A stretch of DNA of 58,096 nucleotides, taken from positions 1-58,096 of the IMG/VR virus record IMGVR_UViG_3300027609_000006; one strand, written 5' to 3'. Source of the stretch: a virus. Positions 1 through 58,096 of this stretch are shown in pieces. Positions within the stretch are counted from its first letter, which is position 1. The number at the start of each line of letters is the position of its first letter. The notes beneath the pieces were generated by a model. The model was not told the DNA's origin and made no database searches. It saw nothing but the letters and a program-made list of their open reading frames with translations. A program made the translations under genes and the position numbers.

Positions 1-99
1 ATCTCTTCCCCGCCTACTTTCTCGGTGACAAAGTGGTACCCGTCGATTTCGACCACGCGGTTATTTCGGGTGGAGTAGCGGCCGCGTGCCATGGGTGCC
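1..99. repeat. Terminal direct repeat, left copy (identical to 57998..58096)
   Basis: 99/99 nt identical to the window end. This implies a circular or terminally redundant genome of about 57,997 bp. Confidence 0.95.
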
Positions 100-186
100 G
101 GTTTGCCGTTTGAGAAAGTGAGTGCTAGGGCCATAATTTGGAAGTGTACAGGATATTGGTTTGCGTTTACAAGTACTGATTATGTG

Positions 187-240
187 TTGGCCTCGCCGCT
201 AACCGTTCTTCGCGTCGGACCGGGTGCGCTCGACATGGGC
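187..240 (-). repeat. SAR arm, R-form (variant CATGTCGAGCGCAC..GGCGAGGCCAA)
   Basis: Minus strand reads GCCCATGTCGAGCGCAC..GCGGCGAGGCCAACA. Lies in the 3' end of the GT2 ORF. Atypically 95 nt upstream of the next ATG (92 = 58089). Confidence 0.7.
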
Positions 241-897
241 AAGCAGCCTGCCCATTTGATAACGCTGTCTGATCAGGGTTCCGATTCCGTTTCTGTGGAC
301 TTCCTTGACCATCGATAGATCCTCCTTGATTCCGGCCATGAGACCGCGCTTTGTGCTTTTCGTAGGATTGCGGACGCCCGGCCATGGCACAACCCGAATC
401 GAGCAGCGCGCGCCGATGATCGCGCGGTTAATGGCGACCTCCATCCCCATCGATGGACAGAGTTCCAAATGGCATCCGAGCAGCATCCCGATTGGAAGGA
501 CTCGTTCTCCCGACAACACATCGAGCTCCATGCGGAAAACGCCGTAGGAGCGGCGCGAACTGATCGAGACATCCACTTCGCGATCCCGGACGGGGCGAAC
601 CAGCGCTTCTAAATCGGTTGGCGTTAGACCCTCCAGGTCCGCATCGAGCAGACAGACGGTATCGATGGACCACAGCAGTTTCGGCAACGCCCGAGCAACG
701 GCGGCGCTCTTGCCGCATCTCGGCAGCCTCAGCAGCTCTATGCCGGGGAAAGCCTGCACGGATTGCGCCGTTCCATCTTCCGATCCATCGTCCGAAACAA
801 CAATTCGGCTGAACAGGCTGGAGCCGACGGCAGCATCAAGCACTGCGGCGATTCTCGTTTCCTCGTTGTGGGCCGGGATGACGCATCCTATTTTCAT
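199..897 (-). CDS. Glycosyltransferase family 2-like
   Basis: ORF 199..1038 trimmed to MKIGCVIPAHNEE. Motifs: VSDDGSEDGT, LLDADL (DxD). The C-terminal tail is encoded by a SAR arm. Confidence 0.75.
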   Translation of the reverse strand: MKIGCVIPAHNEETRIAAVLDAAVGSSLFSRIVVSDDGSEDGTAQSVQAFPGIELLRLPRCGKSAAVARALPKLLWSIDTVCLLDADLEGLTPTDLEALVRPVRDREVDVSISSRRSYGVFRMELDVLSGERVLPIGMLLGCHLELCPSMGMEVAINRAIIGARCSIRVVPWPGVRNPTKSTKRGLMAGIKEDLSMVKEVHRNGIGTLIRQRYQMGRLLAHVERTRSDAKNG

Positions 898-1045
898 TTT
901 GTTCCGATATGAAAACGTGAAAGCCATGACTTGACGATGGGCACAGCGGAAGCTACAACCGCCTTCCGCGCGTCCCATCCTGCCGCAGCCAAGAATGGAA
1001 GATGGCTGAGTAACTTCGTGCGCAATGACGACAGCCACATATTTC

Positions 1046-1321
1046 TCATTCGACTAAGAGAGGGTTTTGATCCTTCGACAGGGATTCTGCCGCTTCCTCC
1101 ACCAATTGCCGCAAGCCGCCGATTAGCATATTCGTGGTCACGATTCCGCCGTTGCTTTCGAACTGGACTGACAAGTGCTCCCCGTCGTGACTGAATCGCA
1201 CGAATCCCATCGGGTGATCTGCCGTTCCGCGTTCCATGTCCACCGTGGCGCCGAATCCGCGCAATTGATCAGCGATCAGGGGAAGCGCGGCGGCGGGGCA
1301 TGGGAACATCACGGTCTTCAT
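1046..1321 (-). CDS. Hypothetical protein
   Basis: ORF 1046..1381 trimmed to MKTVMF. The ATG lies 8 nt after AGGGAG at the end of F-form arm 1328..1384. Confidence 0.45.
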   Translation of the reverse strand: MKTVMFPCPAAALPLIADQLRGFGATVDMERGTADHPMGFVRFSHDGEHLSVQFESNGGIVTTNMLIGGLRQLVEEAAESLSKDQNPLLVE

Positions 1322-1327
1322 CGATAT

Positions 1328-1384
1328 CTCCCTGTCGAACGGGAAAGGCCCCACCGAAGCATTTAACCACGATGAGGCCAAGCC
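1328..1384 (-). repeat. SAR arm, F-form
   Basis: Minus strand reads TTGGCCTCATCG..CCGTTCGACAGGGAG. Confidence 0.75.
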
Positions 1385-1385
1385 A

Positions 1386-1808
1386 TCAGGCAGCAGGTGC
1401 GCTGAAGTACAGAATATTCACGAACACCGGCAAGTACCCGCCAACCACGGGTCCAACGAAGTCTTGATCATTTACCGGCCCTCCAGACTGCGTTCCCTTC
1501 CCGACAGGCTCCCTGGTGTAGCCGTAGATCGTCACCCGTTCGTACATCGTTTCGTACGGATCTTCGCCCTGATAATCGATCTCTTCATCGTACGGGACGC
1601 CGGCTGCGGTGAGGCTGTTCGCGAGCGCGTCCCGCTGGTCTTGGGTAAGCTCGGTTCCGGTCTCGCCACCCGGGCGGTTATAGAAAAACGGTTGGAGCTG
1701 TGCGGAACGGCTCTGGTAATACGCTGTGTTGAATGCGGTCTGGTAATCGCTATTCGGAGGCCCCGGCGGAGGTGGGGGAGTGGGCATGGTGATTTGAGTA
1801 GGATTCAT
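1386..1808 (-). CDS. Hypothetical Pro-rich protein
   Basis: ORF 1386..1901 trimmed to MNPTQITMPTPPPPPG, downstream of an R-form arm. Confidence 0.6.
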   Translation of the reverse strand: MNPTQITMPTPPPPPGPPNSDYQTAFNTAYYQSRSAQLQPFFYNRPGGETGTELTQDQRDALANSLTAAGVPYDEEIDYQGEDPYETMYERVTIYGYTREPVGKGTQSGGPVNDQDFVGPVVGGYLPVFVNILYFSAPAA

Positions 1809-1823
1809 AGGTTTTCTTCTTTC

Positions 1824-1880
1824 TTTGGCCTCATTCGGCCTGAGTTTGCAAATCGGTTTCGGTGCGTTCGACAGTCGGAG
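1824..1880 (-). repeat. SAR arm, R-form
   Basis: Plus strand TTTGGCCTCATTCGG..GCGTTCGACAGTCGGAGG. GAGGCCAAAG sits 16 nt before ATG 1808. Confidence 0.8.
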
Positions 1881-2232
1881 GTTCGGACCCGCAATCGACA
1901 AAGGCCCAGACTACAGCCTTGAAGAGATGGTCTTTGATCCGCTGTTCTACCGGCAGCGCGTCGTATGGCACCATGCACGGATGTTCCTTTTTGTCGGGAT
2001 CCTTGATAGGCGCGAACTTCCATCCATCCCTGGTTTTGTCCGCCAACCATGCGTCATGCTGAGCAGAGGCCTCGGCTCCCGGATTGTCGATAGCGAACTT
2101 GACACCATTGATCGCGGAATCGCGCTGCCATTGGTCGGCAATCTCCCACGGCTTCTGTGAAAAGTCTCCGATGGATTCACAATATGCGCGATTCGTTTCG
2201 TGACACACCATAGCGATTTGTCGAACATCCAT
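1831..2232 (-). CDS. RyR-domain protein
   Basis: MVCHETNRAYCESIGD..PWEIADQWQRDSAINGV matches the phage RyR-domain pattern. Start lies 8 nt after the GGGAGGG of an F-form arm. Confidence 0.7.
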   Translation of the reverse strand: MDVRQIAMVCHETNRAYCESIGDFSQKPWEIADQWQRDSAINGVKFAIDNPGAEASAQHDAWLADKTRDGWKFAPIKDPDKKEHPCMVPYDALPVEQRIKDHLFKAVVWAFVDCGSEPPTVERTETDLQTQAE

Positions 2233-2240
2233 CACAAAAC

Positions 2241-2298
2241 CCTCCCATGTCGAACCCACAGCCTTAGACGCGAAGCGCTAGGCTCGGGTAGGCCAAAA
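2241..2298 (-). repeat. SAR arm, F-form
   Basis: Minus strand TTTTGGCCTACCC..GTGGGTTCGACATGGGAGGG, then TTTTGTG and ATG 2232. Confidence 0.8.
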
Positions 2299-2307
2299 CA
2301 AAAATCT

Positions 2308-2652
2308 TCAGTTCGTGATCAACCCCGAACCCTGACTCTTCAACTCCTCCAGCATCGCCTGCCGGATCGCGACTTCGCTTTTCAACTCTGCAATCGTAAC
2401 CTCGATCACAGCCCGCTCCGCCTTCTCCTGCTGCTGGTGCGTCGTGTTCCACAGCTTCACAGGTTCCGGTGTCACATCGGGCGAAGAGTGCGTGATGTAC
2501 CGCGCCAGGTAGGTCACCAGCCGCCGGGTCATGTCTGAGTGCTTCGTCAACGCCGCGAGCTTCTCCTGCTGCATACCGATCTTAGCTTCGAGCAGCTTGA
2601 TGGCGTTTTCTACTTGCAAGGGGTTTATGGGGATGGAGCGCGAAGGGTTCAT
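2308..2652 (-). CDS. Hypothetical coiled-coil protein
   Basis: ORF track. ATG is preceded by GAGGCCAAACC. Confidence 0.65.
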   Translation of the reverse strand: MNPSRSIPINPLQVENAIKLLEAKIGMQQEKLAALTKHSDMTRRLVTYLARYITHSSPDVTPEPVKLWNTTHQQQEKAERAVIEVTIAELKSEVAIRQAMLEELKSQGSGLITN

Positions 2653-2840
2653 GGTTTGGCCTCGCCGGGATTTGCGGCTCGGATTGGTACTGAAGGCTCG
2701 ACAGGGGAAACTACCTTTCGGATAAACGGATTGCGCATCGCAGGAAGAACACTATCTTTGCTTCTTTTTAAACATTTCCGCCAATTGCGCAAGAACGCCA
2801 AGTATTCCGGAGAATAGTTCGTGACGTAGATTTTGGTCAA
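2649..2840 (-). CDS. Small cassette ORF (start uncertain)
   Basis: Lies between an F-form arm (2845..2903) and an R-form arm (2653..2708). TTG start follows GGAGGGG. Ends ..NPGEAKP with an ATGA overlap. Confidence 0.35.
   Translation of the reverse strand: MTKIYVTNYSPEYLAFLRNWRKCLKRSKDSVLPAMRNPFIRKVVSPVEPSVPIRAANPGEAKP
2653..2708 (-). repeat. SAR arm, R-form
   Basis: Minus strand CCCCTGTCGAGCC..CGGCGAGGCCAAACC, then ATG 2652. Confidence 0.85.
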
Positions 2841-2844
2841 AATC

Positions 2845-2903
2845 CCCTCCTGGTCGTACGCACGATCGCACCCCGAAGCCACGGTGCCCTAAAAGGCCAA
2901 ACC
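2845..2903 (-). repeat. SAR arm, F-form
   Basis: Minus strand TGGTTTGGCCTTTTAGG..GCGTACGACCAGGAGGGG. Begins at the TGATG stop/start overlap. Confidence 0.7.
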
Positions 2904-2904
2904 A

Positions 2905-3429
2905 TCATCGCCTCCAAAACTCAAACCATCTCGGCTTAGCCCGAAGCATGATCCCCTGAGCCATCTCGAAAATGGTTGAGTTCCGCGCTTCCGCATCTGC
3001 GACATCTTCCTCGAAATGCTCTTTCATGAAGCTTCGGAACTGCGCCTGCTTCCGCTGATTCTCGATATGCGCGCGTCCGATGTCGGCCTGAATTGCGAGG
3101 GCGAGCTTGTTTGAAAACTCCGTCGAATATCCTAGCGCCAGTTCGCGGACCTGAAGGCGCACGATGCGGAATGGCTCAAGCGGTAACGCAGCGAGATCGG
3201 CAGCATGGTCTGCGGACCAATCGTCCAGTTCCTTTTCGAGGAAGTTGACTTTGTCGGCGACTTCGCCGGCGGGGAGTCCCATCACCGCCGCTGCTGCTTT
3301 CGTATCAACGTAGGAGAAGTTGTTTGATGTCATCTCCTCTTTTCCTCTCTGACCAGGTGGGAGTGAGTGCTTTTCCGGTTCGAACGGGATGCCGTCCTGG
3401 TTGGATGCTTTGGTGGTTTCTGTGCTCAT
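2905..3429 (-). CDS. Hypothetical protein
   Basis: ORF track, 174 aa. ATG preceded by GAGGCCAAACC. Confidence 0.7.
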   Translation of the reverse strand: MSTETTKASNQDGIPFEPEKHSLPPGQRGKEEMTSNNFSYVDTKAAAAVMGLPAGEVADKVNFLEKELDDWSADHAADLAALPLEPFRIVRLQVRELALGYSTEFSNKLALAIQADIGRAHIENQRKQAQFRSFMKEHFEEDVADAEARNSTIFEMAQGIMLRAKPRWFEFWRR

Positions 3430-3647
3430 GGTTTGGCCTCGGTCGGTATCGCGGTGCTGTCGAATTGCGTGCCCTCGACATGGGCAAACTGTGGACGCTC
3501 GGCGTAAAGAAATTTCCTAAGCTCCTCGGCGCACTTCGGGCACAAGTCGAGAAACTCTCCCGGTTGCCCTTCGGGCTGCAGTTTTACTGTAGTCCAAGGG
3601 CCGTCCTTGGTGGCCATGAAAGTCTTACACCAGTCGCAAGCCATCAT
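3426..3647 (-). CDS. Small zinc-ribbon protein
   Basis: MMACDWCKTF..CPKCAEEL. Ends ..IPTEAKP inside an R-form arm. Confidence 0.6.
   Translation of the reverse strand: MMACDWCKTFMATKDGPWTTVKLQPEGQPGEFLDLCPKCAEELRKFLYAERPQFAHVEGTQFDSTAIPTEAKP
3430..3486 (-). repeat. SAR arm, R-form
   Basis: Minus strand GCCCATGTCGAGGGCAC..CCGAGGCCAAACC, then ATG 3429. Confidence 0.85.
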
Positions 3648-3979
3648 ATGATCTTCTCTCCCCACCAAGCCCCACCACCCGAAACAATCATCCCGCCCGT
3701 ACCTCTCGCCACCCCTATTCGATAATGCAGCCGCACCTTATCCCCCAGTGAGAGTTCCGCTTTCTTCGGCGTATCCTGCGGGAGTTCCATGAGGACATAT
3801 GCACCATACGCGATGAGAAGGAAACAAGCCGCGAGCACCCCGAAGTACCATCCCCAGTGCCGGTCATAAACGCCGAACTGCAAGTCCCAGAACGCATAGA
3901 AAGAAACAATCAGTCCAACAGCGACCGCGAGCACCGCCTCCGATTGTGGAGAAACGATCAATTTTTCGATAAGAGACAT
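3644..3979 (-). CDS. Membrane protein with shared C-terminal module
   Basis: Two hydrophobic segments. C-terminus GDKVRLHYRIGVARGTGGMIVSGGGAWWGEKII is shared with 4059..4469. Confidence 0.6.
   Translation of the reverse strand: MSLIEKLIVSPQSEAVLAVAVGLIVSFYAFWDLQFGVYDRHWGWYFGVLAACFLLIAYGAYVLMELPQDTPKKAELSLGDKVRLHYRIGVARGTGGMIVSGGGAWWGEKII
3648..3737. repeat. Direct repeat copy 1 (~90 bp, about 88% identical to 4063..4152)
   Basis: ATGATCTTCTCTCCCCACCAAGC..GATAATGCAGCCG. Encodes the shared C-terminal module. Confidence 0.85.
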
Positions 3980-3997
3980 GTCGGGAGGAATCACAAA

Positions 3998-4056
3998 CCC
4001 TCCCTGTCGAGCGCACACCGACCGACGCGAAGATCGATTAGCGGCGAGGCCAAAGA
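3998..4056 (-). repeat. SAR arm, F-form
   Basis: Minus strand TCTTTGGCCTCGCCGCTAATCG..GCGCTCGACAGGGAGGG. Begins at the TGATG overlap with the stop of 4059..4469. Confidence 0.8.
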
Positions 4057-4058
4057 CA

Positions 4059-4469
4059 TCAAATGATCTTCTCTCCCCACCAAGCTCCACCACCCGAAAC
4101 AATCATGCCGCCCGTACCTCGCTCCACTCCAACCCGATAATGCAGCCGGACCCGGTCACCCAGTTGCAGCGCCCAGAGTCCCTGCATGCAATGCGGACAA
4201 GCTCCCCGTGATTTCTGACGTTCCATTTCCCATACCGATGTTTTGCAGCGCGGACACCAGTAGATGTAAGTTTCCCCGATCAGCCGCATGTGCCCGTGGT
4301 CGGCGACCTGACCGATTTCTTTCGAGTCCGTTTTGATCAGGATCGAGTATTCCGTAACTTGCTCGACTCTGCCGAAGACAAAGATGGGTTTACCCCAGGG
4401 GTCCAGTTGCGTGGCTTTCCCTGGCAGGTGGCGGGTGAGTCCGATTTTGGGGTAGATCACTTCGCCCAT
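4059..4469 (-). CDS. Zinc-ribbon protein with shared C-terminal module
   Basis: CPRCKTS..CPHCMQ, plus the C-terminus shared with 3644..3979. Confidence 0.65.
   Translation of the reverse strand: MGEVIYPKIGLTRHLPGKATQLDPWGKPIFVFGRVEQVTEYSILIKTDSKEIGQVADHGHMRLIGETYIYWCPRCKTSVWEMERQKSRGACPHCMQGLWALQLGDRVRLHYRVGVERGTGGMIVSGGGAWWGEKII
4063..4152. repeat. Direct repeat copy 2
   Basis: See 3648..3737. Confidence 0.85.
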
Positions 4470-4798
4470 TTTTTGGCCTCTTTCGGCAGTTCGCTGCGCA
4501 TCGGCGGTTCTCGTTCCACATTCGTAGGTTGGATCGACTGCCGGCGGAACTCTTCGACCATTTGCAAGGCTTGAATCCAGGAGATGCTCTGTCGGATCGA
4601 GCCGGGGATATCGTTCTCGCTCGGCAGAACGATGGCCAGCCGGTTATCGTCGCAATAAACCATGCGAACGATTCCGGCTTTGCGCATCTCGATCAGACCG
4701 GTGATGATCGTCATTCGCGATTCGAAAGCGTCGAACTCCATCTGTCCCGATGGCGGGCGCCGGAGCCTTCCCAACTCGCAAATGAGATCCGCATTCAC
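4457..4798 (-). CDS. Hypothetical protein
   Basis: GTG start 9 nt after AGGAGG. GTGA overlap with the upstream ORF. Confidence 0.6.
   Translation of the reverse strand: MNADLICELGRLRRPPSGQMEFDAFESRMTIITGLIEMRKAGIVRMVYCDDNRLAIVLPSENDIPGSIRQSISWIQALQMVEEFRRQSIQPTNVEREPPMRSELPKEAKKWAK
4470..4528 (-). repeat. SAR arm, R-form, degenerate
   Basis: Plus strand TTTTGGCCTCTTTCGG..GTTCCACATTCGTAGG. AGAGGCCAAAAA then ATG 4469. Confidence 0.55.
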
Positions 4799-4965
4799 CG
4801 GCTTCTTGCCTCCTGGATTACCCTACGTATCTCCGTCTCAAATGCGTCCATGTACCCCATAATCCTCGCCGTGGGAAGCATGACGGGACCAAGGAACTCC
4901 TCGAAACGTTTAATGGAGGCGGCGACAAGTTTTTCTAGTTCGGGAGCGAGTCGGACGGCGGGCAT
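4795..4965 (-). CDS. Small hypothetical protein (56 aa, below the ORF-track cutoff)
   Basis: Hand translation MPAVRLAPELEKLV..QEARSR. Fills the gap, with stop/start overlaps on both sides. Confidence 0.4.
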   Translation of the reverse strand: MPAVRLAPELEKLVAASIKRFEEFLGPVMLPTARIMGYMDAFETEIRRVIQEARSR

Positions 4966-4968
4966 GTT

Positions 4969-5226
4969 TTATCCGAGCACGTTCCCATCTTCGTCTTTGA
5001 TCTCTTCGGCCGGCTTCAGAATCGTTCCGACCTTGACGAGCTGGTAGACCGAGTTCTGCTGAAGGCCTTCAAGATCCGCGCCTTCGAGAACAACGACGTA
5101 GCAGCCGCCCGAGTGGTGGAGCATCATCGATTCGTCTGAGTCGTTGATTTCTTCGGTCCAGGATAAGCTTCCTACTTTTACTTCAAGGGCGGTGTGGTTG
5201 GGATTATAACGGAGTGTGGAGGACAT
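4969..5226 (-). CDS. Hypothetical protein
   Basis: ORF track, 85 aa. Confidence 0.6.
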   Translation of the reverse strand: MSSTLRYNPNHTALEVKVGSLSWTEEINDSDESMMLHHSGGCYVVVLEGADLEGLQQNSVYQLVKVGTILKPAEEIKDEDGNVLG

Positions 5227-5239
5227 AGGGGTTCCTTTT

Positions 5240-5300
5240 TCTTTAGCCTCAGTCGAATTTGGTTTGCACTTCAGGTTCAGAGCGTTCGACCAGGAGTGGT
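5240..5300 (-). repeat. SAR arm, R-form
   Basis: Minus strand CCACTCCTGGTCGAACGCTC..GACTGAGGCTAAAG, 15 nt before ATG 5226. Confidence 0.8.
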
Positions 5301-5317
5301 TTTGGAGCGTTCACAGG

Positions 5318-5536
5318 CTATCCTCGTGAATTTTGCGCATCAATCAGCCGCTTCTCGCATTCCCAATCCTCAACCCCCAGAGTCACCAGCCAAGCCGGAG
5401 CCTGCCCGGAAGCGACATCGGGGCGATTCAGGATTTCGGCTTGTTCCCGCGCGCAACGCTCCACCGCTTCGCCTGGTCGAACGGGCAACCGGGCGGGCGT
5501 CAGATCGGTGCTCGATGAGGCTAATTCCAAATCCAT
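5318..5536 (-). CDS. Small cassette ORF (start uncertain)
   Basis: MDLELASSS..LPVRPGE is F-form arm translation. The body contains WECEKRL. Confidence 0.35.
   Translation of the reverse strand: MDLELASSSTDLTPARLPVRPGEAVERCAREQAEILNRPDVASGQAPAWLVTLGVEDWECEKRLIDAQNSRG
5467..5528 (-). repeat. SAR arm, F-form
   Basis: Minus strand GGAATTAGCCTCATCGAGC..CCCGTTCGACCAGGCGAAG. Confidence 0.7.
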
Positions 5537-5631
5537 ACGAAGTGTCAACCCTAGCAAATCCCTCCGTAATCGTCAATACAGTACTACCGTCTCACGAGTA
5601 CCATAACCCGGCATGGACCCCTAGAAAACCG

Positions 5632-5678
5632 CTAAGGCGAACCTGCAACCAAATCGGTACCTCCGCTCTATTTCCGCA
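5632..5678 (+). promoter_or_regulatory. Bipartite conserved intergenic motif, copy A
   Basis: CTAAGGCGAA-N14-GGTACCTCCGCTCTATTTCCGCA. Same two boxes and same spacing as 9228..9274. Upstream of a small membrane-protein gene. Confidence 0.5.
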
Positions 5679-5724
5679 CACTCCAGTCGGGCGTACGATG
5701 GTTCTATTGAAAGGAGCAAATTCG

Positions 5725-5862
5725 ATGCTTAAACTCTTCCTGATGGCTTGGCCGTTCTGCTTTTTGTTCATCGATTTCGTCTATTGGCAGGAAATGAAGG
5801 TGGTCCGGTTCGAGCAACTCCGCGCCCGCATCCTGACGGCACTAGGGGATCGCGATGTTTGA
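5725..5862 (+). CDS. Small membrane protein
   Basis: AAGGAG 8 nt before the ATG. Sequence MLKLFLMAWPFCFLFIDFVYW. Confidence 0.45.
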   Translation: MLKLFLMAWPFCFLFIDFVYWQEMKVVRFEQLRARILTALGDRDV

Positions 5863-6097
5863 TCTTTTTTTGCAGTTCTTTCCCGCTTGCGCGCTGCTGG
5901 TGACGTGGTTCTTTATCATGGCGGATAATCAGTTGCAGGAGGATCGAAAGATTCGCCGGCTGCTGCATGGACGGCTCATTGAGATCGATGGCAAATTTCG
6001 AATTTTACAAGAAGACGGCAACCATCTTTGCGATGTGGATATCGCCACGTACTTTGATGAGCTTCCTTGTGTGAGATGGGATGGGAGGAGAGAGTAG
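5855..6097 (+). CDS. Small membrane protein
   Basis: ORF track. Overlaps the upstream stop. Confidence 0.55.
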   Translation: MFDLFLQFFPACALLVTWFFIMADNQLQEDRKIRRLLHGRLIEIDGKFRILQEDGNHLCDVDIATYFDELPCVRWDGRRE

Positions 6098-6099
6098 GT

Positions 6100-6543
6100 A
6101 TGCGCAATATTTTGGCCTCATTCGGAATGTGGCTGACGCGTCGGTTCGGAATCGTTCGACCAGGAGAGGCACCGATTCCCCGCGTCCTAGTTCCAGCAGG
6201 ATCTACGATCATGGTCGATATTGGCGGGTCACCATACGAATACAGGGATTCCGACTTCTTTCGTGATGAACTGGCTATGGCGTACTGGCGCACAGGTCCG
6301 GAATGTTCGATGCGCATGGAGCACAGCATGTTCATTCCCCTGACGCCCTGGAATCCAGATCGGTTGTTTGCCTGCAAAAACTGTCACAAGGGTTTTAGTG
6401 CGATAGGTCCAGATGCCAAACCGATCGGGCTTCCCAAAGGGCAATTCCCGGCCTTTCGCATGGAGGAGTTTCGAGAGCCACCCTTAGCGCGAACGGAGGG
6501 GCAGACGGCCAAACCGAACGCCGAGGGGAGCGCCAAACCATGA
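6100..6543 (+). CDS. Cassette ORF, zinc-finger protein (paralog of 7804..8076)
   Basis: N-terminus MRNILAS..IVRPGE is F-form arm translation. Contains CKNCHKGF. C-terminus PLARTEGQTAKP..EGSAKP is a d-type R arm. Confidence 0.5.
   Translation: MRNILASFGMWLTRRFGIVRPGEAPIPRVLVPAGSTIMVDIGGSPYEYRDSDFFRDELAMAYWRTGPECSMRMEHSMFIPLTPWNPDRLFACKNCHKGFSAIGPDAKPIGLPKGQFPAFRMEEFREPPLARTEGQTAKPNAEGSAKP
6108..6169 (+). repeat. SAR arm, F-form
   Basis: TATTTTGGCCTCATTCGG..ATCGTTCGACCAGGAGAGG. Confidence 0.85.
6481..6539 (+). repeat. SAR arm, R-form, d-type
   Basis: CCCTTAGCGCGAACGGAGG..GAGGGGAGCGCCAAACC, then ATG 6540 (ATGA). Confidence 0.8.
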
Positions 6544-7022
6544 GTCCCTACGAGCTCGAAGTAGCAGCCTACGTAGCAGCTCACAAAATCTATGCTGGGC
6601 TTCCAACGCCAGATCGTCCATGTCCCGGAGGATACCGGTCACGAATGATTGATGAGATTGCGGAAGCGATCAAACAAGCATTTTCGGTGCATTTTTCTTT
6701 GGCCTCATCGGAATCGAGTCCTTCACCTGAAGTTGAGAGCGTTCGACATTCGGAGCTTTCTATTCCGGCGGTCTATGTCGCAAATGACCGCGAGTTCTGG
6801 GATGGCATGCATGCTCTTGAACAAACCCGACACTGGCGCACCCTGCGACACGCGTTAGACATGGGCGGCGGACACGGAATCACGGATCGACCCTGCCTCA
6901 AATGCGGAATGCCGGATCGTTTCACGATGCATTTTTCGCCCACCGGTGAACCGCTCCAACCTGCCCATGTCGAACCCACAATCTCCGACGAAGCCGCGAT
7001 CCCCGGTGAGGCCAAACCATGA
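6540..7022 (+). CDS. Hypothetical protein with an in-frame internal SAR arm
   Basis: ORF track, 160 aa. F-form arm 6696..6756 is read in frame with no stop. Contains CLKCGMPDRF. Ends ..IPGEAKP. Confidence 0.55.
   Translation: MSPYELEVAAYVAAHKIYAGLPTPDRPCPGGYRSRMIDEIAEAIKQAFSVHFSLASSESSPSPEVESVRHSELSIPAVYVANDREFWDGMHALEQTRHWRTLRHALDMGGGHGITDRPCLKCGMPDRFTMHFSPTGEPLQPAHVEPTISDEAAIPGEAKP
6696..6756 (+). repeat. SAR arm, F-form (inside an ORF)
   Basis: CTTTGGCCTCATCGG..GAGCGTTCGACATTCGGAGC. Confidence 0.85.
6964..7018 (+). repeat. SAR arm, R-form
   Basis: CCCATGTCGAACCCAC..CCGGTGAGGCCAAACC, then ATG 7019 (ATGA). Confidence 0.9.
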
Positions 7023-7294
7023 AAACCTTCTCCGAAGCCTGCGAATCCACCTTCATGCGAACAGTTCCGGTAGGTTCGGCAGACCACAAAAGCACTATGG
7101 AAGCCATCGATACACGCATAGGCCCGTTCATTTCAATGGTGGATGAAATCCAGAATGCGCCAGAAACCCACGCCTTTGCGGCCGTGCTGCTCGAAATGGC
7201 AAGCGGAGAAGATTTGAACATGGCCGAGGTTATCAAAATCGCCTTCTCCCACGGCGTGATGGTGGGAGTGGAAATGGAGAAGCCCGATGCTTAG
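7019..7294 (+). CDS. Hypothetical protein
   Basis: ORF track. Confidence 0.6.
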   Translation: MKTFSEACESTFMRTVPVGSADHKSTMEAIDTRIGPFISMVDEIQNAPETHAFAAVLLEMASGEDLNMAEVIKIAFSHGVMVGVEMEKPDA

Positions 7295-7598
7295 CGTCAT
7301 GTGCTGCGGCTGCTTGCGGCTACTGGGAAAAGACAACCAGATGCTCGGCGAGCGCGACAATATGGGCGGTGCCATTGATCTCGCTGAATTGGCTAACAGA
7401 TTCCGATTCATGCGCGAAATGGCGCTATCCTTCCCGACCAAACAGGAATGCGATAAAGCCGCACTCGGCGCTGGCTGGACAGTCGCGGATCCGGATGGAA
7501 CGCCGAACCACAGATGCCCCAACTGCCGACTGCCGGATTCGTGGACCCCGGGCGGATTCGAAAGGCGGGGAGCGTACATCGATTGGGGAGAGAATTGA
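7287..7598 (+). CDS. Hypothetical Cys-containing protein
   Basis: ORF track. Contains CPNCRLPDSW. Confidence 0.6.
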   Translation: MLSVMCCGCLRLLGKDNQMLGERDNMGGAIDLAELANRFRFMREMALSFPTKQECDKAALGAGWTVADPDGTPNHRCPNCRLPDSWTPGGFERRGAYIDWGEN

Positions 7599-7807
7599 TG
7601 GCGACAATCACGATAATGCTGTCTGTCCAGGATTGCGGAGACAATGAGTATCTAGTGCGCGCGGTGGAGACTGGCGGGACGTTTTCAACTAAAATGGCGC
7701 GAGGTTTCGATGGGGCTATATCGGTCGCCGTCGACACGGTTGCTTTGCTTATGGAGGCCGAAAGAAGCACCTGGCGGGAGATCAATAATCTCGGGACTTC
7801 CGAATGA
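7598..7807 (+). CDS. Hypothetical protein
   Basis: ATG overlaps the upstream TGA (TGATG). Sequence MATITIMLSVQDCG. Confidence 0.5.
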   Translation: MATITIMLSVQDCGDNEYLVRAVETGGTFSTKMARGFDGAISVAVDTVALLMEAERSTWREINNLGTSE

Positions 7808-8076
7808 TCCGGCCTGTGGAATTGAAGCGGCTGTCTATTTGTCCATGCGGTTTTAGTACGTTGCGCGATGATATTTCGATCGGTAAAATCTACAATCTTG
7901 AAACATCCAGTTTGAACCGGGCGTTGTACGTATGCGGCGGGTGCCATCGCGGATTCAAGGTTGATGTGATCCAAGCCGACAATGGTCTCTGGCTTCCGCG
8001 CGATCTATTTACGCCCCTAGCGCGAACGGAAGAGCAGTCGGCAAAACCGGGATCCGAGGAGAGCGCCAACCCATGA
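7804..8076 (+). CDS. Zinc-finger protein (paralog of 6100..6543)
   Basis: Contains CGGCHRGF. C-terminus PLARTEEQSAKP..EESANP is a d-type R arm. Confidence 0.55.
   Translation: MIRPVELKRLSICPCGFSTLRDDISIGKIYNLETSSLNRALYVCGGCHRGFKVDVIQADNGLWLPRDLFTPLARTEEQSAKPGSEESANP
8014..8072 (+). repeat. SAR arm, R-form, d-type
   Basis: CCCCTAGCGCGAACGGAAG..GAGGAGAGCGCCAACCC, then ATG 8073. Confidence 0.8.
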
Positions 8077-8459
8077 TCGCTCGCCGCACCTACCTCAAAC
8101 GCTCCTGGCTCAAGCGCAAGCCGCGCCGCCACGTCGTGCCGCCGGAGATTCTCGCCTATTGGGACTGGATCAGAACCCAGCCGTGTGCGGTGTGCGGATG
8201 TCGACGGGTCATCGAAGTAGCCCATGTCGGGATGCGCGGACTCGGACAACTCTGCAACGGGTGGGAGGTCCTGCCGTTCTGTAAAATCCACCATGAGCGA
8301 GGTTATCCGACTTCGCATCACGATCTCGGAAAACGATTCTGGGTTTTTCACAATCTGGACAGGTACGAGCTGATTCGAAGGTATCGGTTACGATATTTCG
8401 GCCTCACCGGGATTTCGTCTGCGATAGAAGGCTGCTCGTTCGACAGGGAGGCAGCGTGA
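8073..8459 (+). CDS. HNH/DUF968-like putative nuclease
   Basis: CAVCG..EVAHV..LPFCKIHHERG pattern. C-terminal tail is encoded by an F-form arm. Confidence 0.45.
   Translation: MIARRTYLKRSWLKRKPRRHVVPPEILAYWDWIRTQPCAVCGCRRVIEVAHVGMRGLGQLCNGWEVLPFCKIHHERGYPTSHHDLGKRFWVFHNLDRYELIRRYRLRYFGLTGISSAIEGCSFDREAA
8396..8451 (+). repeat. SAR arm, F-form
   Basis: TTTCGGCCTCACCGG..CTCGTTCGACAGGGAGG, 4 nt before GTG 8456. Confidence 0.8.
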
Positions 8460-9220
8460 GCACTGATCCTAGCCTAATCTGGAGCTGTGGTGGTGGAACT
8501 CAAAGCGGGGCGATTGCGGCGCTCATCAAGAGGGGGAAACTGGCCCGTCCCGACATCGCGTTCATGATAAATACGGGGCGGGAACGGTCTTCGACGTGGC
8601 CTTTTGTCGACGGATTCATACGCCCGGCGCTCGCCGAAGTCGGATTGGAATTGCAAATCGTGAACAAGTCCGATTTCGCGACCGTTGATCTGTTCAGCCA
8701 TAAGGGATCTGTCTTGATGCCCGGCTTTACGAACATCAACGGTACAGTCGGCAAGTTGGACCCATACTGTTCCGGCGAGTGGAAACGCGAAGTTGGGATG
8801 CGCTGGTTGCGGTCCATCGGCGTTCAAAAAGCCACGATGTGGATCGGGATTTCCATAGACGAAGCCAGCCGCATCAGAAATCAGCGCGTCAAATGGCTTT
8901 CGCTTTTCTACCCCCTCATCTTCACGATTCCGACCCGGCGCTACCAGTGTGTCGATATGATTCGTGCGGAAGGTTGGACGGGCCATATTCCGCATTCTGC
9001 CTGCTTCATGTGTCCGAACCTGAGCGATGCGGAATGGATCGACATGAAGATGAACTGGCCGGAAGATTTCGCGCTTGCGTGCTCCCTCGAAACCGAAGTG
9101 CGAATCAAAGATGCGAACTTCTTTTTGCATCCCTCCTGCGTTCCGCTTGCGGAAGTCGACTTCTTCGCGCAGTCCACAATGTTTCCCGAACGCGGCTGCA
9201 CGCAAGGATGTTTCACTTAG
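8456..9220 (+). CDS. PAPS-reductase/PP-loop ATP-pyrophosphatase-like protein
   Basis: N-terminal WSCGGGTQS resembles the SGGKDS PP-loop. Size and layout are typical of phage PAPS-reductase-family proteins. Confidence 0.5.
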   Translation: MSTDPSLIWSCGGGTQSGAIAALIKRGKLARPDIAFMINTGRERSSTWPFVDGFIRPALAEVGLELQIVNKSDFATVDLFSHKGSVLMPGFTNINGTVGKLDPYCSGEWKREVGMRWLRSIGVQKATMWIGISIDEASRIRNQRVKWLSLFYPLIFTIPTRRYQCVDMIRAEGWTGHIPHSACFMCPNLSDAEWIDMKMNWPEDFALACSLETEVRIKDANFFLHPSCVPLAEVDFFAQSTMFPERGCTQGCFT

Positions 9221-9227
9221 CCTGAAC

Positions 9228-9274
9228 CTAAGGCGAAATCCGCCACAAAACAGTACTCCCGCTCTATTTGCGCA
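9228..9274 (+). promoter_or_regulatory. Bipartite conserved intergenic motif, copy B
   Basis: CTAAGGCGAA-N14-AGTACTCCCGCTCTATTTGCGCA, 28 nt before ATG 9302. Confidence 0.5.
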
Positions 9275-9301
9275 GCATCCGACCAGCCGCATAATCGAAG
9301 C

Positions 9302-9712
9302 ATGAAACACGCACTTTGCTTTCTCGCTGGCACGGTCTTAACGACAATCGCAGTGGTCCTCAACGGCGGCCACGTCCTCGGCTTCGCGATTCTCGGCTTC
9401 CTGGTCGCCTGCTCGCTCCTCACCGCAATTCTCTACTTCGCAGGCCTCCGCCGCACGGCGCGGTTTTTGAATGCGCTCATGGACGCGCTGGAGGGCACGA
9501 AGGCGGCTAGCCCGGCGCGCGTTACCGATCGCTCGGGCTACGTGAAGCCGTCCCGGAAGAATCAGATTCAGATAGTCGCGGATACGATCGAAGAGTACAA
9601 GGCCCGGCAGTCGGAGCGGCACGTGGGACGCGAGATTGACCCGGTGACGGCGGCGGTGCTCCGCGATCCTGAATTGTTCGGTGAGAATGAGAGCAAAGGG
9701 AAGGTGGCGTGA
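9302..9712 (+). CDS. Membrane protein
   Basis: Two N-terminal hydrophobic helices. Confidence 0.6.
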   Translation: MKHALCFLAGTVLTTIAVVLNGGHVLGFAILGFLVACSLLTAILYFAGLRRTARFLNALMDALEGTKAASPARVTDRSGYVKPSRKNQIQIVADTIEEYKARQSERHVGREIDPVTAAVLRDPELFGENESKGKVA

Positions 9713-9924
9713 ACGATCCGCGCGGGCCAATCCGAGAGATCGTCTCCATCGAAGAACGATCAGATGCCACAATGATCACAATGAGCTGCGGACATACCGG
9801 AAGATTCAATCAGATTTTCCACTACAAGATCGGTGCAAGTGTGCATTGTTTTCAGTGCGGCCAATTGGAAAAGTACTCCTCCTGGTCGGGCGATCCAGTA
9901 CTGAGGCCGAAGGACCGGACTTGA
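9709..9924 (+). CDS. Small Cys protein
   Basis: GTGA overlap with the upstream ORF. Contains SCGH..CFQCG. Confidence 0.5.
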   Translation: MNDPRGPIREIVSIEERSDATMITMSCGHTGRFNQIFHYKIGASVHCFQCGQLEKYSSWSGDPVLRPKDRT

Positions 9925-9936
9925 CGGAGGCCAAAT
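9876..9936 (+). repeat. SAR arm, R-form (orphan at operon end)
   Basis: CTCCTCCTGGTCGGGCG..TTGACGGAGGCCAAATAA. No gene follows. Confidence 0.8.
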
Positions 9937-9992
9937 AATCATCTACAATATCCCCGTTTGTATCCTCCGATGTGAAACTCGCCTCACGGCAA

Positions 9993-10019
9993 CCGGGTCA
10001 GAAATGGCCCGGTATTTTT
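9993..10019 (+). terminator. Rho-independent-type terminator between convergent genes
   Basis: CCGGGTC-AGAAAT-GGCCCGG followed by TATTTTT. Confidence 0.6.
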
Positions 10020-10377
10020 ACGCTCCGATAAAATTCCACATAGGCACGGTCGCATCTGGGACAGATGCCCATTTCATCACGTCCGCGATGTAGGCCGAGT
10101 CGTTATTGTGGTCCGCTCCCGGTGCGAAACCCGCGTAAATGTTGGGCGCCCCGGCGATGAACTGGGTTAGCGTGTTCCCCTCGGCGATGTGCAGGGCCAC
10201 CAGGTGCGCAAGGCCGGCCACTCCTTCAGCGCGTGATGATGGTTTCCAGAATCCCGAGACGATCACGGGTCCATCAAGCCATGGGGCGCCGCGCAAATTT
10301 CCAGGATTATCCGCGAGTGCCGGCTCACCTTCCTGCCGGATGATTGCGTTTACGATGCGCTCGATGAGGTCGTTCAT
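10018..10377 (-). CDS. Conserved-domain protein (EG..NPGNL family, paralog of 56450..57058)
   Basis: IRQEGEPALADNPGNLRG..TLTQFIAG..YAGFAP aligns with 56450..57058. Function unknown, possibly cell-wall related. Confidence 0.55.
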   Translation of the reverse strand: MNDLIERIVNAIIRQEGEPALADNPGNLRGAPWLDGPVIVSGFWKPSSRAEGVAGLAHLVALHIAEGNTLTQFIAGAPNIYAGFAPGADHNNDSAYIADVMKWASVPDATVPMWNFIGA

Positions 10378-10388
10378 AGGTGCTGAGA

Positions 10389-10447
10389 TTTTAGCCTCAT
10401 TGTAGTTCGGTTTGCAACCGGATTCGAGAGCGTTCGACCACGTCGGG
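10389..10447 (-). repeat. SAR arm, R-form
   Basis: Minus strand CCCGACGTGGTCGAACGCTC..CAATGAGGCTAAAATC, 12 nt before ATG 10377. Confidence 0.8.
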
Positions 10448-10472
10448 TTGTTTCGAGTACGGAAAACCAAAC

Positions 10473-10516
10473 TTGACAACTTAGGATCTTTCGGAGTATC
10501 TTTTCTGTGCTACAAT
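10473..10516 (+). promoter_or_regulatory. Candidate sigma70-type promoters for the replication operon
   Basis: TTGACA (10473) N18 TATCTT, then extended -10 TGCTACAAT (10508..10516). Confidence 0.4.
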
Positions 10517-10606
10517 TTCGAAGACGGAAATAAGCTCCCCGTCTAGTCCGCTCGCGGGGCCGGTGCCACGAACGCCGGCTCCAACCTTTTTCGTGGAAAG
10601 GCTGGG

Positions 10607-11422
10607 ATGTCTATTTATCGAATATGCAATTGGAATCACCGTTTCGAAAACTCCTCCAGTAGAAAATTAAAACGCCTTGATTGGGTAGCTCTTCCGAATG
10701 CGATGGATATCGAGGGCTACATCGTCCTTGTCGATCACCCCAACGGAGCCGCTCATTTTGGTGCGTGGATCGCTATCGTCCAGATCGCTTCGAAGCAAGA
10801 TCCGCGTGGCACTCTGCCAAATGGGAAAACTTCCCAGTCGCTTGGCGGAATCTGCCAATCACTCGGCAGAATCTCCCGGTTGCCCGCCGGTTTATTCGAA
10901 GAAGTTCTACCTCGTCTAATAGAGATAGGATTTTTGGAAATATCGGCAGAATCTCCCGGTACGTCGGCAGATTCTCCCGGTACGTCGGCAGATTCTCCCG
11001 GTACGTCGGCAAAATCCGCCGATACAGACATACATACAGGGAAGACAGACAAACAGACAGAACAGAGAAAGACTGTTGAAACTAGTAGTTCTATTTCAAA
11101 CCAGAAAATACATGCGCATATGCAAAACGAAAATGGCGCGCACGGCTGGGCCGAATTCGCGGAAGCCTACATCGCAACCGGACGGGAAACAACAGCAGCC
11201 GATCTCGCCAACTCGAAACCGGTCTGGACAAAACTCAGTTTGGGAGATCAGGTCGCCTGCCTCAGCGGGATTCGCCGCGACATCGAGCACCATAAATATT
11301 CCGAGCCGGCATTCTGGCCAAAACCCAAAAAATACCTTCTCGAACGGGAATGGACGCGAGGTCCGCAGGCGCCAAAGAAAAATTCAAAACGAAATTTACT
11401 GGAGGGAGTTTTCGATGCTTAA
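10607..11422 (+). CDS. Replisome-organizer-like replication initiator (carries internal iterons)
   Basis: N-terminus W.ALPN..G..FGAWIAIVQIASK..RGTL..LPRLIEIGFLE fits the Phage_rep_org_N pattern. The middle holds SPGTSAD x3, encoded by 21-bp iterons. Confidence 0.5.
   Translation: MSIYRICNWNHRFENSSSRKLKRLDWVALPNAMDIEGYIVLVDHPNGAAHFGAWIAIVQIASKQDPRGTLPNGKTSQSLGGICQSLGRISRLPAGLFEEVLPRLIEIGFLEISAESPGTSADSPGTSADSPGTSAKSADTDIHTGKTDKQTEQRKTVETSSSISNQKIHAHMQNENGAHGWAEFAEAYIATGRETTAADLANSKPVWTKLSLGDQVACLSGIRRDIEHHKYSEPAFWPKPKKYLLEREWTRGPQAPKKNSKRNLLEGVFDA
10842..10883. repeat. Two degenerate 21-bp iteron copies
   Basis: TTGGCGGAATCTGCCAATCAC and TCGGCAGAATCTCCCGGTTGC. Confidence 0.6.
10943..11005. 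repeat. Three tandem 21-bp iterons, TCGGCAGA(A/T)TCTCCCGGTACG
   Basis: Copies at 10943, 10964 and 10985, plus a degenerate fourth to 11026. Followed by an A-rich ACAGAC-repeat tract to about 11130. Confidence 0.85.
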
Positions 11423-11957
11423 ATATTTAATCGGCGCGACCGATCCGGTGTGGGGCGAACTCATGAAACAGATCACCCGGCTCGAGCAACTCGATAAGTT
11501 TCCGTTTGGTCCGGAGGCCAAGAAAGATTTGGGCGCCGCGCTCGCGAACGCGGAATCGCTTGACGAAGCTCGGTTCACGATCGATGAATTCGTGCAGGGC
11601 GCCAGAGCTGGCGAAAAGTGTCCACTGTCGGGCGACATTGTGGCGTTGATCCAACAGCGGCATGCGCGCTCGCATCCGGTACTTGTGATGCCGGCCGCAG
11701 AAACACAGGCGCCGAAGAGCACGCATTGCGGCAAGTGCCAGGGCTTCGGATATTTCGGCGGCTACATCGGCGGCGGCCGGCACGCGCCGTGGGAATGGTG
11801 CGATTGCAGGAACGCGCAGCGAGCTTGCTACGAATCACCGGACCTGGTCGATGAAGCGAATCGCGTTCGCGAAAAACTGATCAAGCGTTTCGCCGGCCGG
11901 TTGTCATCGATGGTCACCACCGACGGATTACGCGACGAATCTCGCGGAGACTTCTGA
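11415..11957 (+). CDS. Hypothetical protein (replication module)
   Basis: GGAGGGAG lies 6 nt before the ATG. Contains CGKCQGFGYFGG. Confidence 0.6.
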   Translation: MLKYLIGATDPVWGELMKQITRLEQLDKFPFGPEAKKDLGAALANAESLDEARFTIDEFVQGARAGEKCPLSGDIVALIQQRHARSHPVLVMPAAETQAPKSTHCGKCQGFGYFGGYIGGGRHAPWEWCDCRNAQRACYESPDLVDEANRVREKLIKRFAGRLSSMVTTDGLRDESRGDF

Positions 11958-11962
11958 TCGCG

Positions 11963-12172
11963 ATGGAACCGACGCGCACCTCGCGTGATTTAAAAATTCT
12001 CCGGAGCGAAGATCGACTCCGCGCCGTGCTCAATCTTCCGCCGCGCCAGCCAATCACGATTCACGGACCCGGTAAACGATCGCCAGAGGAAACCGCCCGT
12101 CTGATCGCCGATCTGGAGGCGAAAACCGGGATCAAACACGATTTTGCCACCGGCAACCCGCCAAAGTCTTAA
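11963..12172 (+). CDS. Hypothetical protein
   Basis: ORF track. Confidence 0.5.
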   Translation: MEPTRTSRDLKILRSEDRLRAVLNLPPRQPITIHGPGKRSPEETARLIADLEAKTGIKHDFATGNPPKS

Positions 12173-12182
12173 TACAATCCAT

Positions 12183-12210
12183 GCGTGGACGCTTGTAGAT
12201 GCGTCCACGC
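12183..12210 (+). promoter_or_regulatory. Perfect 10-bp-stem hairpin (attenuator, operator or terminator)
   Basis: GCGTGGACGC-TTGTAGAT-GCGTCCACGC. TAGAAT follows at 12217. Confidence 0.45.
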
Positions 12211-12230
12211 AAGGTGTAGAATGTTTTTGG

Positions 12231-12698
12231 ATGCCAAGTACCAGACAGTCCTTAAAAACGCGTCTGACGACGCCGGGAGCCGAAACGCTCAAGCGAAAAA
12301 AGAGGCCAAAACCGCCCGCCGCGCCAGTCGCCAAAAAGAAGTGGCCGAAACGCAGATGTGACAACTGCGGCGATTGGTTCGACAAAAAACGAAAGACGCA
12401 AAAATTCTGCCCTAAAAACAACGGCGCATGCCGAAAAGAATTTTTCCGTTACGGAGCTGCATTTGGTCCACTGAAACTCGGTTTAGAAAAAACCATCGAG
12501 AAAAAATGCGCCGGCCTCCGTGCTCAGGTTGCCGAGCAGTTGAGAATCGCCGCCGATGTAATCGCGAAGTTGGAAACGCGAATAGCTCGCATTGAACAAC
12601 TCTGCGAGGGCGTCCAAAAACAAGAAGCGTACGAGCGCGAGTTCAGCCTCGCGAATGTCGAACGCTCAGAAAGACGCGCGAAGCAGAATGCCGGATGA
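12231..12698 (+). CDS. Basic zinc-ribbon plus coiled-coil protein
   Basis: KKKWPKRRCDNCGDWF..FCPKNNGACRKEFF. Confidence 0.6.
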   Translation: MPSTRQSLKTRLTTPGAETLKRKKRPKPPAAPVAKKKWPKRRCDNCGDWFDKKRKTQKFCPKNNGACRKEFFRYGAAFGPLKLGLEKTIEKKCAGLRAQVAEQLRIAADVIAKLETRIARIEQLCEGVQKQEAYEREFSLANVERSERRAKQNAG

Positions 12699-12707
12699 GG
12701 CCAAACC
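12653..12707 (+). repeat. SAR arm, R-form
   Basis: GAATGTCGAACGCTC..CCGGATGAGGCCAAACC. Confidence 0.8.
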
Positions 12708-12711
12708 ATCA

Positions 12712-12900
12712 TTGGTTCCTGTTGAGCAAAATCTCGATGCTCTACAAAAATGGTTTGGTCCCAAATGGACATGGACGCAGATGGCCGAATGGATTGAGGC
12801 ACGGGCTAGGAGTTCTGAGATGCCCAGATTCGCGGTCAATTGGAGTGGTGAGTTTTTGAGGATGAGAAGAGAGCAGGAGAAGATGTGGAAGGGTGAGTAG
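12712..12900 (+). CDS. Small hypothetical protein (TTG start, uncertain)
   Basis: First in-frame start after GAGGCCAAACCATCA. Confidence 0.35.
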   Translation: MVPVEQNLDALQKWFGPKWTWTQMAEWIEARARSSEMPRFAVNWSGEFLRMRREQEKMWKGE

Positions 12901-12908
12901 GTGATGAT

Positions 12909-12965
12909 GGTTTGGCCTCACCGCTATTGAGATCGGGCGTCGGGGCCGTGGGTTCGACATGGAGG
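12909..12965 (+). repeat. SAR arm, F-form
   Basis: GGTTTGGCCTCACCGC..GTGGGTTCGACATGGAGG, 3 nt before ATG 12969. Confidence 0.85.
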
Positions 12966-12968
12966 TTT

Positions 12969-13469
12969 ATGGATTGGCGCGAAAATGATAGAATCTGCTC
13001 CGCTGTTTTGTTCGGACGACCGTTCGAGGGAAAACCAAAATTGGAACAACCTCCACCACAAATCGAACATCGGGACCGCATTGTCGAAGCGCCGCCGCCA
13101 ATTTCGAAAATAGAAATAATCCACGCCGTGGAAGAGGACCTCCGCCAAGAGATATCGGTCCTTCGCCATGATATGCAGGAGTTGAGGGATCACGAACGGA
13201 TCGCCAAATTGGAAGGGGAAGAATTACGGGACAGAATCGCTCGCGAAGCAGAGGATCGCGAACGCAATATCTCAATCGATGTCGTTAGGCATCAACTCCA
13301 AAACCACGGCGGGCGATTCCTCTCGGTTCGGGACCTTTTGCTCGAAGGAACCCTCTCGAAGAGCGCAATCGAATACGCGATTTCAGAACTCGATAAAACT
13401 GGCGCTCTTGTGTGGGAGCGACAGGGAAGCGAGAAGATTTATCAGCTGAGCCAGCGGAGAATTTTATGA
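12969..13469 (+). CDS. Coiled-coil protein with C-terminal winged-helix-like domain
   Basis: LSVRDLLLEGTLSKSAIEYAISELDKTGALVWERQG. Confidence 0.5.
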   Translation: MDWRENDRICSAVLFGRPFEGKPKLEQPPPQIEHRDRIVEAPPPISKIEIIHAVEEDLRQEISVLRHDMQELRDHERIAKLEGEELRDRIAREAEDRERNISIDVVRHQLQNHGGRFLSVRDLLLEGTLSKSAIEYAISELDKTGALVWERQGSEKIYQLSQRRIL

Positions 13470-13885
13470 GCGATGGATGCGGTGTCTGTATTAGCGGGTC
13501 CGATTACGATGAGGGACCAGAGTTCTACGAAGCGATTGAGGTGAAAGCGAGAAAGCCCCATGTATGCGGCGAATGCCATCGCGCGATTCCAAAGGGAACC
13601 ATCTATGAGCGCGTCACGGGAAAATGGGAAGGTGATGTTAAGACAATTAAAACTTGCCTCGATTGCATGAATATTCGTGATGGGCTTTCATGTGATGGCG
13701 GATTCACCCACGGTACCCTTTGGGAAAGTATCCGCGAGGTTTTCGATCAGATGAATACAGGATGTCTCGCTAAAATAGAGACTGCATCCGCAAAGGCATA
13801 TCTCGTTTCGCGCTGGAGAAAATGGAAAGGGCTAGACAAGATCACCCATGTCGAGCCCGCACAACCTGACGTGAAAACGGATTAG
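13466..13885 (+). CDS. Cys-rich hypothetical protein
   Basis: ATGA overlap with the upstream ORF. Contains CGVC..CGECH..CLDC. Confidence 0.6.
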   Translation: MSDGCGVCISGSDYDEGPEFYEAIEVKARKPHVCGECHRAIPKGTIYERVTGKWEGDVKTIKTCLDCMNIRDGLSCDGGFTHGTLWESIREVFDQMNTGCLAKIETASAKAYLVSRWRKWKGLDKITHVEPAQPDVKTD

Positions 13886-13890
13886 CGGTG
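13845..13890 (+). repeat. SAR arm, R-form, 3'-truncated
   Basis: CCCATGTCGAGCCCGCACAACCTGACGTGAAAACGGATTAGCGGTG. It shares an identical 27-nt core with arm 56382..56438 but lacks the AGGCCAAA end. The accessory island starts here. Confidence 0.7.
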
Positions 13891-13929
13891 TTATGAAGCC
13901 ACGCCAGCGCAGAGGAAAACGAAAAAGTG

Positions 13930-14799
13930 TTACCGCTGGGAGGCTATGAGTCTTTCGGTAAATGCTTCCAGTTCGCGCCGTTTCCAATCATGAGTAAAGG
14001 TTCTGACTTGCATAAGCCTTGTCATATTGTCGTCTACCGTACCATCCTCGTAATATCGCCGATGATGCCAACAAAGAACATCAGCCATCTGGAGGGGGTT
14101 GCGCGTGATCGGATCAACAGGCAGTACGTCGCCAATCAAGCCAGGTTCAGGCCAGCGCTTGTGCAGATCATCTACATAGGTCTTGTAGTGACCCGTTATT
14201 TTCCCGTTTCTAGACACTACAAAATCGATCTTTTCAGTATCGGGGAACAATGTTCGCGTGAAATTCAGAACAGTTTCCGCGTAAGCGAAGAAACATAGAT
14301 AATCAGGTAGATCCATGGTTCCACTGGGGACACGAATGCCTTGACTCTCAAGAAGTAGTAGCATGTCCCAGAGATCTGATCTTTGAATCACCGAAAGTAC
14401 AGAGTGTATGACTGGCGAACCAGGATGAGCACCAGCGGCGATCTCAGAGAGAAGTTCCGTTGCCAGAGAGACCTTTTCGTCTGCTTGGGCGGAAGTCAGT
14501 TTATTTTCTTTTTGGAACTCTTCGCGGCGGATCTCTCTCATGTGAAGATGTTTTATTTTTGGAGATGATGAGAGAATCCGGTTATTCCAGAGATCGGCAT
14601 ATTGTCCCCAGTAACTTTCCTTAGCGACGAACCCACCGACTAGAAATACACCTTCGATGTCGCCCGTGCCGCTCTCATCGGAAAATGCTACAAAAACCGC
14701 CAATCTTCTCTCCTGATTCAGACCGCAGAATAGCGAACGTACGAGGGACCCGGCCAATCCCGACATGCAACAATTGTTCTCTGTAGTGACCATCACCAA
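13930..14799 (-). CDS. DUF3800-like protein
   Basis: FSDESGTGD near the N-terminus and LQMADVLCW near the C-terminus, as in DUF3800. GC is visibly lower. Confidence 0.5.
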   Translation of the reverse strand: MVMVTTENNCCMSGLAGSLVRSLFCGLNQERRLAVFVAFSDESGTGDIEGVFLVGGFVAKESYWGQYADLWNNRILSSSPKIKHLHMREIRREEFQKENKLTSAQADEKVSLATELLSEIAAGAHPGSPVIHSVLSVIQRSDLWDMLLLLESQGIRVPSGTMDLPDYLCFFAYAETVLNFTRTLFPDTEKIDFVVSRNGKITGHYKTYVDDLHKRWPEPGLIGDVLPVDPITRNPLQMADVLCWHHRRYYEDGTVDDNMTRLMQVRTFTHDWKRRELEAFTERLIASQR

Positions 14800-14836
14800 A
14801 AGCCTACTTTCGTAAGCTTACAGAGTACACCCGATG

Positions 14837-15004
14837 TCAACGCAAAGACTTAAATACTATAGAACCGATCAACGGAACCAATGCGACAAACAACTGCCAT
14901 CCCTTATCCGTTGGCTCCGACATGTTCACGGTTTCGGCGTTCACATTCACCTGAATATAGTTCTGTTCAGGCAATAGTTGATCGGGTCTAAGATACTCTT
15001 TCAT
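14837..15004 (-). CDS. Small tail-anchored membrane protein
   Basis: GAGG lies 6 nt before the ATG. C-terminus WQLFVALVPLIGSIVF. Confidence 0.35.
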   Translation of the reverse strand: MKEYLRPDQLLPEQNYIQVNVNAETVNMSEPTDKGWQLFVALVPLIGSIVFKSLR

Positions 15005-15126
15005 TGGAGACCTCGCGAGGCGCACTGTTACAGCGCATGACGTGATCCGAACGAACGAGTATGGTAGGATTGCTTTGGGAAATCCCCATCTCATCCGTGC
15101 TCGAATCACGGATCGGATGAAAAGAT

Positions 15127-15152
15127 CGGGGCAGCCCCCTAAGGCTGCCCCG
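15127..15152 (-). terminator. 10-bp-stem GC hairpin
   Basis: CGGGGCAGCC-CCCTAA-GGCTGCCCCG. On the minus strand it is followed by ATCTTTTC. Confidence 0.4.
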
Positions 15153-15160
15153 TCTCAAAA

Positions 15161-15379
15161 ATGTTTCCCCTCGATTATACGCCTTTTGCGGAGTATGATG
15201 GGTTCAACATGAGACCGCTACCGCCCGCCCCAAATGTCCCTGGAAGTACGGACGCGGAACGCATGAGCAACGCTCTGAACATGGTTCTGAAGGTATCTAA
15301 AGCAGACCTGTTGAAAGAGGAAGCTCGGATCAAGGCCGCGAACGAAAAGAAGCGAGTTCCGAAGAAACCCGCTTCCTGA
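15161..15379 (+). CDS. Small protein, paralog of 43168..43329
   Basis: PPAPNVPGSTDAERM..VSKADLLKEEA versus PAPAPNVPGDTEQERM..VSKEDVVKEEA. The true start may be ATG 15209. Confidence 0.45.
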   Translation: MFPLDYTPFAEYDGFNMRPLPPAPNVPGSTDAERMSNALNMVLKVSKADLLKEEARIKAANEKKRVPKKPAS

Positions 15380-15451
15380 AATTCCACCAGCCTGTCATGT
15401 CGTAGTCTACGATAGCGGTCTGCGGCATGAGTTGTCAACTATATTCTTGCC

Positions 15452-17032
15452 TTAATTCGGCGCCACCTGCTCATCGTAATTTAAAAACTCACTAAGGAAC
15501 AGTTGGTACTTCGGAAGATTCTGTTCGATCACTCTCCACATCGGTTCGTAGGATCGAATCAACGGATCGAGCCCACATTGATTCGATCCAGGTTTAAATC
15601 CGAAATGCTGTTTGATCCAGTTGTAGTTCGACCGCCCGGCGACCGTTTCAATCCCCGTCCCTTCGGTCACGATTTGATTCGCAAACGTGAACCCGTTCGA
15701 ATCCGGTGATACCAGGTGTCCCATAAACATCGGCTCAATGCGTTTCAAAAACACAATACCGGGAGGATCTGCGGGGGGAGGTGGCTGCTGCGGTGGTGCT
15801 TGCTGCATTGGTTGCTGGGGTTGCTGGCCGTTCGCGATGGGCGGCGCTCCATTGGCAGTCCCCGTCAACTTGATCGTAATCGCCTGCATCAGAGGTCCCA
15901 GGATCGTCATACCCATCTGGATGATAGGACCCCATTCTTCCATCACGGATTTCGCTGGAGTTGCGTTCGCGGCTCCTCCATTGCGCGAGTATCCGAGCAG
16001 TTCCGCGTTCGTCTTCATTTCGAGAAGTTGCTCGCCAACGGATTTCTGAGTCGTTAGCGCTGTTGATGGCTGGTTTCGCATCGCATTGAGGTCCGCACGA
16101 AGCGCCGCAATCTGGTTATCCTGCATTGCAGCGAGTCGCGCGTTCGCCTGATCCAGCGAACTCATCAGCGCCGTGAGCGCGGTATTATCCGGCTTCGGCA
16201 GGATATTCAAAATTTCGGTCGCGACCTTCACGGGGTCTGGTGGATCGTAGCGAGCTCCCGCGTGGCTCATGACGGAATCCACGACTTTACTCGCCGATGA
16301 CATCGCTAGGTCGATCGCACCATTGACCGCATGTTGAGCCGGATTAGAACCATTTGGCTGTGTCTGTTCCCGCAATCGCGCAGCTTCATCTTTAGCTCGG
16401 TCTGCGTCTTTCTGCGCATTATCGATTTGTTTATCCGCGAGTCCTAGGAATCCCTGGACCAACACGGCGGCCGTTGCATTTGAATTGGGATTCGGTTTCC
16501 CGGTCGAGCCTTCCATAAAAAAATCATCTCCTTCGTTTGGTGCCGGTTCAGATCCAGCGACCGGATCGCCGCGGCGAAATCGCCAGTCAATATAATCTTT
16601 CGCGGCTGGCTTATCGACGCACAACGTTCGGTCATCGATCTTCGGCGGGAAGCCTTCGCGGTCGGGAAGTGTGAACCAGATATCGCAAACCCGGCCGCTC
16701 AGTCCCTGCTCCTCGACGATCACCTTATATGCTCCAGCCCCGTATTTGTGATAAAACGCAGTTTCGTATTCTTCCGCCTTGAACGCCAGCGGTCCTTCCC
16801 AAATATCGATCGTGGTCGACGTCTCGCCGATTTTCTTCATGTCGATGGGAGGATCGAGCCGGTAGACCCGGCATCGAAGGATCGCGGACAGTTCAACCGG
16901 CAGCGTTTCGCAATATTCGAAGCCCAGTATCGCATCCTGCGACCGTTTCCCATCACGAAATGACGTTTTCGATGGGACCGGGAACGAACATTTAGATTTC
17001 AGTTGAGGGTGATCAAGGTACTGTTTGGCCAT
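15452..17032 (-). CDS. Large hypothetical protein (526 aa), central coiled coil and Q/P-rich linker
   Basis: ORF track. No motif I can name. Confidence 0.75.
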   Translation of the reverse strand: MAKQYLDHPQLKSKCSFPVPSKTSFRDGKRSQDAILGFEYCETLPVELSAILRCRVYRLDPPIDMKKIGETSTTIDIWEGPLAFKAEEYETAFYHKYGAGAYKVIVEEQGLSGRVCDIWFTLPDREGFPPKIDDRTLCVDKPAAKDYIDWRFRRGDPVAGSEPAPNEGDDFFMEGSTGKPNPNSNATAAVLVQGFLGLADKQIDNAQKDADRAKDEAARLREQTQPNGSNPAQHAVNGAIDLAMSSASKVVDSVMSHAGARYDPPDPVKVATEILNILPKPDNTALTALMSSLDQANARLAAMQDNQIAALRADLNAMRNQPSTALTTQKSVGEQLLEMKTNAELLGYSRNGGAANATPAKSVMEEWGPIIQMGMTILGPLMQAITIKLTGTANGAPPIANGQQPQQPMQQAPPQQPPPPADPPGIVFLKRIEPMFMGHLVSPDSNGFTFANQIVTEGTGIETVAGRSNYNWIKQHFGFKPGSNQCGLDPLIRSYEPMWRVIEQNLPKYQLFLSEFLNYDEQVAPN

Positions 17033-17069
17033 CAGACAGGGCTCCGAGGGGGGCGGTTAATTGTAAGTA

Positions 17070-17098
17070 TATATATAGAGCCGGTTGACACGTGTCAA
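17070..17098. promoter_or_regulatory. Divergent promoter core: palindrome TTGACACGTGTCAA plus a minus-strand -10 TATATA
   Basis: Palindrome at 17085..17098 places TTGACA on both strands. On the minus strand a 17-nt spacer leads to TATATA (17070..17075). Confidence 0.55.
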
Positions 17099-17140
17099 AA
17101 TTCTAGTGCAAACTAGTACCCAACGCAAGTACCGGTACTA

Positions 17141-17824
17141 ATGAACACGGCGTACCATCCCGACTTCGGCGTCAAAGTGGCGTACCACTTCGACCGCATG
17201 TCCGAGGACCCGGACGCTCAGGTCCGTCAATCAGTTGCGAAGGCAATCTGCTACATTCGGCAGGACGCATCATCCGCCCCGATCCGCCAGGACGCCGCCC
17301 GCGCGGCCCAAGGAGGTGATCCGATCTCCGGGGTCTGGAAGCTTATCAAGCCGTCCATGAAGTTCAAGCAGGATGTCGACATCGCCCGCGAACTGGACGT
17401 AGACGATCCGCGTAAAGAGGACATCGTCGAGGTTTTCATCCGGCCTGTAGATCAGTCGATGCTGATTGGGTTGCGAGGCGTCGGGGTCGAGGACTGCGAC
17501 GGGTTCACGATGTACGGCGCGTGCCTGCTCACTGCGTTGGGGATTCCATGCGAGCTGGTCACGGTCGCAGCGGATGACAAGCGGCCTCGGGAGTACACGC
17601 ACATCTACGTTGCGGCTTATCCGAATGGACCGGGAACACATCCGAGAATTCCGCTTGATTTTTCACACGGTGAATATCCGGGCTGGGAATGTCCGTCAAC
17701 TCGATTGCGGGAATGGCCGGTGTATGAGACGGCGATGGAGAAGATTACTTTGGCCGCTACTCCTTTGGTCATTGCCGGTGCGGTTTATGGGTTGGTCCGG
17801 TGGATGAATGGGGGGAGCCGTTGA
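17141..17824 (+). CDS. Transglutaminase-like cysteine peptidase-fold protein, C-terminal TM
   Basis: EDCDGFTMYGACLLTALGIPCELV..THIYV..LDFSHG (Cys-His-Asp layout). Confidence 0.55.
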   Translation: MNTAYHPDFGVKVAYHFDRMSEDPDAQVRQSVAKAICYIRQDASSAPIRQDAARAAQGGDPISGVWKLIKPSMKFKQDVDIARELDVDDPRKEDIVEVFIRPVDQSMLIGLRGVGVEDCDGFTMYGACLLTALGIPCELVTVAADDKRPREYTHIYVAAYPNGPGTHPRIPLDFSHGEYPGWECPSTRLREWPVYETAMEKITLAATPLVIAGAVYGLVRWMNGGSR

Positions 17825-17969
17825 ATATTTTAGCCTCATCGAACATTTCCGCTTCGCCCGCGTCCGTGAGCGTTCGACCACGTCAGGTTTTATCGGGCAC
17901 CGGCCAAAAACCCCACCTGGTCGGGCGCTCACAAATCGACGGGGCAAAAAATCGGACGGAGGCCAAATC
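17825..17969 (+). repeat. Complete SAR hairpin (F-form plus R-form) filling the intergenic gap
   Basis: F: TTTTAGCCTCATCGAAC..GAGCGTTCGACCACGTCAGG. R: CCCCACCTGGTCGGGCGCTC..GACGGAGGCCAAATC. Open 50-codon micro-ORF 17821..17973 (TTGA overlap in, GTGA overlap out). Confidence 0.9.
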
Positions 17970-18719
17970 GTGAGCATCATAAATGTAGGATCAGAATACC
18001 CGCCAGGCTACACCGGAAACCCCTACAGCGCCCTGGACATCTCCGTGTTCTTCGATATGAACTGGCCGGATCATGCGGGAATCATGGCGCAAGGATCACC
18101 GGCTTATTCGTCAGGCCTCGGCAGATTGGGACAAGCCGGATGCGCTACCGCGACATGTGACGACTATGCAGATGATGGCGTCACATGTTTGGAATATGAC
18201 AATTCGAGTTGTACCAACGTTACGATCCCCGTTGCTGGCAACACGGCGGTTCCGATCCCCGCGGCGCCGGGATGTGCCACCAGCACTTGTATCGTAATGA
18301 ATCAAGGCGTTTGCACGGGTTACGACGATTCGAGTTGTTCGGCCTCGGTGAATGCAACGACCGCCGCGGCCCTCAATAATCAACTTATAGCTTCAGGGCT
18401 CCCTCAGACAGTGAATCTTAGCGCGACACAAACGGCGGCCCTCACCGCGAGCTTGACACCCGCTCAGCAAGCACAACTGATAGCCGCGGCGGGCAATTCC
18501 GCAGTCAGTCTCATTCGCACGGCTGAAGGTGGACCCTACACGGTCGCCGGAACGAACCTCGTTTACAATCCAGCCACCGGACAACTGACGACCGCCGCCG
18601 CGACGAATGCGACCGCAACCCTCACGGCCGGCCTCTCGGCAATTCAGCCCTACATTCCGATGATTCTACTTGCGGTCGCGGCCATCATCATAGTCCCGAT
18701 GATCACGGGTAAAAAATAA
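17970..18719 (+). CDS. Tail-anchored Cys/Thr/Ala-rich membrane protein
   Basis: GTG start after GGAGGCCAAATC. C-terminus IPMILLAVAAIIIVPMITGKK. Confidence 0.65.
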   Translation: MSIINVGSEYPPGYTGNPYSALDISVFFDMNWPDHAGIMAQGSPAYSSGLGRLGQAGCATATCDDYADDGVTCLEYDNSSCTNVTIPVAGNTAVPIPAAPGCATSTCIVMNQGVCTGYDDSSCSASVNATTAAALNNQLIASGLPQTVNLSATQTAALTASLTPAQQAQLIAAAGNSAVSLIRTAEGGPYTVAGTNLVYNPATGQLTTAAATNATATLTAGLSAIQPYIPMILLAVAAIIIVPMITGKK

Positions 18720-18955
18720 TGCGGGAACTCCGCGTCGTCAAAGTCACGCCAGGCAAATTGGTCGATGGCAGATTTGTGCCCAACCCGGAAAAGATCACGC
18801 GCGCCGGAAAAAAGGCGAAGCGCAAGAGACTGGCTGAGATGATCGCGGCGGCGAAGAACCCGGCATCGAAGAAACTGCCAACCGGGAAATTCGTCAAGGT
18901 CCATGCGATGCGCGTGAAGAAAAACGGGACGGTCGATGTGGTGGTGACTCGATGA
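18719..18955 (+). CDS. Small highly basic protein
   Basis: TAATG overlap with the upstream ORF. K/R-rich: KKAKRKRLAEMIAAAKNPASKK. Confidence 0.6.
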   Translation: MRELRVVKVTPGKLVDGRFVPNPEKITRAGKKAKRKRLAEMIAAAKNPASKKLPTGKFVKVHAMRVKKNGTVDVVVTR

Positions 18956-19725
18956 CCCCATACTGCCCCATCCCGCGAAATCCCGCGCACTACATCCCAC
19001 GGAATCCGTATGTCGATTGGGGTACGGGGATGGGGCAGGTGGTTCCCACATCGGTATCGACCGCAGCTTCAATCGCAGCGACCGGCATCACGACAACGAC
19101 CTCGATCTTGGGGGCGCTGGGTTCCACAATGACCGTCTTAGGATTGGCTCTGCCAGTCGTCGGAACGGCTATAGCCGCACTGGTGGCCATCGGAATTGCG
19201 GTTGCAAATCTATTCAAGGGTTGCGGAGTCACCTGCACCGAAGCGACGACGCTGGCGAATCAGGCGGACGGGATCATGGTCCAGAATGTGACCGCGTACA
19301 CGTCTTCGTCGATTCGCTACGTGTCGATGCAGCAGGCAGCGCTCAATACTTTCGACACGACCTGGGCAGCTTTGCAGCAGGCCTGTGGGCAGTCGGCGCT
19401 TGGAGCCGCCGGCCAGCGGTGCATCACGGATCGGCAGGAAGGCGCATGCACCTGGAAAGCATCGCAGGGAGGTTGGAATTCGGATGGAACCTACACCCCT
19501 TGGGGCGCGGCCGGCTCGGGAGATGTCTGCTGGAACTGGTTTGTCGGCATGCGTGATCCGATCGCGAATGATCCTTTCGTCCAACCGGACCCAACGTCTT
19601 CGAGTGTTGCATCTTCGTCTGTGGGATCGACGGCGGCGACATCAGGCACACCAGCGACTACGGCGACCGATTATTCCGGGTTGCTGATTGCGGCGGCTAT
19701 TGTTGCTGCGGTGGTGCTGCTGTGA
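18952..19725 (+). CDS. Membrane protein (central and C-terminal TM segments)
   Basis: ORF track, ATGA overlap with the upstream ORF. Confidence 0.7.
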   Translation: MTPYCPIPRNPAHYIPRNPYVDWGTGMGQVVPTSVSTAASIAATGITTTTSILGALGSTMTVLGLALPVVGTAIAALVAIGIAVANLFKGCGVTCTEATTLANQADGIMVQNVTAYTSSSIRYVSMQQAALNTFDTTWAALQQACGQSALGAAGQRCITDRQEGACTWKASQGGWNSDGTYTPWGAAGSGDVCWNWFVGMRDPIANDPFVQPDPTSSSVASSSVGSTAATSGTPATTATDYSGLLIAAAIVAAVVLL

Positions 19726-20024
19726 ATATTTTGGCCTCAGTTAGCATGTGGCTTGCGCGCCTCCTTTTGAGCGTTCGACCAGGAGGGGCCGTGGAGCTTC
19801 CCTGGCCAAACACCGCGACCTTCCGATTGTTCTTTGTTTCGAGAAAAGATCCGAAATGGGCGATGGTGGTTCACCAATTTCCCGACGGGACGATGTACGG
19901 GCTGGGTTGCAATATCCCTTTCGTGCAGTCGGCCGATTGGGATCTGAAATGGATCAAACGTCGCCCTGTCGAGGTTGCTCAATCCGAAGGCTCGGAAAAG
20001 CAGAGCGAGGCCAAACCATGCTAA
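19722..20024 (+). CDS. Cassette ORF between F and R arms (start uncertain)
   Basis: MNILAS..SVRPGG is F-arm translation and ..QSEAKPC is R-arm translation. Confidence 0.4.
   Translation: MNILASVSMWLARLLLSVRPGGAVELPWPNTATFRLFFVSRKDPKWAMVVHQFPDGTMYGLGCNIPFVQSADWDLKWIKRRPVEVAQSEGSEKQSEAKPC
19727..19788 (+). repeat. SAR arm, F-form
   Basis: TATTTTGGCCTCAGTTAGC..GAGCGTTCGACCAGGAGGGG. Confidence 0.9.
19962..20017 (+). repeat. SAR arm, R-form
   Basis: CGCCCTGTCGAGGTTGC..AGAGCGAGGCCAAACC, then ATG 20018. Confidence 0.85.
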
Positions 20025-20755
20025 TGGGAATGGGCCTCACCTGTCCCGAAGGTCAGCAGCCGACCAATACACCGAACGGAATGCAATGCTGCGGAGTGCC
20101 GGGCACCTCCTGCGAAGCAGATCCTTGCTCTTATTGCAATACCCCGCAGTACATCGCAACCCAGACCGCCGCTGCCGCCGCTGCGCTACAACCGGGAGGT
20201 GCCGGTCCGCTCGGAGCTTCGATTCTCGAATCCATCGCCAGCTATCCGCAAAATATCCAATCGGACGCGATCGACTGCGTGAGCAACCCAGGTTTGACCT
20301 TTACTGACGAAGAAGGAATTTCGGTCACCTGCCCGCAAGCCTACACGATGGACAATGGGATTCCGGTTTCGATTTACACTGCGGCGCAACTCGCGCAGAT
20401 GTTGTCTGCGGCAGCCACTCCAACCACGGAAACACCCATCAACGTAATCGGCACTTCCATTCCAGCCGCCGCAATCAATGTCACCACGCCGAATCTGCCA
20501 GCCGTCACGTCGGGAACTGTCGCTGCACCGGTTTCAACTACAGCCGCAGGATCGACCTCATCCAGTTCCCCATCGGGCAGTTCGTCAAGTTCATCCACTT
20601 CAACATCGGGCGCATCTTCGACTTCGGGAACTTCGACGCTTGATCTCTCGTTTCTGACGGACGATTCCCTGATTTCGGGAGTGCCTAACTGGGGCGTTGC
20701 GGTCGCAGCGATCGTGGCCTTGATGCTGCTGCCAAAACTGATCGGAGGCAGATAA
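20018..20755 (+). CDS. Tail-anchored Cys-rich, Ser/Thr-rich membrane protein
   Basis: N-terminus MLMGMGLTC, poly-Ser tract, C-terminus WGVAVAAIVALMLLPKLIGGR. Confidence 0.7.
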   Translation: MLMGMGLTCPEGQQPTNTPNGMQCCGVPGTSCEADPCSYCNTPQYIATQTAAAAAALQPGGAGPLGASILESIASYPQNIQSDAIDCVSNPGLTFTDEEGISVTCPQAYTMDNGIPVSIYTAAQLAQMLSAAATPTTETPINVIGTSIPAAAINVTTPNLPAVTSGTVAAPVSTTAAGSTSSSSPSGSSSSSSTSTSGASSTSGTSTLDLSFLTDDSLISGVPNWGVAVAAIVALMLLPKLIGGR

Positions 20756-20756
20756 A

Positions 20757-21236
20757 ATGGGGCTCGGACAATACGCAGGAGCCGCTTCGATCACGCTTTA
20801 TGACGGGACGGTTATTTCGGATCCCGCCAACACGCAGGCTACCCAAGCGCAATGCCTCCCATTCGAATGCGGAGTCGATCCGACCAATTCCGATGTCCGC
20901 TACTGGTGCGGATTCTGGGGACAAATCCAGACTCCTTCGTGCGTCGATCCGGAGTGCGCACCGTATCGGTCTGCGTCTCCCGGCTGTAATGTAGTCGCTC
21001 CCACGCCGCAGATTCCGAACCCGCCGCAACCCGCCGTTGCTCCGGTGATGCTGACGCCTCAGAATATCGTGCAGCCGATGCCGAATATCACGCAGGCGAA
21101 TGCGCCGGTACCGCTTCCGGTTTCCGATGGTTCGTGCTGGTGCGCAGTAAATCAGTGGATCGATCAGAATCCGATTCTTGCGGCTCTTGTTCTTGTGGGT
21201 TTTGGATTGGCTGTTTTGCCCGGGAGAAGCAGATGA
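20757..21236 (+). CDS. Tail-anchored Cys-rich membrane protein
   Basis: N-terminus MGLGQY, C-terminus PILAALVLVGFGLAVLPGRSR. Confidence 0.7.
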   Translation: MGLGQYAGAASITLYDGTVISDPANTQATQAQCLPFECGVDPTNSDVRYWCGFWGQIQTPSCVDPECAPYRSASPGCNVVAPTPQIPNPPQPAVAPVMLTPQNIVQPMPNITQANAPVPLPVSDGSCWCAVNQWIDQNPILAALVLVGFGLAVLPGRSR

Positions 21237-21240
21237 ACAA

Positions 21241-21387
21241 TATTTTGGCCTCATCGAACATCGATCTTCGCCCGCCTGTCCGCACGTTCGACCAGGATAA
21301 GTTGTTGGACTGCGCGGGTCCGAGCAACCACTCCTGGTCGGGCGCGTTCAATCCGCACGAAGCCTCAAATCCGACGGAGGCCAAATA
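21241..21387 (+). repeat. Complete SAR hairpin (F-form plus R-form)
   Basis: F: TATTTTGGCCTCATCGAAC..GCACGTTCGACCAGGA. R: CCACTCCTGGTCGGGCGCG..CCGACGGAGGCCAAATA. Micro-ORF 21233..21388, 51 aa (ATGA overlap in, TAATG overlap out). Confidence 0.95.
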
Positions 21388-22041
21388 ATGGACGAAGACA
21401 CCAAGCAATTAATCAAGTGGGGCGCCATCGGACTCGCGGGCTACTTCGTCTATCAGTGGCTCCAGAGCTCCGGCCTATGGGCGCAGTGGTTCGGAACGTC
21501 CACCGCTTCGAACTCGTTCAACACTTCGACCACCCTTCTCACCTACTGCCAGGCGAACCCCAACGGGACAGCGATTTACGTGGACCCCACGACGGGCGCG
21601 AGTTCGACCGCGACCTGTGCGCAATGGATCGCTTCGAATTCCAACGCCGCACTCCCGGTGACATCGGCCGCTTCCGGACTTGCCCCGAATTATCAGCAGG
21701 CAATTTCGCTGATGCAGCAAGCTGCCGGCAACGATTCGCAGACCGTCAATAACTGGTCCTACTATTGGCAGAACGGCACGATGTTCGATGGCGGGCCTCC
21801 TGGATTCGGAGTGCAGGGCTCAATTTCCCCGGCCCAGTTCAATCAGATTCTTGGATTGAACGCGAATGACGACACGGACCCGGTCACCTCAGAGCAATTC
21901 GTGGCGTGGCTCGTTCAAACCAGTTCCGATCCCAGCTCGGCTGGTGTAGCGACTCCCGCCGGCGTGATGGTGACCGGCGGAACTGGCGCGGGAATGCAGG
22001 GCTACGATTTCAATAGCGATTACAGCGGGTGGGTAAACTGA
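21388..22041 (+). CDS. Membrane protein (N-terminal TM)
   Basis: ORF track. N-terminus WGAIGLAGYFVYQWL. Confidence 0.7.
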   Translation: MDEDTKQLIKWGAIGLAGYFVYQWLQSSGLWAQWFGTSTASNSFNTSTTLLTYCQANPNGTAIYVDPTTGASSTATCAQWIASNSNAALPVTSAASGLAPNYQQAISLMQQAAGNDSQTVNNWSYYWQNGTMFDGGPPGFGVQGSISPAQFNQILGLNANDDTDPVTSEQFVAWLVQTSSDPSSAGVATPAGVMVTGGTGAGMQGYDFNSDYSGWVN

Positions 22042-22646
22042 TGGCGAAAGACGATTACACTTCGATCATTGCTCTCGCCGCAATCGGCGGGATCGCGTGG
22101 TACGGCTATGAACAGGGCTGGTTTTCCAGCCTGTTCGGAACTGCGGCAGCGGCGACCACTGGAACGCCGGCAGCCGCGATCAATTGTCCGTCTCCAAATA
22201 CGCTGGTTGCCGGCGTCTGTACCGCGCCAGTGACGTGCCCATCTCCGAACACAATTATCAACGGAGTATGCACCGCTCCCGTAGTGGCCGCAGCCGGCGG
22301 TTCGTCATCGACTACAGTGGCTCCGCAGGCGATCCCGACGGCCAGCGTCAGCGTCACCGATCAACCGTGGTATGACCAGGTCGCCGCGCTGGCATCGACC
22401 AATTCGCTCGATATGGACCAATGGGATTATTACTACAACCAGATTTTCTCCAGTGCCCCGATCACCGGAACGCAGGTCAACGCGATGCTCGCGGCGCTTA
22501 CCAATCTGGGCCAGACGCGAAGTACGCCGATGACGATGCCGCAGTGGTATTGGCTGCTGACGGCGGGCGGCGGGGGAGTCAGCGGACTGGGCATGTTTGG
22601 AAATTATTTTGGAATCCCGGCTAGCGCGATTCATGGAGGGTGGTAG
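22041..22646 (+). CDS. Membrane protein (N-terminal TM)
   Basis: TGATG overlap with the upstream ORF. Contains IIALAAIGGIAWYGY and repeated CPSPNT..GVCTAPV. Confidence 0.7.
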   Translation: MAKDDYTSIIALAAIGGIAWYGYEQGWFSSLFGTAAAATTGTPAAAINCPSPNTLVAGVCTAPVTCPSPNTIINGVCTAPVVAAAGGSSSTTVAPQAIPTASVSVTDQPWYDQVAALASTNSLDMDQWDYYYNQIFSSAPITGTQVNAMLAALTNLGQTRSTPMTMPQWYWLLTAGGGGVSGLGMFGNYFGIPASAIHGGW

Positions 22647-23171
22647 ATGCTGGTAGGACTCGCCCAAACCACGCCAATTCCGGTTCCGCTGACAACTAGC
22701 GGGGAAACTCTCGCTCAATCGTGCGCGGCGGAACTCGCGGCCAGTGGCGGGCAACCATTGGCGACCAATCCCTATATCCTAAACATGGCACTCGAAGGCA
22801 GTGGGATGGAAGGTCAGAATTTGACGGGATGCCCTCCGGGATACACACTGACGCAGGCGGGTCCGCCGAACGTGAATCAGCCATGCGGATATTACCAATG
22901 CCTGAATGCCGCTGGTCAAAACGTCTCGACGGCCGTCGTTGGTCCAGGGTCCACAAATCCATGTACGGGCTTTAAGGCAATCCCCACAGAGTCGTGGGTT
23001 ATCGGTGGTGCCGGACTGGTCATGTTCCTTTTGTTGGGAGGATGGCTCAAGATTCTCGCGATTCCGGTAGTTGGTTTCGCTGTGCTGAACGTGGCGCTGA
23101 CGAATCTCGGCCCGCAGGTGAATTTGCAAACCGGGCAGATCGAATGCGTGGCACAAGGATTGGAGATGTGA
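22647..23171 (+). CDS. Membrane protein
   Basis: N-terminus MLVGLAQT, two C-terminal TM segments. Confidence 0.7.
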   Translation: MLVGLAQTTPIPVPLTTSGETLAQSCAAELAASGGQPLATNPYILNMALEGSGMEGQNLTGCPPGYTLTQAGPPNVNQPCGYYQCLNAAGQNVSTAVVGPGSTNPCTGFKAIPTESWVIGGAGLVMFLLLGGWLKILAIPVVGFAVLNVALTNLGPQVNLQTGQIECVAQGLEM

Positions 23172-23329
23172 TGGGCGATCTTTCAAGCTGCTACTCCTGG
23201 GAAGCGACCTTCTCACCCCAAGTGTCTTGCGGAACTTCAAACCTGACCCAGAGCGTTTGTCCAGATGCGACGTGGTTTTGGGTGATCGCGGCCGGTATCA
23301 GCTTGGTTGCCATTTTTAAAAAGAAGTGA
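23171..23329 (+). CDS. Small tail-anchored membrane protein
   Basis: TGATG overlap with the upstream ORF. C-terminus WFWVIAAGISLVAIFKKK. Confidence 0.5.
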   Translation: MGDLSSCYSWEATFSPQVSCGTSNLTQSVCPDATWFWVIAAGISLVAIFKKK

Positions 23330-23727
23330 TGATCACAGCACAACATCTCGGAATGGGAAGCGTAACGCGCCTGACGTGTGCCTTCAATCGCAACCGCGGC
23401 GTGATGCTGGCAACCAGGGTGCGAACCGCCGAAACCTTTTCCGATCGCTGTATCGGGCTCTTGGAGCGCGATCATTTCCGGGTGGGCGAAGGCCTTCACA
23501 TCGTGCCGTGCTCCTCCATTCACACCGTCGGTATGAAATTCTCGATCGATGTTGCGTTTCTGGACGAAAATGGCGTGGTGCTCGAAACCTTCAAAGATTT
23601 GCAGCCGGGCCATCGCCGCATCGAATGTTTTAACGCGGTCTCCGCACTGGAATTGCCGTGTTGTGTATTGCGCGCGACCGGAACGCAGCCGGGTGACATT
23701 CTCGAATTCGCGGAGGTCTCATGCTGA
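23329..23727 (+). CDS. DUF192-like protein
   Basis: GLL..GEGLHIVPCSSIHTVGMKFSIDVAFLDENGVV is the DUF192 pattern. Confidence 0.6.
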   Translation: MITAQHLGMGSVTRLTCAFNRNRGVMLATRVRTAETFSDRCIGLLERDHFRVGEGLHIVPCSSIHTVGMKFSIDVAFLDENGVVLETFKDLQPGHRRIECFNAVSALELPCCVLRATGTQPGDILEFAEVSC

Positions 23728-24035
23728 TCGGAATGGGCCAAACCTGCGCGGACGGCACGGCATATGTTGCGAATTTCGGTTGTGACGATGGCAGCACCCC
23801 GACTTGCCCATCTGGATATACGCTGAGCACAGCTTCCGGGCAATATAGTTGCGTCAGCAGTTCAGGTGCAGCTCCGCTGATTGGCGTCACGGCACCAACT
23901 GCAACAACATCCACTTGTCCGGTTGGTTCGACCTGTTCAATAGTCGCGGGAATCTCGAACACGAATATCTATCTGGCCGTAGGCGCCGTTGTCTCGATGT
24001 TCTTGTTGGCATCGGTATTCGGGGGCAAAAGATGA
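23721..24035 (+). CDS. Tail-anchored Cys-rich membrane protein
   Basis: N-terminus MLIGMGQTC, C-terminus IYLAVGAVVSMFLLASVFGGKR. Confidence 0.65.
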   Translation: MLIGMGQTCADGTAYVANFGCDDGSTPTCPSGYTLSTASGQYSCVSSSGAAPLIGVTAPTATTSTCPVGSTCSIVAGISNTNIYLAVGAVVSMFLLASVFGGKR

Positions 24036-24445
24036 CGCCTTACGACATCTTGCAAGTCTCTCACTCCGCGCCGCAAGAAGTGATCCGCGCCGCGTGGTCC
24101 GCGCTCATCCGCCAGTGCCATCCGGACAGCCCGCATGCCGACGAAAAGCGAACGCGCCATTTGAACGAAGCTTACGCGATCCTGAAGGATCCGAAGAAAC
24201 GCGCGGCGCTTGATGCGCACATCAAGGCACGCGCGCAAAGTGGAAGGGAACGGGTTCGCCAGGCGGCACGATCCACCGCGCCCGATCCGCACTCGGCGGA
24301 AATGGCCTATCCACAAGCATATGAGGGATTCTCTCCGGAACGCATCGACGAAGCGATTGAGGAACTGACGCGCGCCGCGGGAGCGCCTCCGATCGTCGGA
24401 GAGTTCATGCAGTTTCTTCACCAGCAAGCGAGGAAAAAGAAATGA
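24032..24445 (+). CDS. J-domain (DnaJ-like) protein
   Basis: TPYDILQVS..AWSALIRQCHPD..LNEAYAILKDPKKRAALD, with the HPD motif. Confidence 0.85.
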   Translation: MTPYDILQVSHSAPQEVIRAAWSALIRQCHPDSPHADEKRTRHLNEAYAILKDPKKRAALDAHIKARAQSGRERVRQAARSTAPDPHSAEMAYPQAYEGFSPERIDEAIEELTRAAGAPPIVGEFMQFLHQQARKKK

Positions 24446-25041
24446 GTCTGATCGGTCTGTCGGCACTCGCCCAAGCATGTTCCTCATCGCTGAGTCCCAG
24501 CAACTGTGGCACAGCCGGCGGAAGTTACGACGGAGACAACGAAGTGTGCGTGTGTGCTGCGGACAGCAGCGGTTTCACCTTGGCACAGCAGCAAGCCCTA
24601 TGTACCTCGGCGGGCGCTGATACGACTTGGGATGCCACAACGAACACATGCGTTCCAATTGGCTCGGCACCCGCGCCAGCTAGTAGTGGCGCATCGTGTC
24701 CAAACAACACGCTCCCGGGCACGCCATCGGATGTGAATTGCCCATGGTGGTGCAACTTCATCGCGTTTCAATCTACTTCCTGTACCCCGTGTACGCAGGT
24801 CTGCCCCACCGGAATGCAATGGGACACCACGAATAATGTGTGCTCGGCGAATCCGGCGTCCAACAATTGCAGCGGTGCCGGAACGGGATCGCCCTGTCCG
24901 AGTTATTGCAACGTTCCTTTGATCGGCGGGTTATTTTCGGCCTGTGCGCCATGCGCCGGGAACACGAGCGCCAGTTCAATCCTTGCCGCATTGGGAGCGG
25001 TTGCCGTTCTCTACCTTGGATACAAGTTGGTGAAAAAATGA
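24442..25041 (+). CDS. Tail-anchored Cys-rich membrane protein
   Basis: Many CxxC-type Cys residues. C-terminus ILAALGAVAVLYLGYKLVKK. Confidence 0.7.
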   Translation: MSLIGLSALAQACSSSLSPSNCGTAGGSYDGDNEVCVCAADSSGFTLAQQQALCTSAGADTTWDATTNTCVPIGSAPAPASSGASCPNNTLPGTPSDVNCPWWCNFIAFQSTSCTPCTQVCPTGMQWDTTNNVCSANPASNNCSGAGTGSPCPSYCNVPLIGGLFSACAPCAGNTSASSILAALGAVAVLYLGYKLVKK

Positions 25042-25355
25042 TCATCTCGGAGCCGATGACATACGGTCTTGGAGACCTAGGCCAGCTCACGATTTCGAGC
25101 GATGTCACGCAGTGGGGATTCGGACAATGGACCGCCGTGATCGTCGGTTCGTATCTGGCTTACAAGTTGATTCTGGACACGAAAACTGTGGGCGGGAAAG
25201 CTTTGAAACACACGAAAAAGGCCCGGCGTAAGATCGCAAAGGCGGCGGTGGGTAACACGAGTAAAATTGGCACGGTCGTAACGGTGGGAGCTCTCGCGGC
25301 AGCCGGTTTTGTGGCTTACGAAGCCTATTCCCAATCTCAGGCGGTGACGCAATGA
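25038..25355 (+). CDS. Membrane protein
   Basis: ATGA overlap with the upstream ORF. Contains GLGDLGQLT and one TM segment. Confidence 0.6.
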   Translation: MIISEPMTYGLGDLGQLTISSDVTQWGFGQWTAVIVGSYLAYKLILDTKTVGGKALKHTKKARRKIAKAAVGNTSKIGTVVTVGALAAAGFVAYEAYSQSQAVTQ

Positions 25356-25365
25356 AAGGATTTTT

Positions 25366-25836
25366 ATGCTACTAGGAATGAATTCTCTGCGCGATTTCGT
25401 ACCGGCGAAGGTGGTTCCCGGATCGCTTCTGACGACAGGAATGAGCGGCCGCCGGGGTGTGGCGGATTTCGTCAACGGCCAGGTGGTGCCCGGCTATTTG
25501 CTTTCAACAGGCATGAGCGCGTTGACTCCCAGCTCTCCCACCGGAATGACGATCCCAAACAATTCAGTCATGACCGCGTGGCAGGGTGCCGGGATGTCGG
25601 GGTGTGACGACGGGTGCGGGTGCGGGGGCAAATGTGGCGGCGGTGGAGGATGCGGCTCGGGCATGGGTCAGTTGTCCCTCAGCTCGATCACGGCTCCGTT
25701 CTCGCAGGCATGGACCGACATTCAGGCCGCGATTTCGGCGGGGTCCATCACTCCTTTGACGGGTGAAGATTGGTTAGTGATTGCTGGTACTGCCGCTGCT
25801 GCGTGGTGGATGTTCGGGAAGAAGGGGAGACGGTAG
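25366..25836 (+). CDS. Tail-anchored Gly/Cys-rich membrane protein
   Basis: N-terminus MLLGMNS, repeated VVPG.LL.TGMS, GCGCGGKCGGGGGCG, C-terminal TM. Confidence 0.65.
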   Translation: MLLGMNSLRDFVPAKVVPGSLLTTGMSGRRGVADFVNGQVVPGYLLSTGMSALTPSSPTGMTIPNNSVMTAWQGAGMSGCDDGCGCGGKCGGGGGCGSGMGQLSLSSITAPFSQAWTDIQAAISAGSITPLTGEDWLVIAGTAAAAWWMFGKKGRR

Positions 25837-25847
25837 GAATTCTTTTT

Positions 25848-25904
25848 ATGTCGGCCTGGCCGCACATTTCGGAGACGCGAACATTGGATGCTCGACGGGG
25901 CAGG
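25848..25904 (+). repeat. SAR arm, F-form, degenerate
   Basis: ATGTCGGCCTGGCCGC..GATGCTCGACGGGGCAGG. The upstream TAGGAATTCTTTTTATGTCGGCC resembles the junction at 46230. Confidence 0.5.
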
Positions 25905-26324
25905 ATCATCCGACACTTCGGAACCCTCATGACTAATCTCCATATCATCGCGACCGATCGCGCCGGGAACATTTGGGATTGCGGCCCCACCCCGAGTCAC
26001 GATTGGGCAAAGGTGCGCGCGAGTCTCGAATCTTCCGTTGGTACGCCATTCTTCGGAATGCCAGGAAAGACGCCATTGCGAAAAGGTTGGCATCCGGAGT
26101 ATGACGAAATTGTGGGACGGACAGAACACGGCTTAGATATCCCGCGAATCACCCTTGAAACGGTTTTCAATGATTGGGACACGCTCAATCGAGATCACGG
26201 CGCTGGAACTTTCGAATCTGTTGCAAACTTCGATGAGATGGCGGTTTTAAAAGTCGCTCTCGAAGCCTATAAGCACCTCCTGGTCGAACGCGAAAAAGGG
26301 CGCGCGAAGAGGGGTGTGCAATGA
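25848..26324 (+). CDS. Hypothetical protein (between F and R arms)
   Basis: ORF 25770..26324 trimmed to ATG 25848. Confidence 0.55.
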   Translation: MSAWPHISETRTLDARRGRIIRHFGTLMTNLHIIATDRAGNIWDCGPTPSHDWAKVRASLESSVGTPFFGMPGKTPLRKGWHPEYDEIVGRTEHGLDIPRITLETVFNDWDTLNRDHGAGTFESVANFDEMAVLKVALEAYKHLLVEREKGRAKRGVQ

Positions 26325-26333
26325 GGCCAAAAC
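26274..26333 (+). repeat. SAR arm, R-form
   Basis: CACCTCCTGGTCGAACGCG..GTGCAATGAGGCCAAAAC. ATG 26321 lies inside the arm terminus. Confidence 0.8.
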
Positions 26334-27079
26334 ATAATCCCGCCAAATTCGACCGTTGCGTAAAGGACGTGAAGCGTTCCAAATCCGCCCGTAGCGCCTA
26401 CGCTATCTGCACAGCAGCCGGAACCCGCAACCCCGGTACCGGAGCCATGGTCGCCTCAGCACTCAGCCACTCCGCCGCCGGCCGCAAAGCACAAGTTGCG
26501 ATTAAAAAGCTTTTCTCGAAGGCAAAGAACCCGCAGGACGCCTCTGAGCAGATGTTCGAAATCTTCCACGGCATGGCGCCGAATGAAATCCTGCACATCG
26601 TGGAGCGCGTTCACGTGCACGCGAACCTGTGGACGGCCGGCACACTCACATCAATGGTGATCCAAACAGAGTATGGCTATCAGTTCGATTTAAACGCGCC
26701 GGACCCGGACACCGCGAAGCCGAAGGATGTGGTGTACGTCACCTTCAACGAAGCCGGAAACCAGATCTACTTCCGCGGCGGCAATCAGGAAATCCCGAGA
26801 TCGTGGCTCGAAAAAGCCGGGCTCAAATCCGACGACTTCCGGGAGCACATGATTATCGGCGCGGTGGTCGAACTGACATACCGGACGAAAAAGAAATTCG
26901 AGAAGGGCGGAAAAGAACTAGTGGACTTCTATCACGGCTTGGGAAAAGAGCACTCGCGCGGAGTTTTGCCGATGCTGGTTTACAAGCCGCGTGATCCGAG
27001 CATGGCGCTCTACGGAGGGCGATATAAAGTGTTGCCCAAGAGGGCGGATTTGGGCGCGAGTCCGGGAATCGGCGGATGA
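26321..27079 (+). CDS. Hypothetical (possibly virion) protein
   Basis: NPAKFDRCVKDVKRS..SAYAICTAAG. Confidence 0.7.
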   Translation: MRPKHNPAKFDRCVKDVKRSKSARSAYAICTAAGTRNPGTGAMVASALSHSAAGRKAQVAIKKLFSKAKNPQDASEQMFEIFHGMAPNEILHIVERVHVHANLWTAGTLTSMVIQTEYGYQFDLNAPDPDTAKPKDVVYVTFNEAGNQIYFRGGNQEIPRSWLEKAGLKSDDFREHMIIGAVVELTYRTKKKFEKGGKELVDFYHGLGKEHSRGVLPMLVYKPRDPSMALYGGRYKVLPKRADLGASPGIGG

Positions 27080-27282
27080 GAATGATGCATTTCAAGTACT
27101 GGGACAACGGAACGCCGTGGCGCAATTTCAACGAGAGAAAGCTACTGTTCGAAGTGGCGGCAGAGAATATTTTCAAAGCCGATGAATGCTACCAGAGAGC
27201 GACGGGCGATGATCCTACCAAACAACCGTACGTCGGCAGGGAAATACGATTGATGGAGAATGGGGAGGCGCGGGACTGCTGA
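27076..27282 (+). CDS. Hypothetical protein
   Basis: ORF track, ATGA overlap with the upstream ORF. Confidence 0.55.
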   Translation: MRMMHFKYWDNGTPWRNFNERKLLFEVAAENIFKADECYQRATGDDPTKQPYVGREIRLMENGEARDC

Positions 27283-27536
27283 TGAACGAACTGATTCAGT
27301 ACGCGCAAACGGTGCCTTACTTCCCCGCGAACTCGTGCGCATGGGGACACGCTGCGCTTGGGTTCGGAACGAGCATCTACCTCACGGATCCGTGGGCGCA
27401 AGCCGCCGCCGCGGTGGCGTTCATTATGTACGAGGTTTGGCGCGAGAAGCCCACCAATGAAAAGGTCGGAGCGGTCGCCGAGTTTGCAACGGGATATTTA
27501 GCGGGAAAGGTTGTCGGGGGGATGAATACGAAATGA
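27282..27536 (+). CDS. Small membrane protein
   Basis: ORF track. C-terminus GYLAGKVVGGMNTK is duplicated at 27800..27843. Confidence 0.6.
   Translation: MNELIQYAQTVPYFPANSCAWGHAALGFGTSIYLTDPWAQAAAAVAFIMYEVWREKPTNEKVGAVAEFATGYLAGKVVGGMNTK
27493..27536 (+). repeat. Gene-end duplication, copy 1 (about 31/43 nt versus 27800..27843)
   Basis: Both copies encode YLAGKVVGGM..K followed by an ATGA junction. Confidence 0.65.
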
Positions 27537-27844
27537 ATAATGTTTTGGCCTCATCGGGCGTTGAGACACGTAAAGCGCAGAACGTTCGACAGTCGAAGTG
27601 CCTGCATTGCCCCAATGAGGCGGTGGATGGCTCGATTTTCTGTCAAGTTCACATCGACATTGATGCAGCATTCCACCTTCGCATCAGAGAAGGCCGGAAG
27701 CAGTGCGCGATATGGCCGGGCGCAGGGATGCTGCAATGCGCTTGGCCCACGTGCGGATGTCCTTCCGATGTGGAACAGGCACGAAGGCAGGCGGAATCCT
27801 TATATCTGGCAGGCAAGGTAGTTGGAGGGATGAGCAGCAAATGA
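27533..27844 (+). CDS. Cassette ORF, Cys/His-rich protein
   Basis: MNNVLAS is F-arm translation. Contains CLHCPNEAVDGSIFCQVH. Ends with a duplicate of the upstream gene's C-terminus. Confidence 0.5.
   Translation: MNNVLASSGVETRKAQNVRQSKCLHCPNEAVDGSIFCQVHIDIDAAFHLRIREGRKQCAIWPGAGMLQCAWPTCGCPSDVEQARRQAESLYLAGKVVGGMSSK
27541..27598 (+). repeat. SAR arm, F-form
   Basis: TGTTTTGGCCTCATCGGGCG..GAACGTTCGACAGTCGAAG. Confidence 0.85.
27800..27843 (+). repeat. Gene-end duplication, copy 2
   Basis: See 27493..27536. Confidence 0.65.
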
Positions 27845-28053
27845 ATGAGCGGATGTTGAAATACACGCTGAAGGAAGCGGAGACGGGAATTCGGATGATG
27901 GCGCGCAACAAATCCCCGATGCACTTCTTTGACTGGGGAACCGACACCGCCGGAACAAAGCATGTATTTGTAATGGCAATCCTGCCCGAGGATGCCGTAG
28001 CTGCCTTCGAATCGCAAATGAACCCGTCAGAACCGGTGGAGTCCAACGCATGA
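27841..28053 (+). CDS. Hypothetical protein
   Basis: ATGA overlap with the upstream ORF. N-terminus MNERMLKYTLKEAE. Confidence 0.55.
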   Translation: MNERMLKYTLKEAETGIRMMARNKSPMHFFDWGTDTAGTKHVFVMAILPEDAVAAFESQMNPSEPVESNA

Positions 28054-29177
28054 ACTTCATCTTCCTGAGCGTTCCAACATTCGAGCCGTGGGACTGGACC
28101 AACCCGGATACCGTGGGAATCGGCGGCTCCGAAACCTCGCACATCGAGATGAGCAACCGGCTCTCAGACCGCGGCCACAGCGTCTATTCGTACGGCCCCA
28201 CGCCGTTCAAGGAGCCGACCGTCAACCCGCACGGCGTGACCTGGGAGCGCTGCGACAACGATCAGAATATCTGGCGCCGCGAGGGCGTCTGGGTCATCTA
28301 TCGCGATCCGCAGTCTATTGACGATGTGCACCCGGACCAACCTGCATGGTTGATCTGCCAGGATGTGGATTATCCGCAGCTCACTGAGGAGCGCGCCCGC
28401 AAGTTCACCCGCATCGTGACCCTCTGCGAAACACACGCGTTCTATATGCGCCTTCGCTTTCCGCATCTCGCGGATCGGATTTGCGTTTCGTCGAATGGCA
28501 TCAAGTCGGAGCTAATCGAAGCTGCGCTGAAGAATCCGCCCACGCGCAACCCCAAGCGGCTGATGTACGCATCGAGCCCCGACCGGGGACTGATCCACCT
28601 AGCGACGGTTTTCAGCCGGGCGCGCGAAGTGATCTCCGATCTGGAATTACACGTGTACTACGGCTTCAATAATATCGACAAGGTCGTAGAGAAAAGCCAG
28701 CACGTCCGCAGAATCACGAACGACATCCGCCGGCAGCTCGACCAGCCGGGCATCGAGTGGCACGGCCGCACCGCGCAACCGGAGTTGATTCAGGAGTGGC
28801 TCAAGGCGGGCATCTGGTGCCACCCATCGAGCTTTACGGAAACCTCCTGCATCACCTGCATGGACGCGCAGGCGCTGGGGGCGATCCCGATCACAACTCC
28901 CACCTGGGCCATCGGCGACAACGTCAAGCACGGCGTGTTCATCGAAGGCGATCCGTACAACGATAATCTGACGCGGGCGCGGTACACGCTGGAGTTGATC
29001 CGCCTCGCGAGCGATGAAAAACGGCAGGCCGAAATTCGCGCGGAGATGATGCCCTGGGCGCAAGGCTTTTTCGGCTGGGAGAAGTTCGTGGACCAGTGGG
29101 AAGAGTGGGCGCGGGAAGATCTGAGCCAATCCCAGATTCGGCTTGTCCCGCGAGTCCTTCAGGAGGCAGTGGCGTGA
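28050..29177 (+). CDS. Glycosyltransferase, GT-B (group 1/GT4-like)
   Basis: GIGGSETSHIEMSNRLSDRGHSV and a C-terminal E..E region (FTETSCITCMDAQALGAIPI). Confidence 0.7.
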   Translation: MNFIFLSVPTFEPWDWTNPDTVGIGGSETSHIEMSNRLSDRGHSVYSYGPTPFKEPTVNPHGVTWERCDNDQNIWRREGVWVIYRDPQSIDDVHPDQPAWLICQDVDYPQLTEERARKFTRIVTLCETHAFYMRLRFPHLADRICVSSNGIKSELIEAALKNPPTRNPKRLMYASSPDRGLIHLATVFSRAREVISDLELHVYYGFNNIDKVVEKSQHVRRITNDIRRQLDQPGIEWHGRTAQPELIQEWLKAGIWCHPSSFTETSCITCMDAQALGAIPITTPTWAIGDNVKHGVFIEGDPYNDNLTRARYTLELIRLASDEKRQAEIRAEMMPWAQGFFGWEKFVDQWEEWAREDLSQSQIRLVPRVLQEAVA

Positions 29178-29725
29178 ACGACTCCATTAAAGATCCCATG
29201 ATCTACCAGGGCCAGTTCGGTTTTCAGGCGCGTTACGCAACCGGGAAGGTGCTCAACGTCGGCTGCAACAGCGATGGGGCCAAGTTCCGCGAGCGCGGCG
29301 GGGTCAATATCGACCTGTTCCGAAAGGACGATCACACGGGCTGGGATCTGCCGGTGGACGTGCAAGCCGACGCGCGGCGGTTGCCGTTCGGTCCGAACTC
29401 TTTCGATTCCGTTGTGCTCGGAGAAATTCTAGAACACATGCAGACCCACGACGCCGTTGCATCGCTGATCGAAGCGAAAACGGTGTTAAAGTCGGGCGGG
29501 CGCGTGGTGGCAACGATCCCGCACGATGACCGCGGCGGGCCGGATCACATACCGGAATATGCACCAGGAATCGCGGCCTATCACTACCGAGAAATCACGC
29601 GCGTTGAGTTTTTCGATTGGATCCGCGCGGCAGGCCTGAAAATTCAGGCGTGGGCGAAGATCGTGCATGTGTGGGGGAAAACGGGGACGGGGATTATGGC
29701 TGTTCCCAGGGAAGGGGGCCTGTGA
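29174..29725 (+). CDS. Class I SAM-dependent methyltransferase
   Basis: VLNVGCN, DSVVLGEILEHM, LKSGGRVV. Confidence 0.7.
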   Translation: MNDSIKDPMIYQGQFGFQARYATGKVLNVGCNSDGAKFRERGGVNIDLFRKDDHTGWDLPVDVQADARRLPFGPNSFDSVVLGEILEHMQTHDAVASLIEAKTVLKSGGRVVATIPHDDRGGPDHIPEYAPGIAAYHYREITRVEFFDWIRAAGLKIQAWAKIVHVWGKTGTGIMAVPREGGL

Positions 29726-30009
29726 CGCTTCCCACGATAGGCCGAGGCCCGATCATGAGCATACAAAATGCAGAGCGGAGCATCGCCGCAGACAGTGATC
29801 CGGTCTGTCATCAGCGATGGGGCAGGTTGGCGTTGATCGATATCGGGGACAGTGTTTATATCGCAAAGGAGCGCCCTGACGGCGGTCGCGACATCATCGC
29901 AATCATAACTCTCGATGATAGATGGACGCCATACACACGAACGGGCGCTGTTGAGCGATCAGGCTCTCTCCAAGTCGCAGTTCAGAACGAGGCCAAAACG
30001 TCATGCTGA
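29722..30009 (+). CDS. Hypothetical protein
   Basis: GTGA overlap with the upstream ORF. Ends ..NEAKTSC in a degenerate R arm. Confidence 0.45.
   Translation: MTLPTIGRGPIMSIQNAERSIAADSDPVCHQRWGRLALIDIGDSVYIAKERPDGGRDIIAIITLDDRWTPYTRTGAVERSGSLQVAVQNEAKTSC
29947..30002 (+). repeat. SAR arm, R-form, degenerate
   Basis: GCTGTTGAGCGATC..CAGAACGAGGCCAAAACGTC, then ATG 30003. Confidence 0.55.
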
Positions 30010-30710
30010 CGCGAAAGAAAACCATCGGGACGGTCGGATACATGGGCGGCGTCATGGCCCTGCCGGAGCCCTTCGTCTACTCCTGGACGCAGATGATCGA
30101 ATTCAATCAGGACGCGCTCTGCCAGGAGGATCAGCAGATCCATTACACGCGAACGCAGTACAGCTTGCATTCGGCGGCGCGTAACGACCTGGTCGAGCGG
30201 ATGCGCGGCGACTGGCTGTTGCAGCTCGACACCGATATCGTGTTCGATCCCGACTTCTGCGCACGCCTGGTGCGGGTGATGGAAGTTTATAATCTCGATA
30301 TCGTCACGGGCGTCTACCCGTACAAAAGCAACCCCGGCGTTCCGACGCTCTATCGCCACAATTCCGAAATTGGCCGGCATGATCCAATCGCGGTTCCTGA
30401 AGAAGCGATGGGCATGGAAGTTTTCGAAGTGGATTCCGCCGGCGGCGGCTGCTTGCTGGTAAAGCGCTCCGTCTTCGCGCGAATCCTCAACGAGCTGAAG
30501 CAACATCCCTTCGAGATGATTCCCCCGATGGGGGAAGACCACTCGTTTTTCGCGCGCGCCCGCAAATTGGCAATCAAAGCCCATTGCGCCTGGCAAGTGC
30601 AGGCCGCGCACCTCGGATTTAAACAGGTCGTGTACCAGCACAATCCCGACCTGCCAATTTTGAACCAATACGCGGCGACCGCCGCCAGAAAAGGAGAACT
30701 ACACGCATGA
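30003..30710 (+). CDS. Glycosyltransferase family 2-like
   Basis: LQLDTDIVF (DxD), GGGCLLVKRSVF, GEDHSFF. Confidence 0.65.
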   Translation: MLTRKKTIGTVGYMGGVMALPEPFVYSWTQMIEFNQDALCQEDQQIHYTRTQYSLHSAARNDLVERMRGDWLLQLDTDIVFDPDFCARLVRVMEVYNLDIVTGVYPYKSNPGVPTLYRHNSEIGRHDPIAVPEEAMGMEVFEVDSAGGGCLLVKRSVFARILNELKQHPFEMIPPMGEDHSFFARARKLAIKAHCAWQVQAAHLGFKQVVYQHNPDLPILNQYAATAARKGELHA

Positions 30711-31054
30711 TCGTAAACTACCTGAACGCAGGCGGGCCGGGCAACGTCGCTCCGACAGTGGCTCAAGCGCTCACGTTCAATACGCTGAACGTGTCGCTGA
30801 GTCCGTCATCGACTCTCGACACATCGCAGGCCATCACCACCAACTGGGGACTCCCGCCCTCGGATATTTCCGCCGGTTGGCCGTTCATCCACATTCAACC
30901 GATGGATTTCACGGCTGGATCTTCGGGATGGTACAACATCAGCCAGGCTCCGAGTTTTGTGATTGTCGGTCGCGTCGGAACCACGGCGGGAATCGATACC
31001 GCGAACGCTCAGGTGATTGTCTCAATCGCACGTCCGATTTCGTTAGTTCGATAA
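30707..31054 (+). CDS. Hypothetical beta-rich protein
   Basis: ORF track. Confidence 0.6.
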   Translation: MIVNYLNAGGPGNVAPTVAQALTFNTLNVSLSPSSTLDTSQAITTNWGLPPSDISAGWPFIHIQPMDFTAGSSGWYNISQAPSFVIVGRVGTTAGIDTANAQVIVSIARPISLVR

Positions 31055-31055
31055 T

Positions 31056-31201
31056 ATGTCGGCCTCAGTCAAATCCGGTCTGCGCATCAACGCTCTATCG
31101 TTCGGCCAGGAGAGGGTTTCGCCCTTCGCGGGTCCAAAACACTTCTCCTGGTCGGGCGCTCCGGAACCAACCGAAGCCACTCCGTCGAAGGAGGCCAAAA
31201 C
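31056..31201 (+). repeat. Complete SAR hairpin (F-form plus R-form)
   Basis: F: ATGTCGGCCTCAGTC..ATCGTTCGGCCAGGAGAGG. R: CTTCTCCTGGTCGGGCGCTC..GAAGGAGGCCAAAAC. Micro-ORF 31056..31220, 54 aa. Confidence 0.9.
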
Positions 31202-31357
31202 ATGTTCATCACCCGAGTAACGAAGGTCGTCAATCCGCATCATGCATCTGCTCACCGGAGCAGGTCCGTAGCGGAATCAGGGGGAAGTCCGTCTTTCTCG
31301 AACCCAGCGGCTCACATGCTGACGCTGGGATTTATCAATCCCAAAGGGAGGGTCTTA

Positions 31358-31891
31358 ATGGCAAAAAGCAAAGCCAGCAGACCGCGTCACGCGTCTGCCA
31401 AAGGTTCGCATCATCACAAGAGCTCGAATCCGCATAAGAAGCGGCGAAAAAATCCTCAGTTTCTCGGCACCGCAGTAAAGCCGATGAAAATGGTGGAACT
31501 GGTCGCCGGAGGTCTGGTCGGACTCGGGGTTAACAACCTCGCCATGGCCGCGCTTCCGACGGCGCTGACGGGTAATGCCTTCGGTGCAGTCGCCGGATCG
31601 GTGGTTATCGCGCTCGCGTCCGGCTGGGCCGGCGCGTTCGTCGATAAGGAATTCGGCGCGGCGATCGCGTTCGGCGGGCTCATGGCCGCCGGTCAGATCG
31701 CGATCAACCAATGGATTCCGTCCGTTGGTTCGACGATCGGACTGTCGGGCCGCGGCACGGGTGATTTCGTCGGCGGAAAAGTGGTACCGGGCGGGTTGCT
31801 CAGCTCGGGCATCACCATGAACGCAGGCGGCAATTCAATGGGTGGTGGTCCTACGAGCGCATATCCGGCTCCGTACGCCATCGCAGCGTAG
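31358..31891 (+). CDS. Basic N-terminus plus Gly/Ala-rich membrane protein (alternative start 31202)
   Basis: GGGAGGG lies 6 nt before ATG 31358. KKRRKNPQ, then hydrophobic segments. Carries the same VVPGGLLSSG motif as 25366..25836. Confidence 0.55.
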   Translation: MAKSKASRPRHASAKGSHHHKSSNPHKKRRKNPQFLGTAVKPMKMVELVAGGLVGLGVNNLAMAALPTALTGNAFGAVAGSVVIALASGWAGAFVDKEFGAAIAFGGLMAAGQIAINQWIPSVGSTIGLSGRGTGDFVGGKVVPGGLLSSGITMNAGGNSMGGGPTSAYPAPYAIAA

Positions 31892-31947
31892 CAGTGTTTG
31901 GGTCAACTGACTCCGAATAAAAAGAAAGGAAATCAGGAGAAACTATC

Positions 31948-32646
31948 ATGTCCATGTCCGCAGCAATGGCCCAGCAGGCCACGCAAACGGCGATTAACAA
32001 TGTGTCTGCCAATATGCAGGCCAACGCAGTCGCCGCCATCACCGCGCAACAGCAGTTCATTATCAATTCGTTCCGCGGTCAGATTTACATTTCAAACCAG
32101 CTTGACGTCGAGGACACCCCGCTGTACGACACGATCACGTACACCGCGGGCCAGTCGATCACCGGCAACCAGGGAGGCAATTCGTCCTGGTTCACCAACG
32201 TCGAAAATAGCTCCGGAAAGACGCTCGCTCAGACCAATATGACGCAGAACGGGAAACTGGACGCGCCCAAGGCGTTCTCGGTTTTCGGTATCCGGCTCAA
32301 CTGGTCCGAGGGGATTCTGCGCTCGGATCTGCAAACGCTGCTCGATAGTTGGGCTTTCGACTTCTGGCTGGGCGATAAGTCGTACCAGCGCGGAAATATC
32401 CGCCACTTCTCTTCGGGGATGGGGATTTCCGGCTACACCACCAAGACTGCGGAATCGTTCTACACCAACGGCCTGCCCGGCCGTCAGTCGATGAACATGC
32501 TGTCGGTGAAACTGGTGATCGCGAATCAGATGAGCTTCCAGGCTTATCTGACCGGCTCGAACACTGCGCAGGTGCTGTCGTCTTCAGGCGCCGGGCTGAT
32601 CTTCCTGTGCGAATTAGTGGGTCTGTTCGCTCGCGGCGTGCAGTAG
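31948..32646 (+). CDS. Candidate major virion (jelly-roll-like) protein
   Basis: Strong AGGAG 8 nt before the ATG, followed by a 136-nt non-coding gap. Beta-rich composition. Function is inferred only. Confidence 0.6.
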   Translation: MSMSAAMAQQATQTAINNVSANMQANAVAAITAQQQFIINSFRGQIYISNQLDVEDTPLYDTITYTAGQSITGNQGGNSSWFTNVENSSGKTLAQTNMTQNGKLDAPKAFSVFGIRLNWSEGILRSDLQTLLDSWAFDFWLGDKSYQRGNIRHFSSGMGISGYTTKTAESFYTNGLPGRQSMNMLSVKLVIANQMSFQAYLTGSNTAQVLSSSGAGLIFLCELVGLFARGVQ

Positions 32647-32782
32647 AATTGATCTGAGAGGTGGGAGCGGTAGTTCTGGGAGGAACGTTTCCACTTTTTG
32701 ATCTTCCCTCGGGTTCGCTTGGGGGATTTGAAAGAGAGGGTGGGGTGACATCACCTCCGAGTGTTACTCCGCCTTCTTTTTG

Positions 32783-32840
32783 TTTTGGCCTCACCGCTAA
32801 TCGATCTTTCGCATCAAGGCGGTGGGTTCGACATGGGAGG
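32783..32840 (+). repeat. SAR arm, F-form
   Basis: TTTTGGCCTCACCGCTAATCG..GGTGGGTTCGACATGGGAGG, 4 nt before GTG 32845. Confidence 0.9.
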
Positions 32841-32844
32841 TTCT

Positions 32845-33021
32845 GTGAACAGAACAGAGCAAATTCGGCAGTGGTTGAGCGTGGTTCTCGGACCCACCGC
32901 GCGGGTCGAAGCTTATTCACCGGAGTACGTCTGGCAGCGGTTCCGGGACATGTGGGGATTTTACGGCGTTGAGATCATGAGCGCGTGGGGCGCTCCGCCG
33001 TTGCACTTTACGATATTCTGA
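32845..33021 (+). CDS. Small hypothetical protein
   Basis: GTG start after GGGAGG. Sequence MNRTEQIRQWLS. Confidence 0.4.
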   Translation: MNRTEQIRQWLSVVLGPTARVEAYSPEYVWQRFRDMWGFYGVEIMSAWGAPPLHFTIF

Positions 33022-33035
33022 CGGGGAGAAAAAAC

Positions 33036-33218
33036 ATGGCACTCAAATTTGGTTCGCCCGCGTGGCGCAAGAAGTACGCACCTAAGAAGAAAAAGCGATC
33101 CGCGAACAAGAAGCGCAAACCGGCGAAACGGAAGACCGCCAAGAAAAAGCGGACACCGAATCCGTGGAAGCGGCCGAAGCAGGTGCGCGTCCGCAAGGGC
33201 AAATTGGAAGTTCGGTAA
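33036..33218 (+). CDS. Very basic 60-aa protein (DNA-condensing candidate)
   Basis: KKYAPKKKKRSANKKRKPAKRKTAKKKRTPNPWKRPK. Confidence 0.55.
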   Translation: MALKFGSPAWRKKYAPKKKKRSANKKRKPAKRKTAKKKRTPNPWKRPKQVRVRKGKLEVR

Positions 33219-33228
33219 CGATCCAGCG

Positions 33229-33284
33229 GGCGGTGTCGAGTAATCAAAACTTGGCCCTGCCGCGATTCAGAACGAGGCCAAATT
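33229..33284 (+). repeat. SAR arm, R-form
   Basis: GGCGGTGTCGAGTAATC..CAGAACGAGGCCAAATT, then ATG 33285. Confidence 0.75.
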
Positions 33285-33740
33285 ATGAGCACATATCCCA
33301 TCAACCAATTCGCACCAGACTATTTCCAGGGCCTCGCACTGGACCCGAACGCGTCTGTCGATCCCAAACCCTTCAACTACGTCTACAACCCGCCGAACGG
33401 CCAACTTACCGCAGATCAGGAGATCGACGGCGACACGGTCTCGATTCAAACGGACGCGGATTTCTACGCCTTCGGCTGGTACATCTCACTGTTCACTGGC
33501 GCGTTTCAGATCCGCCTCGCGGATTCGACCGGCTACCAGTTGCAAAGCGGCTTCATTAATTCGGGCGCGCTTTCGCAATCTTCAAACCAACCCACGGTGT
33601 TTTCGCCGGCGCATCTGTTCCCGGCTGGATCGAAGATCCTGATCGACATCGAAGATTTGTCGGATGCAACCAATCCGTTGCAAATCGTGTTTCCCGGTGT
33701 CAAGTTGTATAAGATCATTGGAAGGGCGGGGAAGGGGTAG
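33285..33740 (+). CDS. Beta-rich virion-protein candidate
   Basis: ORF track. FYAFGWYISLFTGAFQIRLADSTGYQL resembles the N-terminal half of 37227..38378. Confidence 0.65.
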   Translation: MSTYPINQFAPDYFQGLALDPNASVDPKPFNYVYNPPNGQLTADQEIDGDTVSIQTDADFYAFGWYISLFTGAFQIRLADSTGYQLQSGFINSGALSQSSNQPTVFSPAHLFPAGSKILIDIEDLSDATNPLQIVFPGVKLYKIIGRAGKG

Positions 33741-33750
33741 GAAGGTGTTT

Positions 33751-33808
33751 ATGTTGGCCTCATTCGAAACTGCGGACCTTCAAATCTCTCCCGTTCGACC
33801 AGGAGAGG
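33751..33808 (+). repeat. SAR arm, F-form (translated as an N-terminus)
   Basis: ATGTTGGCCTCATTCGAAAC..CCCGTTCGACCAGGAGAGG. GGAAGGTG lies 3 nt before the ATG. Confidence 0.85.
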
Positions 33809-33996
33809 TTATCCGGCTTGTAGCGGACGCAAGTTACAACGCAGGCAGCTCGGATGCGTGGTTTGTAGCAGCTTGGATCATGGCGGCGGGCGCGGCGTTC
33901 GCGATGTTCAATGCGGACAAACAGACCACGGCATTCATGGTCGGAGCGGCATTCGGATCGATGTGGAACGCGTACGACGCGGCAAGGAGTTCGTGA
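33751..33996 (+). CDS. Small membrane protein
   Basis: MLASFETADLQISPVRPGE.., then two TM segments. Confidence 0.55.
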   Translation: MLASFETADLQISPVRPGEVIRLVADASYNAGSSDAWFVAAWIMAAGAAFAMFNADKQTTAFMVGAAFGSMWNAYDAARSS

Positions 33997-34488
33997 GTGA
34001 GCACCGCACCCTATCCAATTCTCGACGGCTTCCGGCTCAATACGCTGCTGCGTTGCGATCTGACGTTCGGATCCATGGCCATCGATCAATACAACGCCTT
34101 GCGCCGCGTGCGCGCCTTTAGGTCCAAAGGCTGGTGCATCCCGAACGACACGCAATCGGAACTCATTCCCGCCTTCGACTCCTACGAGTATCAGGTCCAC
34201 ATGAAGCCTGGCTCCGCGATCTGGGGCTATACGTTCACTGGGGATTCGAGTGGCACGGATTCGTTTCAGGTGCGGGAGACGTGCACGGATGTCCCGTTGT
34301 TTTCCGAGGTTCTGACGAAGCAGCCGGAGACTGCGCCATTACTCGGAGAGGCATCCTGGGCTCAGCAGCAGATGCTTCCCAGTTTGTTGGTTGTTCCGGC
34401 GCCGGGCCTTTTGCACGTCGAGATTGCGACCACCAGCAGCACGCCCAGGGCGATTCAGCTTATTCTGTGGGGAGGGGAGCCTGCGTAA
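33997..34488 (+). CDS. Beta-rich virion-protein candidate
   Basis: ORF track, GTG start. Confidence 0.65.
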   Translation: MSTAPYPILDGFRLNTLLRCDLTFGSMAIDQYNALRRVRAFRSKGWCIPNDTQSELIPAFDSYEYQVHMKPGSAIWGYTFTGDSSGTDSFQVRETCTDVPLFSEVLTKQPETAPLLGEASWAQQQMLPSLLVVPAPGLLHVEIATTSSTPRAIQLILWGGEPA

Positions 34489-34832
34489 TGCTCACAGATA
34501 ACATTGATGTTTTGGCCTCGCCGGAATCAGGTGCTTCGCGTCCGGTTGAGAATGCTCGACAAGGGGAATTTCCTGACGCCCGTTATCAAGAGCGGTTTCA
34601 CCCTTTCGCCGGCGAATCAGAAAAACCATGCCTGATCTGCGGTGGAGAGCGAAAGCATAAATCTCACTACGATAAAAACGGATTTTTCGGCTATACAACG
34701 CTTGATGCAGCGCTGAATTCCACGGGCAGATGGGTATTCGAGACTAAGAAATATCCAGGACGGCCAAAAAGGGAGACTGTCGAACCCACGGCCTCCGACG
34801 AAGCTGGGGTTACCGGTGAGGCCAAACAATGA
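34488..34832 (+). CDS. Cassette ORF, zinc-ribbon protein
   Basis: TAATG overlap in. F arm near the N-terminus, CLICGGERKHKSH, R arm at the C-terminus (..TGEAKQ, ATGA overlap out). Confidence 0.5.
   Translation: MLTDNIDVLASPESGASRPVENARQGEFPDARYQERFHPFAGESEKPCLICGGERKHKSHYDKNGFFGYTTLDAALNSTGRWVFETKKYPGRPKRETVEPTASDEAGVTGEAKQ
34510..34567 (+). repeat. SAR arm, F-form
   Basis: TTTTGGCCTCGCCGGAATC..GAGAATGCTCGACAAGGGG. Confidence 0.8.
34774..34828 (+). repeat. SAR arm, R-form
   Basis: AGACTGTCGAACCCAC..CCGGTGAGGCCAAACA, then ATG 34829. Confidence 0.9.
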
Positions 34833-35152
34833 GATCGACCCACACCTACGTCACCCTCGAAATCAGCGCCGCCGGATACGATGAGATCGCGAAAAAGCTC
34901 CGAGACGCCGACTACGGCCACTGCTTCAACGCTGCGGGTGAAATCGACATGACAGGAATCGCAGTGATCCGCGCGGCCTGCGTTCGTGGCTGCGCGTTCT
35001 GTTCCTCGGCCGCGACATTCCCCGATGTTGATCTCTGCGATAAGTGCGCCGCCAAGTTCGCCGCCAAATTGAAGTCTCTCCCTGATTGGCCCTTAGCGCG
35101 AACGCAAGGGCAGTCGGCAGAGCACCACACTGAGGGGAGCGCCAAGCCATGA
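34829..35152 (+). CDS. Cys-containing hypothetical protein
   Basis: Contains CAFCSS..CDKCAAKF. C-terminus PLARTQGQSAE..EGSAKP is a d-type R arm. Confidence 0.55.
   Translation: MRSTHTYVTLEISAAGYDEIAKKLRDADYGHCFNAAGEIDMTGIAVIRAACVRGCAFCSSAATFPDVDLCDKCAAKFAAKLKSLPDWPLARTQGQSAEHHTEGSAKP
35090..35148 (+). repeat. SAR arm, R-form, d-type
   Basis: CCCTTAGCGCGAACGCAAG..GAGGGGAGCGCCAAGCC, then ATG 35149. Confidence 0.8.
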
Positions 35153-35376
35153 GTGATTCTGAGGCGGTTCGAACGCTGGAGCGACGTCAAAAGCATTTGA
35201 TCTCTCTTCTTGAGCCAAAACGCGGGTACGATGTGAATTCGCTACATTTCATTCGAGCCGAAGTTGCAGCGTTGTCAGTCGCTCTTTCGGCAATCGAGGA
35301 CCGTCGAAAACTTCTCCTGGTCGGACGCTTTACGCCGCACGAAGCCGCGCTGCCGACGGAGGCCAAAACATCATGA
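35149..35376 (+). CDS. Small hypothetical protein
   Basis: ORF track. Ends ..LLLVGRFTPHEAALPTEAKTS (R arm). Confidence 0.5.
   Translation: MSDSEAVRTLERRQKHLISLLEPKRGYDVNSLHFIRAEVAALSVALSAIEDRRKLLLVGRFTPHEAALPTEAKTS
35311..35372 (+). repeat. SAR arm, R-form (type specimen)
   Basis: CTTCTCCTGGTCGGACGCTTTACGCCGCACGAAGCCGCGCTGCCGACGGAGGCCAAAACATC, then ATG 35373. Confidence 0.95.
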
Positions 35377-36317
35377 GCCGCGGACTCGCAGACATCGTAC
35401 CCCTGAACATCCCCCCAGGAGCCGTAACCACACAAGCAGCGGGATGGTTAAACGGACCGGATGGAAACTGGTACTGGACAGGCTCCACTCCTCCCCCTTT
35501 GAATATCCCCATCACTTCCGGGCCGGGCATACCCTCAAACGCAGGTTGGGTCATTGCACCCAACGGACAACTGGTATGGACCGGCCCCGGCACTCAGCCG
35601 ACGATTCTTCCCGCGTCCGTGACGCCGCCGGGCAGCGTGATCTCCGTGCCTTCTGGTGCGCAAGGGCCGATCCTGAACTGGACGCCCCAGCCGCTGCTAC
35701 CCGATTCGATCCTTCCGCCGCCGCTACAGCGTTCGAACCCGCTGGCCGCACCTGCACAGTGGATTCCCAACAAATACGACTTCCAGATCATCGGAAGGGC
35801 CAAGAAATGGCAATGGGTCGCCGCGCACGGAGGCCTGAAGTCGTGCTGCCGTATCCCGGAGCTCGGCGCGCCAATTTACGATCTGCCGCCGTGGGAAAAG
35901 ATGCCGTCGAACAGCTTCGAATTCCAGGAAATGAATGGTTTGCCGATCGCAGATTTTCAGAGCGGTGGAATTTTCACAGGCGACGATGTCCTTATCCTAT
36001 CAATCCAGGTGCCTTCAGGTTACGACGGCGTCATCAACCGGTTCGTGGCCGGAACGACGGGAGTAACGGGCTACGCGGATTTCACGGATTCGATCAACTG
36101 GCGCCTGAAATACGGCATCCGCTATGCAAAGAACCTGGGCGATGTCGATAATACATTCGGATCGTTCAACAACGCTATCCAGGTTCCCCAGACGTATATT
36201 TGCCGGGTGATTTCCGGGCAAACAATCGAAGTTTACGCGAACGTGCCGGTGGGTTCCCCAATCGCGGGAGGCTCAATCAACGCCGGCGTTTTCGGATGGT
36301 TTTATCCGCGGCGGTAA
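35373..36317 (+). CDS. Beta-rich virion-protein candidate (314 aa)
   Basis: ORF track. Pro-rich N-terminus, then a beta-rich domain. Confidence 0.7.
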   Translation: MSRGLADIVPLNIPPGAVTTQAAGWLNGPDGNWYWTGSTPPPLNIPITSGPGIPSNAGWVIAPNGQLVWTGPGTQPTILPASVTPPGSVISVPSGAQGPILNWTPQPLLPDSILPPPLQRSNPLAAPAQWIPNKYDFQIIGRAKKWQWVAAHGGLKSCCRIPELGAPIYDLPPWEKMPSNSFEFQEMNGLPIADFQSGGIFTGDDVLILSIQVPSGYDGVINRFVAGTTGVTGYADFTDSINWRLKYGIRYAKNLGDVDNTFGSFNNAIQVPQTYICRVISGQTIEVYANVPVGSPIAGGSINAGVFGWFYPRR

Positions 36318-36343
36318 GGCCGCAAAGGAATAATGTTTATTTT

Positions 36344-36604
36344 ATGGCTATGCCCACTGACCAGCAAGTGAACAAGCTTTTCGATTTCCGGTTCAACATC
36401 ACCACCGTACTCTCCGTTTTCGCGATGCTCTGGGCGGCCGCGATGGGTATGGCGAAAATGGAGACGCAGGAAAGCCACGATAGGGACGTGAAGCGGATCG
36501 AATCCGACTACGTGCGGCGCGACGTGAACGACCTGACCGACCGCGAGCTACGGGAATGGCTTATCCGCATCGAGAAAAAGCTGGATGAGCGAAACCGAAG
36601 ATGA
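36344..36604 (+). CDS. Single-TM plus coiled-coil protein (holin- or spanin-like, speculative)
   Basis: ITTVLSVFAMLWAAAMGMA, then a charged helix. Confidence 0.5.
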   Translation: MAMPTDQQVNKLFDFRFNITTVLSVFAMLWAAAMGMAKMETQESHDRDVKRIESDYVRRDVNDLTDRELREWLIRIEKKLDERNRR

Positions 36605-36843
36605 CAGATGCCGTTCAAATTGAACTGATCCGCGCACTCGCTATCATCCCCGGATCGATTGGCGGAATTATAGCCGCATGGTTTTCATATAAGGCCGCGA
36701 CCCACGCTAAGGAAGCTGTGGATGTGGCGAAAAACGTCGAGAACAACACGAACGGCATGTCCCATGCGTTGAATGATCTCACGGCTAAGTCTTCATACGC
36801 GGCTGGGAGGCTGGATGAAAAAAACGAGGCCAACCAATTATGA
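36601..36843 (+). CDS. Small TM protein (holin-like, speculative)
   Basis: ATGA overlap with the upstream ORF. Contains ALAIIPGSIGGIIAAWFSY. Ends at GAGGCCAACCAATTATGA. Confidence 0.5.
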   Translation: MTDAVQIELIRALAIIPGSIGGIIAAWFSYKAATHAKEAVDVAKNVENNTNGMSHALNDLTAKSSYAAGRLDEKNEANQL

Positions 36844-36974
36844 GACGCATCTTTTTCGGATGCCTCTTCCTTTCTCTCTGCTGGTGCGGACGTGACGGCG
36901 TTCGCAGACAAGAGGGCGCTGTCGAGAAGTCACGAATTGACCAAGCCAAAAATCAGAGCGAGGCCAAAAAATAG
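36840..36974 (+). CDS. 44-aa putative lipoprotein (o-spanin-like, speculative)
   Basis: Hand translation MRRIFFGCLFLSLCWCGRDG..SEAKK. The stop TAG is formed at the junction with the TIR element. Confidence 0.3.
   Translation: MRRIFFGCLFLSLCWCGRDGVRRQEGAVEKSRIDQAKNQSEAKK
36915..36973 (+). repeat. SAR arm, R-form
   Basis: GGCGCTGTCGAGAAG..CAGAGCGAGGCCAAAAAATA. Its A-rich tail is the target of the TIR insertion. Confidence 0.75.
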
Positions 36975-37218
36975 GGAGTTATATATGAGTACAGGAAGGA
37001 TTAAAAATGACAAAAGAACAAATTAATAAAGCTGTGATCGGGGCTGCAAAACGCCTTTCAACTGGCAATAATGAGTACGATACCTATGGGATGGACGTTG
37101 AAATCCTACGAAAACACGCACTAGATAAGGACTTTTCATTTGTGGCTCATGCCGTGCAGCGAAAGATTCACCAAAAAAGGGCAGCGTAATCTTCCACTTA
37201 CTCATGTATATAGCTCCC
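36974..37218. mobile_element. 245-bp TIR element with 8-bp target-site duplication
   Basis: Ends are GGGAGTTATATATGAGTA and (reverse complement) GGGAGCTATATACATGAGTA. Flanked by AAAAAATA at 36966..36973 and 37219..37226. AT-rich interior. Confidence 0.75.
37007..37189 (+). CDS. 60-aa ORF carried by the TIR element
   Basis: ORF track. Function unknown. Confidence 0.4.
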   Translation: MTKEQINKAVIGAAKRLSTGNNEYDTYGMDVEILRKHALDKDFSFVAHAVQRKIHQKRAA

Positions 37219-37226
37219 AAAAAATA

Positions 37227-38378
37227 ATGCCAAGTTCCCGACTCTACACCCCGCCCCCAGGCTTCTACGATTTACCATACACCTACGCCTTCGACGCATC
37301 AACCTTGGTGAACGGGAACAGTTATCCCAACCAGCAGGTGTACATTCAGGGAGGATATGGAGACTTCGCAGTTCGGCGAGTAGTGGGGTTGAACCGGATC
37401 CTAGCCGGTAACGGAACCGGCACTTTCCAGCTAATGCGCGCCTCGCAAGGCGTCTACCAGTCCTCGAACCCGGTTCAAGCGCCGAACGCGCCCGAGCTCG
37501 CGATTGTTCCCGAAGAGTGGTATCCCGAAACCGGCCAAATCGGCTTTGACCTGTTCGGCATCGCCCTCCCATCTAACACAGCTACCGCGCAGATCGCATT
37601 CCAAGGCTCCAGAAGGCTCCCGGGCACCAGCCCCCTCATTGGATACAAGGCGGACCCCAGGACCTACACCTACATCGCGGAAGGCAACCTCACACAGGTC
37701 GCCTCACAGAACGCCCGGGTGGTCACCTACACACCCATCGACAATTACGACTTTCTGCTGTACCAACTTATGATATTTCAGGAGGCACCCGCATCGCTGG
37801 AGATCGATCAGAGCGATTCAGGATATAACATCACCCTGGTAGCGGTCGAACCTGGTCCGGCGGGCAACCAGATCAGTTTCGAAGTCACCGGAATCGGTAC
37901 CCCCAATTTGCCACTCGTGATCACAGTCGCCGGCAGCGCGATCTCCGTACAGCCGCAGACGAACGGATCCGGTTTGCCTGTTGCTTTGATGTCGGGGTTG
38001 GTCGCGCAGTTGAACGCCAATCCCGCAGTTGCCGCGCTGGTCACGATAACGACCACGACTCCGGCTGGATCCCCCTTCCTGGTATCCCCGGCTGAATTTC
38101 TCACCGGCGGCGGATTGAGTCCGATCACATCCCCGGTGTGCTCGATACAGGTCTTCGATCAGAATCAGGTGGGCATTTCAAACATACCTATTCTGGACAT
38201 CTTCTATAACGGAGCGCCCGGTACGCCTTACGAGAACGGGGCAGTGGTACCGCCGCTGATGTTCCGGCGAAACACGCTGGTGGAGATTGACTTTTACTCC
38301 CAGATCACAAACCCCGCTCTGTTGCCGCTGGGAATCGTCGTCTATCTGATCGGCCGCAAACTATATCCCTGTGGGTGA
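37227..38378 (+). CDS. Large beta-rich virion-protein candidate (383 aa, possibly two jelly-roll-like halves)
   Basis: ORF 37140..38378 trimmed to the ATG after the duplicated AAAAAATA. Function is inferred. Confidence 0.7.
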   Translation: MPSSRLYTPPPGFYDLPYTYAFDASTLVNGNSYPNQQVYIQGGYGDFAVRRVVGLNRILAGNGTGTFQLMRASQGVYQSSNPVQAPNAPELAIVPEEWYPETGQIGFDLFGIALPSNTATAQIAFQGSRRLPGTSPLIGYKADPRTYTYIAEGNLTQVASQNARVVTYTPIDNYDFLLYQLMIFQEAPASLEIDQSDSGYNITLVAVEPGPAGNQISFEVTGIGTPNLPLVITVAGSAISVQPQTNGSGLPVALMSGLVAQLNANPAVAALVTITTTTPAGSPFLVSPAEFLTGGGLSPITSPVCSIQVFDQNQVGISNIPILDIFYNGAPGTPYENGAVVPPLMFRRNTLVEIDFYSQITNPALLPLGIVVYLIGRKLYPCG

Positions 38379-38433
38379 GAAACAAATTTGCACACTGCTG
38401 GATCTAACCAGCGTTTACGAAAGGGATTTTCCG

Positions 38434-38637
38434 ATGTTTCCTCCATTTCTGATCAGTTTAATTGTCGGCTTGGTGGTGGTGGGGTTGGTCTTATGGGTGT
38501 TGGGTCAGATTCCGATTGATCCGGCGATTCAGCGCATTATCCGGGTGGTGATTATCGTTTGCGTTGTTCTTTGGCTGCTGTCGGTTTTGTTGGGATGGGG
38601 TGGGGGATTGGCGTATCCGGCGTATCCGCATCGATAG
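38434..38637 (+). CDS. Small two-TM membrane protein
   Basis: MFPPFLISLIVGLVVVGLVLWVLG..VVIIVCVVLWLLSVLLGW. Confidence 0.55.
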   Translation: MFPPFLISLIVGLVVVGLVLWVLGQIPIDPAIQRIIRVVIIVCVVLWLLSVLLGWGGGLAYPAYPHR

Positions 38638-38801
38638 GTTGGCGCTCCTCACGGATTATCGTTTTGGGCCGACTGCTCATCCGTTCGCGCTAAGGATTCT
38701 CCGCAGTAGAACCGTAAACGCCACGCCAGCTTGGAGCGGAACAACTCCTGGTCGGGCGCTCAAAAGCAGAGCGAAGCCACGCTGCTGACGGAGGCCAAAT
38801 C
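38637..38801 (+). repeat. Chimeric double arm: d-type F-form plus standard R-form, at the convergence point
   Basis: GGTTGGCGCTCCTCACGG..CCGTTCGCGCTAAGGATTC, then CAACTCCTGGTCGGGCGCTC..GACGGAGGCCAAATC. No gene follows. Confidence 0.75.
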
Positions 38802-38809
38802 ATAATCGT

Positions 38810-39079
38810 TCAACCACAGGACTGCCCCGAAGACTTCGGCATATTCGAAGTGCGGACCATTTCCATGAGGTCCAGATTGTAAGCCGTGAGCTTACCCAAC
38901 CGGACATCAATGCATATTCCCGTCGCATCAAATGGATATTCGAAACCGTTCTCCAAAACACCGATTATGACTAGTTCCTCAGCCAGCGGAGGAACGCCCT
39001 TGATCCGAACCAATTCCTTCCCGCCCCGCGTCCTATACACGCATCCGATTGAGGATTCCCACGCTTTTCGATCAAGCAT
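38810..39079 (-). CDS. Hypothetical protein
   Basis: ATG follows GGAGGCCGAAGAAA. Confidence 0.55.
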   Translation of the reverse strand: MLDRKAWESSIGCVYRTRGGKELVRIKGVPPLAEELVIIGVLENGFEYPFDATGICIDVRLGKLTAYNLDLMEMVRTSNMPKSSGQSCG

Positions 39080-40133
39080 TTTCTTCGGCCTCCTTGGGAT
39101 TGAGTTTTGCAACCCGAGACTTTTCCGCCCGACCAGGAGGAGTACTGGATTGCAACCGCTGTTTAATTGTCTCCAGATCCAACATCGAATGCGGCCTCAT
39201 CGCCGGCAACTTCGTAATCTGTCGGCTAACACCATCCGGAGCCTTGCTGGAATCGTACGTCGTAATGCGCGGGAACCTTCCAGACTCCAAAACTCCCAGT
39301 TCGGGCGCCCAAATCCATCCTTCACCGGTTCGGAGGGAAGCCAGCGATCGCAGCATTTCCCTGCCCTCGTGCGGTTGTGCCCATTCCCCAATCCAATCCT
39401 CGATCGCGCGGCGGTCCTGGGGGGCGATCAGCCGCAATACGATCAGCGTTTCGGACTGAGTAATCGAATCTTTGTGGACTTTCGCCGGGCGTTGGGAAAT
39501 GAGGACAATTCGTAGGCCAATTCCACGGCCGAGACTAACCAGGTTGTTGGCAGCATCGAGCATCCGCACGCCGGCGGCATCCGATGGCCGGGCTTGCGGC
39601 ATGAACAGGTGCGCTTCGTCGATCATTAGCGTGAGTGGGCCGCGGTTCGTCCGCAGCAGAGTTTCCGCGAAATCCGCGAAGAACGTCGTGCGCTCCTTGA
39701 TGGTCATGATGCGGGTGTCTAGCACGGCGGACGTGTCGGTGGTCCCGATGATTTCGCCCAGCGCGGTGCCGTGATGGGGCAGCAGAAATACATCATCCGG
39801 CGGCCGCGCTATCGGATGAGGTAGGCCATGTTCTCGCCCAAACAGATAGATCGGGAATCCCGGCTTCTTTCCAGTCGAATCCGCTCGCAAGCCCCACCAG
39901 ACGCCCGTGGGATCGATCACGCAGAGGCGCCGGTGTTTTGCCAAGAGCAGTTCCGCGAAGCCTTTCGCTGCGTAACTTTTTCCCGAGCCAGTTTTCCCCA
40001 GAATCGCGATATGCTGCTCCAGTAGTTTCATGAACAGTGCGCGCCGCTGGATCGGATTGGCCGGATCTCCACCTTCGGTGAGTGTGGAGACGAGCTGCTG
40101 AGCTGCTCGGTGTAATGAGGAGAGGTCTTTCAT
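39072..40133 (-). CDS. FtsK/HerA-superfamily ATPase (candidate genome-packaging ATPase)
   Basis: Walker A ILGKTGSGKS. Walker B LTLMIDEAHLF. RIVLISQRP. Confidence 0.75.
   Translation of the reverse strand: MKDLSSLHRAAQQLVSTLTEGGDPANPIQRRALFMKLLEQHIAILGKTGSGKSYAAKGFAELLLAKHRRLCVIDPTGVWWGLRADSTGKKPGFPIYLFGREHGLPHPIARPPDDVFLLPHHGTALGEIIGTTDTSAVLDTRIMTIKERTTFFADFAETLLRTNRGPLTLMIDEAHLFMPQARPSDAAGVRMLDAANNLVSLGRGIGLRIVLISQRPAKVHKDSITQSETLIVLRLIAPQDRRAIEDWIGEWAQPHEGREMLRSLASLRTGEGWIWAPELGVLESGRFPRITTYDSSKAPDGVSRQITKLPAMRPHSMLDLETIKQRLQSSTPPGRAEKSRVAKLNPKEAEENA
39084..39142 (-). repeat. SAR arm, R-form
   Basis: Minus strand CTCCTCCTGGTCGGGCGG..CCAAGGAGGCCGAAG. Confidence 0.8.
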
Positions 40134-40136
40134 CCT

Positions 40137-40457
40137 TTATTTGGCCTCGCCGGAGGGTCGGGCTTCGTCGGAAGCTGCACGCTCGACATGGGCGACGATC
40201 TCCCTTTTGGCTATTTCCCGGATGAATCCTGCTTCGTCGCGCCAATGCCCCAATTCCTCACCACATCTAGCACATCGAACATCCACTTGGAATTTGTACC
40301 CGCGAAAGCGATCTACCAGAAGAGCGCCACGATGAAAACAAAAAACGGGCCATCTGAACTCTGAGCGCGCGGCGACAATTTGCACCCCGCCCCTGACGTA
40401 CCCAGCTTTAATATATTCCAAAAACTTGTCAACGGAAGGTTTCTCTGATTGGCTCAT
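40137..40457 (-). CDS. Zinc-ribbon protein inserted between the two ATPase copies
   Basis: GGGAGGA lies 3 nt before the ATG. Contains CARCGEELGH. Ends ..PSGEAK in an R arm. Confidence 0.55.
   Translation of the reverse strand: MSQSEKPSVDKFLEYIKAGYVRGGVQIVAARSEFRWPVFCFHRGALLVDRFRGYKFQVDVRCARCGEELGHWRDEAGFIREIAKREIVAHVERAASDEARPSGEAK
40138..40194 (-). repeat. SAR arm, R-form
   Basis: Minus strand GCCCATGTCGAGCGTGC..CGGCGAGGCCAAATAAAGG, then ATG 40133. Confidence 0.85.
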
Positions 40458-40825
40458 AAATCCTCCCAAGCTGCGACGAGGGTGGCCCACGCGTGCGGAT
40501 CAAGCGGAAGGTCCGCGTGCTCCCCGCCAAAAACGTAGATCGGGAAGGCTGGCCGCTTCCCGGTTTTGTCGGATCGGAGGCCCCACCAGACGCCCGTGGG
40601 GTCCAGGATGCAGACGCGCTGCTTTTTTGCGAGCAATAATTCGGCGAATCCCTTCGCAGTGAAGGTTTTCCCGCAACCTGTTTTTCCCAAAATTGCGATG
40701 TGCTGCTCCAGCAGCTTCATGAACAGCGCGCGCTGCGCGATCGGATTGGCCGGATCTCCACCTTCGGTGAGCGTGGAGACGAGCTGTTGAGCTGCTCGGT
40801 GTAATGAGGAGAGGTCGCCTTTCAT
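40454..40825 (-). CDS. Truncated paralog of the FtsK/HerA ATPase (N-terminal ~105 aa, Walker A only; possibly a pseudogene)
   Basis: MKGDLSSLHRAAQQLVSTLTEGGDPANPI..ILGKTGCGKT..DPTGVWWGL aligns with residues 1-105 of 39072..40133. The first ~90 nt are nearly identical. Confidence 0.6.
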   Translation of the reverse strand: MKGDLSSLHRAAQQLVSTLTEGGDPANPIAQRALFMKLLEQHIAILGKTGCGKTFTAKGFAELLLAKKQRVCILDPTGVWWGLRSDKTGKRPAFPIYVFGGEHADLPLDPHAWATLVAAWEDL

Positions 40826-41241
40826 GGTTTAGCCTCCGTCGGCTTGGGAGTCTTCGCGCGAGGCTTTCGCGCCCGACCAGGAGAGGTTTCTGTCTCCGTC
40901 ATCACTCCTGCCAGGAATCCATTGATCGCCCCGATCATGAACAAACAAGACGCTACTGTATGGATAATCTGAAATGTTTCACCCCACGCCTTTTCAAATC
41001 CCTCCGTCGTCAACTCCTCGCGCTCTGAGTCCACCCAGTCTACGATTATCTTGAGTACATCGTCTGCTGAGCCAATTATGTTTCGCCGGTAGTCCTTGTT
41101 TTTTTGAAGAAACTTCGCGATCCTCTTTACCACGTCTTCATCTAATTCCGCGCCGCAATAACCAGCGTCCCTTAAGGCTTGCTTGAATTCCGGCCTCTCC
41201 TCCACGACCAGGGCGAGTGGATTTCTCTGCGGTTTTTTCAC
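40822..41241 (-). CDS. Hypothetical protein (C-terminal TM)
   Basis: GTG start 3 nt after the AGGAGAAGG of an F arm. Ends ..KPTEAKP. Confidence 0.6.
   Translation of the reverse strand: MKKPQRNPLALVVEERPEFKQALRDAGYCGAELDEDVVKRIAKFLQKNKDYRRNIIGSADDVLKIIVDWVDSEREELTTEGFEKAWGETFQIIHTVASCLFMIGAINGFLAGVMTETETSPGRARKPRAKTPKPTEAKP
40826..40887 (-). repeat. SAR arm, R-form
   Basis: Minus strand CTCTCCTGGTCGGGCGCG..GCCGACGGAGGCTAAACC, then ATG 40825. Confidence 0.9.
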
Positions 41242-41900
41242 AGTCCTTCTCCTGGTCGAACGATCCCGCTCCCAGTTGCAGCACCACCCTGCGATGAGGC
41301 CAAATTACTAAGCCTTTGAATTACCAGCCACACCCCAGCCCTGGACCTCCCCATCATCTTCGCAATCTCCGTGTCTGAAAGCCCCTGGTTGTGCAGATCC
41401 ATAATCTTCAACTCCTCAATCGGCGGGCTAGACTTGGGCCTCCCTAGCCGCACACCCTTCCGCCGCGCGTTGTCCAGGCCGGCCCTGACACGCTCCACGA
41501 TCATTTCCCGCTCGAACTCCGCGAAGGCTCCAACAGTTTGAAAGAAGAACCGGCCCATCGGTGTGGTGGTGTCGATGTCCTGGGTTGCGGAGATGAAATC
41601 GATGCCCAGTGCGCGAAACAACTCCAGGGCTTCCATCAGAGATTGGAGTGATCGGGCGAACCGGTCGAACTTCCAGACCAGCACGACGTCGAAGCGCTTC
41701 TGTTTCGAATCAGCCATTAATCGCTGGTATGCGGGTGCCTGCCCGGCCTTTCGTTTGGAAACCACTCCGGTCACCTGGTCGACGTACTGATTGAAGACTT
41801 CGAAGTTGCGGCGCTGGGAGTAGTCGATCAGGGATGTGATTTGAGAATCCGCTGATTGGTCTGAGGTCGAGACGCGAGCGTAGATCGCCACTTTTTTCAT
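41238..41900 (-). CDS. Small serine recombinase (resolvase/invertase family)
   Basis: VAIYARVSTSDQ, VWKFDRFARS, C-terminal HTH GLSDTEIAKMMGRSRAGV. The last ~20 aa are F-arm translation. Confidence 0.9.
   Translation of the reverse strand: MKKVAIYARVSTSDQSADSQITSLIDYSQRRNFEVFNQYVDQVTGVVSKRKAGQAPAYQRLMADSKQKRFDVVLVWKFDRFARSLQSLMEALELFRALGIDFISATQDIDTTTPMGRFFFQTVGAFAEFEREMIVERVRAGLDNARRKGVRLGRPKSSPPIEELKIMDLHNQGLSDTEIAKMMGRSRAGVWLVIQRLSNLASSQGGAATGSGIVRPGEGL
41245..41306 (-). repeat. SAR arm, F-form
   Basis: Minus strand AATTTGGCCTCATCGCAGG..GATCGTTCGACCAGGAGAAGG. Confidence 0.9.
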
Positions 41901-42151
41901 TTGGCCTCAGTCGATTTCTGGGCGCTGTCGGCTTGCGTGCGCTCGACAGTCGGATCTGGTCTCGCCGCGATCGCTATCAAAGCTGAAATGGTACCGATCC
42001 CAATGTTCACAATGACCGCCTGCAATTGCTTCGCATCGGTTAGCGGACTGGAGATTGTCCCAAACAACATGAGTAAGATTATTGACCCAAAGGCCCACAG
42101 AAAACCGAGAAAGCGCAGCATTTCCGTAATCCATCTTGGCAACAACGTCAC
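41897..42151 (-). CDS. Small multi-TM membrane protein
   Basis: GTG start 3 nt after GGGAGGG. Ends ..KSTEAK. Confidence 0.55.
   Translation of the reverse strand: MTLLPRWITEMLRFLGFLWAFGSIILLMLFGTISSPLTDAKQLQAVIVNIGIGTISALIAIAARPDPTVERTQADSAQKSTEAK
41900..41958 (-). repeat. SAR arm, R-form
   Basis: Minus strand CCAGATCCGACTGTCGAGCGCAC..GACTGAGGCCAA, directly followed by ATG 41900. Confidence 0.85.
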
Positions 42152-42154
42152 AAA

Positions 42155-42180
42155 CCCTCCCTGTCGAGCGCACAGCCGAT
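42155..42180 (-). repeat. SAR arm, F-form, 5'-truncated
   Basis: Only GTGCGCTCGACAGGGAGGG is retained. Confidence 0.55.
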
Positions 42181-42882
42181 CTACTCACAACTGCATTCGT
42201 CTTCCGGCTCTTCCCTGTACGCGCTGTCGTACGAATCGAGCACGATCCGGCTTTTCTGCATATAGAGTCCGATCAACAGCCGTTCGAAACCGTGATTGCG
42301 TGAAAGGAAAAACTTCTTATCTAGCGACTCGCCGTTGATCGTGACCGAGTATATTGTCCCCTCTTTGTTGAGGAACAGGGACATGTCGCGATGCGCGTAG
42401 GTCGATTTGCTGCTGCCGTCCGGATTCAGCCGTATGGTGGTGTAGCCGTAATCGGTATTTTCCACCTTGACGGAAACTCGATCCGCCCGCTTGCGCTCAT
42501 AATCCTTTTCGAAGTGCTCAATGAATGCGGCGACCAGCTCCGACAGTTTCAACTCGGCAGGCACCGGCTTGTGGAGATCATCCAGCAGTTTGTCGAATTC
42601 AACGGCAAACTCCTGCGTCATCTTCTCTTCAATTCGCTTTTTGACGATGCTGCGGATAATCAGATGGTACCGTTGAATATCGAAGTCGGTGGGGTCGAAT
42701 GTCAGCGCATCTCCCACGGCTTTATCCAGCGCTTTCTTGAACGACGAATAGTGCCCGAACTGTTCGGCGAACGCCTTCGAGACCGCGCTGTTGACGTTGT
42801 CCGCTACCAGTTTCTCAATTATCCCGCCCTCCAGCGACTTCGCTAGCGCATCGTTCACCGTCGTCTGTAGATCAAACCCCAT
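42181..42882 (-). CDS. Hypothetical protein (233 aa)
   Basis: ATG 8 nt after the GGGAGGG of an F arm. Confidence 0.7.
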   Translation of the reverse strand: MGFDLQTTVNDALAKSLEGGIIEKLVADNVNSAVSKAFAEQFGHYSSFKKALDKAVGDALTFDPTDFDIQRYHLIIRSIVKKRIEEKMTQEFAVEFDKLLDDLHKPVPAELKLSELVAAFIEHFEKDYERKRADRVSVKVENTDYGYTTIRLNPDGSSKSTYAHRDMSLFLNKEGTIYSVTINGESLDKKFFLSRNHGFERLLIGLYMQKSRIVLDSYDSAYREEPEDECSCE

Positions 42883-42889
42883 GCTGTAT

Positions 42890-42951
42890 TCCCTCCCTGT
42901 CGAGCGCACATCCTTGGACGCCCCTCCCAAAATTCCGGCGAGGCCAAAACA
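42890..42951 (-). repeat. SAR arm, F-form
   Basis: Minus strand GTTTTGGCCTCGCCGGAAT..GTGCGCTCGACAGGGAGGG. Confidence 0.85.
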
Positions 42952-43167
42952 TAGTCTGCCACAAAACACCAGTTTTTCAAGGTACTAAAGTACTGTTATT
43001 AAGTACCATTGTTTTCAATCCCTGAAACCGCTAGGATGCAGAGAGGTTTTATAGCAGCCACCCAATGCCCCGAAAAGACCCCTACCGCGAGTTTCTCCGC
43101 AACAAAGGGTAATTATATAGTTGACAAACTTTCAGGAATTCGCTAACCTTGGTTTCGGCGTGACAGG

Positions 43168-43329
43168 TCAGGCGCGCTTCTTTGCCTTGGCTCTCTTCCG
43201 CGCCCGCGCCCGTTTCGCCTCTTCCTTGACCACATCCTCTTTCGAGACAGTGAACATCTTGCGGACGGCGTAGTCCATACGTTCCTGCTCTGTATCACCC
43301 GGAACGTTCGGTGCTGGCGCTGGCTTCAT
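43168..43329 (-). CDS. 53-aa basic protein, paralog of 15161..15379 (below the ORF-track cutoff)
   Basis: Hand translation MKPAPAPNVPGDTEQERMDYAVRKMFTVSKEDVVKEEAKRARARKRAKAKKRA. ATGA overlap with the PIN gene. Confidence 0.45.
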   Translation of the reverse strand: MKPAPAPNVPGDTEQERMDYAVRKMFTVSKEDVVKEEAKRARARKRAKAKKRA

Positions 43330-43841
43330 TCGTCGAAATCCTCCGGGGCAGGCCCAATGCGTTTCGGAGCCATGCCTTCAAATGTTGGCTGGTCCGACAT
43401 GAAGGAAGGCTCCTCTACGGTGATGCGATTAGCGACGCCACCGAAGTCTCGGTCCCATGCTTGCAGTGCGTCTATTTTCCACAAAATCGCGGAGGCCGCA
43501 TGGACGGCGTCCGCTGGTTGTAGCTCGTGGTCACGAGCGAGATCCGCAGCAAAGAAGGCAGTCCGAGGATCTAGCTCTATTGTTGTTAGAAACGGCCACC
43601 GAAACATCCCGTTAATCATTGTTATTTCGCCAGCCGTGAGCTTACGCGCGTTGGGTATGGACTTCTTCTTCGGTCTGATGACTTCCGCAATCGTGTAGGT
43701 TGAGGTGTACAATCGGATCTTTCCATCGGCGGCGTGCTGTAAAATGTCTTCGCAAATCCTTCGGCGCAATTCCTCGCCTATGCCCAGGAAGCATAGGAAA
43801 ATGGATGTATCCCAGTAAATTTGGCGGATTAACCTAGCCAT
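43326..43841 (-). CDS. PIN-domain (VapC-like) nuclease
   Basis: YWDTSIF, TIAEV, PADAVHAASA, AWDRDF give the acidic-residue pattern of PIN. Confidence 0.7.
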   Translation of the reverse strand: MARLIRQIYWDTSIFLCFLGIGEELRRRICEDILQHAADGKIRLYTSTYTIAEVIRPKKKSIPNARKLTAGEITMINGMFRWPFLTTIELDPRTAFFAADLARDHELQPADAVHAASAILWKIDALQAWDRDFGGVANRITVEEPSFMSDQPTFEGMAPKRIGPAPEDFDE

Positions 43842-44595
43842 TGCGCAGTTCGTCCATATGCTCTTTTAGGGACACGCCGCTATACAGATCGCTAAGCAGT
43901 CCAGACATCTCCTGAATGCCCGGAAACCCAATAGGCTTCAGCGCGGTGAACTCATGGACGTTTACGAGAAAGGGTTCGCCCTGGGCATTCCTGTGGACTT
44001 CTCCGAAGACTTCTACTTCCTGCTTGAGGTGCCTCGCCACCTGGGCCAGCATGGATTTCTTGAAGCGACAAGTCACAGCCTGCTTCGTCACCGCTGGCCA
44101 TATGCGAAATTCGTGACCATCGTGCACCGTTATAGCGTCAAGACTGCCACGGATTGAACCAAGGCTCACAGTGCCGGTTGCGATCAAATACTCGACGTTG
44201 TTGAATAGCCGCTGATCTACAAGAGACTGATGTGCTTCGGAATAGATGACCAGCCCTTTCACTTTCCTGGACTGCTCGGCTATATTTCTGGCGTTCTCAA
44301 GAGCGGAATACGAGTAGTTTTCTGGATGCTCGGGGCGTTCCGACAACCTGTCGAGACCATCCAAAATGGAGAATTGGACCTTCTCGGCGTAGTCCTTGGT
44401 TTTTGAGCGCAACACCGGCGCGTATTCAACAATTGCGGGACTGTTCTTACTCAACGCAGCCAAGTCCCAACCCAGGCTACCTCTGGATTGTTTTGAGACC
44501 GCTCTCTCAACGTCGTTGATTAGATCATAAAAATTGTTCAGACTCTTCGTGAATACGCCCGCAGAAACCTTTCCAGTGAATCGGATGCCGATCAT
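43834..44595 (-). CDS. Hypothetical protein co-transcribed with the PIN gene
   Basis: GGGAGG lies 4 nt before ATG 44595. 8-nt overlap with the PIN start. Confidence 0.6.
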   Translation of the reverse strand: MIGIRFTGKVSAGVFTKSLNNFYDLINDVERAVSKQSRGSLGWDLAALSKNSPAIVEYAPVLRSKTKDYAEKVQFSILDGLDRLSERPEHPENYSYSALENARNIAEQSRKVKGLVIYSEAHQSLVDQRLFNNVEYLIATGTVSLGSIRGSLDAITVHDGHEFRIWPAVTKQAVTCRFKKSMLAQVARHLKQEVEVFGEVHRNAQGEPFLVNVHEFTALKPIGFPGIQEMSGLLSDLYSGVSLKEHMDELRNG

Positions 44596-44739
44596 GCAAC
44601 CTCCCGGGATTCGCATTCACAGCTTCCCATTTTTTCGCCTTCCGCGTCCCTGCCTCTGTTGCGGACGCCAACGTTGGTCATGATCGTTGTTCCGCTGTTT
44701 CGGTCTTGCCCGTCAAAACCGATTCGTCAGCCGTTTTCA

Positions 44740-44968
44740 AAACCATCCTCCGCCACATCTGCCCATTGCAACTTCAGGTGACCGCGCGCGTCAAGCTGAA
44801 AGCGTCCGACCAGGAGAAGTTCTGAATCTTCACCGGAGGTTCTTGGGGGACTGTTGGCACCCGTCCTCCGGCGCGTTTGGTTCGGAGGACCGCGTCGGGA
44901 CCCGATCCAAAACTTTCTCCTGGTCGAACGCTCTGAACTCGATGGCTCACTCTTCCGAATGAGGCTAA
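44740..44968 (-). repeat. Complete SAR hairpin on the minus strand, with a ~95-nt apical insert
   Basis: Minus strand F: GGAATTAGCCTCATTCGG..GAGCGTTCGACCAGGAGAAAG. R: CTTCTCCTGGTCGGACGCTTTC.., with a degenerate 3' end GGCGGAGGATGG. Confidence 0.8.
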
Positions 44969-44971
44969 TTC

Positions 44972-45931
44972 CTACTTCAAAACCGCATTCCCGGTCAACT
45001 TCGCGTTTCCTGTGATGCTTCCAAGTGGGTTTGCCACTCCCAGCGGGATTACCGTCCCCTGCTTTGCCTGCGTTGCCGTGTTCGTCGTGAGGATCGGCGT
45101 TGTCCACGTTGCCCAATTGTCGGTTGAAACGCTGTAGAACAATTGCCCGCCCGAGATGCTGTCAAAATCGAGATCGAGGAAAAGCCTCCAGCTGCTGGTA
45201 CCCGTCCGGACCAGCGCCGGGCCTTCCACGCACCCCTGACTGACCAGCCCGGCCCAATTACCGGTTTTCACGTTGGTGTACGTCCCCAAAAGCGTGGCGC
45301 TGCTCGCATATTGGATGTTGCAGGAGCCGTCCTGGAGTTTGTACCAGAGGTAGTAGGTGCCGCTCAGATAGACCGGGAAAACGTCGATCAGCGTGCTGAC
45401 TCCGGTAACCGTGACGGCCTGCACATTCGACCATGTGGAGAAATCCGCTGCCGTCGGGTGAATCTCAAAAACCTGGAAGTTGCCGCCGCCGTTGGTGCTG
45501 ATCGTCAGAAACACGTGCACCGATGCGAGGCCGGAGCCGTTCGGGTCAATAAACCATTCGGGCGCCCACGCGAAAACGGCGTTTGGAATGCCCATCGTGG
45601 TCAGGTCCAGAGTGGCGTGGGGTGCCCAGTTGATTCCGTCCGTTGAGTGTGACCAGGCGATGACGTAGGAGTTGGGCGATGAGCAACTGTTCGTGTGGAT
45701 CAGATAGTAGAGCCCAGAGTACGTCATGATCGACGGGTCGCGTGGGCCGTTTGTTCCTGGAGGTGGAGTCAGGCAGTCATAGGTAGGGCTTTGGGAGGTC
45801 CAGTTTGTCAAATCCGTTGATGTGAATACTTCAAAGGTGACGTTGGTTCCGGAGTCGGCAAAGGAGACTAATTCGTAGGTCGTTTGGGCGAATAGGGGGA
45901 GTGTGAGGAGCAGCAGGAGGAGGCTTTTCAT
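44972..45931 (-). CDS. Secreted GH43-like five-bladed-propeller glycoside hydrolase
   Basis: Signal peptide MKSLLLLLLTLPLFAQT. GPRDPSIM, WAPEWF, CVEGPAL. Confidence 0.6.
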   Translation of the reverse strand: MKSLLLLLLTLPLFAQTTYELVSFADSGTNVTFEVFTSTDLTNWTSQSPTYDCLTPPPGTNGPRDPSIMTYSGLYYLIHTNSCSSPNSYVIAWSHSTDGINWAPHATLDLTTMGIPNAVFAWAPEWFIDPNGSGLASVHVFLTISTNGGGNFQVFEIHPTAADFSTWSNVQAVTVTGVSTLIDVFPVYLSGTYYLWYKLQDGSCNIQYASSATLLGTYTNVKTGNWAGLVSQGCVEGPALVRTGTSSWRLFLDLDFDSISGGQLFYSVSTDNWATWTTPILTTNTATQAKQGTVIPLGVANPLGSITGNAKLTGNAVLK

Positions 45932-46230
45932 GGTTTGGCCTCCATCGGTTGATCGGCTTCGTGCGGCGTGCCGCGTCCGACCAGGAGGGACTTCAGTAGG
46001 TTCTCGAAGGAAACAAAAGGATGATCACACCAGTAGTCGGCGTCGTGACCAGGCCACAGTTCGGCGCGAAGGCAGAACTTCCCGTATTCGCGTTCATACC
46101 AGAAGCACGGAGGGCCGCCGTTCCTCACCACCTGCCCCCAGTCGGCGGCCTTTGCGGCTACCAGAAGTTGAACGTCTCCTGGTCGAACGCTTTCAGGTGC
46201 GGGTGTCTCGCTGCTCGATGAGGCCGACAT
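45928..46230 (-). CDS. Cassette ORF (100 aa) bounded exactly by an F arm and an R arm
   Basis: GGGAGGA lies 6 nt before ATG 46230. MSASSSS..ESVRPGD is F-arm translation and ..LLVGRGTPHEADQPMEAKP is R-arm translation. Confidence 0.55.
   Translation of the reverse strand: MSASSSSETPAPESVRPGDVQLLVAAKAADWGQVVRNGGPPCFWYEREYGKFCLRAELWPGHDADYWCDHPFVSFENLLKSLLVGRGTPHEADQPMEAKP
45932..45990 (-). repeat. SAR arm, R-form
   Basis: Minus strand CCCTCCTGGTCGGACGCGG..CCGATGGAGGCCAAACC, then ATG 45931. Confidence 0.9.
46173..46230 (-). repeat. SAR arm, F-form (translated)
   Basis: Minus strand ATGTCGGCCTCATCGAGC..AAAGCGTTCGACCAGGAGACG. Confidence 0.9.
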
Positions 46231-46242
46231 AAAAATTCCTCC

Positions 46243-48312
46243 CTACGGATTGCTAATAGCCAAAGAATCCAGACGAAATTGAGACTGTGAAGCCCCACCG
46301 CCGAAGGTCACATGAAACCCGACGCCACTTTTCGACTCCGTTAAAAACGTCCCCGCCGCTTCCGAAAACACTGGAACGTAATCGACCCCATTGACCGAAT
46401 AGGAATAGGAGCGCGTCGTTGAGTTGTTTTTGATCTGAAGCCAGATGCTTTTCTGCGCCTGAAAGCTGGTCGGGCTAGCATAGGTGTTCGTGTTGAAACT
46501 GGTTGCATTGTTGAATTGGGCCACATTGAAGCCATTTCCGCCGTTGAAAACGTCGAACGTGATGAACTTCGTCCCGTCCCCGATTATTGCTGAACAGGCC
46601 GAACTAACTACCCCGTTCAAGCCGCACCAGATGTGCACCCGATATGTATACGGGATCGAAAGCGCCGTCCCGCTCATATACGCATCCGCGCAATCTCCCG
46701 TAGTCGTGCAACTGTTCGCCGTGTTCGCGATGATGTAATCCACATCGACCGCCGTCACTGTGGAGCCGTCCTGGTGCGTCCAGGTGTAGCCCGAGTTCGT
46801 GAAGCTGGTAAGCAAAACGCCCTGGCTGTCTCCGTTATAGGGGAGCCACGCCGAACCGCTATAGCCGAAGAGATGCGGTGAATTGTTCGCGAAAAAGAGG
46901 TCGCCAGCAGATGGAGTTCCGGGAAACGTGGGATACGTACCGAAGGTCACTTTGTTGCCGCCGCCAGGTCCACCGCCGCCGTACTCATACCCGATCTGGA
47001 CGTTTGGAGCCGCGACAACCGTGCCCGTGGTAGTGATCAAAATATCCAGCAAATCGCCCTGCGTAACGCTGAACGAATGCGTGAGGTCCGTGCATGTCTT
47101 CGCGCTTGCACCGGAGATTGTACAAGTCACGGCCTGTGAACTGCCGCCGTCCCGGAATGTGAAGCTGATCGAATTGCCGGTACCGATAGCCGTGCTGAGG
47201 TTTACGCCCAAGTCCGAAACGGTAGCGGTAACTGGAGCGGTCCATTGCACGTTAGCCTCAGTGGTGGACGGGAGCCCGCCGCCAACGGGAGGAATGAAGG
47301 TATTCCCCGCAGTCGGGAGCGTCACGGCTGGAGCCGAGTATCCATTCGAGGCCCCACCCGTCGCGGTCCCGGTTGAAGAAACCGTCAATGTATACGTTCC
47401 GCTGCCGGTTGGCACGAGGCTGATGTTCGACCCGGCCACAAAATTCAGAGTTGTCAGGCCGGTCAAGGGAGTTCCGTTCACCTGCACGCCGAATCCGCTG
47501 CCTCCGCTCGCGATCCACTGGAGTAGATGGCACGTCGTGGGATACCCGGCTGGCAGCGTCGGGCACGTGGTGGCGCCGCTGTCCGAGAGCACCTGCCCCG
47601 CTGTCCCATTGGTGGAGGGAAGGACGTACACAATGGCCGTTCCCGCGACATCCGCGACTGCCACGGTCACCCCGCCGGAGGTGAAGCCGTTCATCTGGAC
47701 GCTGCCGCTGAAAGCGCCATTCGCTGTGAATCCGGACGATGTCGTTACTCCCGGGAGCACGGGATTCGATGGGATGCTGATGTTGCAGGTGGCGGTCGAT
47801 CCAGTGGTGCACCCCGCGCCACTCGCGGTGATTTCGTTCGCTGTTCCGGTAATCGTCGGCCCGCCGCCTCCACCCCCCCCGCCGCCTTTGCTGATTACCG
47901 TCTGGGAGCCCTGGAGCACGCCATAAACCGTGCCCGATCCGGTTCCAGTGAAGACGACACGGAGCCATGGGGTTGCCACCGTCCCATTCGTAAAGGTGGC
48001 GACACCAGTTGTGGTGAGAGGGTTAGAGCCGGTCGCCGTCGTTCCCGTGTATGTGCCGAAGGTTCCCGGTGTGGAGGTCGTTGCCGCGAGCGCGCTTTGA
48101 AGCGTAACGGTGAAGGAACCGAAGCCCGCGTTGTAAACCGTCAACGTGAACTTGTCGCAACCAATTTGCTGGTTTGGCAGGTTCGCGCTGGTCAGATGTG
48201 TCGCGTCGAATGTGAAATTCAACGTACACGGTGGAATGATGGTGCTCTGGGTTGGTTGGGCGAAGCAGAGTGGGGCTATGAGCAGAGTAAGCAGTAGTTT
48301 CAGGGTCTGCAT
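46243..48312 (-). CDS. Secreted 689-aa Thr/Gly/Ser-rich beta protein (adhesin, spike or fibre-like)
   Basis: Signal peptide MQTLKLLLTLLIAPLCFAQP, poly-Gly tracts, no named domain. Confidence 0.8.
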   Translation of the reverse strand: MQTLKLLLTLLIAPLCFAQPTQSTIIPPCTLNFTFDATHLTSANLPNQQIGCDKFTLTVYNAGFGSFTVTLQSALAATTSTPGTFGTYTGTTATGSNPLTTTGVATFTNGTVATPWLRVVFTGTGSGTVYGVLQGSQTVISKGGGGGGGGGPTITGTANEITASGAGCTTGSTATCNISIPSNPVLPGVTTSSGFTANGAFSGSVQMNGFTSGGVTVAVADVAGTAIVYVLPSTNGTAGQVLSDSGATTCPTLPAGYPTTCHLLQWIASGGSGFGVQVNGTPLTGLTTLNFVAGSNISLVPTGSGTYTLTVSSTGTATGGASNGYSAPAVTLPTAGNTFIPPVGGGLPSTTEANVQWTAPVTATVSDLGVNLSTAIGTGNSISFTFRDGGSSQAVTCTISGASAKTCTDLTHSFSVTQGDLLDILITTTGTVVAAPNVQIGYEYGGGGPGGGNKVTFGTYPTFPGTPSAGDLFFANNSPHLFGYSGSAWLPYNGDSQGVLLTSFTNSGYTWTHQDGSTVTAVDVDYIIANTANSCTTTGDCADAYMSGTALSIPYTYRVHIWCGLNGVVSSACSAIIGDGTKFITFDVFNGGNGFNVAQFNNATSFNTNTYASPTSFQAQKSIWLQIKNNSTTRSYSYSVNGVDYVPVFSEAAGTFLTESKSGVGFHVTFGGGASQSQFRLDSLAISNP

Positions 48313-48328
48313 GGGGTGTATTTTACAT

Positions 48329-48389
48329 GATTTGGCCTCAAAGAGATAGGGGCTTCGCGCGGGGTTTGAAGCGTTCGACCAGGTGGGGT
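48329..48389 (-). repeat. SAR arm, R-form
   Basis: Minus strand CCCCACCTGGTCGAACGCTTC..CTTTGAGGCCAAATC, then ATGTAA. The real ATG 48312 lies 15 nt later. Confidence 0.8.
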
Positions 48390-48396
48390 TTTGCGG

Positions 48397-48903
48397 CTAA
48401 CAATAACACCGGAAGAAATATCTTCGTTCTTCGAGTTCCACATGTTTGCCTGTCACTTTCTCGAAATGGTACCAGAACTCTCCGGGCAAATCGAATCTGA
48501 TTTCGTTGTCTCCATCGAAAGCGCCGTCCAATAAATCGCTATAGGGCGTTTCTTGTTCCTTGGCAAAGTTCCGTAGATACGCCTCGGAAAGGGATATTTC
48601 ATCGCTCGTTCGGAATGCAGGATGAGCCCATTCGTGTCGAAGCGATGTAACTGTATTTGGATAAAGAAGCAGCCAGAAACAAGCTCCCTTCGGAATGGAT
48701 CTACGCAGGAAGGGATCAGCAATCCCGATGGGCTCCACTTGATCGCTGGACTTGTGGACGACATCGCACTTTCCAGTTTCAAATCCGATATGGTCTCCTG
48801 GCTTAATGTCCTCTCCTGCGATCACCGGGGCAATTGCCACATGAACCGCATCGCGATGCTCGGTACCTTTGATCATTTCGCCAATGTTTATCGAATTGCT
48901 CAT
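48397..48903 (-). CDS. Hypothetical protein
   Basis: ORF 48397..48954 trimmed to MSNSINIG. Confidence 0.6.
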   Translation of the reverse strand: MSNSINIGEMIKGTEHRDAVHVAIAPVIAGEDIKPGDHIGFETGKCDVVHKSSDQVEPIGIADPFLRRSIPKGACFWLLLYPNTVTSLRHEWAHPAFRTSDEISLSEAYLRNFAKEQETPYSDLLDGAFDGDNEIRFDLPGEFWYHFEKVTGKHVELEERRYFFRCYC

Positions 48904-48918
48904 AGATGATCTATGAAT

Positions 48919-48978
48919 CCTTAGCGCGAACGGAAGTGCAGTCGCCCAAAACACTCAGACCGAGAAGAGCGCCAACAA
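48919..48978 (-). repeat. SAR arm, F-form, d-type
   Basis: Minus strand TTGTTGGCGCTCTTCTCGG..CCGTTCGCGCTAAGGATTC. Its 5' part encodes the peptidase C-terminus. Confidence 0.75.
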
Positions 48979-50076
48979 ATCATCTCCATTCGGTGCTCCC
49001 AATCCTGAACACGCATCCGGTCCTCTTCGTGCCGAGTACGTCCCATTCTCTCCCCGCGTGATGTCCACAAAGCAATTGGGATTCAGAAACAGCTTCGGAG
49101 TCACAAATCCCAGTTTTTTTCCGAACGACGCGAACAACCCCGCATACAGTGGCGCAACCGCGCTCGTGCCCCCGATCACTTGTGACTGACCATAGACCAC
49201 GATTTGATACCCAGTATTGGGATCGGCGTTGGCCGTGACATCGGGAACCATCCGACCCAATCCCGCCGGCGGCTTCGGCGCGCCAATCTGAAAACTCTGC
49301 ACCGGGAAGAACGTTGAGAACCCGCCACCTGTCCCTTCGCCATTAGTCGTTCCCGGATTGTTGTTCCAAACCGTTTCGGAGTTCGTGACCTTCGTGGTTC
49401 CTCCGCAACCAACCACATGGGGACAGGAAGCCGGCGCATCGACGTTTGCCGCATTTGGTCCGCCATCCGAGGAGTCGTTATCCCCCGCCGCCGCGAACAC
49501 CGCCATGCCCGCAGTAACGGCCGCCAGAGCCGCGCTCTCCATCTGCTGGAGCCCTGCGTTGCCCCAATCCGCTTCGTCAGCTCCCCAGGAGATCGAGCAC
49601 ACGTCGCAGCCGTCGTTCATTGCCGCAGTGAGAGCTGGTGCGATGTCTTGCGCCCAGTAGACGCGGATGTTCGCCTGTTTGCCGGTGGCGTGCTGGTAGG
49701 CTGCTGCTGCTACCTGGATGTCCAGCGCCACTTCGAAGTCTGCATCGTTCTGCGGGTTTTGCAGGGAGTTCTGTGTCCCGTCGACGGAGACGTCGGTGAT
49801 GTTGGGGACGGGTTGGTTGATCGATGCGAAGAACGCGGCCATGTCGGATTGGACCCAGCCGCCGCCCAGTTCGATGATCGCGATGGTTGCGCCGCCTGGT
49901 GCTGTGCTCACTGGGAAGTGGTAGGAACCTAAGAGGGTGGGGAGTTTCCAGGGGCCAGTGTGCGGGTTGGTGATGAGACGCTGGACTGCCGCCCATGCGG
50001 AATTAACATGCGGGGCTCTCTTGAAGTATGGATGGCATTTGATCTGCCGTTGGGTGGGAGAGGATTGGGAGTTCAT
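48955..50076 (-). CDS. Sedolisin/kumamolisin-like S53 serine-carboxyl peptidase
   Basis: DFEVALDIQ, CSISWG, IGGTSAVAPLYAG. Confidence 0.75.
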   Translation of the reverse strand: MNSQSSPTQRQIKCHPYFKRAPHVNSAWAAVQRLITNPHTGPWKLPTLLGSYHFPVSTAPGGATIAIIELGGGWVQSDMAAFFASINQPVPNITDVSVDGTQNSLQNPQNDADFEVALDIQVAAAAYQHATGKQANIRVYWAQDIAPALTAAMNDGCDVCSISWGADEADWGNAGLQQMESAALAAVTAGMAVFAAAGDNDSSDGGPNAANVDAPASCPHVVGCGGTTKVTNSETVWNNNPGTTNGEGTGGGFSTFFPVQSFQIGAPKPPAGLGRMVPDVTANADPNTGYQIVVYGQSQVIGGTSAVAPLYAGLFASFGKKLGFVTPKLFLNPNCFVDITRGENGTYSARRGPDACSGLGAPNGDDLLALFSV

Positions 50077-50079
50077 TTT

Positions 50080-50140
50080 TGTTTTGGCCTCATCGGGATT
50101 CGGGATTCACGTCGGATTGGGAGCGTTCGACATTCAGGGT
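50080..50140 (-). repeat. SAR arm, R-form
   Basis: Minus strand CCCTGAATGTCGAACGCTC..CCGATGAGGCCAAAACAAAA, then ATG 50076. Confidence 0.85.
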
Positions 50141-50676
50141 TTGATCATCGATTTCGCTTTGATCGAAGTAGCAGCCAATTTCTTCTGAAGCCCTCCCAGC
50201 GCGTGCCGGTCACCCATCGATAAACTCAACGGCTTCGACCCTTCCACGCTGTGCGCCAACTTCACAGCCGTCGGCGAATTGATCTGAGACAGGAACAACT
50301 GCACCGCCGACGCGATCGCGTTCACTAGCGCCTGCACTTCCGGCCCCACGGTTGGACCCAGCGCGGGAACGGCGACATCCGCGAAGTAACCGATGATCTT
50401 CGTGTCCATCACGGAAACTGGATCTTTCGTCAGCAGCTCCGCGGCCGATTGAGATGCTGCCGTGCTCACGGCGCCCGTGTACGCCAGAATAATGTTGCCG
50501 ATTCCAGAGGGTAGAATTCCCGATGCTTCGACAATTGGGACGGCTACGGTTGCCGCAGTGCACGCGTCGGAAAGGACGGTCAAATCGGTGGAGAGTTGAG
50601 AAGTGGAGCAGGCTGAGAGGATCAGGACTGCTACGAAGATGAGGGAAAGCAGAAAGATCGTGATTGTGTTTTTCAT
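50134..50676 (-). CDS. Putative lipoprotein
   Basis: MKNTITIFLLSLIFVAVLILSAC (lipobox-like LSAC). Confidence 0.6.
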   Translation of the reverse strand: MKNTITIFLLSLIFVAVLILSACSTSQLSTDLTVLSDACTAATVAVPIVEASGILPSGIGNIILAYTGAVSTAASQSAAELLTKDPVSVMDTKIIGYFADVAVPALGPTVGPEVQALVNAIASAVQLFLSQINSPTAVKLAHSVEGSKPLSLSMGDRHALGGLQKKLAATSIKAKSMIKP

Positions 50677-50683
50677 TTGGTAA

Positions 50684-51712
50684 TTATATACATGAGTCCC
50701 GTGACATTGTGGTTTCAACGACTTCCCCTCTCAGTTCTGAAAATAACGAAGCGCGCAGGCAGTACGGGCTAAACCAGATTCTTTCCCGCGTCGAGTTCTC
50801 CCGCGCCGCGTTATCGCCCTGAGAGCCGTATCCGCCGCGCGCCTTCCACGGGATGCACTCCCAGGAAGTCGGCATGGCGTGCTCACCTTCGTAGCCGCAC
50901 AGCGCGATTCTGGCGCGGGAATCGTTACCCATTTCAATCGCCCACTCCCGGACGGCGTGTGCCACGTCTCCGCTGTCCTGCGAATAGAGGTCACTGGTCC
51001 GTTCGGCTTCGTCTGCGTAAGGCGGATCGAGGAAGACACCCGTAATGCCATGCTTGACCGTCACCGAAGGGCCGCACACCCGCTGCCAATCTCCGCAGCA
51101 TACCCTTACGCTCCGCAGCCGCTCGGCCAAGTCGCGCATATAGGCCAGCAATTGGCCGCGCCGCGTCCCCGAGGTGAGGTCGCTGGCGATGTCGCCCGTG
51201 CCCGCGTCCCCGAGGTGAGGTAGCTGGCGGTTTAGCCCTTTGCCCGCGTCCCCGAGGTGAGGTAGCTTACGATGTACGCCCGTGCCCGCGTTCCCGAGGT
51301 GAGGTAGCTGCTTCGCGCACCACCCGGCTCCGATCCAAATGCACTGTCCCCATACCCACCATCCTGCAATTTTGACATCATAAAACTCCGGGTCTACTTT
51401 CATTCGTTCGCGAAACTCAGCCTGCGAACAGAGCCATAAATGCCGGGCGTGTTGATCGGCTTCGTTCACCGGGTTGTCCGCGTGCTCTGCGACCGCCTCC
51501 GGTTCATGCTGGAGCGCCCGCCAGAAGTTCGCCACCAGACAATCGAGGTCGTTTATCGTCTCCGTGGACGGCGCGTGTGGACGATTCAGGAGCACCGCGC
51601 CGGAGCCAAAGAACGGCTCGACGTAGTTCTGAACATTGCCGAATCTCTCCCAGACCAATTCGGCAACACTCGACTTGCCCCCGAACCACGGAAATGGAGG
51701 TTTTAGGCTCAT
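50684..51712 (-). CDS. Dam-like (D12 class) N6-adenine DNA methyltransferase
   Basis: FPWFGGKS, EPFFGSGAV, FLDPPY. Has an internal 13-aa tandem repeat LPHLG(D/N)AG.G. The stop lies inside the left TIR. Confidence 0.85.
   Translation of the reverse strand: MSLKPPFPWFGGKSSVAELVWERFGNVQNYVEPFFGSGAVLLNRPHAPSTETINDLDCLVANFWRALQHEPEAVAEHADNPVNEADQHARHLWLCSQAEFRERMKVDPEFYDVKIAGWWVWGQCIWIGAGWCAKQLPHLGNAGTGVHRKLPHLGDAGKGLNRQLPHLGDAGTGDIASDLTSGTRRGQLLAYMRDLAERLRSVRVCCGDWQRVCGPSVTVKHGITGVFLDPPYADEAERTSDLYSQDSGDVAHAVREWAIEMGNDSRARIALCGYEGEHAMPTSWECIPWKARGGYGSQGDNAARENSTRERIWFSPYCLRASLFSELRGEVVETTMSRDSCI
51158..51312. repeat. 39-40-bp tandem repeat (3 good copies plus 1 degenerate) inside the MTase gene
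   Basis: Unit TGCCCGCGTCCCCGAGGTGAGGTAGCT plus a ~12-nt variable part. Confidence 0.75.
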
Positions 51713-51747
51713 TTTTTATCCACGGGACTCATGTATATAATTACCTT

Positions 51748-51966
51748 TCATTTTGAATCGGCCTCCGTCGGCTTTGTGGCTTCGTGCGGCGTGTCTCGCC
51801 CGACCATGAGGGAATCTTTTTGGGCTTTGAGGAAAGCCACTCCTTCCTCAGCAGTGTAGGGGCACCGGGTAGAGCCGAAGTGGATTCCTCCACAATTAGG
51901 ACAGTCCCCCACCTGGTGGAACGCATTCGACGCCGCGCGAAGAGTCGATCCCGATGAGGCCAACAT
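51748..51966 (-). CDS. Cassette ORF, zinc-ribbon protein
   Basis: MLASSGS..FHQVGD is F-arm translation. Contains CPNCGG..TRC. C-terminus ..MVGRDTPHEATKPTEADSK is R-arm translation. Confidence 0.5.
   Translation of the reverse strand: MLASSGSTLRAASNAFHQVGDCPNCGGIHFGSTRCPYTAEEGVAFLKAQKDSLMVGRDTPHEATKPTEADSK
51755..51815 (-). repeat. SAR arm, R-form
   Basis: Minus strand GATTCCCTCATGGTCGGGCGAG..GCCGACGGAGGCCGATTC. Its tail AAAATGAAA is the TIR target. Confidence 0.85.
51906..51966 (-). repeat. SAR arm, F-form (translated)
   Basis: Minus strand ATGTTGGCCTCATCGGGATCG..AATGCGTTCCACCAGGTGGGGG. Confidence 0.85.
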
Positions 51967-51971
51967 AAAAC

Positions 51972-52214
51972 CTAAGCCGCCATCACCAACGCCGAAATCT
52001 GCGCTGCCCAAGCGGAAGATGTCGGAGGAGCAAGATATCGATTCAGAACGATACCTAGCCCCTCCCACAATCCGCGCTCCCCTTCGGACGGCGTATACGC
52101 CGCACGCTTCAGCATCACCCGCAGCTCGGCCGCGAGCACCGTGTTGTTATCGCTGGCCGGGGCTGTGGCGAGGATGGCAAGAATTTGAGTCACGAGGTTA
52201 GAAAATTTGCTCAT
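51972..52214 (-). CDS. Hypothetical protein
   Basis: AAAGGAAAC lies before ATG 52214. Confidence 0.5.
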   Translation of the reverse strand: MSKFSNLVTQILAILATAPASDNNTVLAAELRVMLKRAAYTPSEGERGLWEGLGIVLNRYLAPPTSSAWAAQISALVMAA

Positions 52215-52225
52215 GGTGTTTCCTT

Positions 52226-53320
52226 TCAAACGAGTGGTCTTTCCGATCCGTAGAGGTTCGGATCGTCTTCCGTGCGGGACACGAAGTATTGGCGGATTTC
52301 ATCACGCAGCGCCGGTTTGTTCGGGGTCAACTGGAGAATACCCTGCGAATCCGGGAATACATCCGTGTACGGGGAATACTGATGCTTCGCGAGGATCTTG
52401 TCGCGCGATGAATACGCCCGCCGCGTCTTCGATCCGTGAAAGAAGTGGTTTGCGTGCCCATCCACATACCCAACGTTTTTCTTGATGACCTGTGCGCGCT
52501 CGCGCCAGCTCTCGACATAATGTTTGTAGTCGGGGTGGTAGTTCTGGGTATGGATATCAGGCGGTTGAATGCCTACCAGAGAATAGGCCACGTACCAATC
52601 AGCGTGTCCCAGGATGCAGCGATTCGGGAATCCTCCGACCGCATCGAATGCCGTTTTGCGAAATGCGATCGCGCCTCCGGTTGCTCCCACGCCGCGGCGG
52701 AACATCGCGCCCTCGTAACCGTCTTCATCCACGACACCATTCGGCACGTTCGAGTTATGGAAGACCGGAGAAACTTCGAAGCCGTTCTGGTGGTAGTTGA
52801 AAAAGAAACCGGAGTTGTAGTGCACCGGCAGATTTTTTTGGCCGTAGATGTTTCCGGAGAGGTCCGCATAGCTCGAAAAGCATTGGACGAAATCGTAATG
52901 CTGGAGCTGGTGGATGGTTTCGAGCGCCCAGTCGTGCCGGGTAAAATGGAAATCTGCGTCGATCATGGCGCCATACTTCCATCCCACATCGAAGTTTTGG
53001 ATCACCCGGTTGGCGATGTCCTCTTTGTGGAAGAGTTCGCAGGTGGTGCGCAGCGGGATGCTGACAATTGGTCGGACGAAGTGTCCAATGTCTTCCGCGA
53101 TCTCGAAGGGGCGGGCGCCGTACGCCAGTTCACCCACGTACACTTTCACGTTCGGACTGTTTCGCAGATGCCGGATGCAGTTGTTCGCCAACTCGCGCCG
53201 GGTTCTCCACCGGAAAGGGTTGGAGTAGCAGACGGCGACGTGGAGGGTTTGGTCTTCAGACCACTCGGACCAGGGCGAGTGGATATCGGGATGATTAAGG
53301 GAGTGGTTTACCGGGGGCAT
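52226..53320 (-). CDS. Putative GT-A-fold glycosyltransferase
   Basis: AMIDADFHF (DxD-like), GATGGAIAFRKTAFDAVGGF. Confidence 0.5.
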   Translation of the reverse strand: MPPVNHSLNHPDIHSPWSEWSEDQTLHVAVCYSNPFRWRTRRELANNCIRHLRNSPNVKVYVGELAYGARPFEIAEDIGHFVRPIVSIPLRTTCELFHKEDIANRVIQNFDVGWKYGAMIDADFHFTRHDWALETIHQLQHYDFVQCFSSYADLSGNIYGQKNLPVHYNSGFFFNYHQNGFEVSPVFHNSNVPNGVVDEDGYEGAMFRRGVGATGGAIAFRKTAFDAVGGFPNRCILGHADWYVAYSLVGIQPPDIHTQNYHPDYKHYVESWRERAQVIKKNVGYVDGHANHFFHGSKTRRAYSSRDKILAKHQYSPYTDVFPDSQGILQLTPNKPALRDEIRQYFVSRTEDDPNLYGSERPLV

Positions 53321-53526
53321 TATGGTTTGGCCTTTTTGGGGTTCGCGCCTTGGACGGATTCTGATCGGACGACACTCGCGGGTTGCGGCTCGGAGAGATA
53401 TAAATCAAGAGCATCCTCCACCACTTCTCTCATGGAGCGCTCATCCGCCCGGGCTCGCGATCTCAGTCGCTCATGAAGTTCGGGGGACAGATTGAACGTC
53501 GCCTGCACGGTGGGTTCTGCTGGCAT
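53320..53526 (-). CDS. Ribbon-helix-helix (CopG/Arc-like) DNA-binding protein
   Basis: TVQATFNLSPELHERLRSRARADERSMREVVEDAL. Confidence 0.6.
   Translation of the reverse strand: MPAEPTVQATFNLSPELHERLRSRARADERSMREVVEDALDLYLSEPQPASVVRSESVQGANPKKAKP
53324..53356 (-). repeat. SAR arm, R-form, short variant
   Basis: Plus strand GGTTTGGCCTTTTTGGGGTTCGCGCCTTGG. AAGGCCAAACCATAATG junction at 53320. Confidence 0.55.
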
Positions 53527-53795
53527 CAGGCGGTGGGCTCCTGGTAAGCTTTGGGATATGCGTTCTGATTTGCGGCCACCGAAGCATCGGCGATTTGCAA
53601 AGCGCGCGCGATGGTCTGGCACGTCGGACAAACGTCCAACCGATCGCCCATCACAACCAGATTGATCCATCCGGTCTTGACTAGATGAAGTAGCGCTTCG
53701 TCCGGATCAACCGGAACGCGCAAAACGGAGATGTTGCACAAATCGCAGGTTGCCCTCATGATTCGATCTGTCTCCGGTTCCGTTGCGTCCATCAT
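53526..53795 (-). CDS. Small Cys protein
   Basis: CDLCN..CPTCQ. TGATG overlap with the RHH gene. Confidence 0.5.
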   Translation of the reverse strand: MMDATEPETDRIMRATCDLCNISVLRVPVDPDEALLHLVKTGWINLVVMGDRLDVCPTCQTIARALQIADASVAANQNAYPKAYQEPTA

Positions 53796-53811
53796 CGGTA
53801 TCGCTCCAAAA

Positions 53812-53871
53812 CCCCACCTGGTCGAACGCCCTAAGTTGCGCGTAAAAACTCGATCCCGATGAGGCCAAATT
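53812..53871 (-). repeat. SAR arm, F-form
   Basis: Minus strand AATTTGGCCTCATCGGGATCG..GGGCGTTCGACCAGGTGGGG. Confidence 0.9.
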
Positions 53872-53887
53872 ATGCTCTTGCCTAAAT

Positions 53888-53904
53888 CTGTATACCTGTA
53901 TACC
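53888..53904. promoter_or_regulatory. Tandem CTGTATAC x2 (operator-like) in a divergent control region
   Basis: CTGTATACCTGTATACC, containing two GTATAC palindromes. Confidence 0.4.
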
Positions 53905-53932
53905 ATGGGAGTCATGAAAAAGTACACACTTA

Positions 53933-53993
53933 TTTTTTGGCCTCATTCGGCATGTGTTTTCACGCTGCCTTGCTCTCGTTCGACCAGGAGCGG
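53933..53993 (+). repeat. SAR arm, F-form
   Basis: TTTTTTGGCCTCATTCGGC..CTCGTTCGACCAGGAGCGG. Confidence 0.9.
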
Positions 53994-54020
53994 TTTGTGA
54001 TTCCAGGAGGAGTGTATCGT

Positions 54021-54629
54021 ATGATGCCCGGGCCACCGGTGCGCGACTTCGACGCTGACGAAGCGTCCCTGAAAGCGAACATCGCGCTGAACGAACGACT
54101 CGCGGATTCGATCTGGCGCATTCTCCCGGGGTTCGTGACCGACTCGGCAATCCAACGGATGGGCGGGATTGAAGGCATCGCGAATGTGTTGGAGGAATTC
54201 CACCGGACTTTTCGCGACTGGATGTGCCTAGGCCTTGAAGCAGAGCTCGAAACCCTGCGTGAAGAACGTGCCCGGCCGCCCCAAACATGGAAGCCTCCCA
54301 AGCCCACAATCGAGGAACTCGCATCCGCACAGATGAACGTGCAGCGGCTGGAAGACGCAATCGCGGCCATGGACAATTTGGGAGAGAAAGAAAGCTATGC
54401 GTTCGGAGCGTATGTCGCAATGATGCGCCCCATTCTTGAAGGCAGTGTGGATCAGGCCCGGAGTTATCTCAATTCTATGCAAGCGCGAATGGACGACACT
54501 GACGACGAAGCCATCGAAACCTCCGTGTCGAACGGACCAGTGGATGGCGAAGAGAAAAATCGCGATGAGGCCAAAATATGTGCAGCATGCGGACTATCGA
54601 CATCGGAGTGTACTTGCATTCCGTCCTAG
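54021..54629 (+). CDS. Hypothetical acidic protein
   Basis: AGGAGGAG lies 9 nt before ATG 54021. An R arm sits near its 3' end. Confidence 0.6.
   Translation: MMPGPPVRDFDADEASLKANIALNERLADSIWRILPGFVTDSAIQRMGGIEGIANVLEEFHRTFRDWMCLGLEAELETLREERARPPQTWKPPKPTIEELASAQMNVQRLEDAIAAMDNLGEKESYAFGAYVAMMRPILEGSVDQARSYLNSMQARMDDTDDEAIETSVSNGPVDGEEKNRDEAKICAACGLSTSECTCIPS
54521..54577 (+). repeat. SAR arm, R-form (inside the 3' end of an ORF)
   Basis: CTCCGTGTCGAACGGACC..CGCGATGAGGCCAAAAT, followed by an ATG at 54578. Confidence 0.75.
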
Positions 54630-54687
54630 TACTATTTCTAAGGTGTTTCTCCTTATATTTCAGTACTTCCGGTCCATTTCCACATCG

Positions 54688-54704
54688 TTATCCACTGTGG
54701 ATAA
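54688..54704. promoter_or_regulatory. Palindromic pair of DnaA-box-like 9-mers
   Basis: TTATCCACTGTGGATAA. The bottom strand reads TTATCCACA (perfect consensus) and the top strand TTATCCACT. Confidence 0.55.
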
Positions 54705-54711
54705 TCGATCC

Positions 54712-54882
54712 ATGGAACAATCCACCATCGACAAACTTGAAACAGCGCGGGAGATTGACGATCTGAACGACACGATCCACAGCCAGCGCTTAACTATCAC
54801 GTTTCAAGAGCAGCAACTTCGCTCGCTCCGCGTTCGCCTCAACCGGTACGAGGCCATTCTGGGAATGGAGGAAGCAGCGTGA
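54712..54882 (+). CDS. Small coiled-coil protein
   Basis: MEQSTIDKLETAREIDDLNDTIH. Confidence 0.45.
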   Translation: MEQSTIDKLETAREIDDLNDTIHSQRLTITFQEQQLRSLRVRLNRYEAILGMEEAA

Positions 54883-55346
54883 CCGCCTCAACTCCCTCGA
54901 ACATCCTGAAACTGGAGCCGAACGTTCAAACCGAAATAGCGCTGGTAACCAGCAGCGGTCTGGAAGTGCGCGGCAACTACGGCCCGCAGATGCTGTTCTC
55001 GCTCACCAGCAACCGCCGCCTCTACGTGCCGCTTGAAGTGGGCAAGGAAATCCAATCTCTCACTCTCACTCCCGGCCAGCCGTTCATCCTCACGAAGGCC
55101 ACGCGCGAGGGCCAGCGCGGTTTCGACTGGAAGGTGGAGCGGAAGCCCGTCGAGCAGATCGCAGCGCCGCACAGCCCGGCGAATCGCCCGCCTACCCAGC
55201 TTGAAACCGCACTGAAGACTGCGGTTCATGCCGCGAAGGAAGCGGAGCATTATGGATCTGCAATCGGCTACACGGTGCGGTTCAGCGAACAATCGATTAA
55301 GTCCATGGCTATCTCGCTGTTGATCGGCGTGCAGAGGGCGGCATGA
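54879..55346 (+). CDS. Hypothetical protein
   Basis: ORF track, GTGA overlap with the upstream ORF. Confidence 0.6.
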   Translation: MTASTPSNILKLEPNVQTEIALVTSSGLEVRGNYGPQMLFSLTSNRRLYVPLEVGKEIQSLTLTPGQPFILTKATREGQRGFDWKVERKPVEQIAAPHSPANRPPTQLETALKTAVHAAKEAEHYGSAIGYTVRFSEQSIKSMAISLLIGVQRAA

Positions 55347-56362
55347 AATTTGCAACCTTCGTAAACAAAGAAACGGGCGAGATCTTGATGGAAGCTTTCG
55401 GCCCGCCAAATGCGCGACTGGATGGAGATTCCCTCTCAGAGGCGATATATGCCCTTTCCGAAACCCTGATACGTGGCTGGAAACCGGAGAAGCGCGGTGG
55501 CTTTTTCGGTGGTGATTTCGGCTACGGTGTGGATTACGAAAACGATGTCTTCCTGATGCACCCAGACTACCAGGATTCCAAGTGCAAGTGCGGCCACGAT
55601 AGAGCCCGGCGCCGCATGGAAAAACAGCACATCCACTCAGAAGACTGCTTTACATCAATCGTTCAAAGAAAACTAGCGTTATGGCCAGAACCGTGTTTAA
55701 TTAACTGTTCGTCTCGGTGGGACCTTGAAGAAAAGATGGTTTTGAGATTGGGCGAGTCATTCGGCCTTCAAAAAGCCAATCAATGGGACTGCACATGCGG
55801 TGTTGACCAAAAGCGTAGGGCATGGTTCGACGAACATCCCCATGATTTTCGTTGCCCTATCGTTCTCCCCCAGTTCTGGTATAAGCCAACGAATTTAAAA
55901 GTGGACTGGTACAAATACATCGGTCGCGATATGGAGCCGAGTTCGCCCCTTAATTCCGATCAGTTTCGCGAGATCTTTTTAACCTGCTGGGAATCTATAC
56001 CAGAGGAAATCCGGGCCGCAGCGTTACGCGACGAAAAAGAGGAACAGGCAAATCGGCCCTCAGAGGAAGAACGCCGGGTGCTTGATGGCCACATGTTTGC
56101 CGTGATTGAACGCGTCATGCAATCGGATACCCTGTGTTGGCGCTGTTCCAAGGCAGGTCCGCTTGCCCGCATAGGCGGCATGTTTTCCAGTGGACCACAT
56201 GGTTGCGTAGCTAAGACATGCAAAGACAAAAGAGATCGGTGCAGGAATTGCGGCCGAGTCACCACGCCACTACAGGCCAGGATTTTGATGGAGCGTGAAA
56301 AGCGGAACAATGCGGGAATGTTCAAGGATCGGGTTTCGATCGGAGACAAGTTGCCGATTTAG
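55343..56362 (+). CDS. Cys/His-rich hypothetical protein (339 aa)
   Basis: ORF track, ATGA overlap with the upstream ORF. Confidence 0.7.
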   Translation: MKFATFVNKETGEILMEAFGPPNARLDGDSLSEAIYALSETLIRGWKPEKRGGFFGGDFGYGVDYENDVFLMHPDYQDSKCKCGHDRARRRMEKQHIHSEDCFTSIVQRKLALWPEPCLINCSSRWDLEEKMVLRLGESFGLQKANQWDCTCGVDQKRRAWFDEHPHDFRCPIVLPQFWYKPTNLKVDWYKYIGRDMEPSSPLNSDQFREIFLTCWESIPEEIRAAALRDEKEEQANRPSEEERRVLDGHMFAVIERVMQSDTLCWRCSKAGPLARIGGMFSSGPHGCVAKTCKDKRDRCRNCGRVTTPLQARILMEREKRNNAGMFKDRVSIGDKLPI

Positions 56363-56381
56363 CCATTCGCGGGATAGCCCC

Positions 56382-56438
56382 GCCATGTCGAACCCACCAA
56401 ACCTGACGTGAAAACGGATTAGCGGTGAGGCCAAACCA
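56382..56438. repeat. SAR arm at a convergent junction (R-form on the plus strand)
   Basis: CGCCATGTCGAACCCACC..AGCGGTGAGGCCAAACC. Confidence 0.85.
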
Positions 56439-56449
56439 TCCAAAAACGC

Positions 56450-57058
56450 CTACCTGGCAATCGCCCATCCACCCACCAACACGAGAGCCAACCCTCCGAC
56501 CAGCACTCCCCAGTCGGTGTCTGTGACTCCAGAGAAGTCTCCGGATGAGATTGCAGTTCCCAGATCGCTAAACGCCGTGTCCACCGAATCAAACACCCCC
56601 GACGTATCAACCGCCGGCACTCCCGCGGTTGCGTTTCCTGCCAGCGCATCGGCAATTGTGCTGTCTGGTGATACTCCGAGTGCGCTCGCGATCGTGTTGG
56701 CGTAGGCGGTGGGATCGTTCCCCGTCGGATTGCCGTTTGCGTCGGTTGCTGGCGCATACTTCGCCATCATCTGATTGATCGTCAGTCCCTGATTCGCGTA
56801 GGTTTGGATTTGGTTGACCAGCGCCTGTTCGCCGGCATCGTAGGTCGAAAAGGACGCGTAGTAGTATGGTGTACCCTTCATCGCAGGACCTTGTGTTGCT
56901 CCCGATTGCCCCATGTAGATCAGATTTCCCGGGTTGTTATTCGAATATGCCAGTGAGCCGGGATAGTAGCCTTCTACGGTTTGGATGGTCGAGGCGATGG
57001 TGGAGATGGCGGGTGATGTTTGTCCGAATCCTGAGAGGCCGATTAATCCGATGAGCAT
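56450..57058 (-). CDS. Tail-anchored protein with EG..NNPGNL domain (paralog of 10018..10377)
   Basis: N-terminus MLIGLIGLSGFGQT, then VEGYYPGSLAYSNNNPGNL, C-terminus WGVLVGGLALVLVGGWAIAR. Confidence 0.65.
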   Translation of the reverse strand: MLIGLIGLSGFGQTSPAISTIASTIQTVEGYYPGSLAYSNNNPGNLIYMGQSGATQGPAMKGTPYYYASFSTYDAGEQALVNQIQTYANQGLTINQMMAKYAPATDANGNPTGNDPTAYANTIASALGVSPDSTIADALAGNATAGVPAVDTSGVFDSVDTAFSDLGTAISSGDFSGVTDTDWGVLVGGLALVLVGGWAIAR

Positions 57059-57116
57059 GGTTTGGCCTCAGCGGGCAATGTGGCTTCGTGCGTCGTCTCG
57101 CGTTCGACATTCGAAG
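57059..57116 (-). repeat. SAR arm, R-form
   Basis: Minus strand CTTCGAATGTCGAACGCGAG..CCCGCTGAGGCCAAACC, then ATG 57058. It starts 3 nt after the tRNA 3' end. Confidence 0.9.
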
Positions 57117-57119
57117 TGT

Positions 57120-57194
57120 TGGAGCCTCTCCCGGGAATCGAACCCAGAACCTCCTGATTACGAATCAGGTGCTCTACCCTTGAGCTAGACAGGC
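57120..57194 (-). tRNA. trnT: tRNA-Thr (anticodon CGU), CCA encoded
   Basis: Minus strand GCCTGTC-TA-GCTC-AAGGGTA-GAGC-A-CCTGA-TTCGTAA-TCAGG-AGGTT-CTGGG-TTCGATT-CCCGG-GAGAGGC-T-CCA. Folds as a cloverleaf with one G-G mismatch in the acceptor stem. Confidence 0.9.
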
Positions 57195-57207
57195 CTTCTT
57201 CGAACGC

Positions 57208-57238
57208 ATTGTAACCAAACACTTTTATGGCATCGCAA
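57208..57238 (-). promoter_or_regulatory. Candidate promoter for the tRNA
   Basis: Minus strand TTGCGA-N19-TACAAT, with the -10 box 13 nt upstream of the tRNA 5' end. Confidence 0.35.
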
Positions 57239-57268
57239 ATAGGACACCAGCCGATAGGACACCAGCCG
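57239..57268. repeat. 15-bp perfect tandem duplication ATAGGACACCAGCCG x2
   Basis: Immediately upstream of the candidate tRNA promoter. Confidence 0.8.
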
Positions 57269-57458
57269 AAGGATGCTGGCATGGCGAGAACGAAACGTCT
57301 ATCCCGTATCAGTCGATTTACGACGCTCATCAGCCGATTGTGACGGGCACCTGGATTTCTATTCAACTGATCGCGGAATCGCTTGTCCCGTTTCTGGACC
57401 CCAACCAGTAGATAATGCTGGATGATGTGGCCTTTAGTGCAGAAGCGAAGCTTTATGC

Positions 57459-57516
57459 CGGCATGTCGAACGCTCCAAACTTCTGACGAAGCGCTCGACT
57501 GCGATGAGGCCGACAT
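57459..57516 (-). repeat. SAR arm, F-form
   Basis: Minus strand ATGTCGGCCTCATCGCAGTCG..GGAGCGTTCGACATGCCGGC. Confidence 0.9.
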
Positions 57517-57522
57517 AAAGAA

Positions 57523-58089
57523 TTAGGATTTGGCAGCTTCCGGAAGCGACGCGACCTGACGCTGTGCCGTGTCTCGTTCCTCGATGATCCGGGTGATTCC
57601 AGCGGTTGCGGTTTCGCCCTCTTTCAACTCGGGAACGAGCACTTCGCGGATGTGCCAAAGCAGCTCGGTTTGATCAGAGTGCGCGTCCCGTTCATCAAGA
57701 ACCCGAGTCAACGTATCCACCGGGGTTTCGTCGCCTTGCTTTTTGTCTTTCAGCAACTCGCACAGTGCCACACAGAGGATCTGGTTTTCGAGCACTGCCG
57801 AATTAGCTGTCGTGTCGATCGCGGCGGCCGGCGGCTCGGGATCCGGTTCGGCTTCCTGCGAAATCACGGTCGCCAGGTCGAACGAACTCCCCACACCTTC
57901 GTTATGCAGATAACGGCCGTCGTTGGACCAGGTCGCTTTGGACTCGATGTTGATACCGTTGGCTTCGTAGATGCACCCGTCCCAAATGCGCTTCTTGATC
58001 TCTTCCCCGCCTACTTTCTCGGTGACAAAGTGGTACCCGTCGATTTCGACCACGCGGTTATTTCGGGTGGAGTAGCGGCCGCGTGCCAT
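57523..58089 (-). CDS. Hypothetical protein (188 aa)
   Basis: ORF track. Its first 92 nt are repeated at 1..92 because of the terminal overlap. Confidence 0.65.
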   Translation of the reverse strand: MARGRYSTRNNRVVEIDGYHFVTEKVGGEEIKKRIWDGCIYEANGINIESKATWSNDGRYLHNEGVGSSFDLATVISQEAEPDPEPPAAAIDTTANSAVLENQILCVALCELLKDKKQGDETPVDTLTRVLDERDAHSDQTELLWHIREVLVPELKEGETATAGITRIIEERDTAQRQVASLPEAAKS

Positions 58090-58096
58090 GGGTGCC
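57998..58096. repeat. Terminal direct repeat, right copy
   Basis: Identical to 1..99. Confidence 0.95.

Follow-up and report, generated by a model that had tools for sequence, protein, structure and literature searches.

RESULTS

A repeat of about 60 nt recurs at the gene junctions of a circular virus-like element

The stretch of DNA analyzed here, referred to as the window (58,096 nt), is a circular virus-like element of about 58 kb. Using an iterated nhmmer profile (E < 0.01) on these 58 kb, we found 60 copies of a repeat of about 60 nt, which we call the arm (minus strand, 31; plus strand, 29). Arms show the layout cCTCCTGGTCGAACGC..CGAAG..GAGGCCAAAnCAT(G), and the family, about 60 to 75 nt in length, lies at intercistronic junctions in both orientations. 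There is about one arm per kb, and arms are present across the whole genome, the conserved gene block included. Between neighboring arms, the strand flips in 45 of 57 pairs (binomial p = 1.3e-5). The outer end of the arm carries a palindromic CATG that supplies an ATG. Of 58 arms, 24 have this end at most 12 nt from a called start (mean of 2.9 and maximum of 9 in 2,000 random trials) and 37 have it at most 25 nt from a stop (random mean of 5.8, maximum of 17), and the junction positions matched independent gene calls for the same genome. Identical blocks of 9 to 15 nt are common to all junctions. Three arm subtypes could be distinguished (AA/T, AG/C, and GG/G, at columns 15/16 together with column 52), arm lengths differ by non-multiples of three, and a set of diverged variant arms, the D8 family, reads TAGCGCGAACG..GAGCGCCAAACCATG.

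The arrangement is exemplified by a 100-aa ORF on the minus strand, the type example of a previous sequence-only reading, according to which small ORFs are packaged between an arm with a start (F arm) and an arm with a stop and the next start (R arm).

45928..46230, minus: type-example cargo ORF, 100 aa; about 19 N-terminal aa encoded by the F arm, about 20 C-terminal aa by the R arm
46174..46232, plus: type-example F arm, antisense to local genes, provides the ATG
45930..45989, minus: type-example R arm, ..GGAGGCCAAACCATGA, which is stop, Shine-Dalgarno sequence (SD), and next start

As claimed, this ORF opens at the ATG within the arm 46174-46232 and closes within the arm 45930-45989 (GAG GCC AAA CCA TGA), where its stop shares bases with the ATG that opens the following gene (44972-45931). 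The same layout had been proposed for 13 further intervals. All 14 intervals, the type example included, carry arms of the kind described, and the profile detected an arm at both ends of 10 of the 13. A diverged arm of the D8 family is found at one end of 6100-6543 and of 48329-48978, the F arm of 41897-42180 is weak and partial, and the F arm at 25848 is degenerate and was recognized by eye only. What did not hold throughout is the open frame from the F-arm ATG to the R arm: in 2649-2903, 5240-5536, 48329-48978, and 53324-53871, the cargo ORF starts just past the F arm or stops before the R arm. Cargo ORFs starting just past the F arm use GGAGG from the inner block of the arm.

Many cargo proteins carry a C-terminal ..EAK(P), and the RyR domain assigned to the gene at 1824..2298 was recovered (E = 3.3e-9). 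The cargo had also been described as rich in Cys4-type zinc ribbons, whereas CxxC pairs occur in some cargo proteins and not in most. No match to terminase, portal, or capsid was found among the window proteins. PDB sequence searches and a search for related loci with the 689-aa protein returned no match, and the single-sequence model of a conserved 151-aa protein had a pLDDT of 48.

The other arms are the following, slots being positions between conserved core genes (see below).

182..242, minus: R arm
1326..1386, plus: F arm; inner GGGAG and ATG open 1046-1321
1820..1880, minus: R arm, end of the RyR-domain cassette
2241..2301, plus: F arm, RyR-domain cassette
2651..2710, minus: R arm
2845..2905, plus: F arm
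3428..3487, minus: R arm
3998..4058, plus: F arm
4468..4527, minus: R arm, weak (17 bits)
5238..5298, minus: R arm
5468..5529, plus: F arm
6107..6168, minus: F arm
6481..6545, plus: variant R arm, D8 family
6694..6755, minus: F arm, inside ORF 6540-7022
6961..7020, plus: R arm
8014..8078, plus: variant R arm, D8 family; provides the ATG of the HNH gene
8393..8452, minus: F arm; inner GGGAGG and GTG open 8456-9220
9877..9939, plus: R arm, GGAGG subtype
10386..10446, minus: arm just upstream of minus-strand gene 10018-10377
12649..12709, plus: R arm
12907..12966, minus: F arm; TGGAGG and ATG open 12969-13469
13842..13902, plus: R arm, 3' part degenerate
17825..17971, plus: foldback-only unit (F arm 17825-17886, R arm 17912-17971)
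19726..19787, minus: F arm
19960..20019, plus: R arm
21240..21389, plus: foldback-only unit (F arm 21240-21300, R arm 21329-21389); 51-aa mini-ORF 21233-21388
26275..26335, plus: R arm
27540..27598, minus: F arm
29942..30001, plus: R arm ending the 84-aa cargo 29755-30009 (cargo absent from relatives L042 and L083)
31054..31203, plus: foldback-only unit (F arm 31054-31114, R arm 31143-31203)
32780..32840, minus: F arm, slot E
33227..33286, plus: R arm, slot E
33749..33807, minus: F arm, slot F
34507..34568, minus: F arm, slot G
34771..34830, plus: R arm
35090..35154, plus: variant R arm, D8 family
35312..35371, plus: R arm, GGAGG subtype
36913..36972, plus: R arm
38633..38699, minus: variant arm, D8 family, inverted
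38743..38803, plus: arm, GGAGG subtype, where the plus and minus gene blocks converge
39080..39141, minus: R arm
40136..40195, minus: R arm upstream of the HerA-like ATPase gene
40824..40885, minus: R arm
41247..41308, plus: F arm overlapping the 3' end of the recombinase gene
41896..41955, minus: R arm; SD and start of the recombinase gene
42891..42952, plus: F arm
44758..44818, minus: partial arm, inner half only
44915..44973, plus: F arm
48327..48387, minus: R arm
48918..48982, plus: variant arm, D8 family, in F position
50079..50139, minus: R arm
51753..51968, minus: F-R pair 95 nt apart (R 51753-51812, F 51908-51968); 72-aa CxxC ORF
53322..53381, minus: R arm
53813..53873, plus: F arm at divergent switch
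53932..53992, minus: F arm at divergent switch
54519..54579, plus: R arm
56379..56439, plus: R arm
57057..57116, minus: R arm
57457..57518, plus: F arm

Arms offer an open frame and restart signals in either orientation

Each arm offers about 55 nt free of stop codons in either orientation, and it could be entered by read-through from the upstream ORF or at the ATG of the outer-end CATG. In R arms, the reading frame is GAG GCC AAA in 42 of 57 cases (19 expected with equal frame use), and the stop falls 9 to 18 nt past the GAGG; the frame preference of F arms is weaker (25 of 50). An SD and the start of an ORF of at least 40 codons follow 20 of 31 R arms and 11 of 27 F arms, the SD being GAGG (outer block) in R arms and GGAG(G) (inner block) in F arms. 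This start lies 4 to 11 nt past the arm-end SD and often overlaps the stop of the read-through ORF (ATGA, GTGA), and the R-arm motif sits 7 to 11 nt from starts. Since an entry point, an open frame, and a 3' SD are available in either orientation, arms appear, judging from the nucleotide sequence, to chain genes by translational coupling: we infer that ribosomes translate the arm and that translation of the next gene would be restarted there.

One arm block reads as S-W-S-G or as L-V-G-R, the same nucleotides being conserved across orientations and frames. The conserved blocks (GGTCGAACGC, GCCAAA) are longer than an SD needs to be and are equally conserved in the orientation in which no SD is used; a further constraint, either pairing or a binding factor, thus remains.

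F-R pairs without cargo, previously described as hairpin-only elements, are uniform foldback units of about 150 nt. The 18 units found in the window and its relatives have terminal inverted repeats, are open on both strands, and show an F-R gap of 25 to 29 nt in 13 cases. Their order in the gene sense is always F (GTTCGAC type) and then R (GTCGGGC..GGAGG type), the two arms being diverged, distinct subtypes. Each unit encodes a mini-ORF of about 50 codons, coupled to its neighbors by ATGA or TAATG overlaps; a protein search with the 51-aa mini-ORF gave matches in two clusters only.

Arms delimit variable slots in related genomes

In related contigs, the slot between given conserved core genes was found to be empty, to contain only a foldback unit, or to harbor different small ORFs. 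In slot C, L042 and L083 have no insert, L029 has a solo R arm, and the window has cargo and an R arm. Slot D shows a clean presence/absence of 150 nt between stop and start, and slots F and G have orthologous F arms followed by unrelated cargo. The foldback unit 31054..31203 has orthologous units in L042 and L153 and none in L029. In the slots inspected, genome-to-genome homology ends within about 10 nt of the arm ends, the breakpoints of slots C, D, F, and G being located there, and 21 of 98 blastn alignment ends fall near arms (10.3 ± 3.0 expected). With arms masked, W1386, W48397, and the N-terminal domain of W34829 were found in different arm-flanked slots in different genomes. Arm-delimited slots, swapped cargo, and relocated families are all in agreement with the modular gene shuffling suggested previously. 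In L153 (11368-11640), a different slot seemed to carry a homologue of the type-example cargo; it was discarded as evidence for relocation because the similarity is confined to the arm-encoded termini.

Enrichment of variable genes within F..R intervals was only loose: conserved genes make up 4 of the 11 that follow F arms versus 18 of the 28 that follow R arms, which is a trend only (p = 0.16), and certain variable genes lie away from any arm. Synteny maps showed no relative with inverted cargo. No exchange event was observed directly, and the only near-identical genomes available are 100% identical, showing no variation.

The distribution of arms is patchy, closer relatives being entirely devoid of them while more distant ones have them. 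Relatives with 61 to 70% identity in core protein 31948 have no arms, and the same arm consensus is found in genomes that are only 28 to 43% identical in core proteins. Ga0187803_10000040, Ga0335073_10000430, and Ga0214473_10000882 are among the arm-less relatives. A pattern scan of 185,579 species genomes did not detect the arm as a multicopy element, giving only chance single matches. The exception is a contig of 3.8 kb (L122) that carries three arms and was binned in a Bryobacteraceae MAG, a hint at a host in the Acidobacteriota. Derivation of the repeat from a host genome was rejected, matches in host genomes being single and at chance level.

A selfish MITE or foldback transposon could also give rise to such a pattern. 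An F-R unit of about 150 nt would enter junctions with a transposase acting in trans and without benefit to the virus, cargo-bearing versions being captures or composite elements, and it would be tolerated because it supplies its own start, open frame, and SD. This would account for uniform, discrete 150-nt units with long terminal inverted repeats, for their clean presence/absence between stop and start, and for a single consensus that is patchy across lineages; in addition, both strands are open, as in the translated Rickettsia palindromic elements (PMC10969869). We nevertheless consider it unlikely. Comparing the empty and filled states of slots C and D revealed no target-site duplication (sequences only about 75% identical), no transposase is encoded in the window (no Y1 transposase match was found either), and multicopy occurrence in species-representative genomes was not seen. 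Furthermore, foldbacks have one fixed gene-relative orientation, with F and R diverged into subtypes, and the arm blocks stay conserved where core genes have diverged to 65 to 80% nucleotide identity, which implies long-term selection. Finally, about one arm per kb is far above the 0.18 per kb of MITE-positive viral sequences (PMC11602168).

F and R arms are complementary without partner specificity

RNAalifold on 58 arms gave no pairs within a single arm, only arm pairs being able to fold, and Rfam at gathering thresholds gave no match in the window except tRNA. Watson-Crick covariation within the arm was absent; the strongest covariation (columns 15/16 versus 52) is non-Watson-Crick and reflects the subtypes. 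The flanks of a cassette had been described as inverted repeats of each other. They are indeed inverted arms, but without partner-specific matching, any F arm being equally complementary to any R arm at about -50 kcal/mol. Coevolution of partner arms was rejected, the duplex energy being -52.7 kcal/mol for partners versus -50.6 kcal/mol for all pairs (p = 0.23), and partner-arm identity percentiles scatter around the median. Strand asymmetry (G-U versus A-C) of the kind that would signal selection at the RNA level was not seen, the means being -50.6 kcal/mol for sense and -51.8 kcal/mol for antisense. A scan of 17001-37000 for sigma-70 promoters gave 6 sites (9.1 expected), none consistently placed in arms, and no site resembling an intrinsic terminator coincides with any arm.

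These data bear on the view of arms as RNA regulators, in which an F arm would pair with the next R arm in the polycistronic mRNA, inner block with inner and outer with outer, hiding SDs and start or creating stems for RNase III; ribosome read-through would unmask the signals, and cassette variability would be a by-product. In line with this, every F/R combination pairs at about the same energy, the SDs of the cargo and of the downstream gene both lie within the paired blocks, the foldback unit 21230-21395 is markedly stable as RNA (-63.8 kcal/mol, z = -3.4; as DNA, z is only -1.8), and RNase III cuts the mRNA of Correia elements at inverted repeats (PMC10969869). Against it, non-partner arms are equally complementary, no compensatory change was seen in the variable middle of the arm, and the sense strand is not more stable than the antisense strand. 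Pairing would moreover have to bridge up to 2.3 kb, and single arms are structureless and without Rfam match. We rate such a role as quite improbable.

The window encodes a serine recombinase and a Ref-like nuclease

Two genes had been overlooked in the sequence-only reading.

41238..41900, minus: small serine recombinase (resolvase/invertase type, C-terminal HTH)
8073..8459, plus: HNH (His-Me finger) nuclease, DUF968/Ref-like, candidate recombination-enhancing factor

The first (Resolvase domain, E = 1.6e-39; PHROG "DNA invertase", E = 5.5e-51) corrects the statement that no integrase accompanies the cassettes. However, homologues are also found in L157 and L158, both arm-less, so that the recombinase probably has nothing to do with the arms. 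No tyrosine recombinase was found when all called proteins were scanned against Pfam and PHROG. Among solved structures, P1 Ref (3PLW) comes closest to the fold of the HNH nuclease (probability 0.99, E = 0.03), and homologues at least 60% identical sit in arm-bearing contigs, co-occurrence having been scored in the arm-bearing genomes examined. Ref cleaves RecA-made D-loops and raises recombination (PMC4330346, PMC3973344).

A resolvase/invertase-type enzyme together with inverted repeats that flank short segments in alternating orientation recalls a shufflon, in which the recombinase would flip F..R segments and thereby toggle small genes. This is very improbable: arm-less relatives carry the recombinase too, no relative shows inverted cargo, the genes in the segments point one way only, the arm sequences have no dyad-symmetric core typical of hix/gix sites, and sixty sites would be expected to scramble the genome. 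Least probable of all are arm-encoded peptide tags at the N terminus (M..LAS..VRPGE) and C terminus (VE..EA..EAKP) that the small proteins would have in common, serving for instance virion incorporation or degradation, which would fit the frame preference, strong in R arms and weaker in F arms, and the ..EAK(P) ends of many cargo proteins, but not nucleotides conserved in both orientations and different frames, arm lengths changing by non-multiples of three, or F arms outside the cargo ORF in many cassettes.

DISCUSSION

With about equal belief and doubt, we favor the reading that arms are translatable junction modules, usable in either orientation, and that they spread and recombine much as PeSLs or MITEs do. 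Two inverted arms form a foldback of about 150 nt between core genes, with accessory ORFs at its center. Because blocks of 9 to 15 nt are identical at all junctions, recombination between arms could insert, delete, or swap F..R content; recombination or template switching would take place between arms of coinfecting or concatemeric genomes, and any such exchange would regenerate intact stop, SD, and start signals. Since F and R are inverted, recombination within a single cassette inverts rather than excises it, so that turnover would need two intermolecular exchanges. The arm family may have spread across virus lineages like a MITE or foldback element, and the Ref-like HNH nuclease of arm-bearing genomes may, more speculatively, stimulate the exchanges.

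More tentatively, arms might be an undescribed mobile element for coupled viral operons that also serves as a landing pad for small genes via nuclease-stimulated exchange. Each foldback half would then work either way as entry, open frame, SD, and start, and, its halves being readable both ways, the element could be inserted between coupled genes without polar effects. Small genes would be copied in by homology-directed exchange, stimulated by the RecA-dependent Ref-like HNH nuclease. If true, this would be a virus-borne, recombinase-free analogue of an integron, spread over a whole genome.

Whichever way an arm points, the design of the junction would keep translational coupling. If arm exchange were confirmed, it would provide a testable model of how viruses other than the model ones shuffle their modules. 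Accessory genes could then be sought in metagenomic contigs by a simple rule, namely, to search between inverted arms, and the arm itself would be a compact natural part of about 60 nt for joining two cistrons whichever way it is placed.

Several known repeats share properties with the arms. Transcribed or translated prokaryotic MITEs include the Rickettsia palindromic elements, Correia repeat-enclosed elements, and ERIC (reviewed in PMC10969869), and MITEs have been surveyed in viruses (PMC11602168). Like MITEs, foldbacks are palindromic units of about 150 nt with many copies and presence/absence polymorphism; like the exceptional Rickettsia elements, which are not noncoding, arms are compatible with reading frames, and like Correia and ERIC elements, they give RNA hairpins within mRNAs. 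However, no cognate transposase, host copies, or target duplication was found for arms, their gene-relative orientation is fixed, and they provide the SD, stop, and start of their neighbors. In addition, arms show a preferred reading frame, foldback units carry coupled mini-ORFs, cargo ORFs lie at the center of the palindrome, and arm density is about five times the average of MITE-positive viral sequences. REP/BIME sequences with RAYT are imperfect palindromes of about 35 nt outside genes that come with the RAYT transposase, whereas arms are unstructured and overlap ORFs.

The start-associated sequences (SAS/ESAS) of Cluster K mycobacteriophages (Pope et al. 2011, PMC3203893) are likewise a phage-specific repeat with an SD-like core a few bases upstream of many starts. 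Host genomes have no copies of SAS, and their function is unproven and thought to be translational; about half of the copies are accompanied by an inverted repeat. SAS are 13-bp asymmetric motifs in one orientation, 3 to 7 bp upstream of starts, with 11 to 19 copies confined to the nonstructural half. Arms, by contrast, measure about 60 nt, occur in both orientations (29 plus, 31 minus), are putatively translated, and bracket variable genes.

Integron cassettes are promoterless, small, co-oriented ORFs separated by imperfect inverted-repeat attC structures. The cargo similarly differs at the same position here, and the attC core sites, RYYYAAC/GTTRRRY, are matched at 6 of 7 positions by the inner block GTCGAAC/GTTCGAC. 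Yet GTTCGAC departs from GTTRRRY, and its place is toward the loop of the foldback, facing the cargo, and not at the base of the hairpin. Integrons have one attC hairpin 3' of each cassette, while the cargo described here is flanked by two arms. The window has neither an IntI-type tyrosine recombinase nor attI or Pc, and its cassettes are dispersed between core genes rather than joined in one array. The analogy with integrons drawn previously thus breaks down on recombinase type and site geometry.

The other analogy drawn was with the PeSLs, the promoter-early stem-loops of T4-type phages (Arbiol et al. 2010, PMC2839356; Comeau et al. 2014, PMC4122927). A similar motif has been reported upstream of ORFs in the haloarchaeal virus HGTV-1 (PMC3950731). 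In both PeSLs and arms, a conserved junction motif is present in dozens of copies, and its 3' end supplies the SD and start codon for the gene that follows. Both are associated with small genes whose function is unknown and with insertions, deletions, and replacements between related genomes, and modular shuffling by recombination between copies has been proposed. However, PeSLs are intergenic and co-oriented with genes and comprise a sigma-70 promoter and a terminator stem-loop, while arms have neither promoter nor terminator, lie largely within reading frames, alternate in inverted orientation, and occur genome-wide. Recombination within one cassette would also invert it and release no mini-circle. 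The comparison therefore fails on promoter, terminator, and repeat orientation. To our knowledge, the mechanism by which bacterial viruses gain and lose small genes is understood in very few cases, mainly the PeSLs of T4-like phages. Arms would represent a second, structurally different case with a clear anatomy, in which one repeat family occupies about 60 junctions and empty, foldback-only, and filled states of the same slots are found in related genomes.

Repeat arms at gene junctions

An iterated nhmmer profile (E<0.01) recovered 60 copies of the ~60-nt arm in the window (minus strand, 31; plus strand, 29), or about one per kb; a diverged variant (D8 and its inverted copy I2) contributed five more. 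The canonical consensus reads cCTCCTGGTCGAACGC - ~12 nt - (GA)CGCGAAG - ~14 nt - CCGATGAGGCCAAAnCAT(G), with a weakly conserved AAAAC directly 5' of it. For 24 of 58 arms, no more than 12 nt separated the outer (CATG) end from a called start, where random placement averaged 2.9; for 37 of 58, no more than 25 nt separated it from a stop (5.8 at random). The start and stop calls of a second, independent gene caller coincided with these junctions. Furthermore, arm strand alternated in 45 of 57 neighbor pairs (p = 1.3e-5), with similar alternation in relatives (e.g., 28/31).

The sequence-only reading had described small ORFs packaged as cassettes between inverted F and R arms. Its type example was confirmed: a minus-strand, 100-codon ORF opens at 46230 with ATG TCG GCC TCA TCG and ends with CTC CTG GTC GGA CGC ... 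GAG GCC AAA CCA TGA at 45928, where the ATG of the next gene overlaps the stop. All 14 intervals named in that reading end in arms, but two do so through the variant arm, and in two others the F arm is weak or degenerate. The RyR domain assigned to one of them was recovered (PF02026, E = 3.3e-9) in the arm-flanked small ORF 1834-2259 on the minus strand.

Arms can be read in both orientations

We termed arms pointing with the local genes R and those pointing against them F. In the window and four relatives, 42 of 57 R arms use the frame GAG GCC AAA (19 expected under equal frame use). A stop lies 9 to 18 nt past GAGG, usually in a CCA TGA that shares bases with the next ATG, and in 20 of 31 R arms a start 4 to 11 nt beyond GAGG leads into an ORF of 40 codons or more. 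The inner block of F arms, when reverse complemented, reads GACCAGGAG(G) or GACAGGGAGG and is a Shine-Dalgarno (SD) sequence. In 11 of 27 F arms, a start 4 to 10 nt 3' of it likewise leads into an ORF of 40 codons or more; in others, the ORF begins at the ATG of the palindromic outer-end CATG and runs through the arm. Both orientations thus have an anti-SD-like CCTC(C) at the beginning and an SD plus start at the end. By sequence, then, these modules are translated and provide the gene junction with a stop, an SD, and a start in either orientation, and they may couple translation of consecutive cistrons.

Because the same nucleotides are kept in both orientations and in differing frames, and because arm lengths differ by non-multiples of three, selection acts on the nucleic acid and not on a peptide. 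Blocks past the SD cores (GGTCGAACGC, GCCAAA) were equally conserved in the orientation in which they have no translational role. F:R pairing, whether in RNA or in single-stranded DNA, might account for this additional conservation, as might a binding factor.

Foldback units and their cargo

We found 23 F..R pairs, enclosing 27 to 2342 nt. In the window and relatives, 18 pairs had a gap of at most 120 nt, which measured 25 to 29 nt in 13 of them. These short-gap pairs form a uniform unit of ~150 nt (foldback) that is open on both strands. The units align as one family, the F half always being CGTTCGACCAGGAG and the R half CTCCTGGTCGGGCGC...CCGACGGAGGCCAAA, and keep one constant orientation relative to genes. 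Every unit encodes a mini-ORF of ~50 codons that begins in an overlap with the preceding stop (ATGA, TAATG) and terminates right beside the start of the following gene; a 51-aa ORF within one cargo-less pair was also called by the independent gene caller. The unit at 21230-21395 gave an RNA fold of -63.8 kcal/mol (z = -3.4) and a DNA fold with z = -1.8. By sequence, pairs of arms form foldbacks that lie between core genes, and small variable ORFs occupy the foldback center.

Single arms had no conserved structure. Base pairing within the arm was rejected, as the strongest covariation marks three subtypes and not base pairs. Complementarity between partner arms of a cassette did not exceed that of random F/R pairs, and the sense arm strand had no stability advantage over the antisense one. 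No sigma-70-like promoters were detected at arms in a scan of 17001-37000, nor did any intrinsic terminator coincide with an arm, and Rfam gave no match for them.

Slots differ between related genomes

Contigs at 65 to 80% nucleotide identity have the core genes of 19 to 38 kb in common, in unchanged order. Arm-marked slots separate these genes and occur in three states.

Slots in the window and related contigs (L handles)
Slot C, 29.7-30.0 kb: core genes overlap with no insert in L042 and L083; solo R arm after a 17-nt remnant in L029; 84-aa ORF plus R arm in the window
Slot D, 31.05-31.2 kb: orthologous foldback in the window, L042, and L153; stop and start 11 nt apart in L029
Slot F: orthologous F arm in L152, L153, and L042 up to GGAGGGGTTTGTGA; beyond it, three unrelated cargos
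Slot G: F arm common to the window and L152/L067 (contig A), diverging directly past GCTCGACA; foldback alone in L042

Overall, 21 of 98 blastn alignment ends fell in arms or within 20 nt of them, versus 10.3 ± 3.0 expected. With arms masked, three gene families were also found at different places. The W1386 family lies at 1.4 kb in the window; in arm-bearing genomes A and B, it is absent from the syntenic place and adjoins the recombinase gene. The W48397 family is placed, in A, between the ATPase gene and the recombinase gene. The N-terminal domain of W34829 (86 to 89% identical) occupies slot F, slot G, or both. Relocation of the type-example cargo was dropped, its similarity being arm encoded. 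Genes after F arms were less conserved than those after R arms only as a trend (p = 0.16), and some variable genes have no arm close by. We propose that the blocks common to arms could serve as crossover points for swapping the intervening segment.

Distribution of the arms

Four relatives have no arms: block counts are at background and core genes abut directly. Their proteins are 61 to 70% (31948), 40 to 66% (33285), and 54 to 58% (28050) identical to those of the window. Genomes of 41 to 46 kb whose core proteins are only 28 to 43% identical carry the same arm consensus at 0.5 to 1 per kb. Since arms are absent in closer and present in more distant genomes, their presence does not track structural-gene similarity, which argues for spread between lineages or repeated complete loss; in our proposed mechanism, the family would have spread horizontally. 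The arm-less contig L157 has its own short repeat, TCATTTCGCCTCCGGCGATCGGCGGA, in four copies (17067-17092, 17621-17646, 17860-17885, and 18741-18766), reading ..GGAGGCGAAATGA, an SD plus start, on the other strand. That lineage may therefore have a start-associated repeat that differs from the arms and is shorter.

In 185,579 species genomes, the specific arm pattern gave single, chance-level matches only, except in a 3.8-kb contig (L122) from a Bryobacteraceae (Acidobacteriota) MAG bin, which has three arms including an F-R pair:
378-436, arm
2337-2394, arm
2439-2481, arm
L122 proteins had no similarity to window proteins, and its binning is a weak hint of a Bryobacteraceae host.

Genome context

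The window ends are identical (exact 99-nt direct repeat, 1-99 and 57998-58096), indicating that the assembly is circular, at about 58 kb (about 57,997 bp). Independent 58,117-nt assemblies of the same genome occur in other samples (100% identity across 20 kb). Genes lie in five blocks (minus, plus, minus, plus, minus), and few proteins have recognizable domains: a HerA/FtsK-type ATPase, glycosyltransferases, a subtilase, a GH43 domain, DnaJ, DUF192, and a D12-class (Dam-type) N6-adenine DNA methyltransferase. No terminase, portal, or capsid protein was recognized among them; IMG/VR catalogues relatives of the window as viral contigs. Proteins at 17808-25041 and 31358-31891 have a high content of Cys, Ser, Thr, and Ala, and many of them end in a hydrophobic segment and a basic tail. 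Considered alongside the HerA-type ATPase and the absence of hallmark genes of tailed phages, they hint at a membrane-containing, non-tailed virion, of which the conserved 151-aa (33285-33740) and 232-aa (31948-32646) proteins could be capsid proteins.

Several further repeats were observed. A separate 123-aa ORF (40454-40825) in the adjoining arm-flanked slot duplicates the N-terminal part (~100 aa) of the HerA-like ATPase (39072-40133) at 83% protein identity, with a 299-nt direct repeat (39829-40127 and 40518-40816, 79% identity). Tandem 21-nt repeats, TCGGCAGAATCTCCCGGTACG, at 10943-11016 (wider, 10842-11025; 3.5 near-exact copies plus degenerate ones) lie in or near a gap separating gene calls of opposite orientation; they could be iterons, an origin, or a regulatory site. 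ORF 50684-51712 contains a 42-nt tandem repeat (51161-51310; 3.6 copies, 86% matches) 3' of the stretch matching the D12 methyltransferase domain (residues 9-83). Neighboring small genes 3644-3994 and 4059-4469 have an 87% identical 112-nt 3' segment (3638-3749 and 4053-4164) encoding the same C-terminal domain (..RLHYR.GV.RGTGGMIVSGGGAWWGEKII). A minus-strand tRNA-Thr (CGU) at 57120-57194 overlaps the unselected ORF 57043-57516, a few bases from the arm at 57057-57116.

Candidate enzymes

41238-41900, minus strand, small serine recombinase
8073-8459, plus strand, HNH nuclease between two arms

The first of these contradicts the earlier view that no integrase accompanies the cassettes. It is of the resolvase/invertase type (Resolvase, E = 1.6e-39, plus a C-terminal HTH; PHROG "DNA invertase," E = 5.5e-51), and its final codons are encoded by an F arm. 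It is probably not arm specific, because homologues (34 to 38% identity) occur in arm-less relatives.

The second matches PHROG HNH families (DUF968 weakly). The closest fold to its AlphaFold model (pLDDT 78) is, over the full length, phage P1 Ref (3PLW; probability 0.99, E = 0.03), which cuts RecA-made D-loops and is named for enhancing recombination (PMC4330346, PMC3973344). Homologues with at least 60% identity occur in arm-bearing contigs B, C, D, E, L185, L186, and L187; identity is 60 to 78% in all arm-bearing contigs with the region available, although other common proteins are only 28 to 43% identical. A 52% homologue occurs in an unrelated Mu/HK97-like phage without arms. Contigs matching the arm-less relatives in length are listed in none of the 40 homologue clusters. 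This co-occurrence with arms is suggestive only, and one may speculate that the Ref-like nuclease drives exchanges at arms.

Relation to known systems

In function, the arms are nearest to PeSL, to which the sequence-only reading had likened them, but they lack its defining promoter and terminator and are unlike it in how they are oriented and in being coding. Their form recalls translated palindromic MITEs, for example the Rickettsia palindromic elements, but no transposase or host copies were found, and no target duplication was visible in the slot C and D comparisons, where the sequences are about 75% identical. With SAS/ESAS they have in common an SD-containing, phage-specific repeat at starts. 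The arm-flanked units are not integron cassettes, the other likeness that had been drawn. Given these likenesses and differences, we place the arms in none of the PeSL, MITE, SAS/ESAS, or integron families; they would be a further form of repeat-mediated modular shuffling.

Follow-up and report, generated by a model that had tools for sequence, protein, structure and literature searches.

An element of 1,067 bp in the window (the whole stretch of 58,096 nucleotides that was analysed) is very probably a non-autonomous derivative of the IS1595 family, a single-gene mobile insertion cassette (MIC) that carries a Dam-fold methyltransferase as its cargo. It combines IS-type inverted repeats, a passenger gene and the target duplication of the family, is devoid of a transposase, and occupies no fewer than five sites whose flanks are unrelated (in the window and in contigs L001, L018, L019/L024 and L196). 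Taken alone, the element is an ordinary though very clean mobile insertion cassette of a kind that is already known; the point of interest is the cargo bias of the end family to which it belongs.

Structure of the cassette and its insertion site

The window is a circular assembly with a 99-bp terminal overlap, representing a 58-kb phage-like genome. In this genome, the cassette is bounded by two perfect 25-bp arms (25/25 complementary) separated by 1,017 nt, and the direct repeat TTTCATTT, exactly 8 bp in length, stands directly outside both ends (Table 1). These are the only two copies of the repeat in the window at up to three mismatches, and none appeared in 100 shuffles. The methyltransferase gene is the sole long ORF inside, with its TAA stop (50684-50686) located in the left repeat and its ATG 8 nt past the other repeat on the minus strand. 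All of this agrees with the initial annotation, which had described the perfect repeats, the 8-bp duplication and a single D12-class methyltransferase ORF ending in the left repeat. Since the assembly is circular and the same genome with an identical methyltransferase recurs in at least seven contigs from other samples, the cassette does not represent an assembly artefact.

Table 1. Positions of the cassette, its parts and its surroundings in the window
Feature	Position	Strand	Remarks
Inverted-repeat end of the same family, probably solo and decayed	43108..43129	+	GGTAATTATATAGTTGACAAAC; intergenic
Putative lipoprotein gene, downstream of the insertion	50134..50676	-	180 aa; signal peptide with LSAC lipobox
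Target-site duplication, proximal copy	50671..50678		TTTCATTT; provides the lipoprotein ATG (50676-50674)
Terminal inverted repeat, 3' end of the cassette	50679..50703	+	GGTAATTATATACATGAGTCCCGTG; holds the final six codons and TAA of the methyltransferase
Cargo gene, D12-class (Dam-fold) N6-adenine DNA methyltransferase (predicted)	50684..51712	-	342 aa; motif I FFGSG, motif IV DPPY
42-bp tandem repeat in the methyltransferase gene	51158..51324	-	about 3.6 to 4 units
11-codon stub ORF, MKGNYIHESRG*	51716..51751	-	starts at the distal duplicated ATG, behind the original GGAGG
Terminal inverted repeat, 5' end of the cassette relative to the methyltransferase	51721..51745	-	reads GGTAATTATATACATGAGTCCCGTG on the minus strand
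Target-site duplication, distal copy	51746..51753		TTTCATTT, on the coding strand AAATGAAA; TGA of the upstream ORF and orphaned ATG
Upstream flanking ORF	51748..52068	-	72 aa in the calls of other pipelines

The cassette has the same orientation as the operon that received it. Before the insertion, the TGA of the upstream ORF overlapped the ATG of the lipoprotein gene (ATGA), and owing to duplication of the 8-mer the former retained its stop and the latter its start. The lipoprotein gene is intact but parted from its own GGAGG ribosome-binding site. Duplication of the start codon, whose distal copy opens the stub while the proximal one starts the lipoprotein gene, had already been recognised and holds. 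The duplicated 8-mer also contains the TGA stop of the upstream ORF, beyond the start codon alone. As to the suggestion that the ends drive outward transcription, it was drawn only from a TATAAT hexamer, and a sigma-70 promoter scan of positions 50000-52400 revealed no complete site; we therefore do not retain it.

The cargo protein is predicted to be a D12-class, Dam-like N6-adenine methyltransferase. Its match to Pfam PF02086 (MethyltransfD12) reaches 46.1 bits against a cut-off of 22 and spans the N-terminal 75 residues only; across 50 homologues, G36, S37 and DPPY 229-232 show no variation and G38 is conserved in at least 90%. The AlphaFold2 model (pTM 0.70) has E. coli Dam, DpnM and T4 Dam as its best Foldseek matches, with a probability of 1.0. 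The proposed HMM analysis of specificity thus confirmed the D12 class, whereas the score for the Dam subfamily proper (GATC-specific, TIGR00571) was 42.4 bits, below the NCBIfam cut-off of 114.85, and the protein is not assigned to this subfamily. The 42-bp tandem repeat encodes a 14-aa unit, (Q/K)LPHLG(D/N)AG(T/K/R)G(V/L)(H/N)R, its copy number differs among the cassettes, and its pLDDT in the model is below 50; this variable region might tune the activity or specificity of the enzyme. The methyltransferase and the repeats are under purifying selection, with a methyltransferase dN/dS of 0.10 at dS 0.42 between the window and the L001 copy.

Distribution of the end family, cassette copies and empty sites

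The repeat of the window matches the IS1595-group consensus GGGAATTATATACTTGACTCCC at 19 of 22 positions. In addition, the ends GGTAATTAT / GGGAATTAT fit the ISNwi1 subgroup, which is listed with “ggnnatTAT” ends, 8-bp repeats and a length of 1.08-1.2 kb. Neither the exact 25-mer nor a 20-mer of the repeat had a match in viral or metagenome contigs, and the end search succeeded only with a degenerate consensus built from divergent copies. This consensus, GGKAMTTAYATACWTRASTCCC, identified at least 120 bacterial loci, for which the chance estimate is about 4, and the same end family was found on at least 120 viral contigs. Among the matches listed, a tblastn homologue of a transposase of about 305 aa is present at 65 of the 120 bacterial loci. 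The scanned transposases contain the Pfam domains DDE_Tnp_IS1595 (1e-42) and Zn_ribbon_IS1595 and score 193 bits with NCBIfam NF033547 (cut-off 75); the IS1595 transposase is the only gene common to elements with these ends.

Exact 8/8 duplications accompany at least 37 end pairs of bacterial genomes, which include autonomous, cassette and miniature forms, and at least 58 end pairs of viral contigs have a duplication of 7/8 or better. In 44 elements from the window, the viral contigs and the bacterial genomes, the target duplications are 83% A+T. The IS1595 family is characterised by 8-bp duplications, a zinc finger plus a DDE_Tnp_IS1595 domain (PMC8101967), and, judging from sequence, both the ends and the duplication of the cassette belong to this family. 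The search for a partner transposase, proposed together with the first description of the repeats, was therefore productive, since among the matches listed the same ends flank DDE_Tnp_IS1595/Zn_ribbon_IS1595 transposases in bacterial genomes and in viral contigs, 8-bp duplications being present in every case.

The window itself presents a different picture from that of an autonomous element: none of its 95 ORFs matches the DDE transposase families of Pfam, and tblastn with the IS1595 transposase gave no match, which upholds the earlier statement that neither the element nor the genome encodes such an enzyme. As the sole ORF is a methyltransferase and the window has no IS1595 transposase, we consider the cassette an IS1595 derivative and not an insertion sequence proper. 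Deposited phage genomes contain no close copy of the element, their nearest methyltransferase being 40% identical, and an IS1595 transposase occurs in only three of these records, all fragmentary and from gut phages.

Two further classes of elements were considered and rejected. MITEs are small and non-coding, while here 1,029 of the 1,067 bp form one ORF under purifying selection; true MITEs with this end family do exist and measure 110-330 bp. A composite transposon is delimited by two complete IS copies, while the methyltransferase gene is flanked by the 25-bp repeats only.

The same methyltransferase cassette was detected at four or more further sites in unrelated phage contigs, three of them with an 8/8 duplication and one with 7/8. 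In L001, the element is 89.5% identical, its repeats match at 24/25 positions and the duplication is TAATAAAA (8/8); the cassettes of L019/L024 and L196 are flanked by CTAACAAG and CTTTCTTT, respectively (both 8/8), and that of L018 by the 7/8 duplication. Beyond the 8-mers, the flanks of the window have no similarity to those of the other cassette-bearing loci. Moreover, the window probably holds a solo, decayed end of the same family (43108..43129): its first 12 nt are those of the cassette tip, including the rare GGT, and the expectation for its 13-mer pattern is 0.04 per window.

Relatives lacking the insertion were also identified. In L229, L232 and L230, lipoprotein homologues (65-87% identity) directly adjoin an upstream ORF, no methyltransferase or inverted repeat being present upstream, and the upstream genes partly differ from those of the window. 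The empty site suggested in the initial annotation was thus found in relatives, but not in its exact form: the 23-mer GGAGGCCGATTCAAAATGAAAAACACA had no match in the viral contigs, among which there was no near-identical genome with it. L230 represents a gene-level, not a nucleotide-exact, empty site, because its upstream ORF gives no BLASTP alignment with that of the window and the DNA resemblance at the 3' ends of the two ORFs is short and only suggestive. Relatives collected via the neighbouring S8 peptidase (54-60% identity) displayed no synteny around the insertion site. Independent insertions, the same ends on IS1595 elements and this insertion polymorphism support the original view of a non-autonomous element of the transposon type.

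Proposed origin and movement of the cassette

In bacterial genomes and viral contigs, the same ends occur together with IS1595 transposases, and the cassette presumably moved in trans. An IS1595-family DDE transposase, encoded by the host chromosome, by a prophage in the same cell or by another phage, would insert the cassette into the A+T-rich 8-mer AAATGAAA, where the stop and start codons of two co-translated genes overlapped as ATGA. A staggered cut and its repair would duplicate the 8-mer, sparing both flanking genes. Ribosomes from the old ribosome-binding site would then translate the 11-codon stub and, after it, the methyltransferase. As the stub TAA lies 3 nt ahead of the methyltransferase ATG and the methyltransferase stop 7 nt ahead of the lipoprotein ATG, both proteins could be expressed by translational coupling. 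The DNA of the phage itself is the most likely substrate of the predicted methyltransferase, which would thereby protect it against host restriction.

An alternative is that a single insertion left the IS1595-derived cassette as a fixed phage gene, now domesticated and no longer mobilisable for want of a compatible transposase. This would be in line with the lack of a transposase in the window and with the presence of the insertion in every copy of the phage genome found. Likewise, the end variant shared by the window and L001 (…ACATGAGTCCCGTG) is absent among the bacterial-genome matches listed, the nearest of which differ at 3/25 positions. In L003, L017 and L056, one repeat is intact and the other truncated, forming a decay series, and most close methyltransferase homologues, many genes in all, have no inverted repeats. 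However, in the window the repeats and the duplication are perfect (25/25 and 8/8), different phages carry the cassette at different sites, and the repeats of the window and L001 differ at one position despite the cargo dS of 0.42. This conservation argues for continued selection for mobility, and we regard the loss of mobility as possible but unlikely.

In the methyltransferase tree, the repeat-bearing copies fall into two clades with repeat-less ones between them, and some ends are half-decayed; across the two clades the methyltransferase and the repeats have co-diverged. This pattern favours, but does not settle, an old single capture of the methyltransferase followed by repeated loss of the ends, as opposed to repeated capture.

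Arrival of the cassette by recombination with another phage, as a gene swap that included the old flanks, is very improbable. Phage mosaicism is common, and several short metagenome contigs (L197, L198, L205, L211 and L217) hold the cassette without matching duplications, which could be a result of chimeric assembly or of recombination between copies. Nevertheless, the identical 8-mers on both sides rebuild a sensible ATGA stop/start junction, as in the relatives, and the sequences past them are unlike those of the other cassette-bearing loci.

It is hardly credible that the repeats and 8-mers surround a resident gene as conserved elements of regulation or structure, such as operators or terminator-like palindromes. 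The TATAAT hexamer in the repeats and the translation signals in the 8-mer would suit such a role, but predictions give neither a full promoter nor a full terminator, the repeats are missing from relatives of the flanking gene, and across many phyla the end family is found around IS1595 transposases and unrelated cargo, the duplications differing each time. We give equally little credence to mobilisation by the methyltransferase-like protein, although it is the sole gene inside and has co-diverged with the repeats, or by the serine recombinase (a resolvase/invertase) encoded in the window, because the former lacks any nuclease or recombinase domain and shows a canonical Dam fold with AdoMet/DPPY motifs, the elements with the same ends have only the IS1595 DDE transposase in common, and serine recombinases are not known to make 8-bp target duplications.

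Cargo bias and comparison with known systems

Besides the presumed mobility of this cassette in trans, the cargo of its relatives deserves attention. Among the matches listed, the transposase-less cassettes of the end family in viral contigs carry mostly DNA-modification genes. The search for other cargoes, also suggested initially, yielded D12, N4/N6 and C5 methyltransferases, Mom, a Dam-type methyltransferase and a PAPS-reductase-like enzyme, and some phages hold two cassettes. We tentatively suggest, as a possibility short of our favoured expectation, that the IS1595 end family serves environmental phages as a shared “plug-in” system in which host- or phage-borne IS1595 transposases move single-gene, transposase-less cassettes with 8-bp duplications, preferentially with anti-restriction DNA-modification genes. 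As part of this suggestion, a cassette would be expressible wherever it is inserted, because the ends close all incoming reading frames beside the cargo start.

Acquisition and exchange of orphan methyltransferases by phages are mostly credited to recombination. Here, unrelated phages appear to receive methyltransferase and other DNA-modification genes repeatedly through a defined transposon family, each gene packed as a finished cassette of its own. Should the cargo bias prove genuine, this offers a concrete and testable route by which anti-restriction functions spread between phages. Occurrence of the ends in host genomes makes them a possible marker linking phages to hosts, for example to Acidobacteriota in peat, and the cassette provides a natural minimal design for adding genes to operons. 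Phage genomes are reported to hold few insertion sequences (PMC11602168). The element had been called unusual, but this is relative: ends of this family are frequent in viral contigs from the environment, and methyltransferase units are known in bacteria (PMC2853133).

Among the closest known systems is the IS1595 family, with which the cassette shares ends that start with GG and an 8-bp duplication, while the ends of its relatives, about 22 bp long, flank Zn-ribbon and DDE_Tnp_IS1595 transposases. Many of these relatives carry passenger genes, DNA methyltransferases included, and in this respect resemble the transporter ISs, the IS1595 forms with passenger genes described by Siguier, Gagnevin & Chandler (2009), as summarised in PMC3129680. 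Unlike an IS1595 insertion sequence or a transporter IS, the cassette has no transposase and resides in a phage-like genome rather than in a bacterial chromosome.

MICs and transporter ISs are both defined in PMC3129680, which also refers to MIC231, an IS231-derived cassette of Bacillus cereus (De Palmenaer et al. 2004). As in MICs, repeats of an IS family bracket the passenger gene, a transposase is missing, mobilisation in trans is presumed and the duplication is that of the parent family. The differences from MIC231 are that the parent is IS1595 and not IS4/IS231, a phage is the carrier and a predicted DNA methyltransferase the cargo; moreover, the cassette lineage is old enough for cargo and ends to have diverged together (65-92% aa identity).

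Furuta, Abe & Kobayashi (2010; PMC2853133) described transposase-less bacterial units in which inverted repeats surround restriction-modification or orphan M genes. An 8-bp target duplication accompanies those of Xanthomonas oryzae and Neisseria gonorrhoeae, the repeats of the latter matching at 26/26 positions, and the paper could not say what moves such units. The cassette is similar in having a DNA-modification gene between terminal inverted repeats, an 8-bp duplication and no transposase. In contrast to these units, which occupy bacterial chromosomes and have ends without a family, its ends can be placed in an IS family that has known autonomous partners, and its carriers are phages.

Finally, a survey of MITEs in viral genomes (Nadal-Molero et al. 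2024, PMC11602168) located most of the phage ones in phages that infect Acidobacteriae and Desulfobaccales, and these two groups dominate or appear among the bacterial-genome matches listed for the end family. Like phage MITEs, the cassette is a non-autonomous inverted-repeat element common to hosts and phages; unlike them, as they are non-coding, it is filled end to end by a gene predicted to be functional.

Structure and insertion site of the cassette

The obtained data support the identification of the element as an IS1595-family mobile insertion cassette (MIC), i.e., IS-type ends around a passenger gene without transposase, carrying a Dam-fold methyltransferase and located where two genes meet in a circular phage-like genome of 58 kb. 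Exact comparison of both ends confirmed the perfect 25-bp inverted repeats and the 8-bp duplication described in the initial annotation. The repeats bound a span of 1,067 bp; no third copy with up to 3 mismatches occurs in the window (0 in 100 shuffles). The ORF scan and Pfam likewise confirmed the lone D12 methyltransferase, with its TAA stop inside the left repeat. As had been stated for the element and the whole genome, tblastn and Pfam searches of the window and its ORFs revealed no IS1595 or any other DDE transposase; therefore, the element represents a non-autonomous IS1595-family cassette.

The pre-insertion coding-strand sequence reconstructs as ...GGAGGCCGATTCAAAATGAAAAACACA..., in which the upstream ORF ends in a TGA that overlaps the lipoprotein ATG (ATGA). 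Since the duplicated AAATGAAA includes both signals, both flanking genes survive the insertion, and the duplicated ATG indeed opens the 11-codon stub MKGNYIHESRG*. The cassette and the operon point the same way. The stub starts from the original ribosome-binding site and ATG and terminates with a TAA 3 nt ahead of the methyltransferase ATG; the TAA of the methyltransferase itself, located in the other repeat, precedes the lipoprotein ATG by 7 nt. As the sequence itself shows, none of the three frames that enter at the 5' end stays open beyond the methyltransferase ATG. Expression of the methyltransferase and lipoprotein genes would be provided by termination–reinitiation coupling. The proposed outward transcription from the TATAAT of the ends is not supported: no -35 element lies alongside, and no promoter-like site was predicted. 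An asymmetric design (end, (C/T)TGGAG, start codon) is common to many cassettes, which suggests a common “chassis” into which different genes may have been placed.

Lipoprotein genes homologous at 87%, 82%, and 65% identity (loci L229, L232, and L230, the latter on a 59.9-kb contig) directly abut or overlap the upstream ORF stop, and neither methyltransferase nor repeats are present there. These loci represent empty sites at the gene level; a nucleotide-exact one was not found in viral contigs. The alternative that the repeats are conserved sequences lacking insertion polymorphism in relatives disagrees with these repeat-less loci.

The window assembles as a circle of ~58.0 kb with 55.9% G+C, its initial 99 bases being repeated at the end. 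The same genome with an identical methyltransferase recurs in at least 7 contigs from other samples, so the cassette is not an assembly artefact. Searches with PHROGs/Pfam gave no recognisable match to a classical portal or major capsid in the window; endolysin and tape-measure-like PHROG matches are present, as are two HerA/FtsK-type ATPase-like ORFs, including a packaging-ATPase-like gene; one of the two matches a terminase-large-subunit PHROG. The genome also encodes a serine recombinase, several glycosyltransferases, GH43, an S8 peptidase, and a PIN/FitA-like pair. A probable solo end in this genome has the same rare GGT tip as the methyltransferase cassette; no partner for it was detected, and 0.04 occurrences of its 13-mer pattern would be expected in a window.

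Features of the window and of other loci with related ends
Feature	Location	Strand	Remark
Left terminal inverted repeat, GGTAATTATATACATGAGTCCCGTG	50679-50703	+	exact reverse complement at other end
Right terminal inverted repeat	51721-51745	-	exact reverse complement of GGTAATTATATACATGAGTCCCGTG
8-bp direct repeat TTTCATTT	50671-50678 and 51746-51753		directly outside both ends; match exactly 8 bp
Cargo ORF, 342 aa	50684-51712	-	sole substantial ORF inside; Pfam MethyltransfD12 above gathering score
Lipoprotein gene	50134-50676	-	downstream neighbour
Upstream ORF	51748-52068
42-bp tandem repeat	51158-51324		inside methyltransferase gene
Solo end, GGTAATTATATAGTTGACAAAC	43108-43129	+	intergenic; probably a decayed end from this IS1595 end family
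N6_N4 methyltransferase cargo	L241, L278, L304, L312, L313, L319		six cassettes; Pfam
Mom-family protein cargo	L304		Pfam
Dam-type (PF05869) cargo	L321		just under cut-off
PAPS-reductase-domain protein cargo	L273		Pfam
Weak MazG-like match	L336		below gathering score
Weak winged-helix match	L239		below gathering score
Second cassette, 697 bp	L194 (IMGVR_UViG_3300042090_003226) 3167-3863		216-aa C5 cytosine methyltransferase; duplication AAAAATAA
Solo end	L194 118-139
Two transposase-less cassettes	L304 (IMGVR_UViG_3300012231_000054) 1658-2462 and 11961-12588		exact 8-bp duplications on both
End pair around C-terminal IS1595 transposase fragment	L025 (IMGVR_UViG_3300025936_000062) 5031-6445		viral contig; no matching duplication; adjoins repeat-less D12 methyltransferase gene
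TnpB/OrfB_IS605 (Cas12f-like) gene	L001 4332-5408		~1.1 kb from methyltransferase cassette
Three same-strand end-consensus copies	L110 (Alphaproteobacteria MAG OZ252220.1) 1465-2196		355-bp spacing
End, Shine-Dalgarno-like (C/T)TGGAG, cargo start codon	left ends of L101, L112, L126, L176, L019

The end family and its cargoes

The closest methyltransferase homologue (P0003 of locus L001, 92% identity) is bracketed at both ends by GGGAATTATATACATGAGTCCCGTG, one base off the window repeat, and its cassette is flanked on both sides by TAATAAAA in a different genomic context. The TnpB/OrfB_IS605 gene of L001 is unrelated to cassette mobility. Recognisably homologous ends (GGGAATTAYATACTTAACTCC... 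/ GGGACTTATATACTTGAGTCCC) surround the methyltransferases of L018 and L019/L024 (65-71% aa identity), with the exact duplication CTAACAAG in L019/L024 and flanks matching at 7/8 in L018. The consensus GGKAMTTAYATACWTRASTCCC, built from these copies (~4 chance matches estimated in 596 Gb), matches at least 120 loci in bacterial genomes and at least 120 in IMG/VR viral contigs. The tandem array of L110 contrasts with the usual inverted pairs.

A homologue of a ~305-aa protein was detected by tblastn in 65 of the 120 bacterial loci listed. In the copies scanned, Pfam recognised DDE_Tnp_IS1595 (about 1e-42) and Zn_ribbon_IS1595; against NCBIfam NF033547 “IS1595 family transposase” (cut-off 75), the protein scores 193 bits, and its plasmid homologues carry the same annotation. 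The initial annotation had proposed a search for the repeat and for a partner transposase in the host; IS1595 transposases do occur between ends of the same family in bacterial genomes and viral contigs. Exact 8-bp duplications were found at 37 or more bacterial-genome end pairs, from a 110-bp miniature to 3.5-kb transposase-plus-passenger forms, and A+T makes up 83% of the duplications of 44 elements drawn from the window, viral contigs, and bacterial genomes. As a lead, GGTAATTAT fits “ggnnatTAT”, which we take to be the end pattern of the ISNwi1 subgroup. The published IS1595-family traits are the 8-bp duplication, a zinc finger, as well as a DDE_Tnp_IS1595 domain (PMC8101967). The earlier reading of a transposon-type, non-autonomous element with a lone methyltransferase is supported and sharpened by this end family.

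In viral contigs, an IS1595 transposase or its fragment is present in 52 of the 118 end-family loci listed, and the duplications agree at 7/8 or 8/8 in at least 58 end pairs. When 20 transposase-less viral cassettes with duplications were individually scanned, nine gave no Pfam match; the cargoes of the others are listed in the table. L194 is the phage contig of L018 and has a D12 methyltransferase cassette besides the C5 one. Of the two cassettes of L304, one carries an N6_N4 methyltransferase and the other a Mom-family DNA-modification protein. Other cargoes between the same ends, also suggested for checking, hence include other methyltransferases, Mom, and further genes. The cargoes of bacterial copies include five N6_N4 methyltransferases, a dCTP-deaminase-like gene, an MqsR toxin, and an HNH nuclease. 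Among the genes around eight cassette-bearing viral loci are those for portal, tail, head protease, and major head.

Probable methyltransferase function, and evidence of movement and decay

In 50 homologues, G36, S37, and DPPY 229-232 (AdoMet motif and DPPY) are invariant and G38 is nearly so. The best structural matches of the AlphaFold2 model (pTM 0.70) are E. coli Dam, DpnM, and T4 Dam; the profile check upheld the D12 assignment, but the score is below the cut-off of the NCBIfam Dam model. Phage orphan methyltransferases generally methylate the phage's own DNA against host restriction, and by analogy this is the likely role of the cargo. The 42-bp repeat encodes (Q/K)LPHLG(D/N)AG(T/K/R)G(V/L)(H/N)R and varies across homologues from 0 to 6 or more copies, including cassettes at the same site (L019, 1,189 bp vs. 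L024, 1,021 bp), and cassette lengths include a 42-bp ladder (979, 1021, 1063, 1105, and 1189). This region, modelled with pLDDT below 50, has the position of the target-recognition domain of Dam-type enzymes and possibly tunes specificity or activity.

A pattern specific to the junction, which combines the end with the PFPW start of the methyltransferase, picked out 5 viral loci and 23 in metagenomes, the majority of them from peat and bog, and complete cassettes occupy at least 5 distinct sites. The duplications are exact in the window, L001, L019/L024/L195/L210/L215, and L196 and match at 7/8 in L018/L194. Matching flanks are absent in some short contigs (L197, L198, L205, L211, and L217), which may result from chimeric assembly across the repeat or from inter-copy recombination. 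Cargo and ends both look constrained, because the window and L001 methyltransferases give dN/dS of 0.10 at dS of 0.42 and their ends (2 x 25 bp) differ only at position 3.

Some “repeat-less” homologues retain one intact end: L003 has a full right end (7067-7088) and a 5'-truncated left one (about 5960), and L017/L056 keep the left end (2960-2981) with the right one internally deleted (about 4120). These are stages of cassette immobilisation. In the neighbour-joining tree, repeat-bearing methyltransferases form two clades with many repeat-less ones between, which is compatible with, if not decisive for, capture long ago and repeated immobilisation afterwards.

Relation to known systems

In the open-access literature, no paper was found that connects IS1595 with methyltransferase passengers and phages. 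A passage of PMC3129680 (citing Siguier et al. 2009) uses “MIC” for transposase-less derivatives with passenger genes and “transporter IS” for IS with passengers. The window element is a further example of this known kind, and it is of interest chiefly because the cassette family repeatedly carries DNA-modification cargo in phages. The closest published descriptions are the bacterial transposase-less restriction–modification or orphan-M units between inverted repeats, with an 8-bp duplication in two examples (PMC2853133), and the MITEs common to phages and hosts, which are most numerous in Acidobacteriae phages (PMC11602168).

Follow-up and report, generated by a model that had tools for sequence, protein, structure and literature searches.

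The only tRNA gene in the window (the whole 58,096-nucleotide stretch of viral DNA analysed here) is genuine accessory cargo of a hypervariable intergenic slot located between a conserved gene, up202, and a lysin-like gene. The slot is bounded by two arms, F and R, which belong to a ~65-nt repeat family present throughout the genome. We put at about 0.6 the probability that the slot is exchangeable and that its arms serve both as expression adaptors and as homology sites for general recombination.

The preliminary description had given the layout on the minus strand as a stop codon, 6 nt, the F arm, an interior, the tRNA, 3 nt, the R arm and the ATG at 57058, and all eight items are found in the sequence (Table 1). 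Read on the gene strand, the F arm begins with ATGTCGGCCTC, 6 nt past the up202 stop (TAA, 57523-57525); the spacer between the two is TTCTTT, and ATGTCGGCC begins at 57516. The R arm ends with GAGGCCAAACCATG, which places an SD-like GAGG 7 nt before the lysin ATG, and the 3 nt between tRNA and R arm are the encoded CCA (57120-57122), which abuts the arm. The tRNA is framed by an inverted arm pair in the manner of protein cassettes: other places in the window have small protein ORFs bordered by such pairs. For the upstream gene, the stop had been placed correctly but the extent had not: its ATG lies beyond 58089, at circular position 58131 or window position 134, as defined by gene calls on identical contigs and by translation, and the reading frame wraps round the circular contig, whose positions 1-99 equal 57998-58096. 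The gene has 23 homologues with 45-99% identity.

Table 1. Features of the slot and its surroundings in the window, and contents of the same slot in related genomes.
Feature	Positions	Strand	Basis or content
up202, upstream conserved gene	57523..58089 as drawn	-	True length 202 aa
F arm	57453..57518	+, inverted relative to local genes	nhmmer 57461-57518, 22.7 bits, E 4e-6
Unique ~260-nt leader upstream of tRNA	57195..57452	-	blastn, tblastx
15-nt tandem duplication, CGGCTGGTGTCCTAT	57239..57273	-	TRF: 2.4 copies, 95% matches
Promoter-like pair TTGCGA-N19-TACAAT	57208..57238	-	TTGCGA 57238-57233, TACAAT 57213-57208
tRNA-Thr(CGU)	57120-57194	-	ARAGORN (anticodon CGT); Rfam RF00005
R arm	57056-57120	-, sense orientation	nhmmer 33.4 bits, E 1.9e-9; alignment A4
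157-codon open frame	57043..57516	-	From F-arm ATG through tRNA to 13 nt past lysin ATG
Lysin-like gene, 202 aa, N-terminus MLIGL	56450..57058	-	PHROG matches to endolysin and transglycosylase families
Slot cargo, window and L165			tRNA-Thr
Slot cargo, relative A			CxxC ORF
Slot cargo, relative B			~190-aa gene
Slot cargo, L042			~83-aa ORF
Slot cargo, L166 and L168			60-aa cargo
Slot cargo, L173			CxxC ORF with 60-nt duplication
Slot cargo, L169, L172 and L174			52-112 nt of non-coding DNA
Slot cargo, L171			None: F arm alone, lysin start overlapping the arm end

The tRNA was accepted by ARAGORN, and Rfam agrees that it is a tRNA, the sole one in the window. Its match to RF00005 is full-length (1-71) with 62.4 bits (E 3.5e-11), above the gathering score of 29, and the cloverleaf and anticodon loop by which Rfam recognises the family are present. 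The acceptor stem harbors one G.G mismatch, and the threonine identity pairs G1-C72 and C2-G71 are present. ACG is the commonest threonine codon of the genome, with 39.5% of all threonine codons. An exact 40-mer of the tRNA found no match in IMG/VR. A common origin with the tRNA-Thr(CGU) of a relative (L172) was considered and not demonstrated: the two resemble each other in the D and anticodon arms but differ in the acceptor and T arms.

Neither the relatives nor other parts of the window contain anything similar to the leader upstream of the tRNA, be it in DNA or in protein sequence (blastn, tblastx). The 15-bp tandem duplication announced for the interior was recovered by TRF; it is polymorphic, being single-copy in L165, a variant 99% identical to the window, and a weak terminator-like hairpin (57269-57247, terminator scan) overlaps it. 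The promoter-like pair ends 13 nt 5' of the tRNA start, and all three substitutions of another variant, P0001, fall within it. The pair is present as sequence, but its 19-nt spacer is outside the usual 16-18 nt, and a sigma-70 scan of 56400-58096 returned no site, this pair included.

The window belongs to a family of circular virus-like genomes, ~58-63 kb in size, that had not been described before; contigs of 57.5, 59.9, 63.1 and 40.4 kb are available from relatives. A scan of ~30 proteins against PHROGs and Pfam gave no match to capsid, portal or tail proteins, and isolated-phage records returned a single tblastn match, 33% identical. When 185,579 genomes of bacteria and archaea were scanned for the arm pattern, as a lead to a host or prophage, the matches were isolated, attributable to chance and scattered over unrelated taxa. 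Three contigs (L001-L003) are collinear with the window and 100% identical to it, without any recent indel, making four records from at least three different samples; none of these four assemblies is an inversion isomer, which is weak evidence as assemblies collapse minor isomers. Two distant relatives, L004 and L005, whose lysin is 43% identical, contain neither arms nor a tRNA. Among homologues of the lysin-like gene in relatives, the catalytic domains are swapped. The window also encodes a small serine recombinase of 220 aa at 41238-41900 (Resolvase N-terminal domain, 1.7e-40, plus HTH), which is kept in relatives A and B at 63-65% identity.

The same slot was recovered from 11 distinct related genomes. 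All 11 share an orthologous F arm, as judged from a four-genome alignment (A3) and further relatives, and the R arm was aligned separately (A4). The slot exists in at least eight states, its contents being the tRNA, six unrelated small or medium ORFs, a spacer of 50-115 nt, or nothing. In these alignments similarity ends at the F-arm block GTTCGAC and restarts at the R-arm block GTCGAAC, which are the inner arm ends. In L166 and L168 the segment comprising F arm, cargo and R arm is 95-100% identical while the flanks are only 30-50% identical, which points to a recent recombinational transfer; the breakpoints are located outside the arms, one within the upstream gene and one just past the lysin start. 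The comparison across relatives thus reveals a hotspot of cargo exchange bounded by arms, with contents that differ among the 11 genomes.

The preliminary description had gone further and taken the arms to define a unit of gene acquisition rather than only a translation signal. The first part of this holds as far as swappable cargo is concerned, a reading that the sequences from the 11 genomes support. A strict arrangement of F arm, cargo and R arm does not hold: L171 has a single arm, relative A carries, in another slot, a tRNA-Met-like gene between two same-sense R arms, and L172 carries an arm-adjacent cluster of five tRNAs with no F arm. Nor do the arms behave as matched ends, of which there is no sign, since partner arms (44-60% identical) rank no better in similarity than random arms; pair-specific complementarity of F and R was rejected on the same ground. 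To oppose this to a translation signal is misleading. The arms appear to act in translation as well, because their SD-like ends are used by neighbouring genes and overlaps with start and stop codons are built in.

A profile search with nhmmer detected 61 arms in the 58 kb, on both strands, far beyond chance, and arm orientation alternates at 48 of the 61 transitions (permutation p < 5e-5). With ~60 arms per genome, they border most gene junctions and fill the space from stop to start; at least six related contigs have arms at a density of ~1 per kb, and unrelated contigs have none. Both arm ends are SD-like, one with GAGGCCAAAnnATG and the opposite one with CTCCTGG, which reads CCAGGAG on the complementary strand, and many outer ends overlap a stop or start codon. 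Many genes are preceded by GAGGCCAAAnnATG, at canonical spacing from the start codon, and CCAGG(A/T)GAGG is found ahead of the lysin start in L171 as well as of the GTG at position 8456. Copies are ~55% identical to each other (mean column identity 64%). Single arms are common, and arm-bounded cargo reaches more than 1 kb. Three empty units of F arm, loop and R arm, each ~150 nt, were found at 17824-17968, 21240-21390 and 31053-31204; their interiors measure 9-12 nt between full-length arms, or 14-19 nt between nhmmer matches. Arms are localized at conserved junctions as well; they occupy orthologous positions even where protein identity between genomes is as low as 50-65%, and orthologous arm pairs are kept between genomes (74% identity over 175 nt). 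Junction length differs between the window and relatives A and B at 27 of 32 junctions with arms and at 4 of 14 without (Fisher p = 4e-4), a comparison that is confounded by the length the arms themselves add and by the non-independence of its members. Some variable genes have no arms (e.g. 27082-27282), which shows that genes can turn over without them.

The arms show no conserved RNA fold. RNAalifold on 53 arms returned no consensus pairs; a helix between GTCGAACG and nTTCGAT is 52% paired, equal to shuffles, and closure of 5' CCUCC with 3' GGAGG reaches 67% versus 65% in shuffles, so that both candidates were discarded. A long stem is possible only for adjacent inverted arm pairs, via the conserved blocks, and inspection of these blocks found no dyad symmetry beyond TCGA. 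The whole family was likewise rejected as a conserved coding segment, given that the spacing from GTCGAAC to GAGGCCAAA (38-42 nt) has no modulo-3 preference (14/23/15). Between 17000 and 36900, six sigma-70 sites were predicted where 8.5 were expected, none of them within arms.

The open frame that crosses the tRNA had been explained as probably an artefact of stop-free arms. It is very probably not a functional protein, in agreement with the first half of that explanation. Its per-codon coding score of -0.018 is below the minimum of all 90 crude gene calls (0.040), its homologues among 5.8 billion proteins are confined to its own cluster, and its changes in two close variants are six non-synonymous, one synonymous and one indel. 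The second half is insufficient, because the 334-nt interior is also stop-free, as are only 0.8% of shuffled interiors (p ~0.008, in the window), and because the frame that begins at this F-arm ATG runs through the slot uninterrupted in 12 of 12 sequences, with stops from -9 to +16 nt relative to the lysin ATG. These observations would also suit a real translated gene of 157 aa within which the tRNA-like sequence is embedded or secondary, as would the 474 nt that stay open through the tRNA, the 15-nt indel of L165 that keeps the frame, and the CxxC motif of relative A that is reachable only from the F-arm ATG. We nevertheless consider such a gene highly improbable in view of the coding score, homologue and substitution results, of a tRNA with 62 bits, an encoded CCA and both identity pairs, and of the other tRNA slots in relatives, which hold 4-8 stops in every frame.

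In the explanation that we favour, the arms would act as linear-sequence adaptors for expression and translation coupling, such that any enclosed DNA would be expressed. Being conserved patches amid unrelated cargo, they would double as homology sites, and general recombination between co-infecting relatives may swap, add or delete the DNA between them, as proposed for the PeSL cassettes of T4-type phages. The tRNA and its leader would have entered the window lineage once, by illegitimate recombination, and the tRNA may have been retained because it reads the commonest threonine codon. Probably the tRNA is either part of the operon transcript or driven by its own weak promoter, and is excised by RNase P and a 3' nuclease. 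The recombination mechanism at the arms is one that we infer from mosaic patterns. This explanation predicts the conserved open frame only if translational coupling through the slot is added.

A more modest reading would reduce the arms to pure expression signals (5' UTR and RBS, possibly with a non-sigma-70 promoter), with the tRNA merely intergenic, as phage tRNAs usually are, and slot variation due to ordinary mosaicism. The arms at conserved junctions, the kept orthologous pairs, the canonical spacing of SD-like ends and the variable genes without arms are all consistent with it. We judge it unlikely, however, as antisense F arms face gene 3' ends and cannot be same-strand 5' UTRs, strict alternation of orientation is unexpected for promoters within one-directional gene blocks, content differences are enriched at arm junctions (in the confounded comparison above), and the eight or more states of this one slot all end at arm edges. 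Slightly less credible to us is a dedicated system of site-specific recombination at the arms, integron-like or served by the serine recombinase, which would insert, excise or invert the cargo, with the tRNA as a captured cassette in the strict sense. The presence and conservation of that recombinase speak for it, together with the mostly inverted arm pairs, the coincidence of cargo limits with inner arm ends, the empty pairs with 9-12-nt interiors, and the tRNA of relative A between direct arms, an arrangement that a resolvase could excise. Against this stand arms with neither a dyad-symmetric core beyond TCGA nor an attC-like conserved hairpin, partner arms that resemble each other no more than random ones, four identical genome copies without inversion isomers, the one cargo-free arm of L171 and the breakpoints of L166 and L168 outside the arms; the ~30 largest proteins scanned (Pfam/PHROGs) yielded neither a tyrosine recombinase nor an IntI. 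The empty units, the high copy number and the alternating orientation might also suggest a selfish MITE-like element (F arm, short loop, R arm) that has the arms as its inverted terminal repeats, spread intergenically and accumulated cargo later. This is very doubtful indeed, with copies only ~55% identical, partner arms that are not co-similar, orthologous positions in genomes with 50-65% protein identity, common single arms and no transposase found; in addition, arm ends are used as SD and start or stop signals, which implies that the arms are under functional constraint.

A bolder reading, which we consider quite unlikely, would make the arms a genome-wide docking system for cassettes, in which cargo could be inserted between conserved genes without breaking operon expression and exchange would be arm-specific. 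The F arm would provide a start codon overlapping or closely following the upstream stop, plus an inner SD, and the R arm, close to the SD and ATG of the following gene, would provide stops in the frames that the gene does not use. Ribosomes would thus be relayed through the slot whatever its content, even a tRNA gene, which would explain the frame kept open from the F-arm ATG to the lysin gene in 12 of 12 sequences. Arm-specific exchange of cargo might be catalysed by the conserved serine recombinase. If true, a whole viral chromosome would be equipped as a platform for gene capture in the manner of an integron.

How phages gain and lose small accessory genes is usually deduced from mosaicism, with no "socket" to be seen in the sequence. 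In this uncultivated family of circular genomes, ~60 copies of a junction module mark such sockets, and the one traced here through 11 genomes is a clean natural series. It could serve to test repeat-driven modular exchange, which is the PeSL idea and has so far been documented only in T4-type phages, as well as the repeat as a two-way translation adaptor and the carriage of an RNA gene within a stretch that must stay translatable. It is also a warning for annotation, as gene callers draw arm-to-arm ORFs (here 157 aa) straight across the tRNA.

By analogy, the closest counterpart of the arms is the PeSL (promoter-early stem-loop) regulatory cassette of T4-type phages. It consists of a gene-directed sigma-70 promoter and stem-loop terminator (Arbiol et al. 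2010, PMC2839356; Comeau et al. 2014, PMC4122927). With ~50 intergenic copies per genome, it has been implicated by comparative genomics in the insertion, deletion and replacement of the genes it encloses (PMC2839356, PMC4122927). Both are short composite intergenic motifs that reach from a stop codon to the next SD and start, and both are tied to variable regions and indel boundaries, PeSLs being concentrated beside small ORFan genes. The stop-to-start span with a 3' SD and the enrichment at variable genes, which are characteristic of PeSLs, were found for the arms in the map, the alignment, the junction test and the slot comparison. Unlike PeSLs, the arms harbor no sigma-70-like site and no conserved stem-loop, are mostly arranged in inverted pairs of alternating orientation and have an SD-like sequence at either end. 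Mini-circles or promoter activity of the arms would be hypothetical.

The SAS of Cluster K mycobacteriophages is a 13-bp sequence, GGGATAGGAGCCC, located 3-8 bp upstream of starts in 11-19 copies, nearly always in one orientation; the ESAS has in addition a local inverted repeat of 17 bp whose spacer measures 4-13 bp (Pope et al. 2011, PMC3203893). Subclusters share the SAS even in front of unrelated genes, and a translational function is presumed for it (PMC3203893). SAS and arms are both phage-family-specific repeats with an SD-like core directly upstream of many starts. The resemblance is functional only, as sequence, length and orientation differ: the arms are ~65 nt long, have ~60 copies in both orientations, abut stops too and enclose cargo.

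Integron cassettes resemble the arm-bounded cargo in being mostly small, often promoterless and unrelated DNA between conserved repeats, and array content varies among relatives in both systems. Like attC sites, the arms have conserved short end motifs and a variable middle, and their GTCGAAC/GTTCGAC block resembles RYYYAAC/GTTRRRY with one mismatch, which we take to be a lead only. In integrons an IntI-type tyrosine recombinase with attI lies adjacent; the ~30 largest proteins scanned here (Pfam/PHROGs) include no such enzyme, and the arms have neither the imperfect-hairpin fold of attC (R''-L''...L'-R') nor any consensus structure. Moreover, arm cargo is flanked by two inverted arms whereas an integron cassette has one attC at its 3' end, always in the same orientation, and the arms are spread round the whole viral genome, conserved genes included. 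Systems of the Gin/Min type share with the window a gene of the serine-invertase kind (41238-41900), but the arms have no dyad-symmetric half-sites like those of their crossover sites, and inversion isomers were absent from the four assemblies, with the reservation made above. Correia and MITE-type elements, which are co-transcribed with neighbouring genes, are short, abundant and intergenic as the arms are, have inverted ends and can supply expression signals; the arms differ in giving no sign of transposition (~55% identity, orthologous sites, no transposase) and in their unmatched partners.

The window tRNA is similar to other phage accessory tRNAs in that a single tRNA fits the most used codon of its family (ACG). 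It departs from usual phage tRNAs by its position in a repeat-bounded slot that holds protein genes elsewhere, inside a conserved open frame. As is found for phage accessory tRNAs in general, tRNA content varies among closely related genomes of the arm family, from zero to five.

The slot between the upstream 202-aa gene and the downstream lysin gene (ATG at 57058) is bounded by two arms, copies of a repeat of about 65 nt that lie either in the sense of the local genes (R arm) or inverted (F arm). The minus-strand sequence between 58096 and 56700 shows exactly the order of elements listed in the preliminary description (see the table). The genome is assembled as a circle of 57,997 bp, window positions 1-99 being repeated at 57998-58096; gene calls and translation give the upstream gene its true length of 202 aa across the circular join. 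The tRNA is real: ARAGORN calls a minus-strand tRNA-Thr(CGT) at 57120-57194, the sole tRNA of the whole window, and the Rfam tRNA model aligns over its full length with 62.4 bits, a single acceptor-stem pair being non-standard. Its CGU anticodon reads ACG, the top Thr codon of the genome (39.5%). In the leader upstream of the tRNA, TRF confirmed the 15-nt tandem repeat at 57239-57273, which is polymorphic, with a single copy in the variant contig L165. The pair TTGCGA-N19-TACAAT, described as promoter-like, is present but is not reported by a sigma-70 scan because its 19-nt spacer is too long. Variant P0001, represented by a protein sequence alone, carries three differences, all within this promoter-like stretch. 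The 260-nt leader resembles nothing in the relatives or elsewhere in the genome. Within the arm system, the observation of the tRNA as slot cargo is correct and also useful.

With a profile made from 39 seed copies, 61 arms were retrieved from both strands of the window, with the consensus cCTCCtgGTCGAACGC - variable - gaCGCGAAGc - variable - GAT GAGGCCAAA nnAT(G). On a gene map from a crude codon-usage caller, the GAGGCCAAA end always adjoins a gene end: in sense arms it precedes a start codon, its GAGG lying 7 nt ahead of that codon, and in antisense arms it directly follows or overlaps a stop codon. The CTCCTGG end points to the interior, the DNA between paired arms, and reads GTTCGACCAGGAG on the opposite strand, a good SD used by interior genes such as those starting at the GTG at 8456 and encoding the lysin of the related contig L171. 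At 48 of 61 transitions the next arm has the opposite orientation (permutation p < 5e-5), and most arms therefore pair up inverted. Interiors extend from about 10-20 nt (three cases, depending on how the arm end is defined) to more than 1 kb; those of 80-500 nt mostly contain small ORFs, several with CxxC motifs. We found in the arms no conserved secondary structure, no conserved reading frame (spacing of 38-42 nt without mod-3 bias) and no sigma-70-like site in scans, and paired arms resemble each other no more than random ones do. The arms are thus linear sequence modules and not matched hairpin ends.

A scan of IMG/VR with the arm motif revealed a family of contigs (63.1, 59.9, 41.2, 41.5, 22 and 12 kb) whose arm density is about one per kb, against zero in unrelated contigs. 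Three further contigs from other samples were 100% identical to the window and hence uninformative. Anchored by the upstream 202-aa protein, the slot was retrieved from eleven distinct genomes, all of which harbor the orthologous F arm, starting ATGTCGGCCTC, 4-13 nt past the stop of the upstream gene. In the multiple alignment, slot similarity stops at the F-arm GTTCGAC and returns at the R-arm GTCGAAC. Between contigs L166 and L168 the segment from F arm through cargo to R arm is 95-100% identical, with flanks 30-50% identical, a hallmark of recent transfer of the entire module by recombination. Junction lengths in the window and in two related genomes, A and B, differ in 27/32 cases with arms versus 4/14 without (Fisher p = 4e-4), a comparison confounded by the length that arms themselves add and by non-independence. 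In relative A, two sense arms enclose a weakly scoring tRNA-Met-like gene (39.5 bits), and a 689-aa gene follows downstream. Contig L172 carries five tRNAs (Thr-CGU, Gln-UUG, Lys-UUU, Glu-UUC, Pro-UGG) at 1418-1842, in the neighbouring slot, upstream of its homologue of the 202-aa gene; the cluster ends 12 nt before an R arm, and the window has glycosyltransferase and small ORFs there. As the acceptor and T arms of the L172 tRNA-Thr(CGU) differ from those of the window tRNA-Thr, a common origin is not established. tRNAs are variable cargo within the family.

Elements of the slot, its content in related genomes, and copies of a second repeat family
Feature	Position	Strand	Basis
TAA stop of upstream gene	57525-57523	minus	sequence reading
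TTCTTT spacer	between upstream TAA and F arm	minus	sequence reading
Inverted repeat copy (F arm) starting ATGTCGGCCTC	after TTCTTT	minus-strand reading	sequence
Unique sequence, about 260 nt	between F arm and tRNA	minus	sequence reading
tRNA then CCA	upstream of sense repeat copy	minus	sequence reading
Sense repeat copy (R arm) ending GAGGCCAAACCATG	before ATG 57058	minus	sequence reading
tRNA-Thr plus leader	slot, window and 99% variant L165
CxxC...CxxC ORF	slot, A
~190-aa gene	slot, B
~83-aa ORF	slot, L042
60-aa cargo	slot, L166 and L168
CxxC ORF with 60-nt tandem duplication	slot, L173
Only 52-112 nt	slot, L169, L172, L174
Empty: F arm directly into lysin start (TGATG), without R arm	slot, L171
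Second repeat family	6481-6545
Second repeat family	8014-8078
Second repeat family	35090-35154
Second repeat family	48918-48982

For the arms, previously read as defining a unit of gene acquisition, the best-supported account is that they would act as expression and coupling adaptors and, because they are conserved islands amid unrelated cargo, would double as sites at which related genomes cross over by general recombination; the tRNA would be one of the exchanged cargoes. The recombination part is suggested by patterns in the compared sequences. Less probably, a site-specific mechanism exchanges the cargo: the genome encodes a small serine recombinase conserved in relatives, but the arms have neither dyad symmetry nor hairpins, the assemblies include no inversion isomers, and the sole recent transfer seen (L166/L168) has its breakpoints outside the arms. 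Purely regulatory arms do not explain key features, leaving antisense copies, alternation and the concentration of content changes at arms unaccounted for. An origin of the arms as MITEs is contradicted by the divergence of the copies and their orthologous positions.

The nearest analogue of the arms is the PeSL cassette of T4-type phages, present in about 50 copies per genome from stop to SD/start, beside ORFans, and mediating indels and replacements (PMC2839356; PMC4122927). The arms share its position and evolutionary role but lack its two defining components, a sigma-70 promoter and a stem-loop, and they form alternating inverted pairs with an SD-like sequence at both ends. The SAS/ESAS repeats of Cluster K mycobacteriophages, whose function is unknown (PMC3203893), are likewise start-associated but, unlike the arms, span 13 bp in one orientation. 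Integron attC sites have the cassette logic in common with the arms, but not the hairpin, orientation or integrase.

The open frame through the slot (57043-57516) had been considered a probable artefact of stop-free arms. We dismissed it as a protein on its coding score, lower than that of every crude gene call, on its lone cluster, the only match among 5.8 billion proteins, and on the substitutions in its variants (six non-synonymous, one synonymous, one indel). The proposed explanation nevertheless falls short: the 334-nt interior with its tRNA is also stop-free in this frame, the other frames have 6 and 9 stops over the ORF span, and when the interior is shuffled by dinucleotides only 0.8% of the shuffles remain open. 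Moreover, the ORF from the F-arm ATG stays open through the entire slot in 12/12 sequences with any cargo (22 to 219 codons) and terminates 9 nt before to 16 nt after the lysin ATG. Other tRNA-bearing slots of relatives contain 4-8 stops in every frame. Many F arms elsewhere start with TGATGG, a stop/start overlap. At 23 sense arms, 32/69 frames close between 16 nt before and 20 nt after the next start, or roughly 32/46 non-gene frames once the downstream gene's own frame (one in three) is excluded, both being uncontrolled counts. We infer that ribosomes may be relayed through the slot, which would couple the upstream gene, slot and lysin translationally, and that this may be why the frame is kept open. 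In a second slot (45928-46230, minus strand), the F arm also starts with ATGTCGGCCTC and its ATG opens a 100-codon ORF with a Cys-rich interior, whose TGA overlaps the ATG of a GH43-like gene (ATGA).

The genome looks like that of a virus, or of a virus-like replicon, of a very poorly charted kind. Among its products are a HerA/FtsK-type ATPase (39072-40133), a subtilase, glycosyltransferases, a GH43-like protein and a D12 methylase. Among roughly 30 proteins scanned, no PHROG/Pfam match to capsid, portal, tail or terminase proper was obtained, and tblastn against 50,697 phage records gave a single match, 33% identical. The serine recombinase (41238-41900, minus strand) comprises a Resolvase N-terminal domain (1.7e-40) and an HTH and is 63-65% identical in A and B; its gene, too, lies between arms, an R arm on the upstream side and an F arm on the downstream side. 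The lysin (56450-57058, minus strand; L040 ~5283-5947; L042 from 2338; L168 3195-3824) is modular, with a constant N-terminus (MLIGL...) and C-terminal hydrophobic tail and a middle domain swapped between relatives: transglycosylase-like, SLT (Pfam match in L168) or with an M23-peptidase-like motif (L042, by eye only).

Other repeats were also observed. A second, distinct start-associated family, CCCTTAGCGCGAACGGAgGGGCAGtCGGC...GAGGgGAGCGCCAAaCCATGA, is 60-82% identical between copies and likewise ends at ATG. At 53807-53997, between divergent genes, two arms face each other 56 nt apart with their GAGGCCAAA ends inward, enclosing the direct repeat CTGTATAC CTGTATAC; the pair is unusually alike (67% identity, rank 4), and nowhere else do arms point away from both flanking genes. 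The window (44827-44906) and relative A (L036 9269-9382) share a non-coding interior, ATCGGnTCCCGACGCGG...CCAAACGCGCCGGAGnACGGGT...CTCCGGTGAAGA, which is conserved but lies in differing neighbourhoods; in A the tRNA-Met-like slot follows directly downstream. In the small gene 34829-35152, the first ~49 codons recur at L034 6731-6868 and at L014 1660-1803 and 2962-3108; their position relative to conserved neighbours varies in A and B, with two copies in B, which indicates cassette shuffling or duplication within the structural block. At 51161-51310, the ORF with the D12-class methyltransferase domain contains a tandem repeat of 42 nt (3.6 copies, 86% matches). Finally, in the divergent intergenic region 10842-11070 an ACAG microsatellite comes after an array of about six direct repeats of 21 nt, TCGGCAGAATCTCCCGGTACG; this array looks like iterons or an operator array and is possibly the replication origin.
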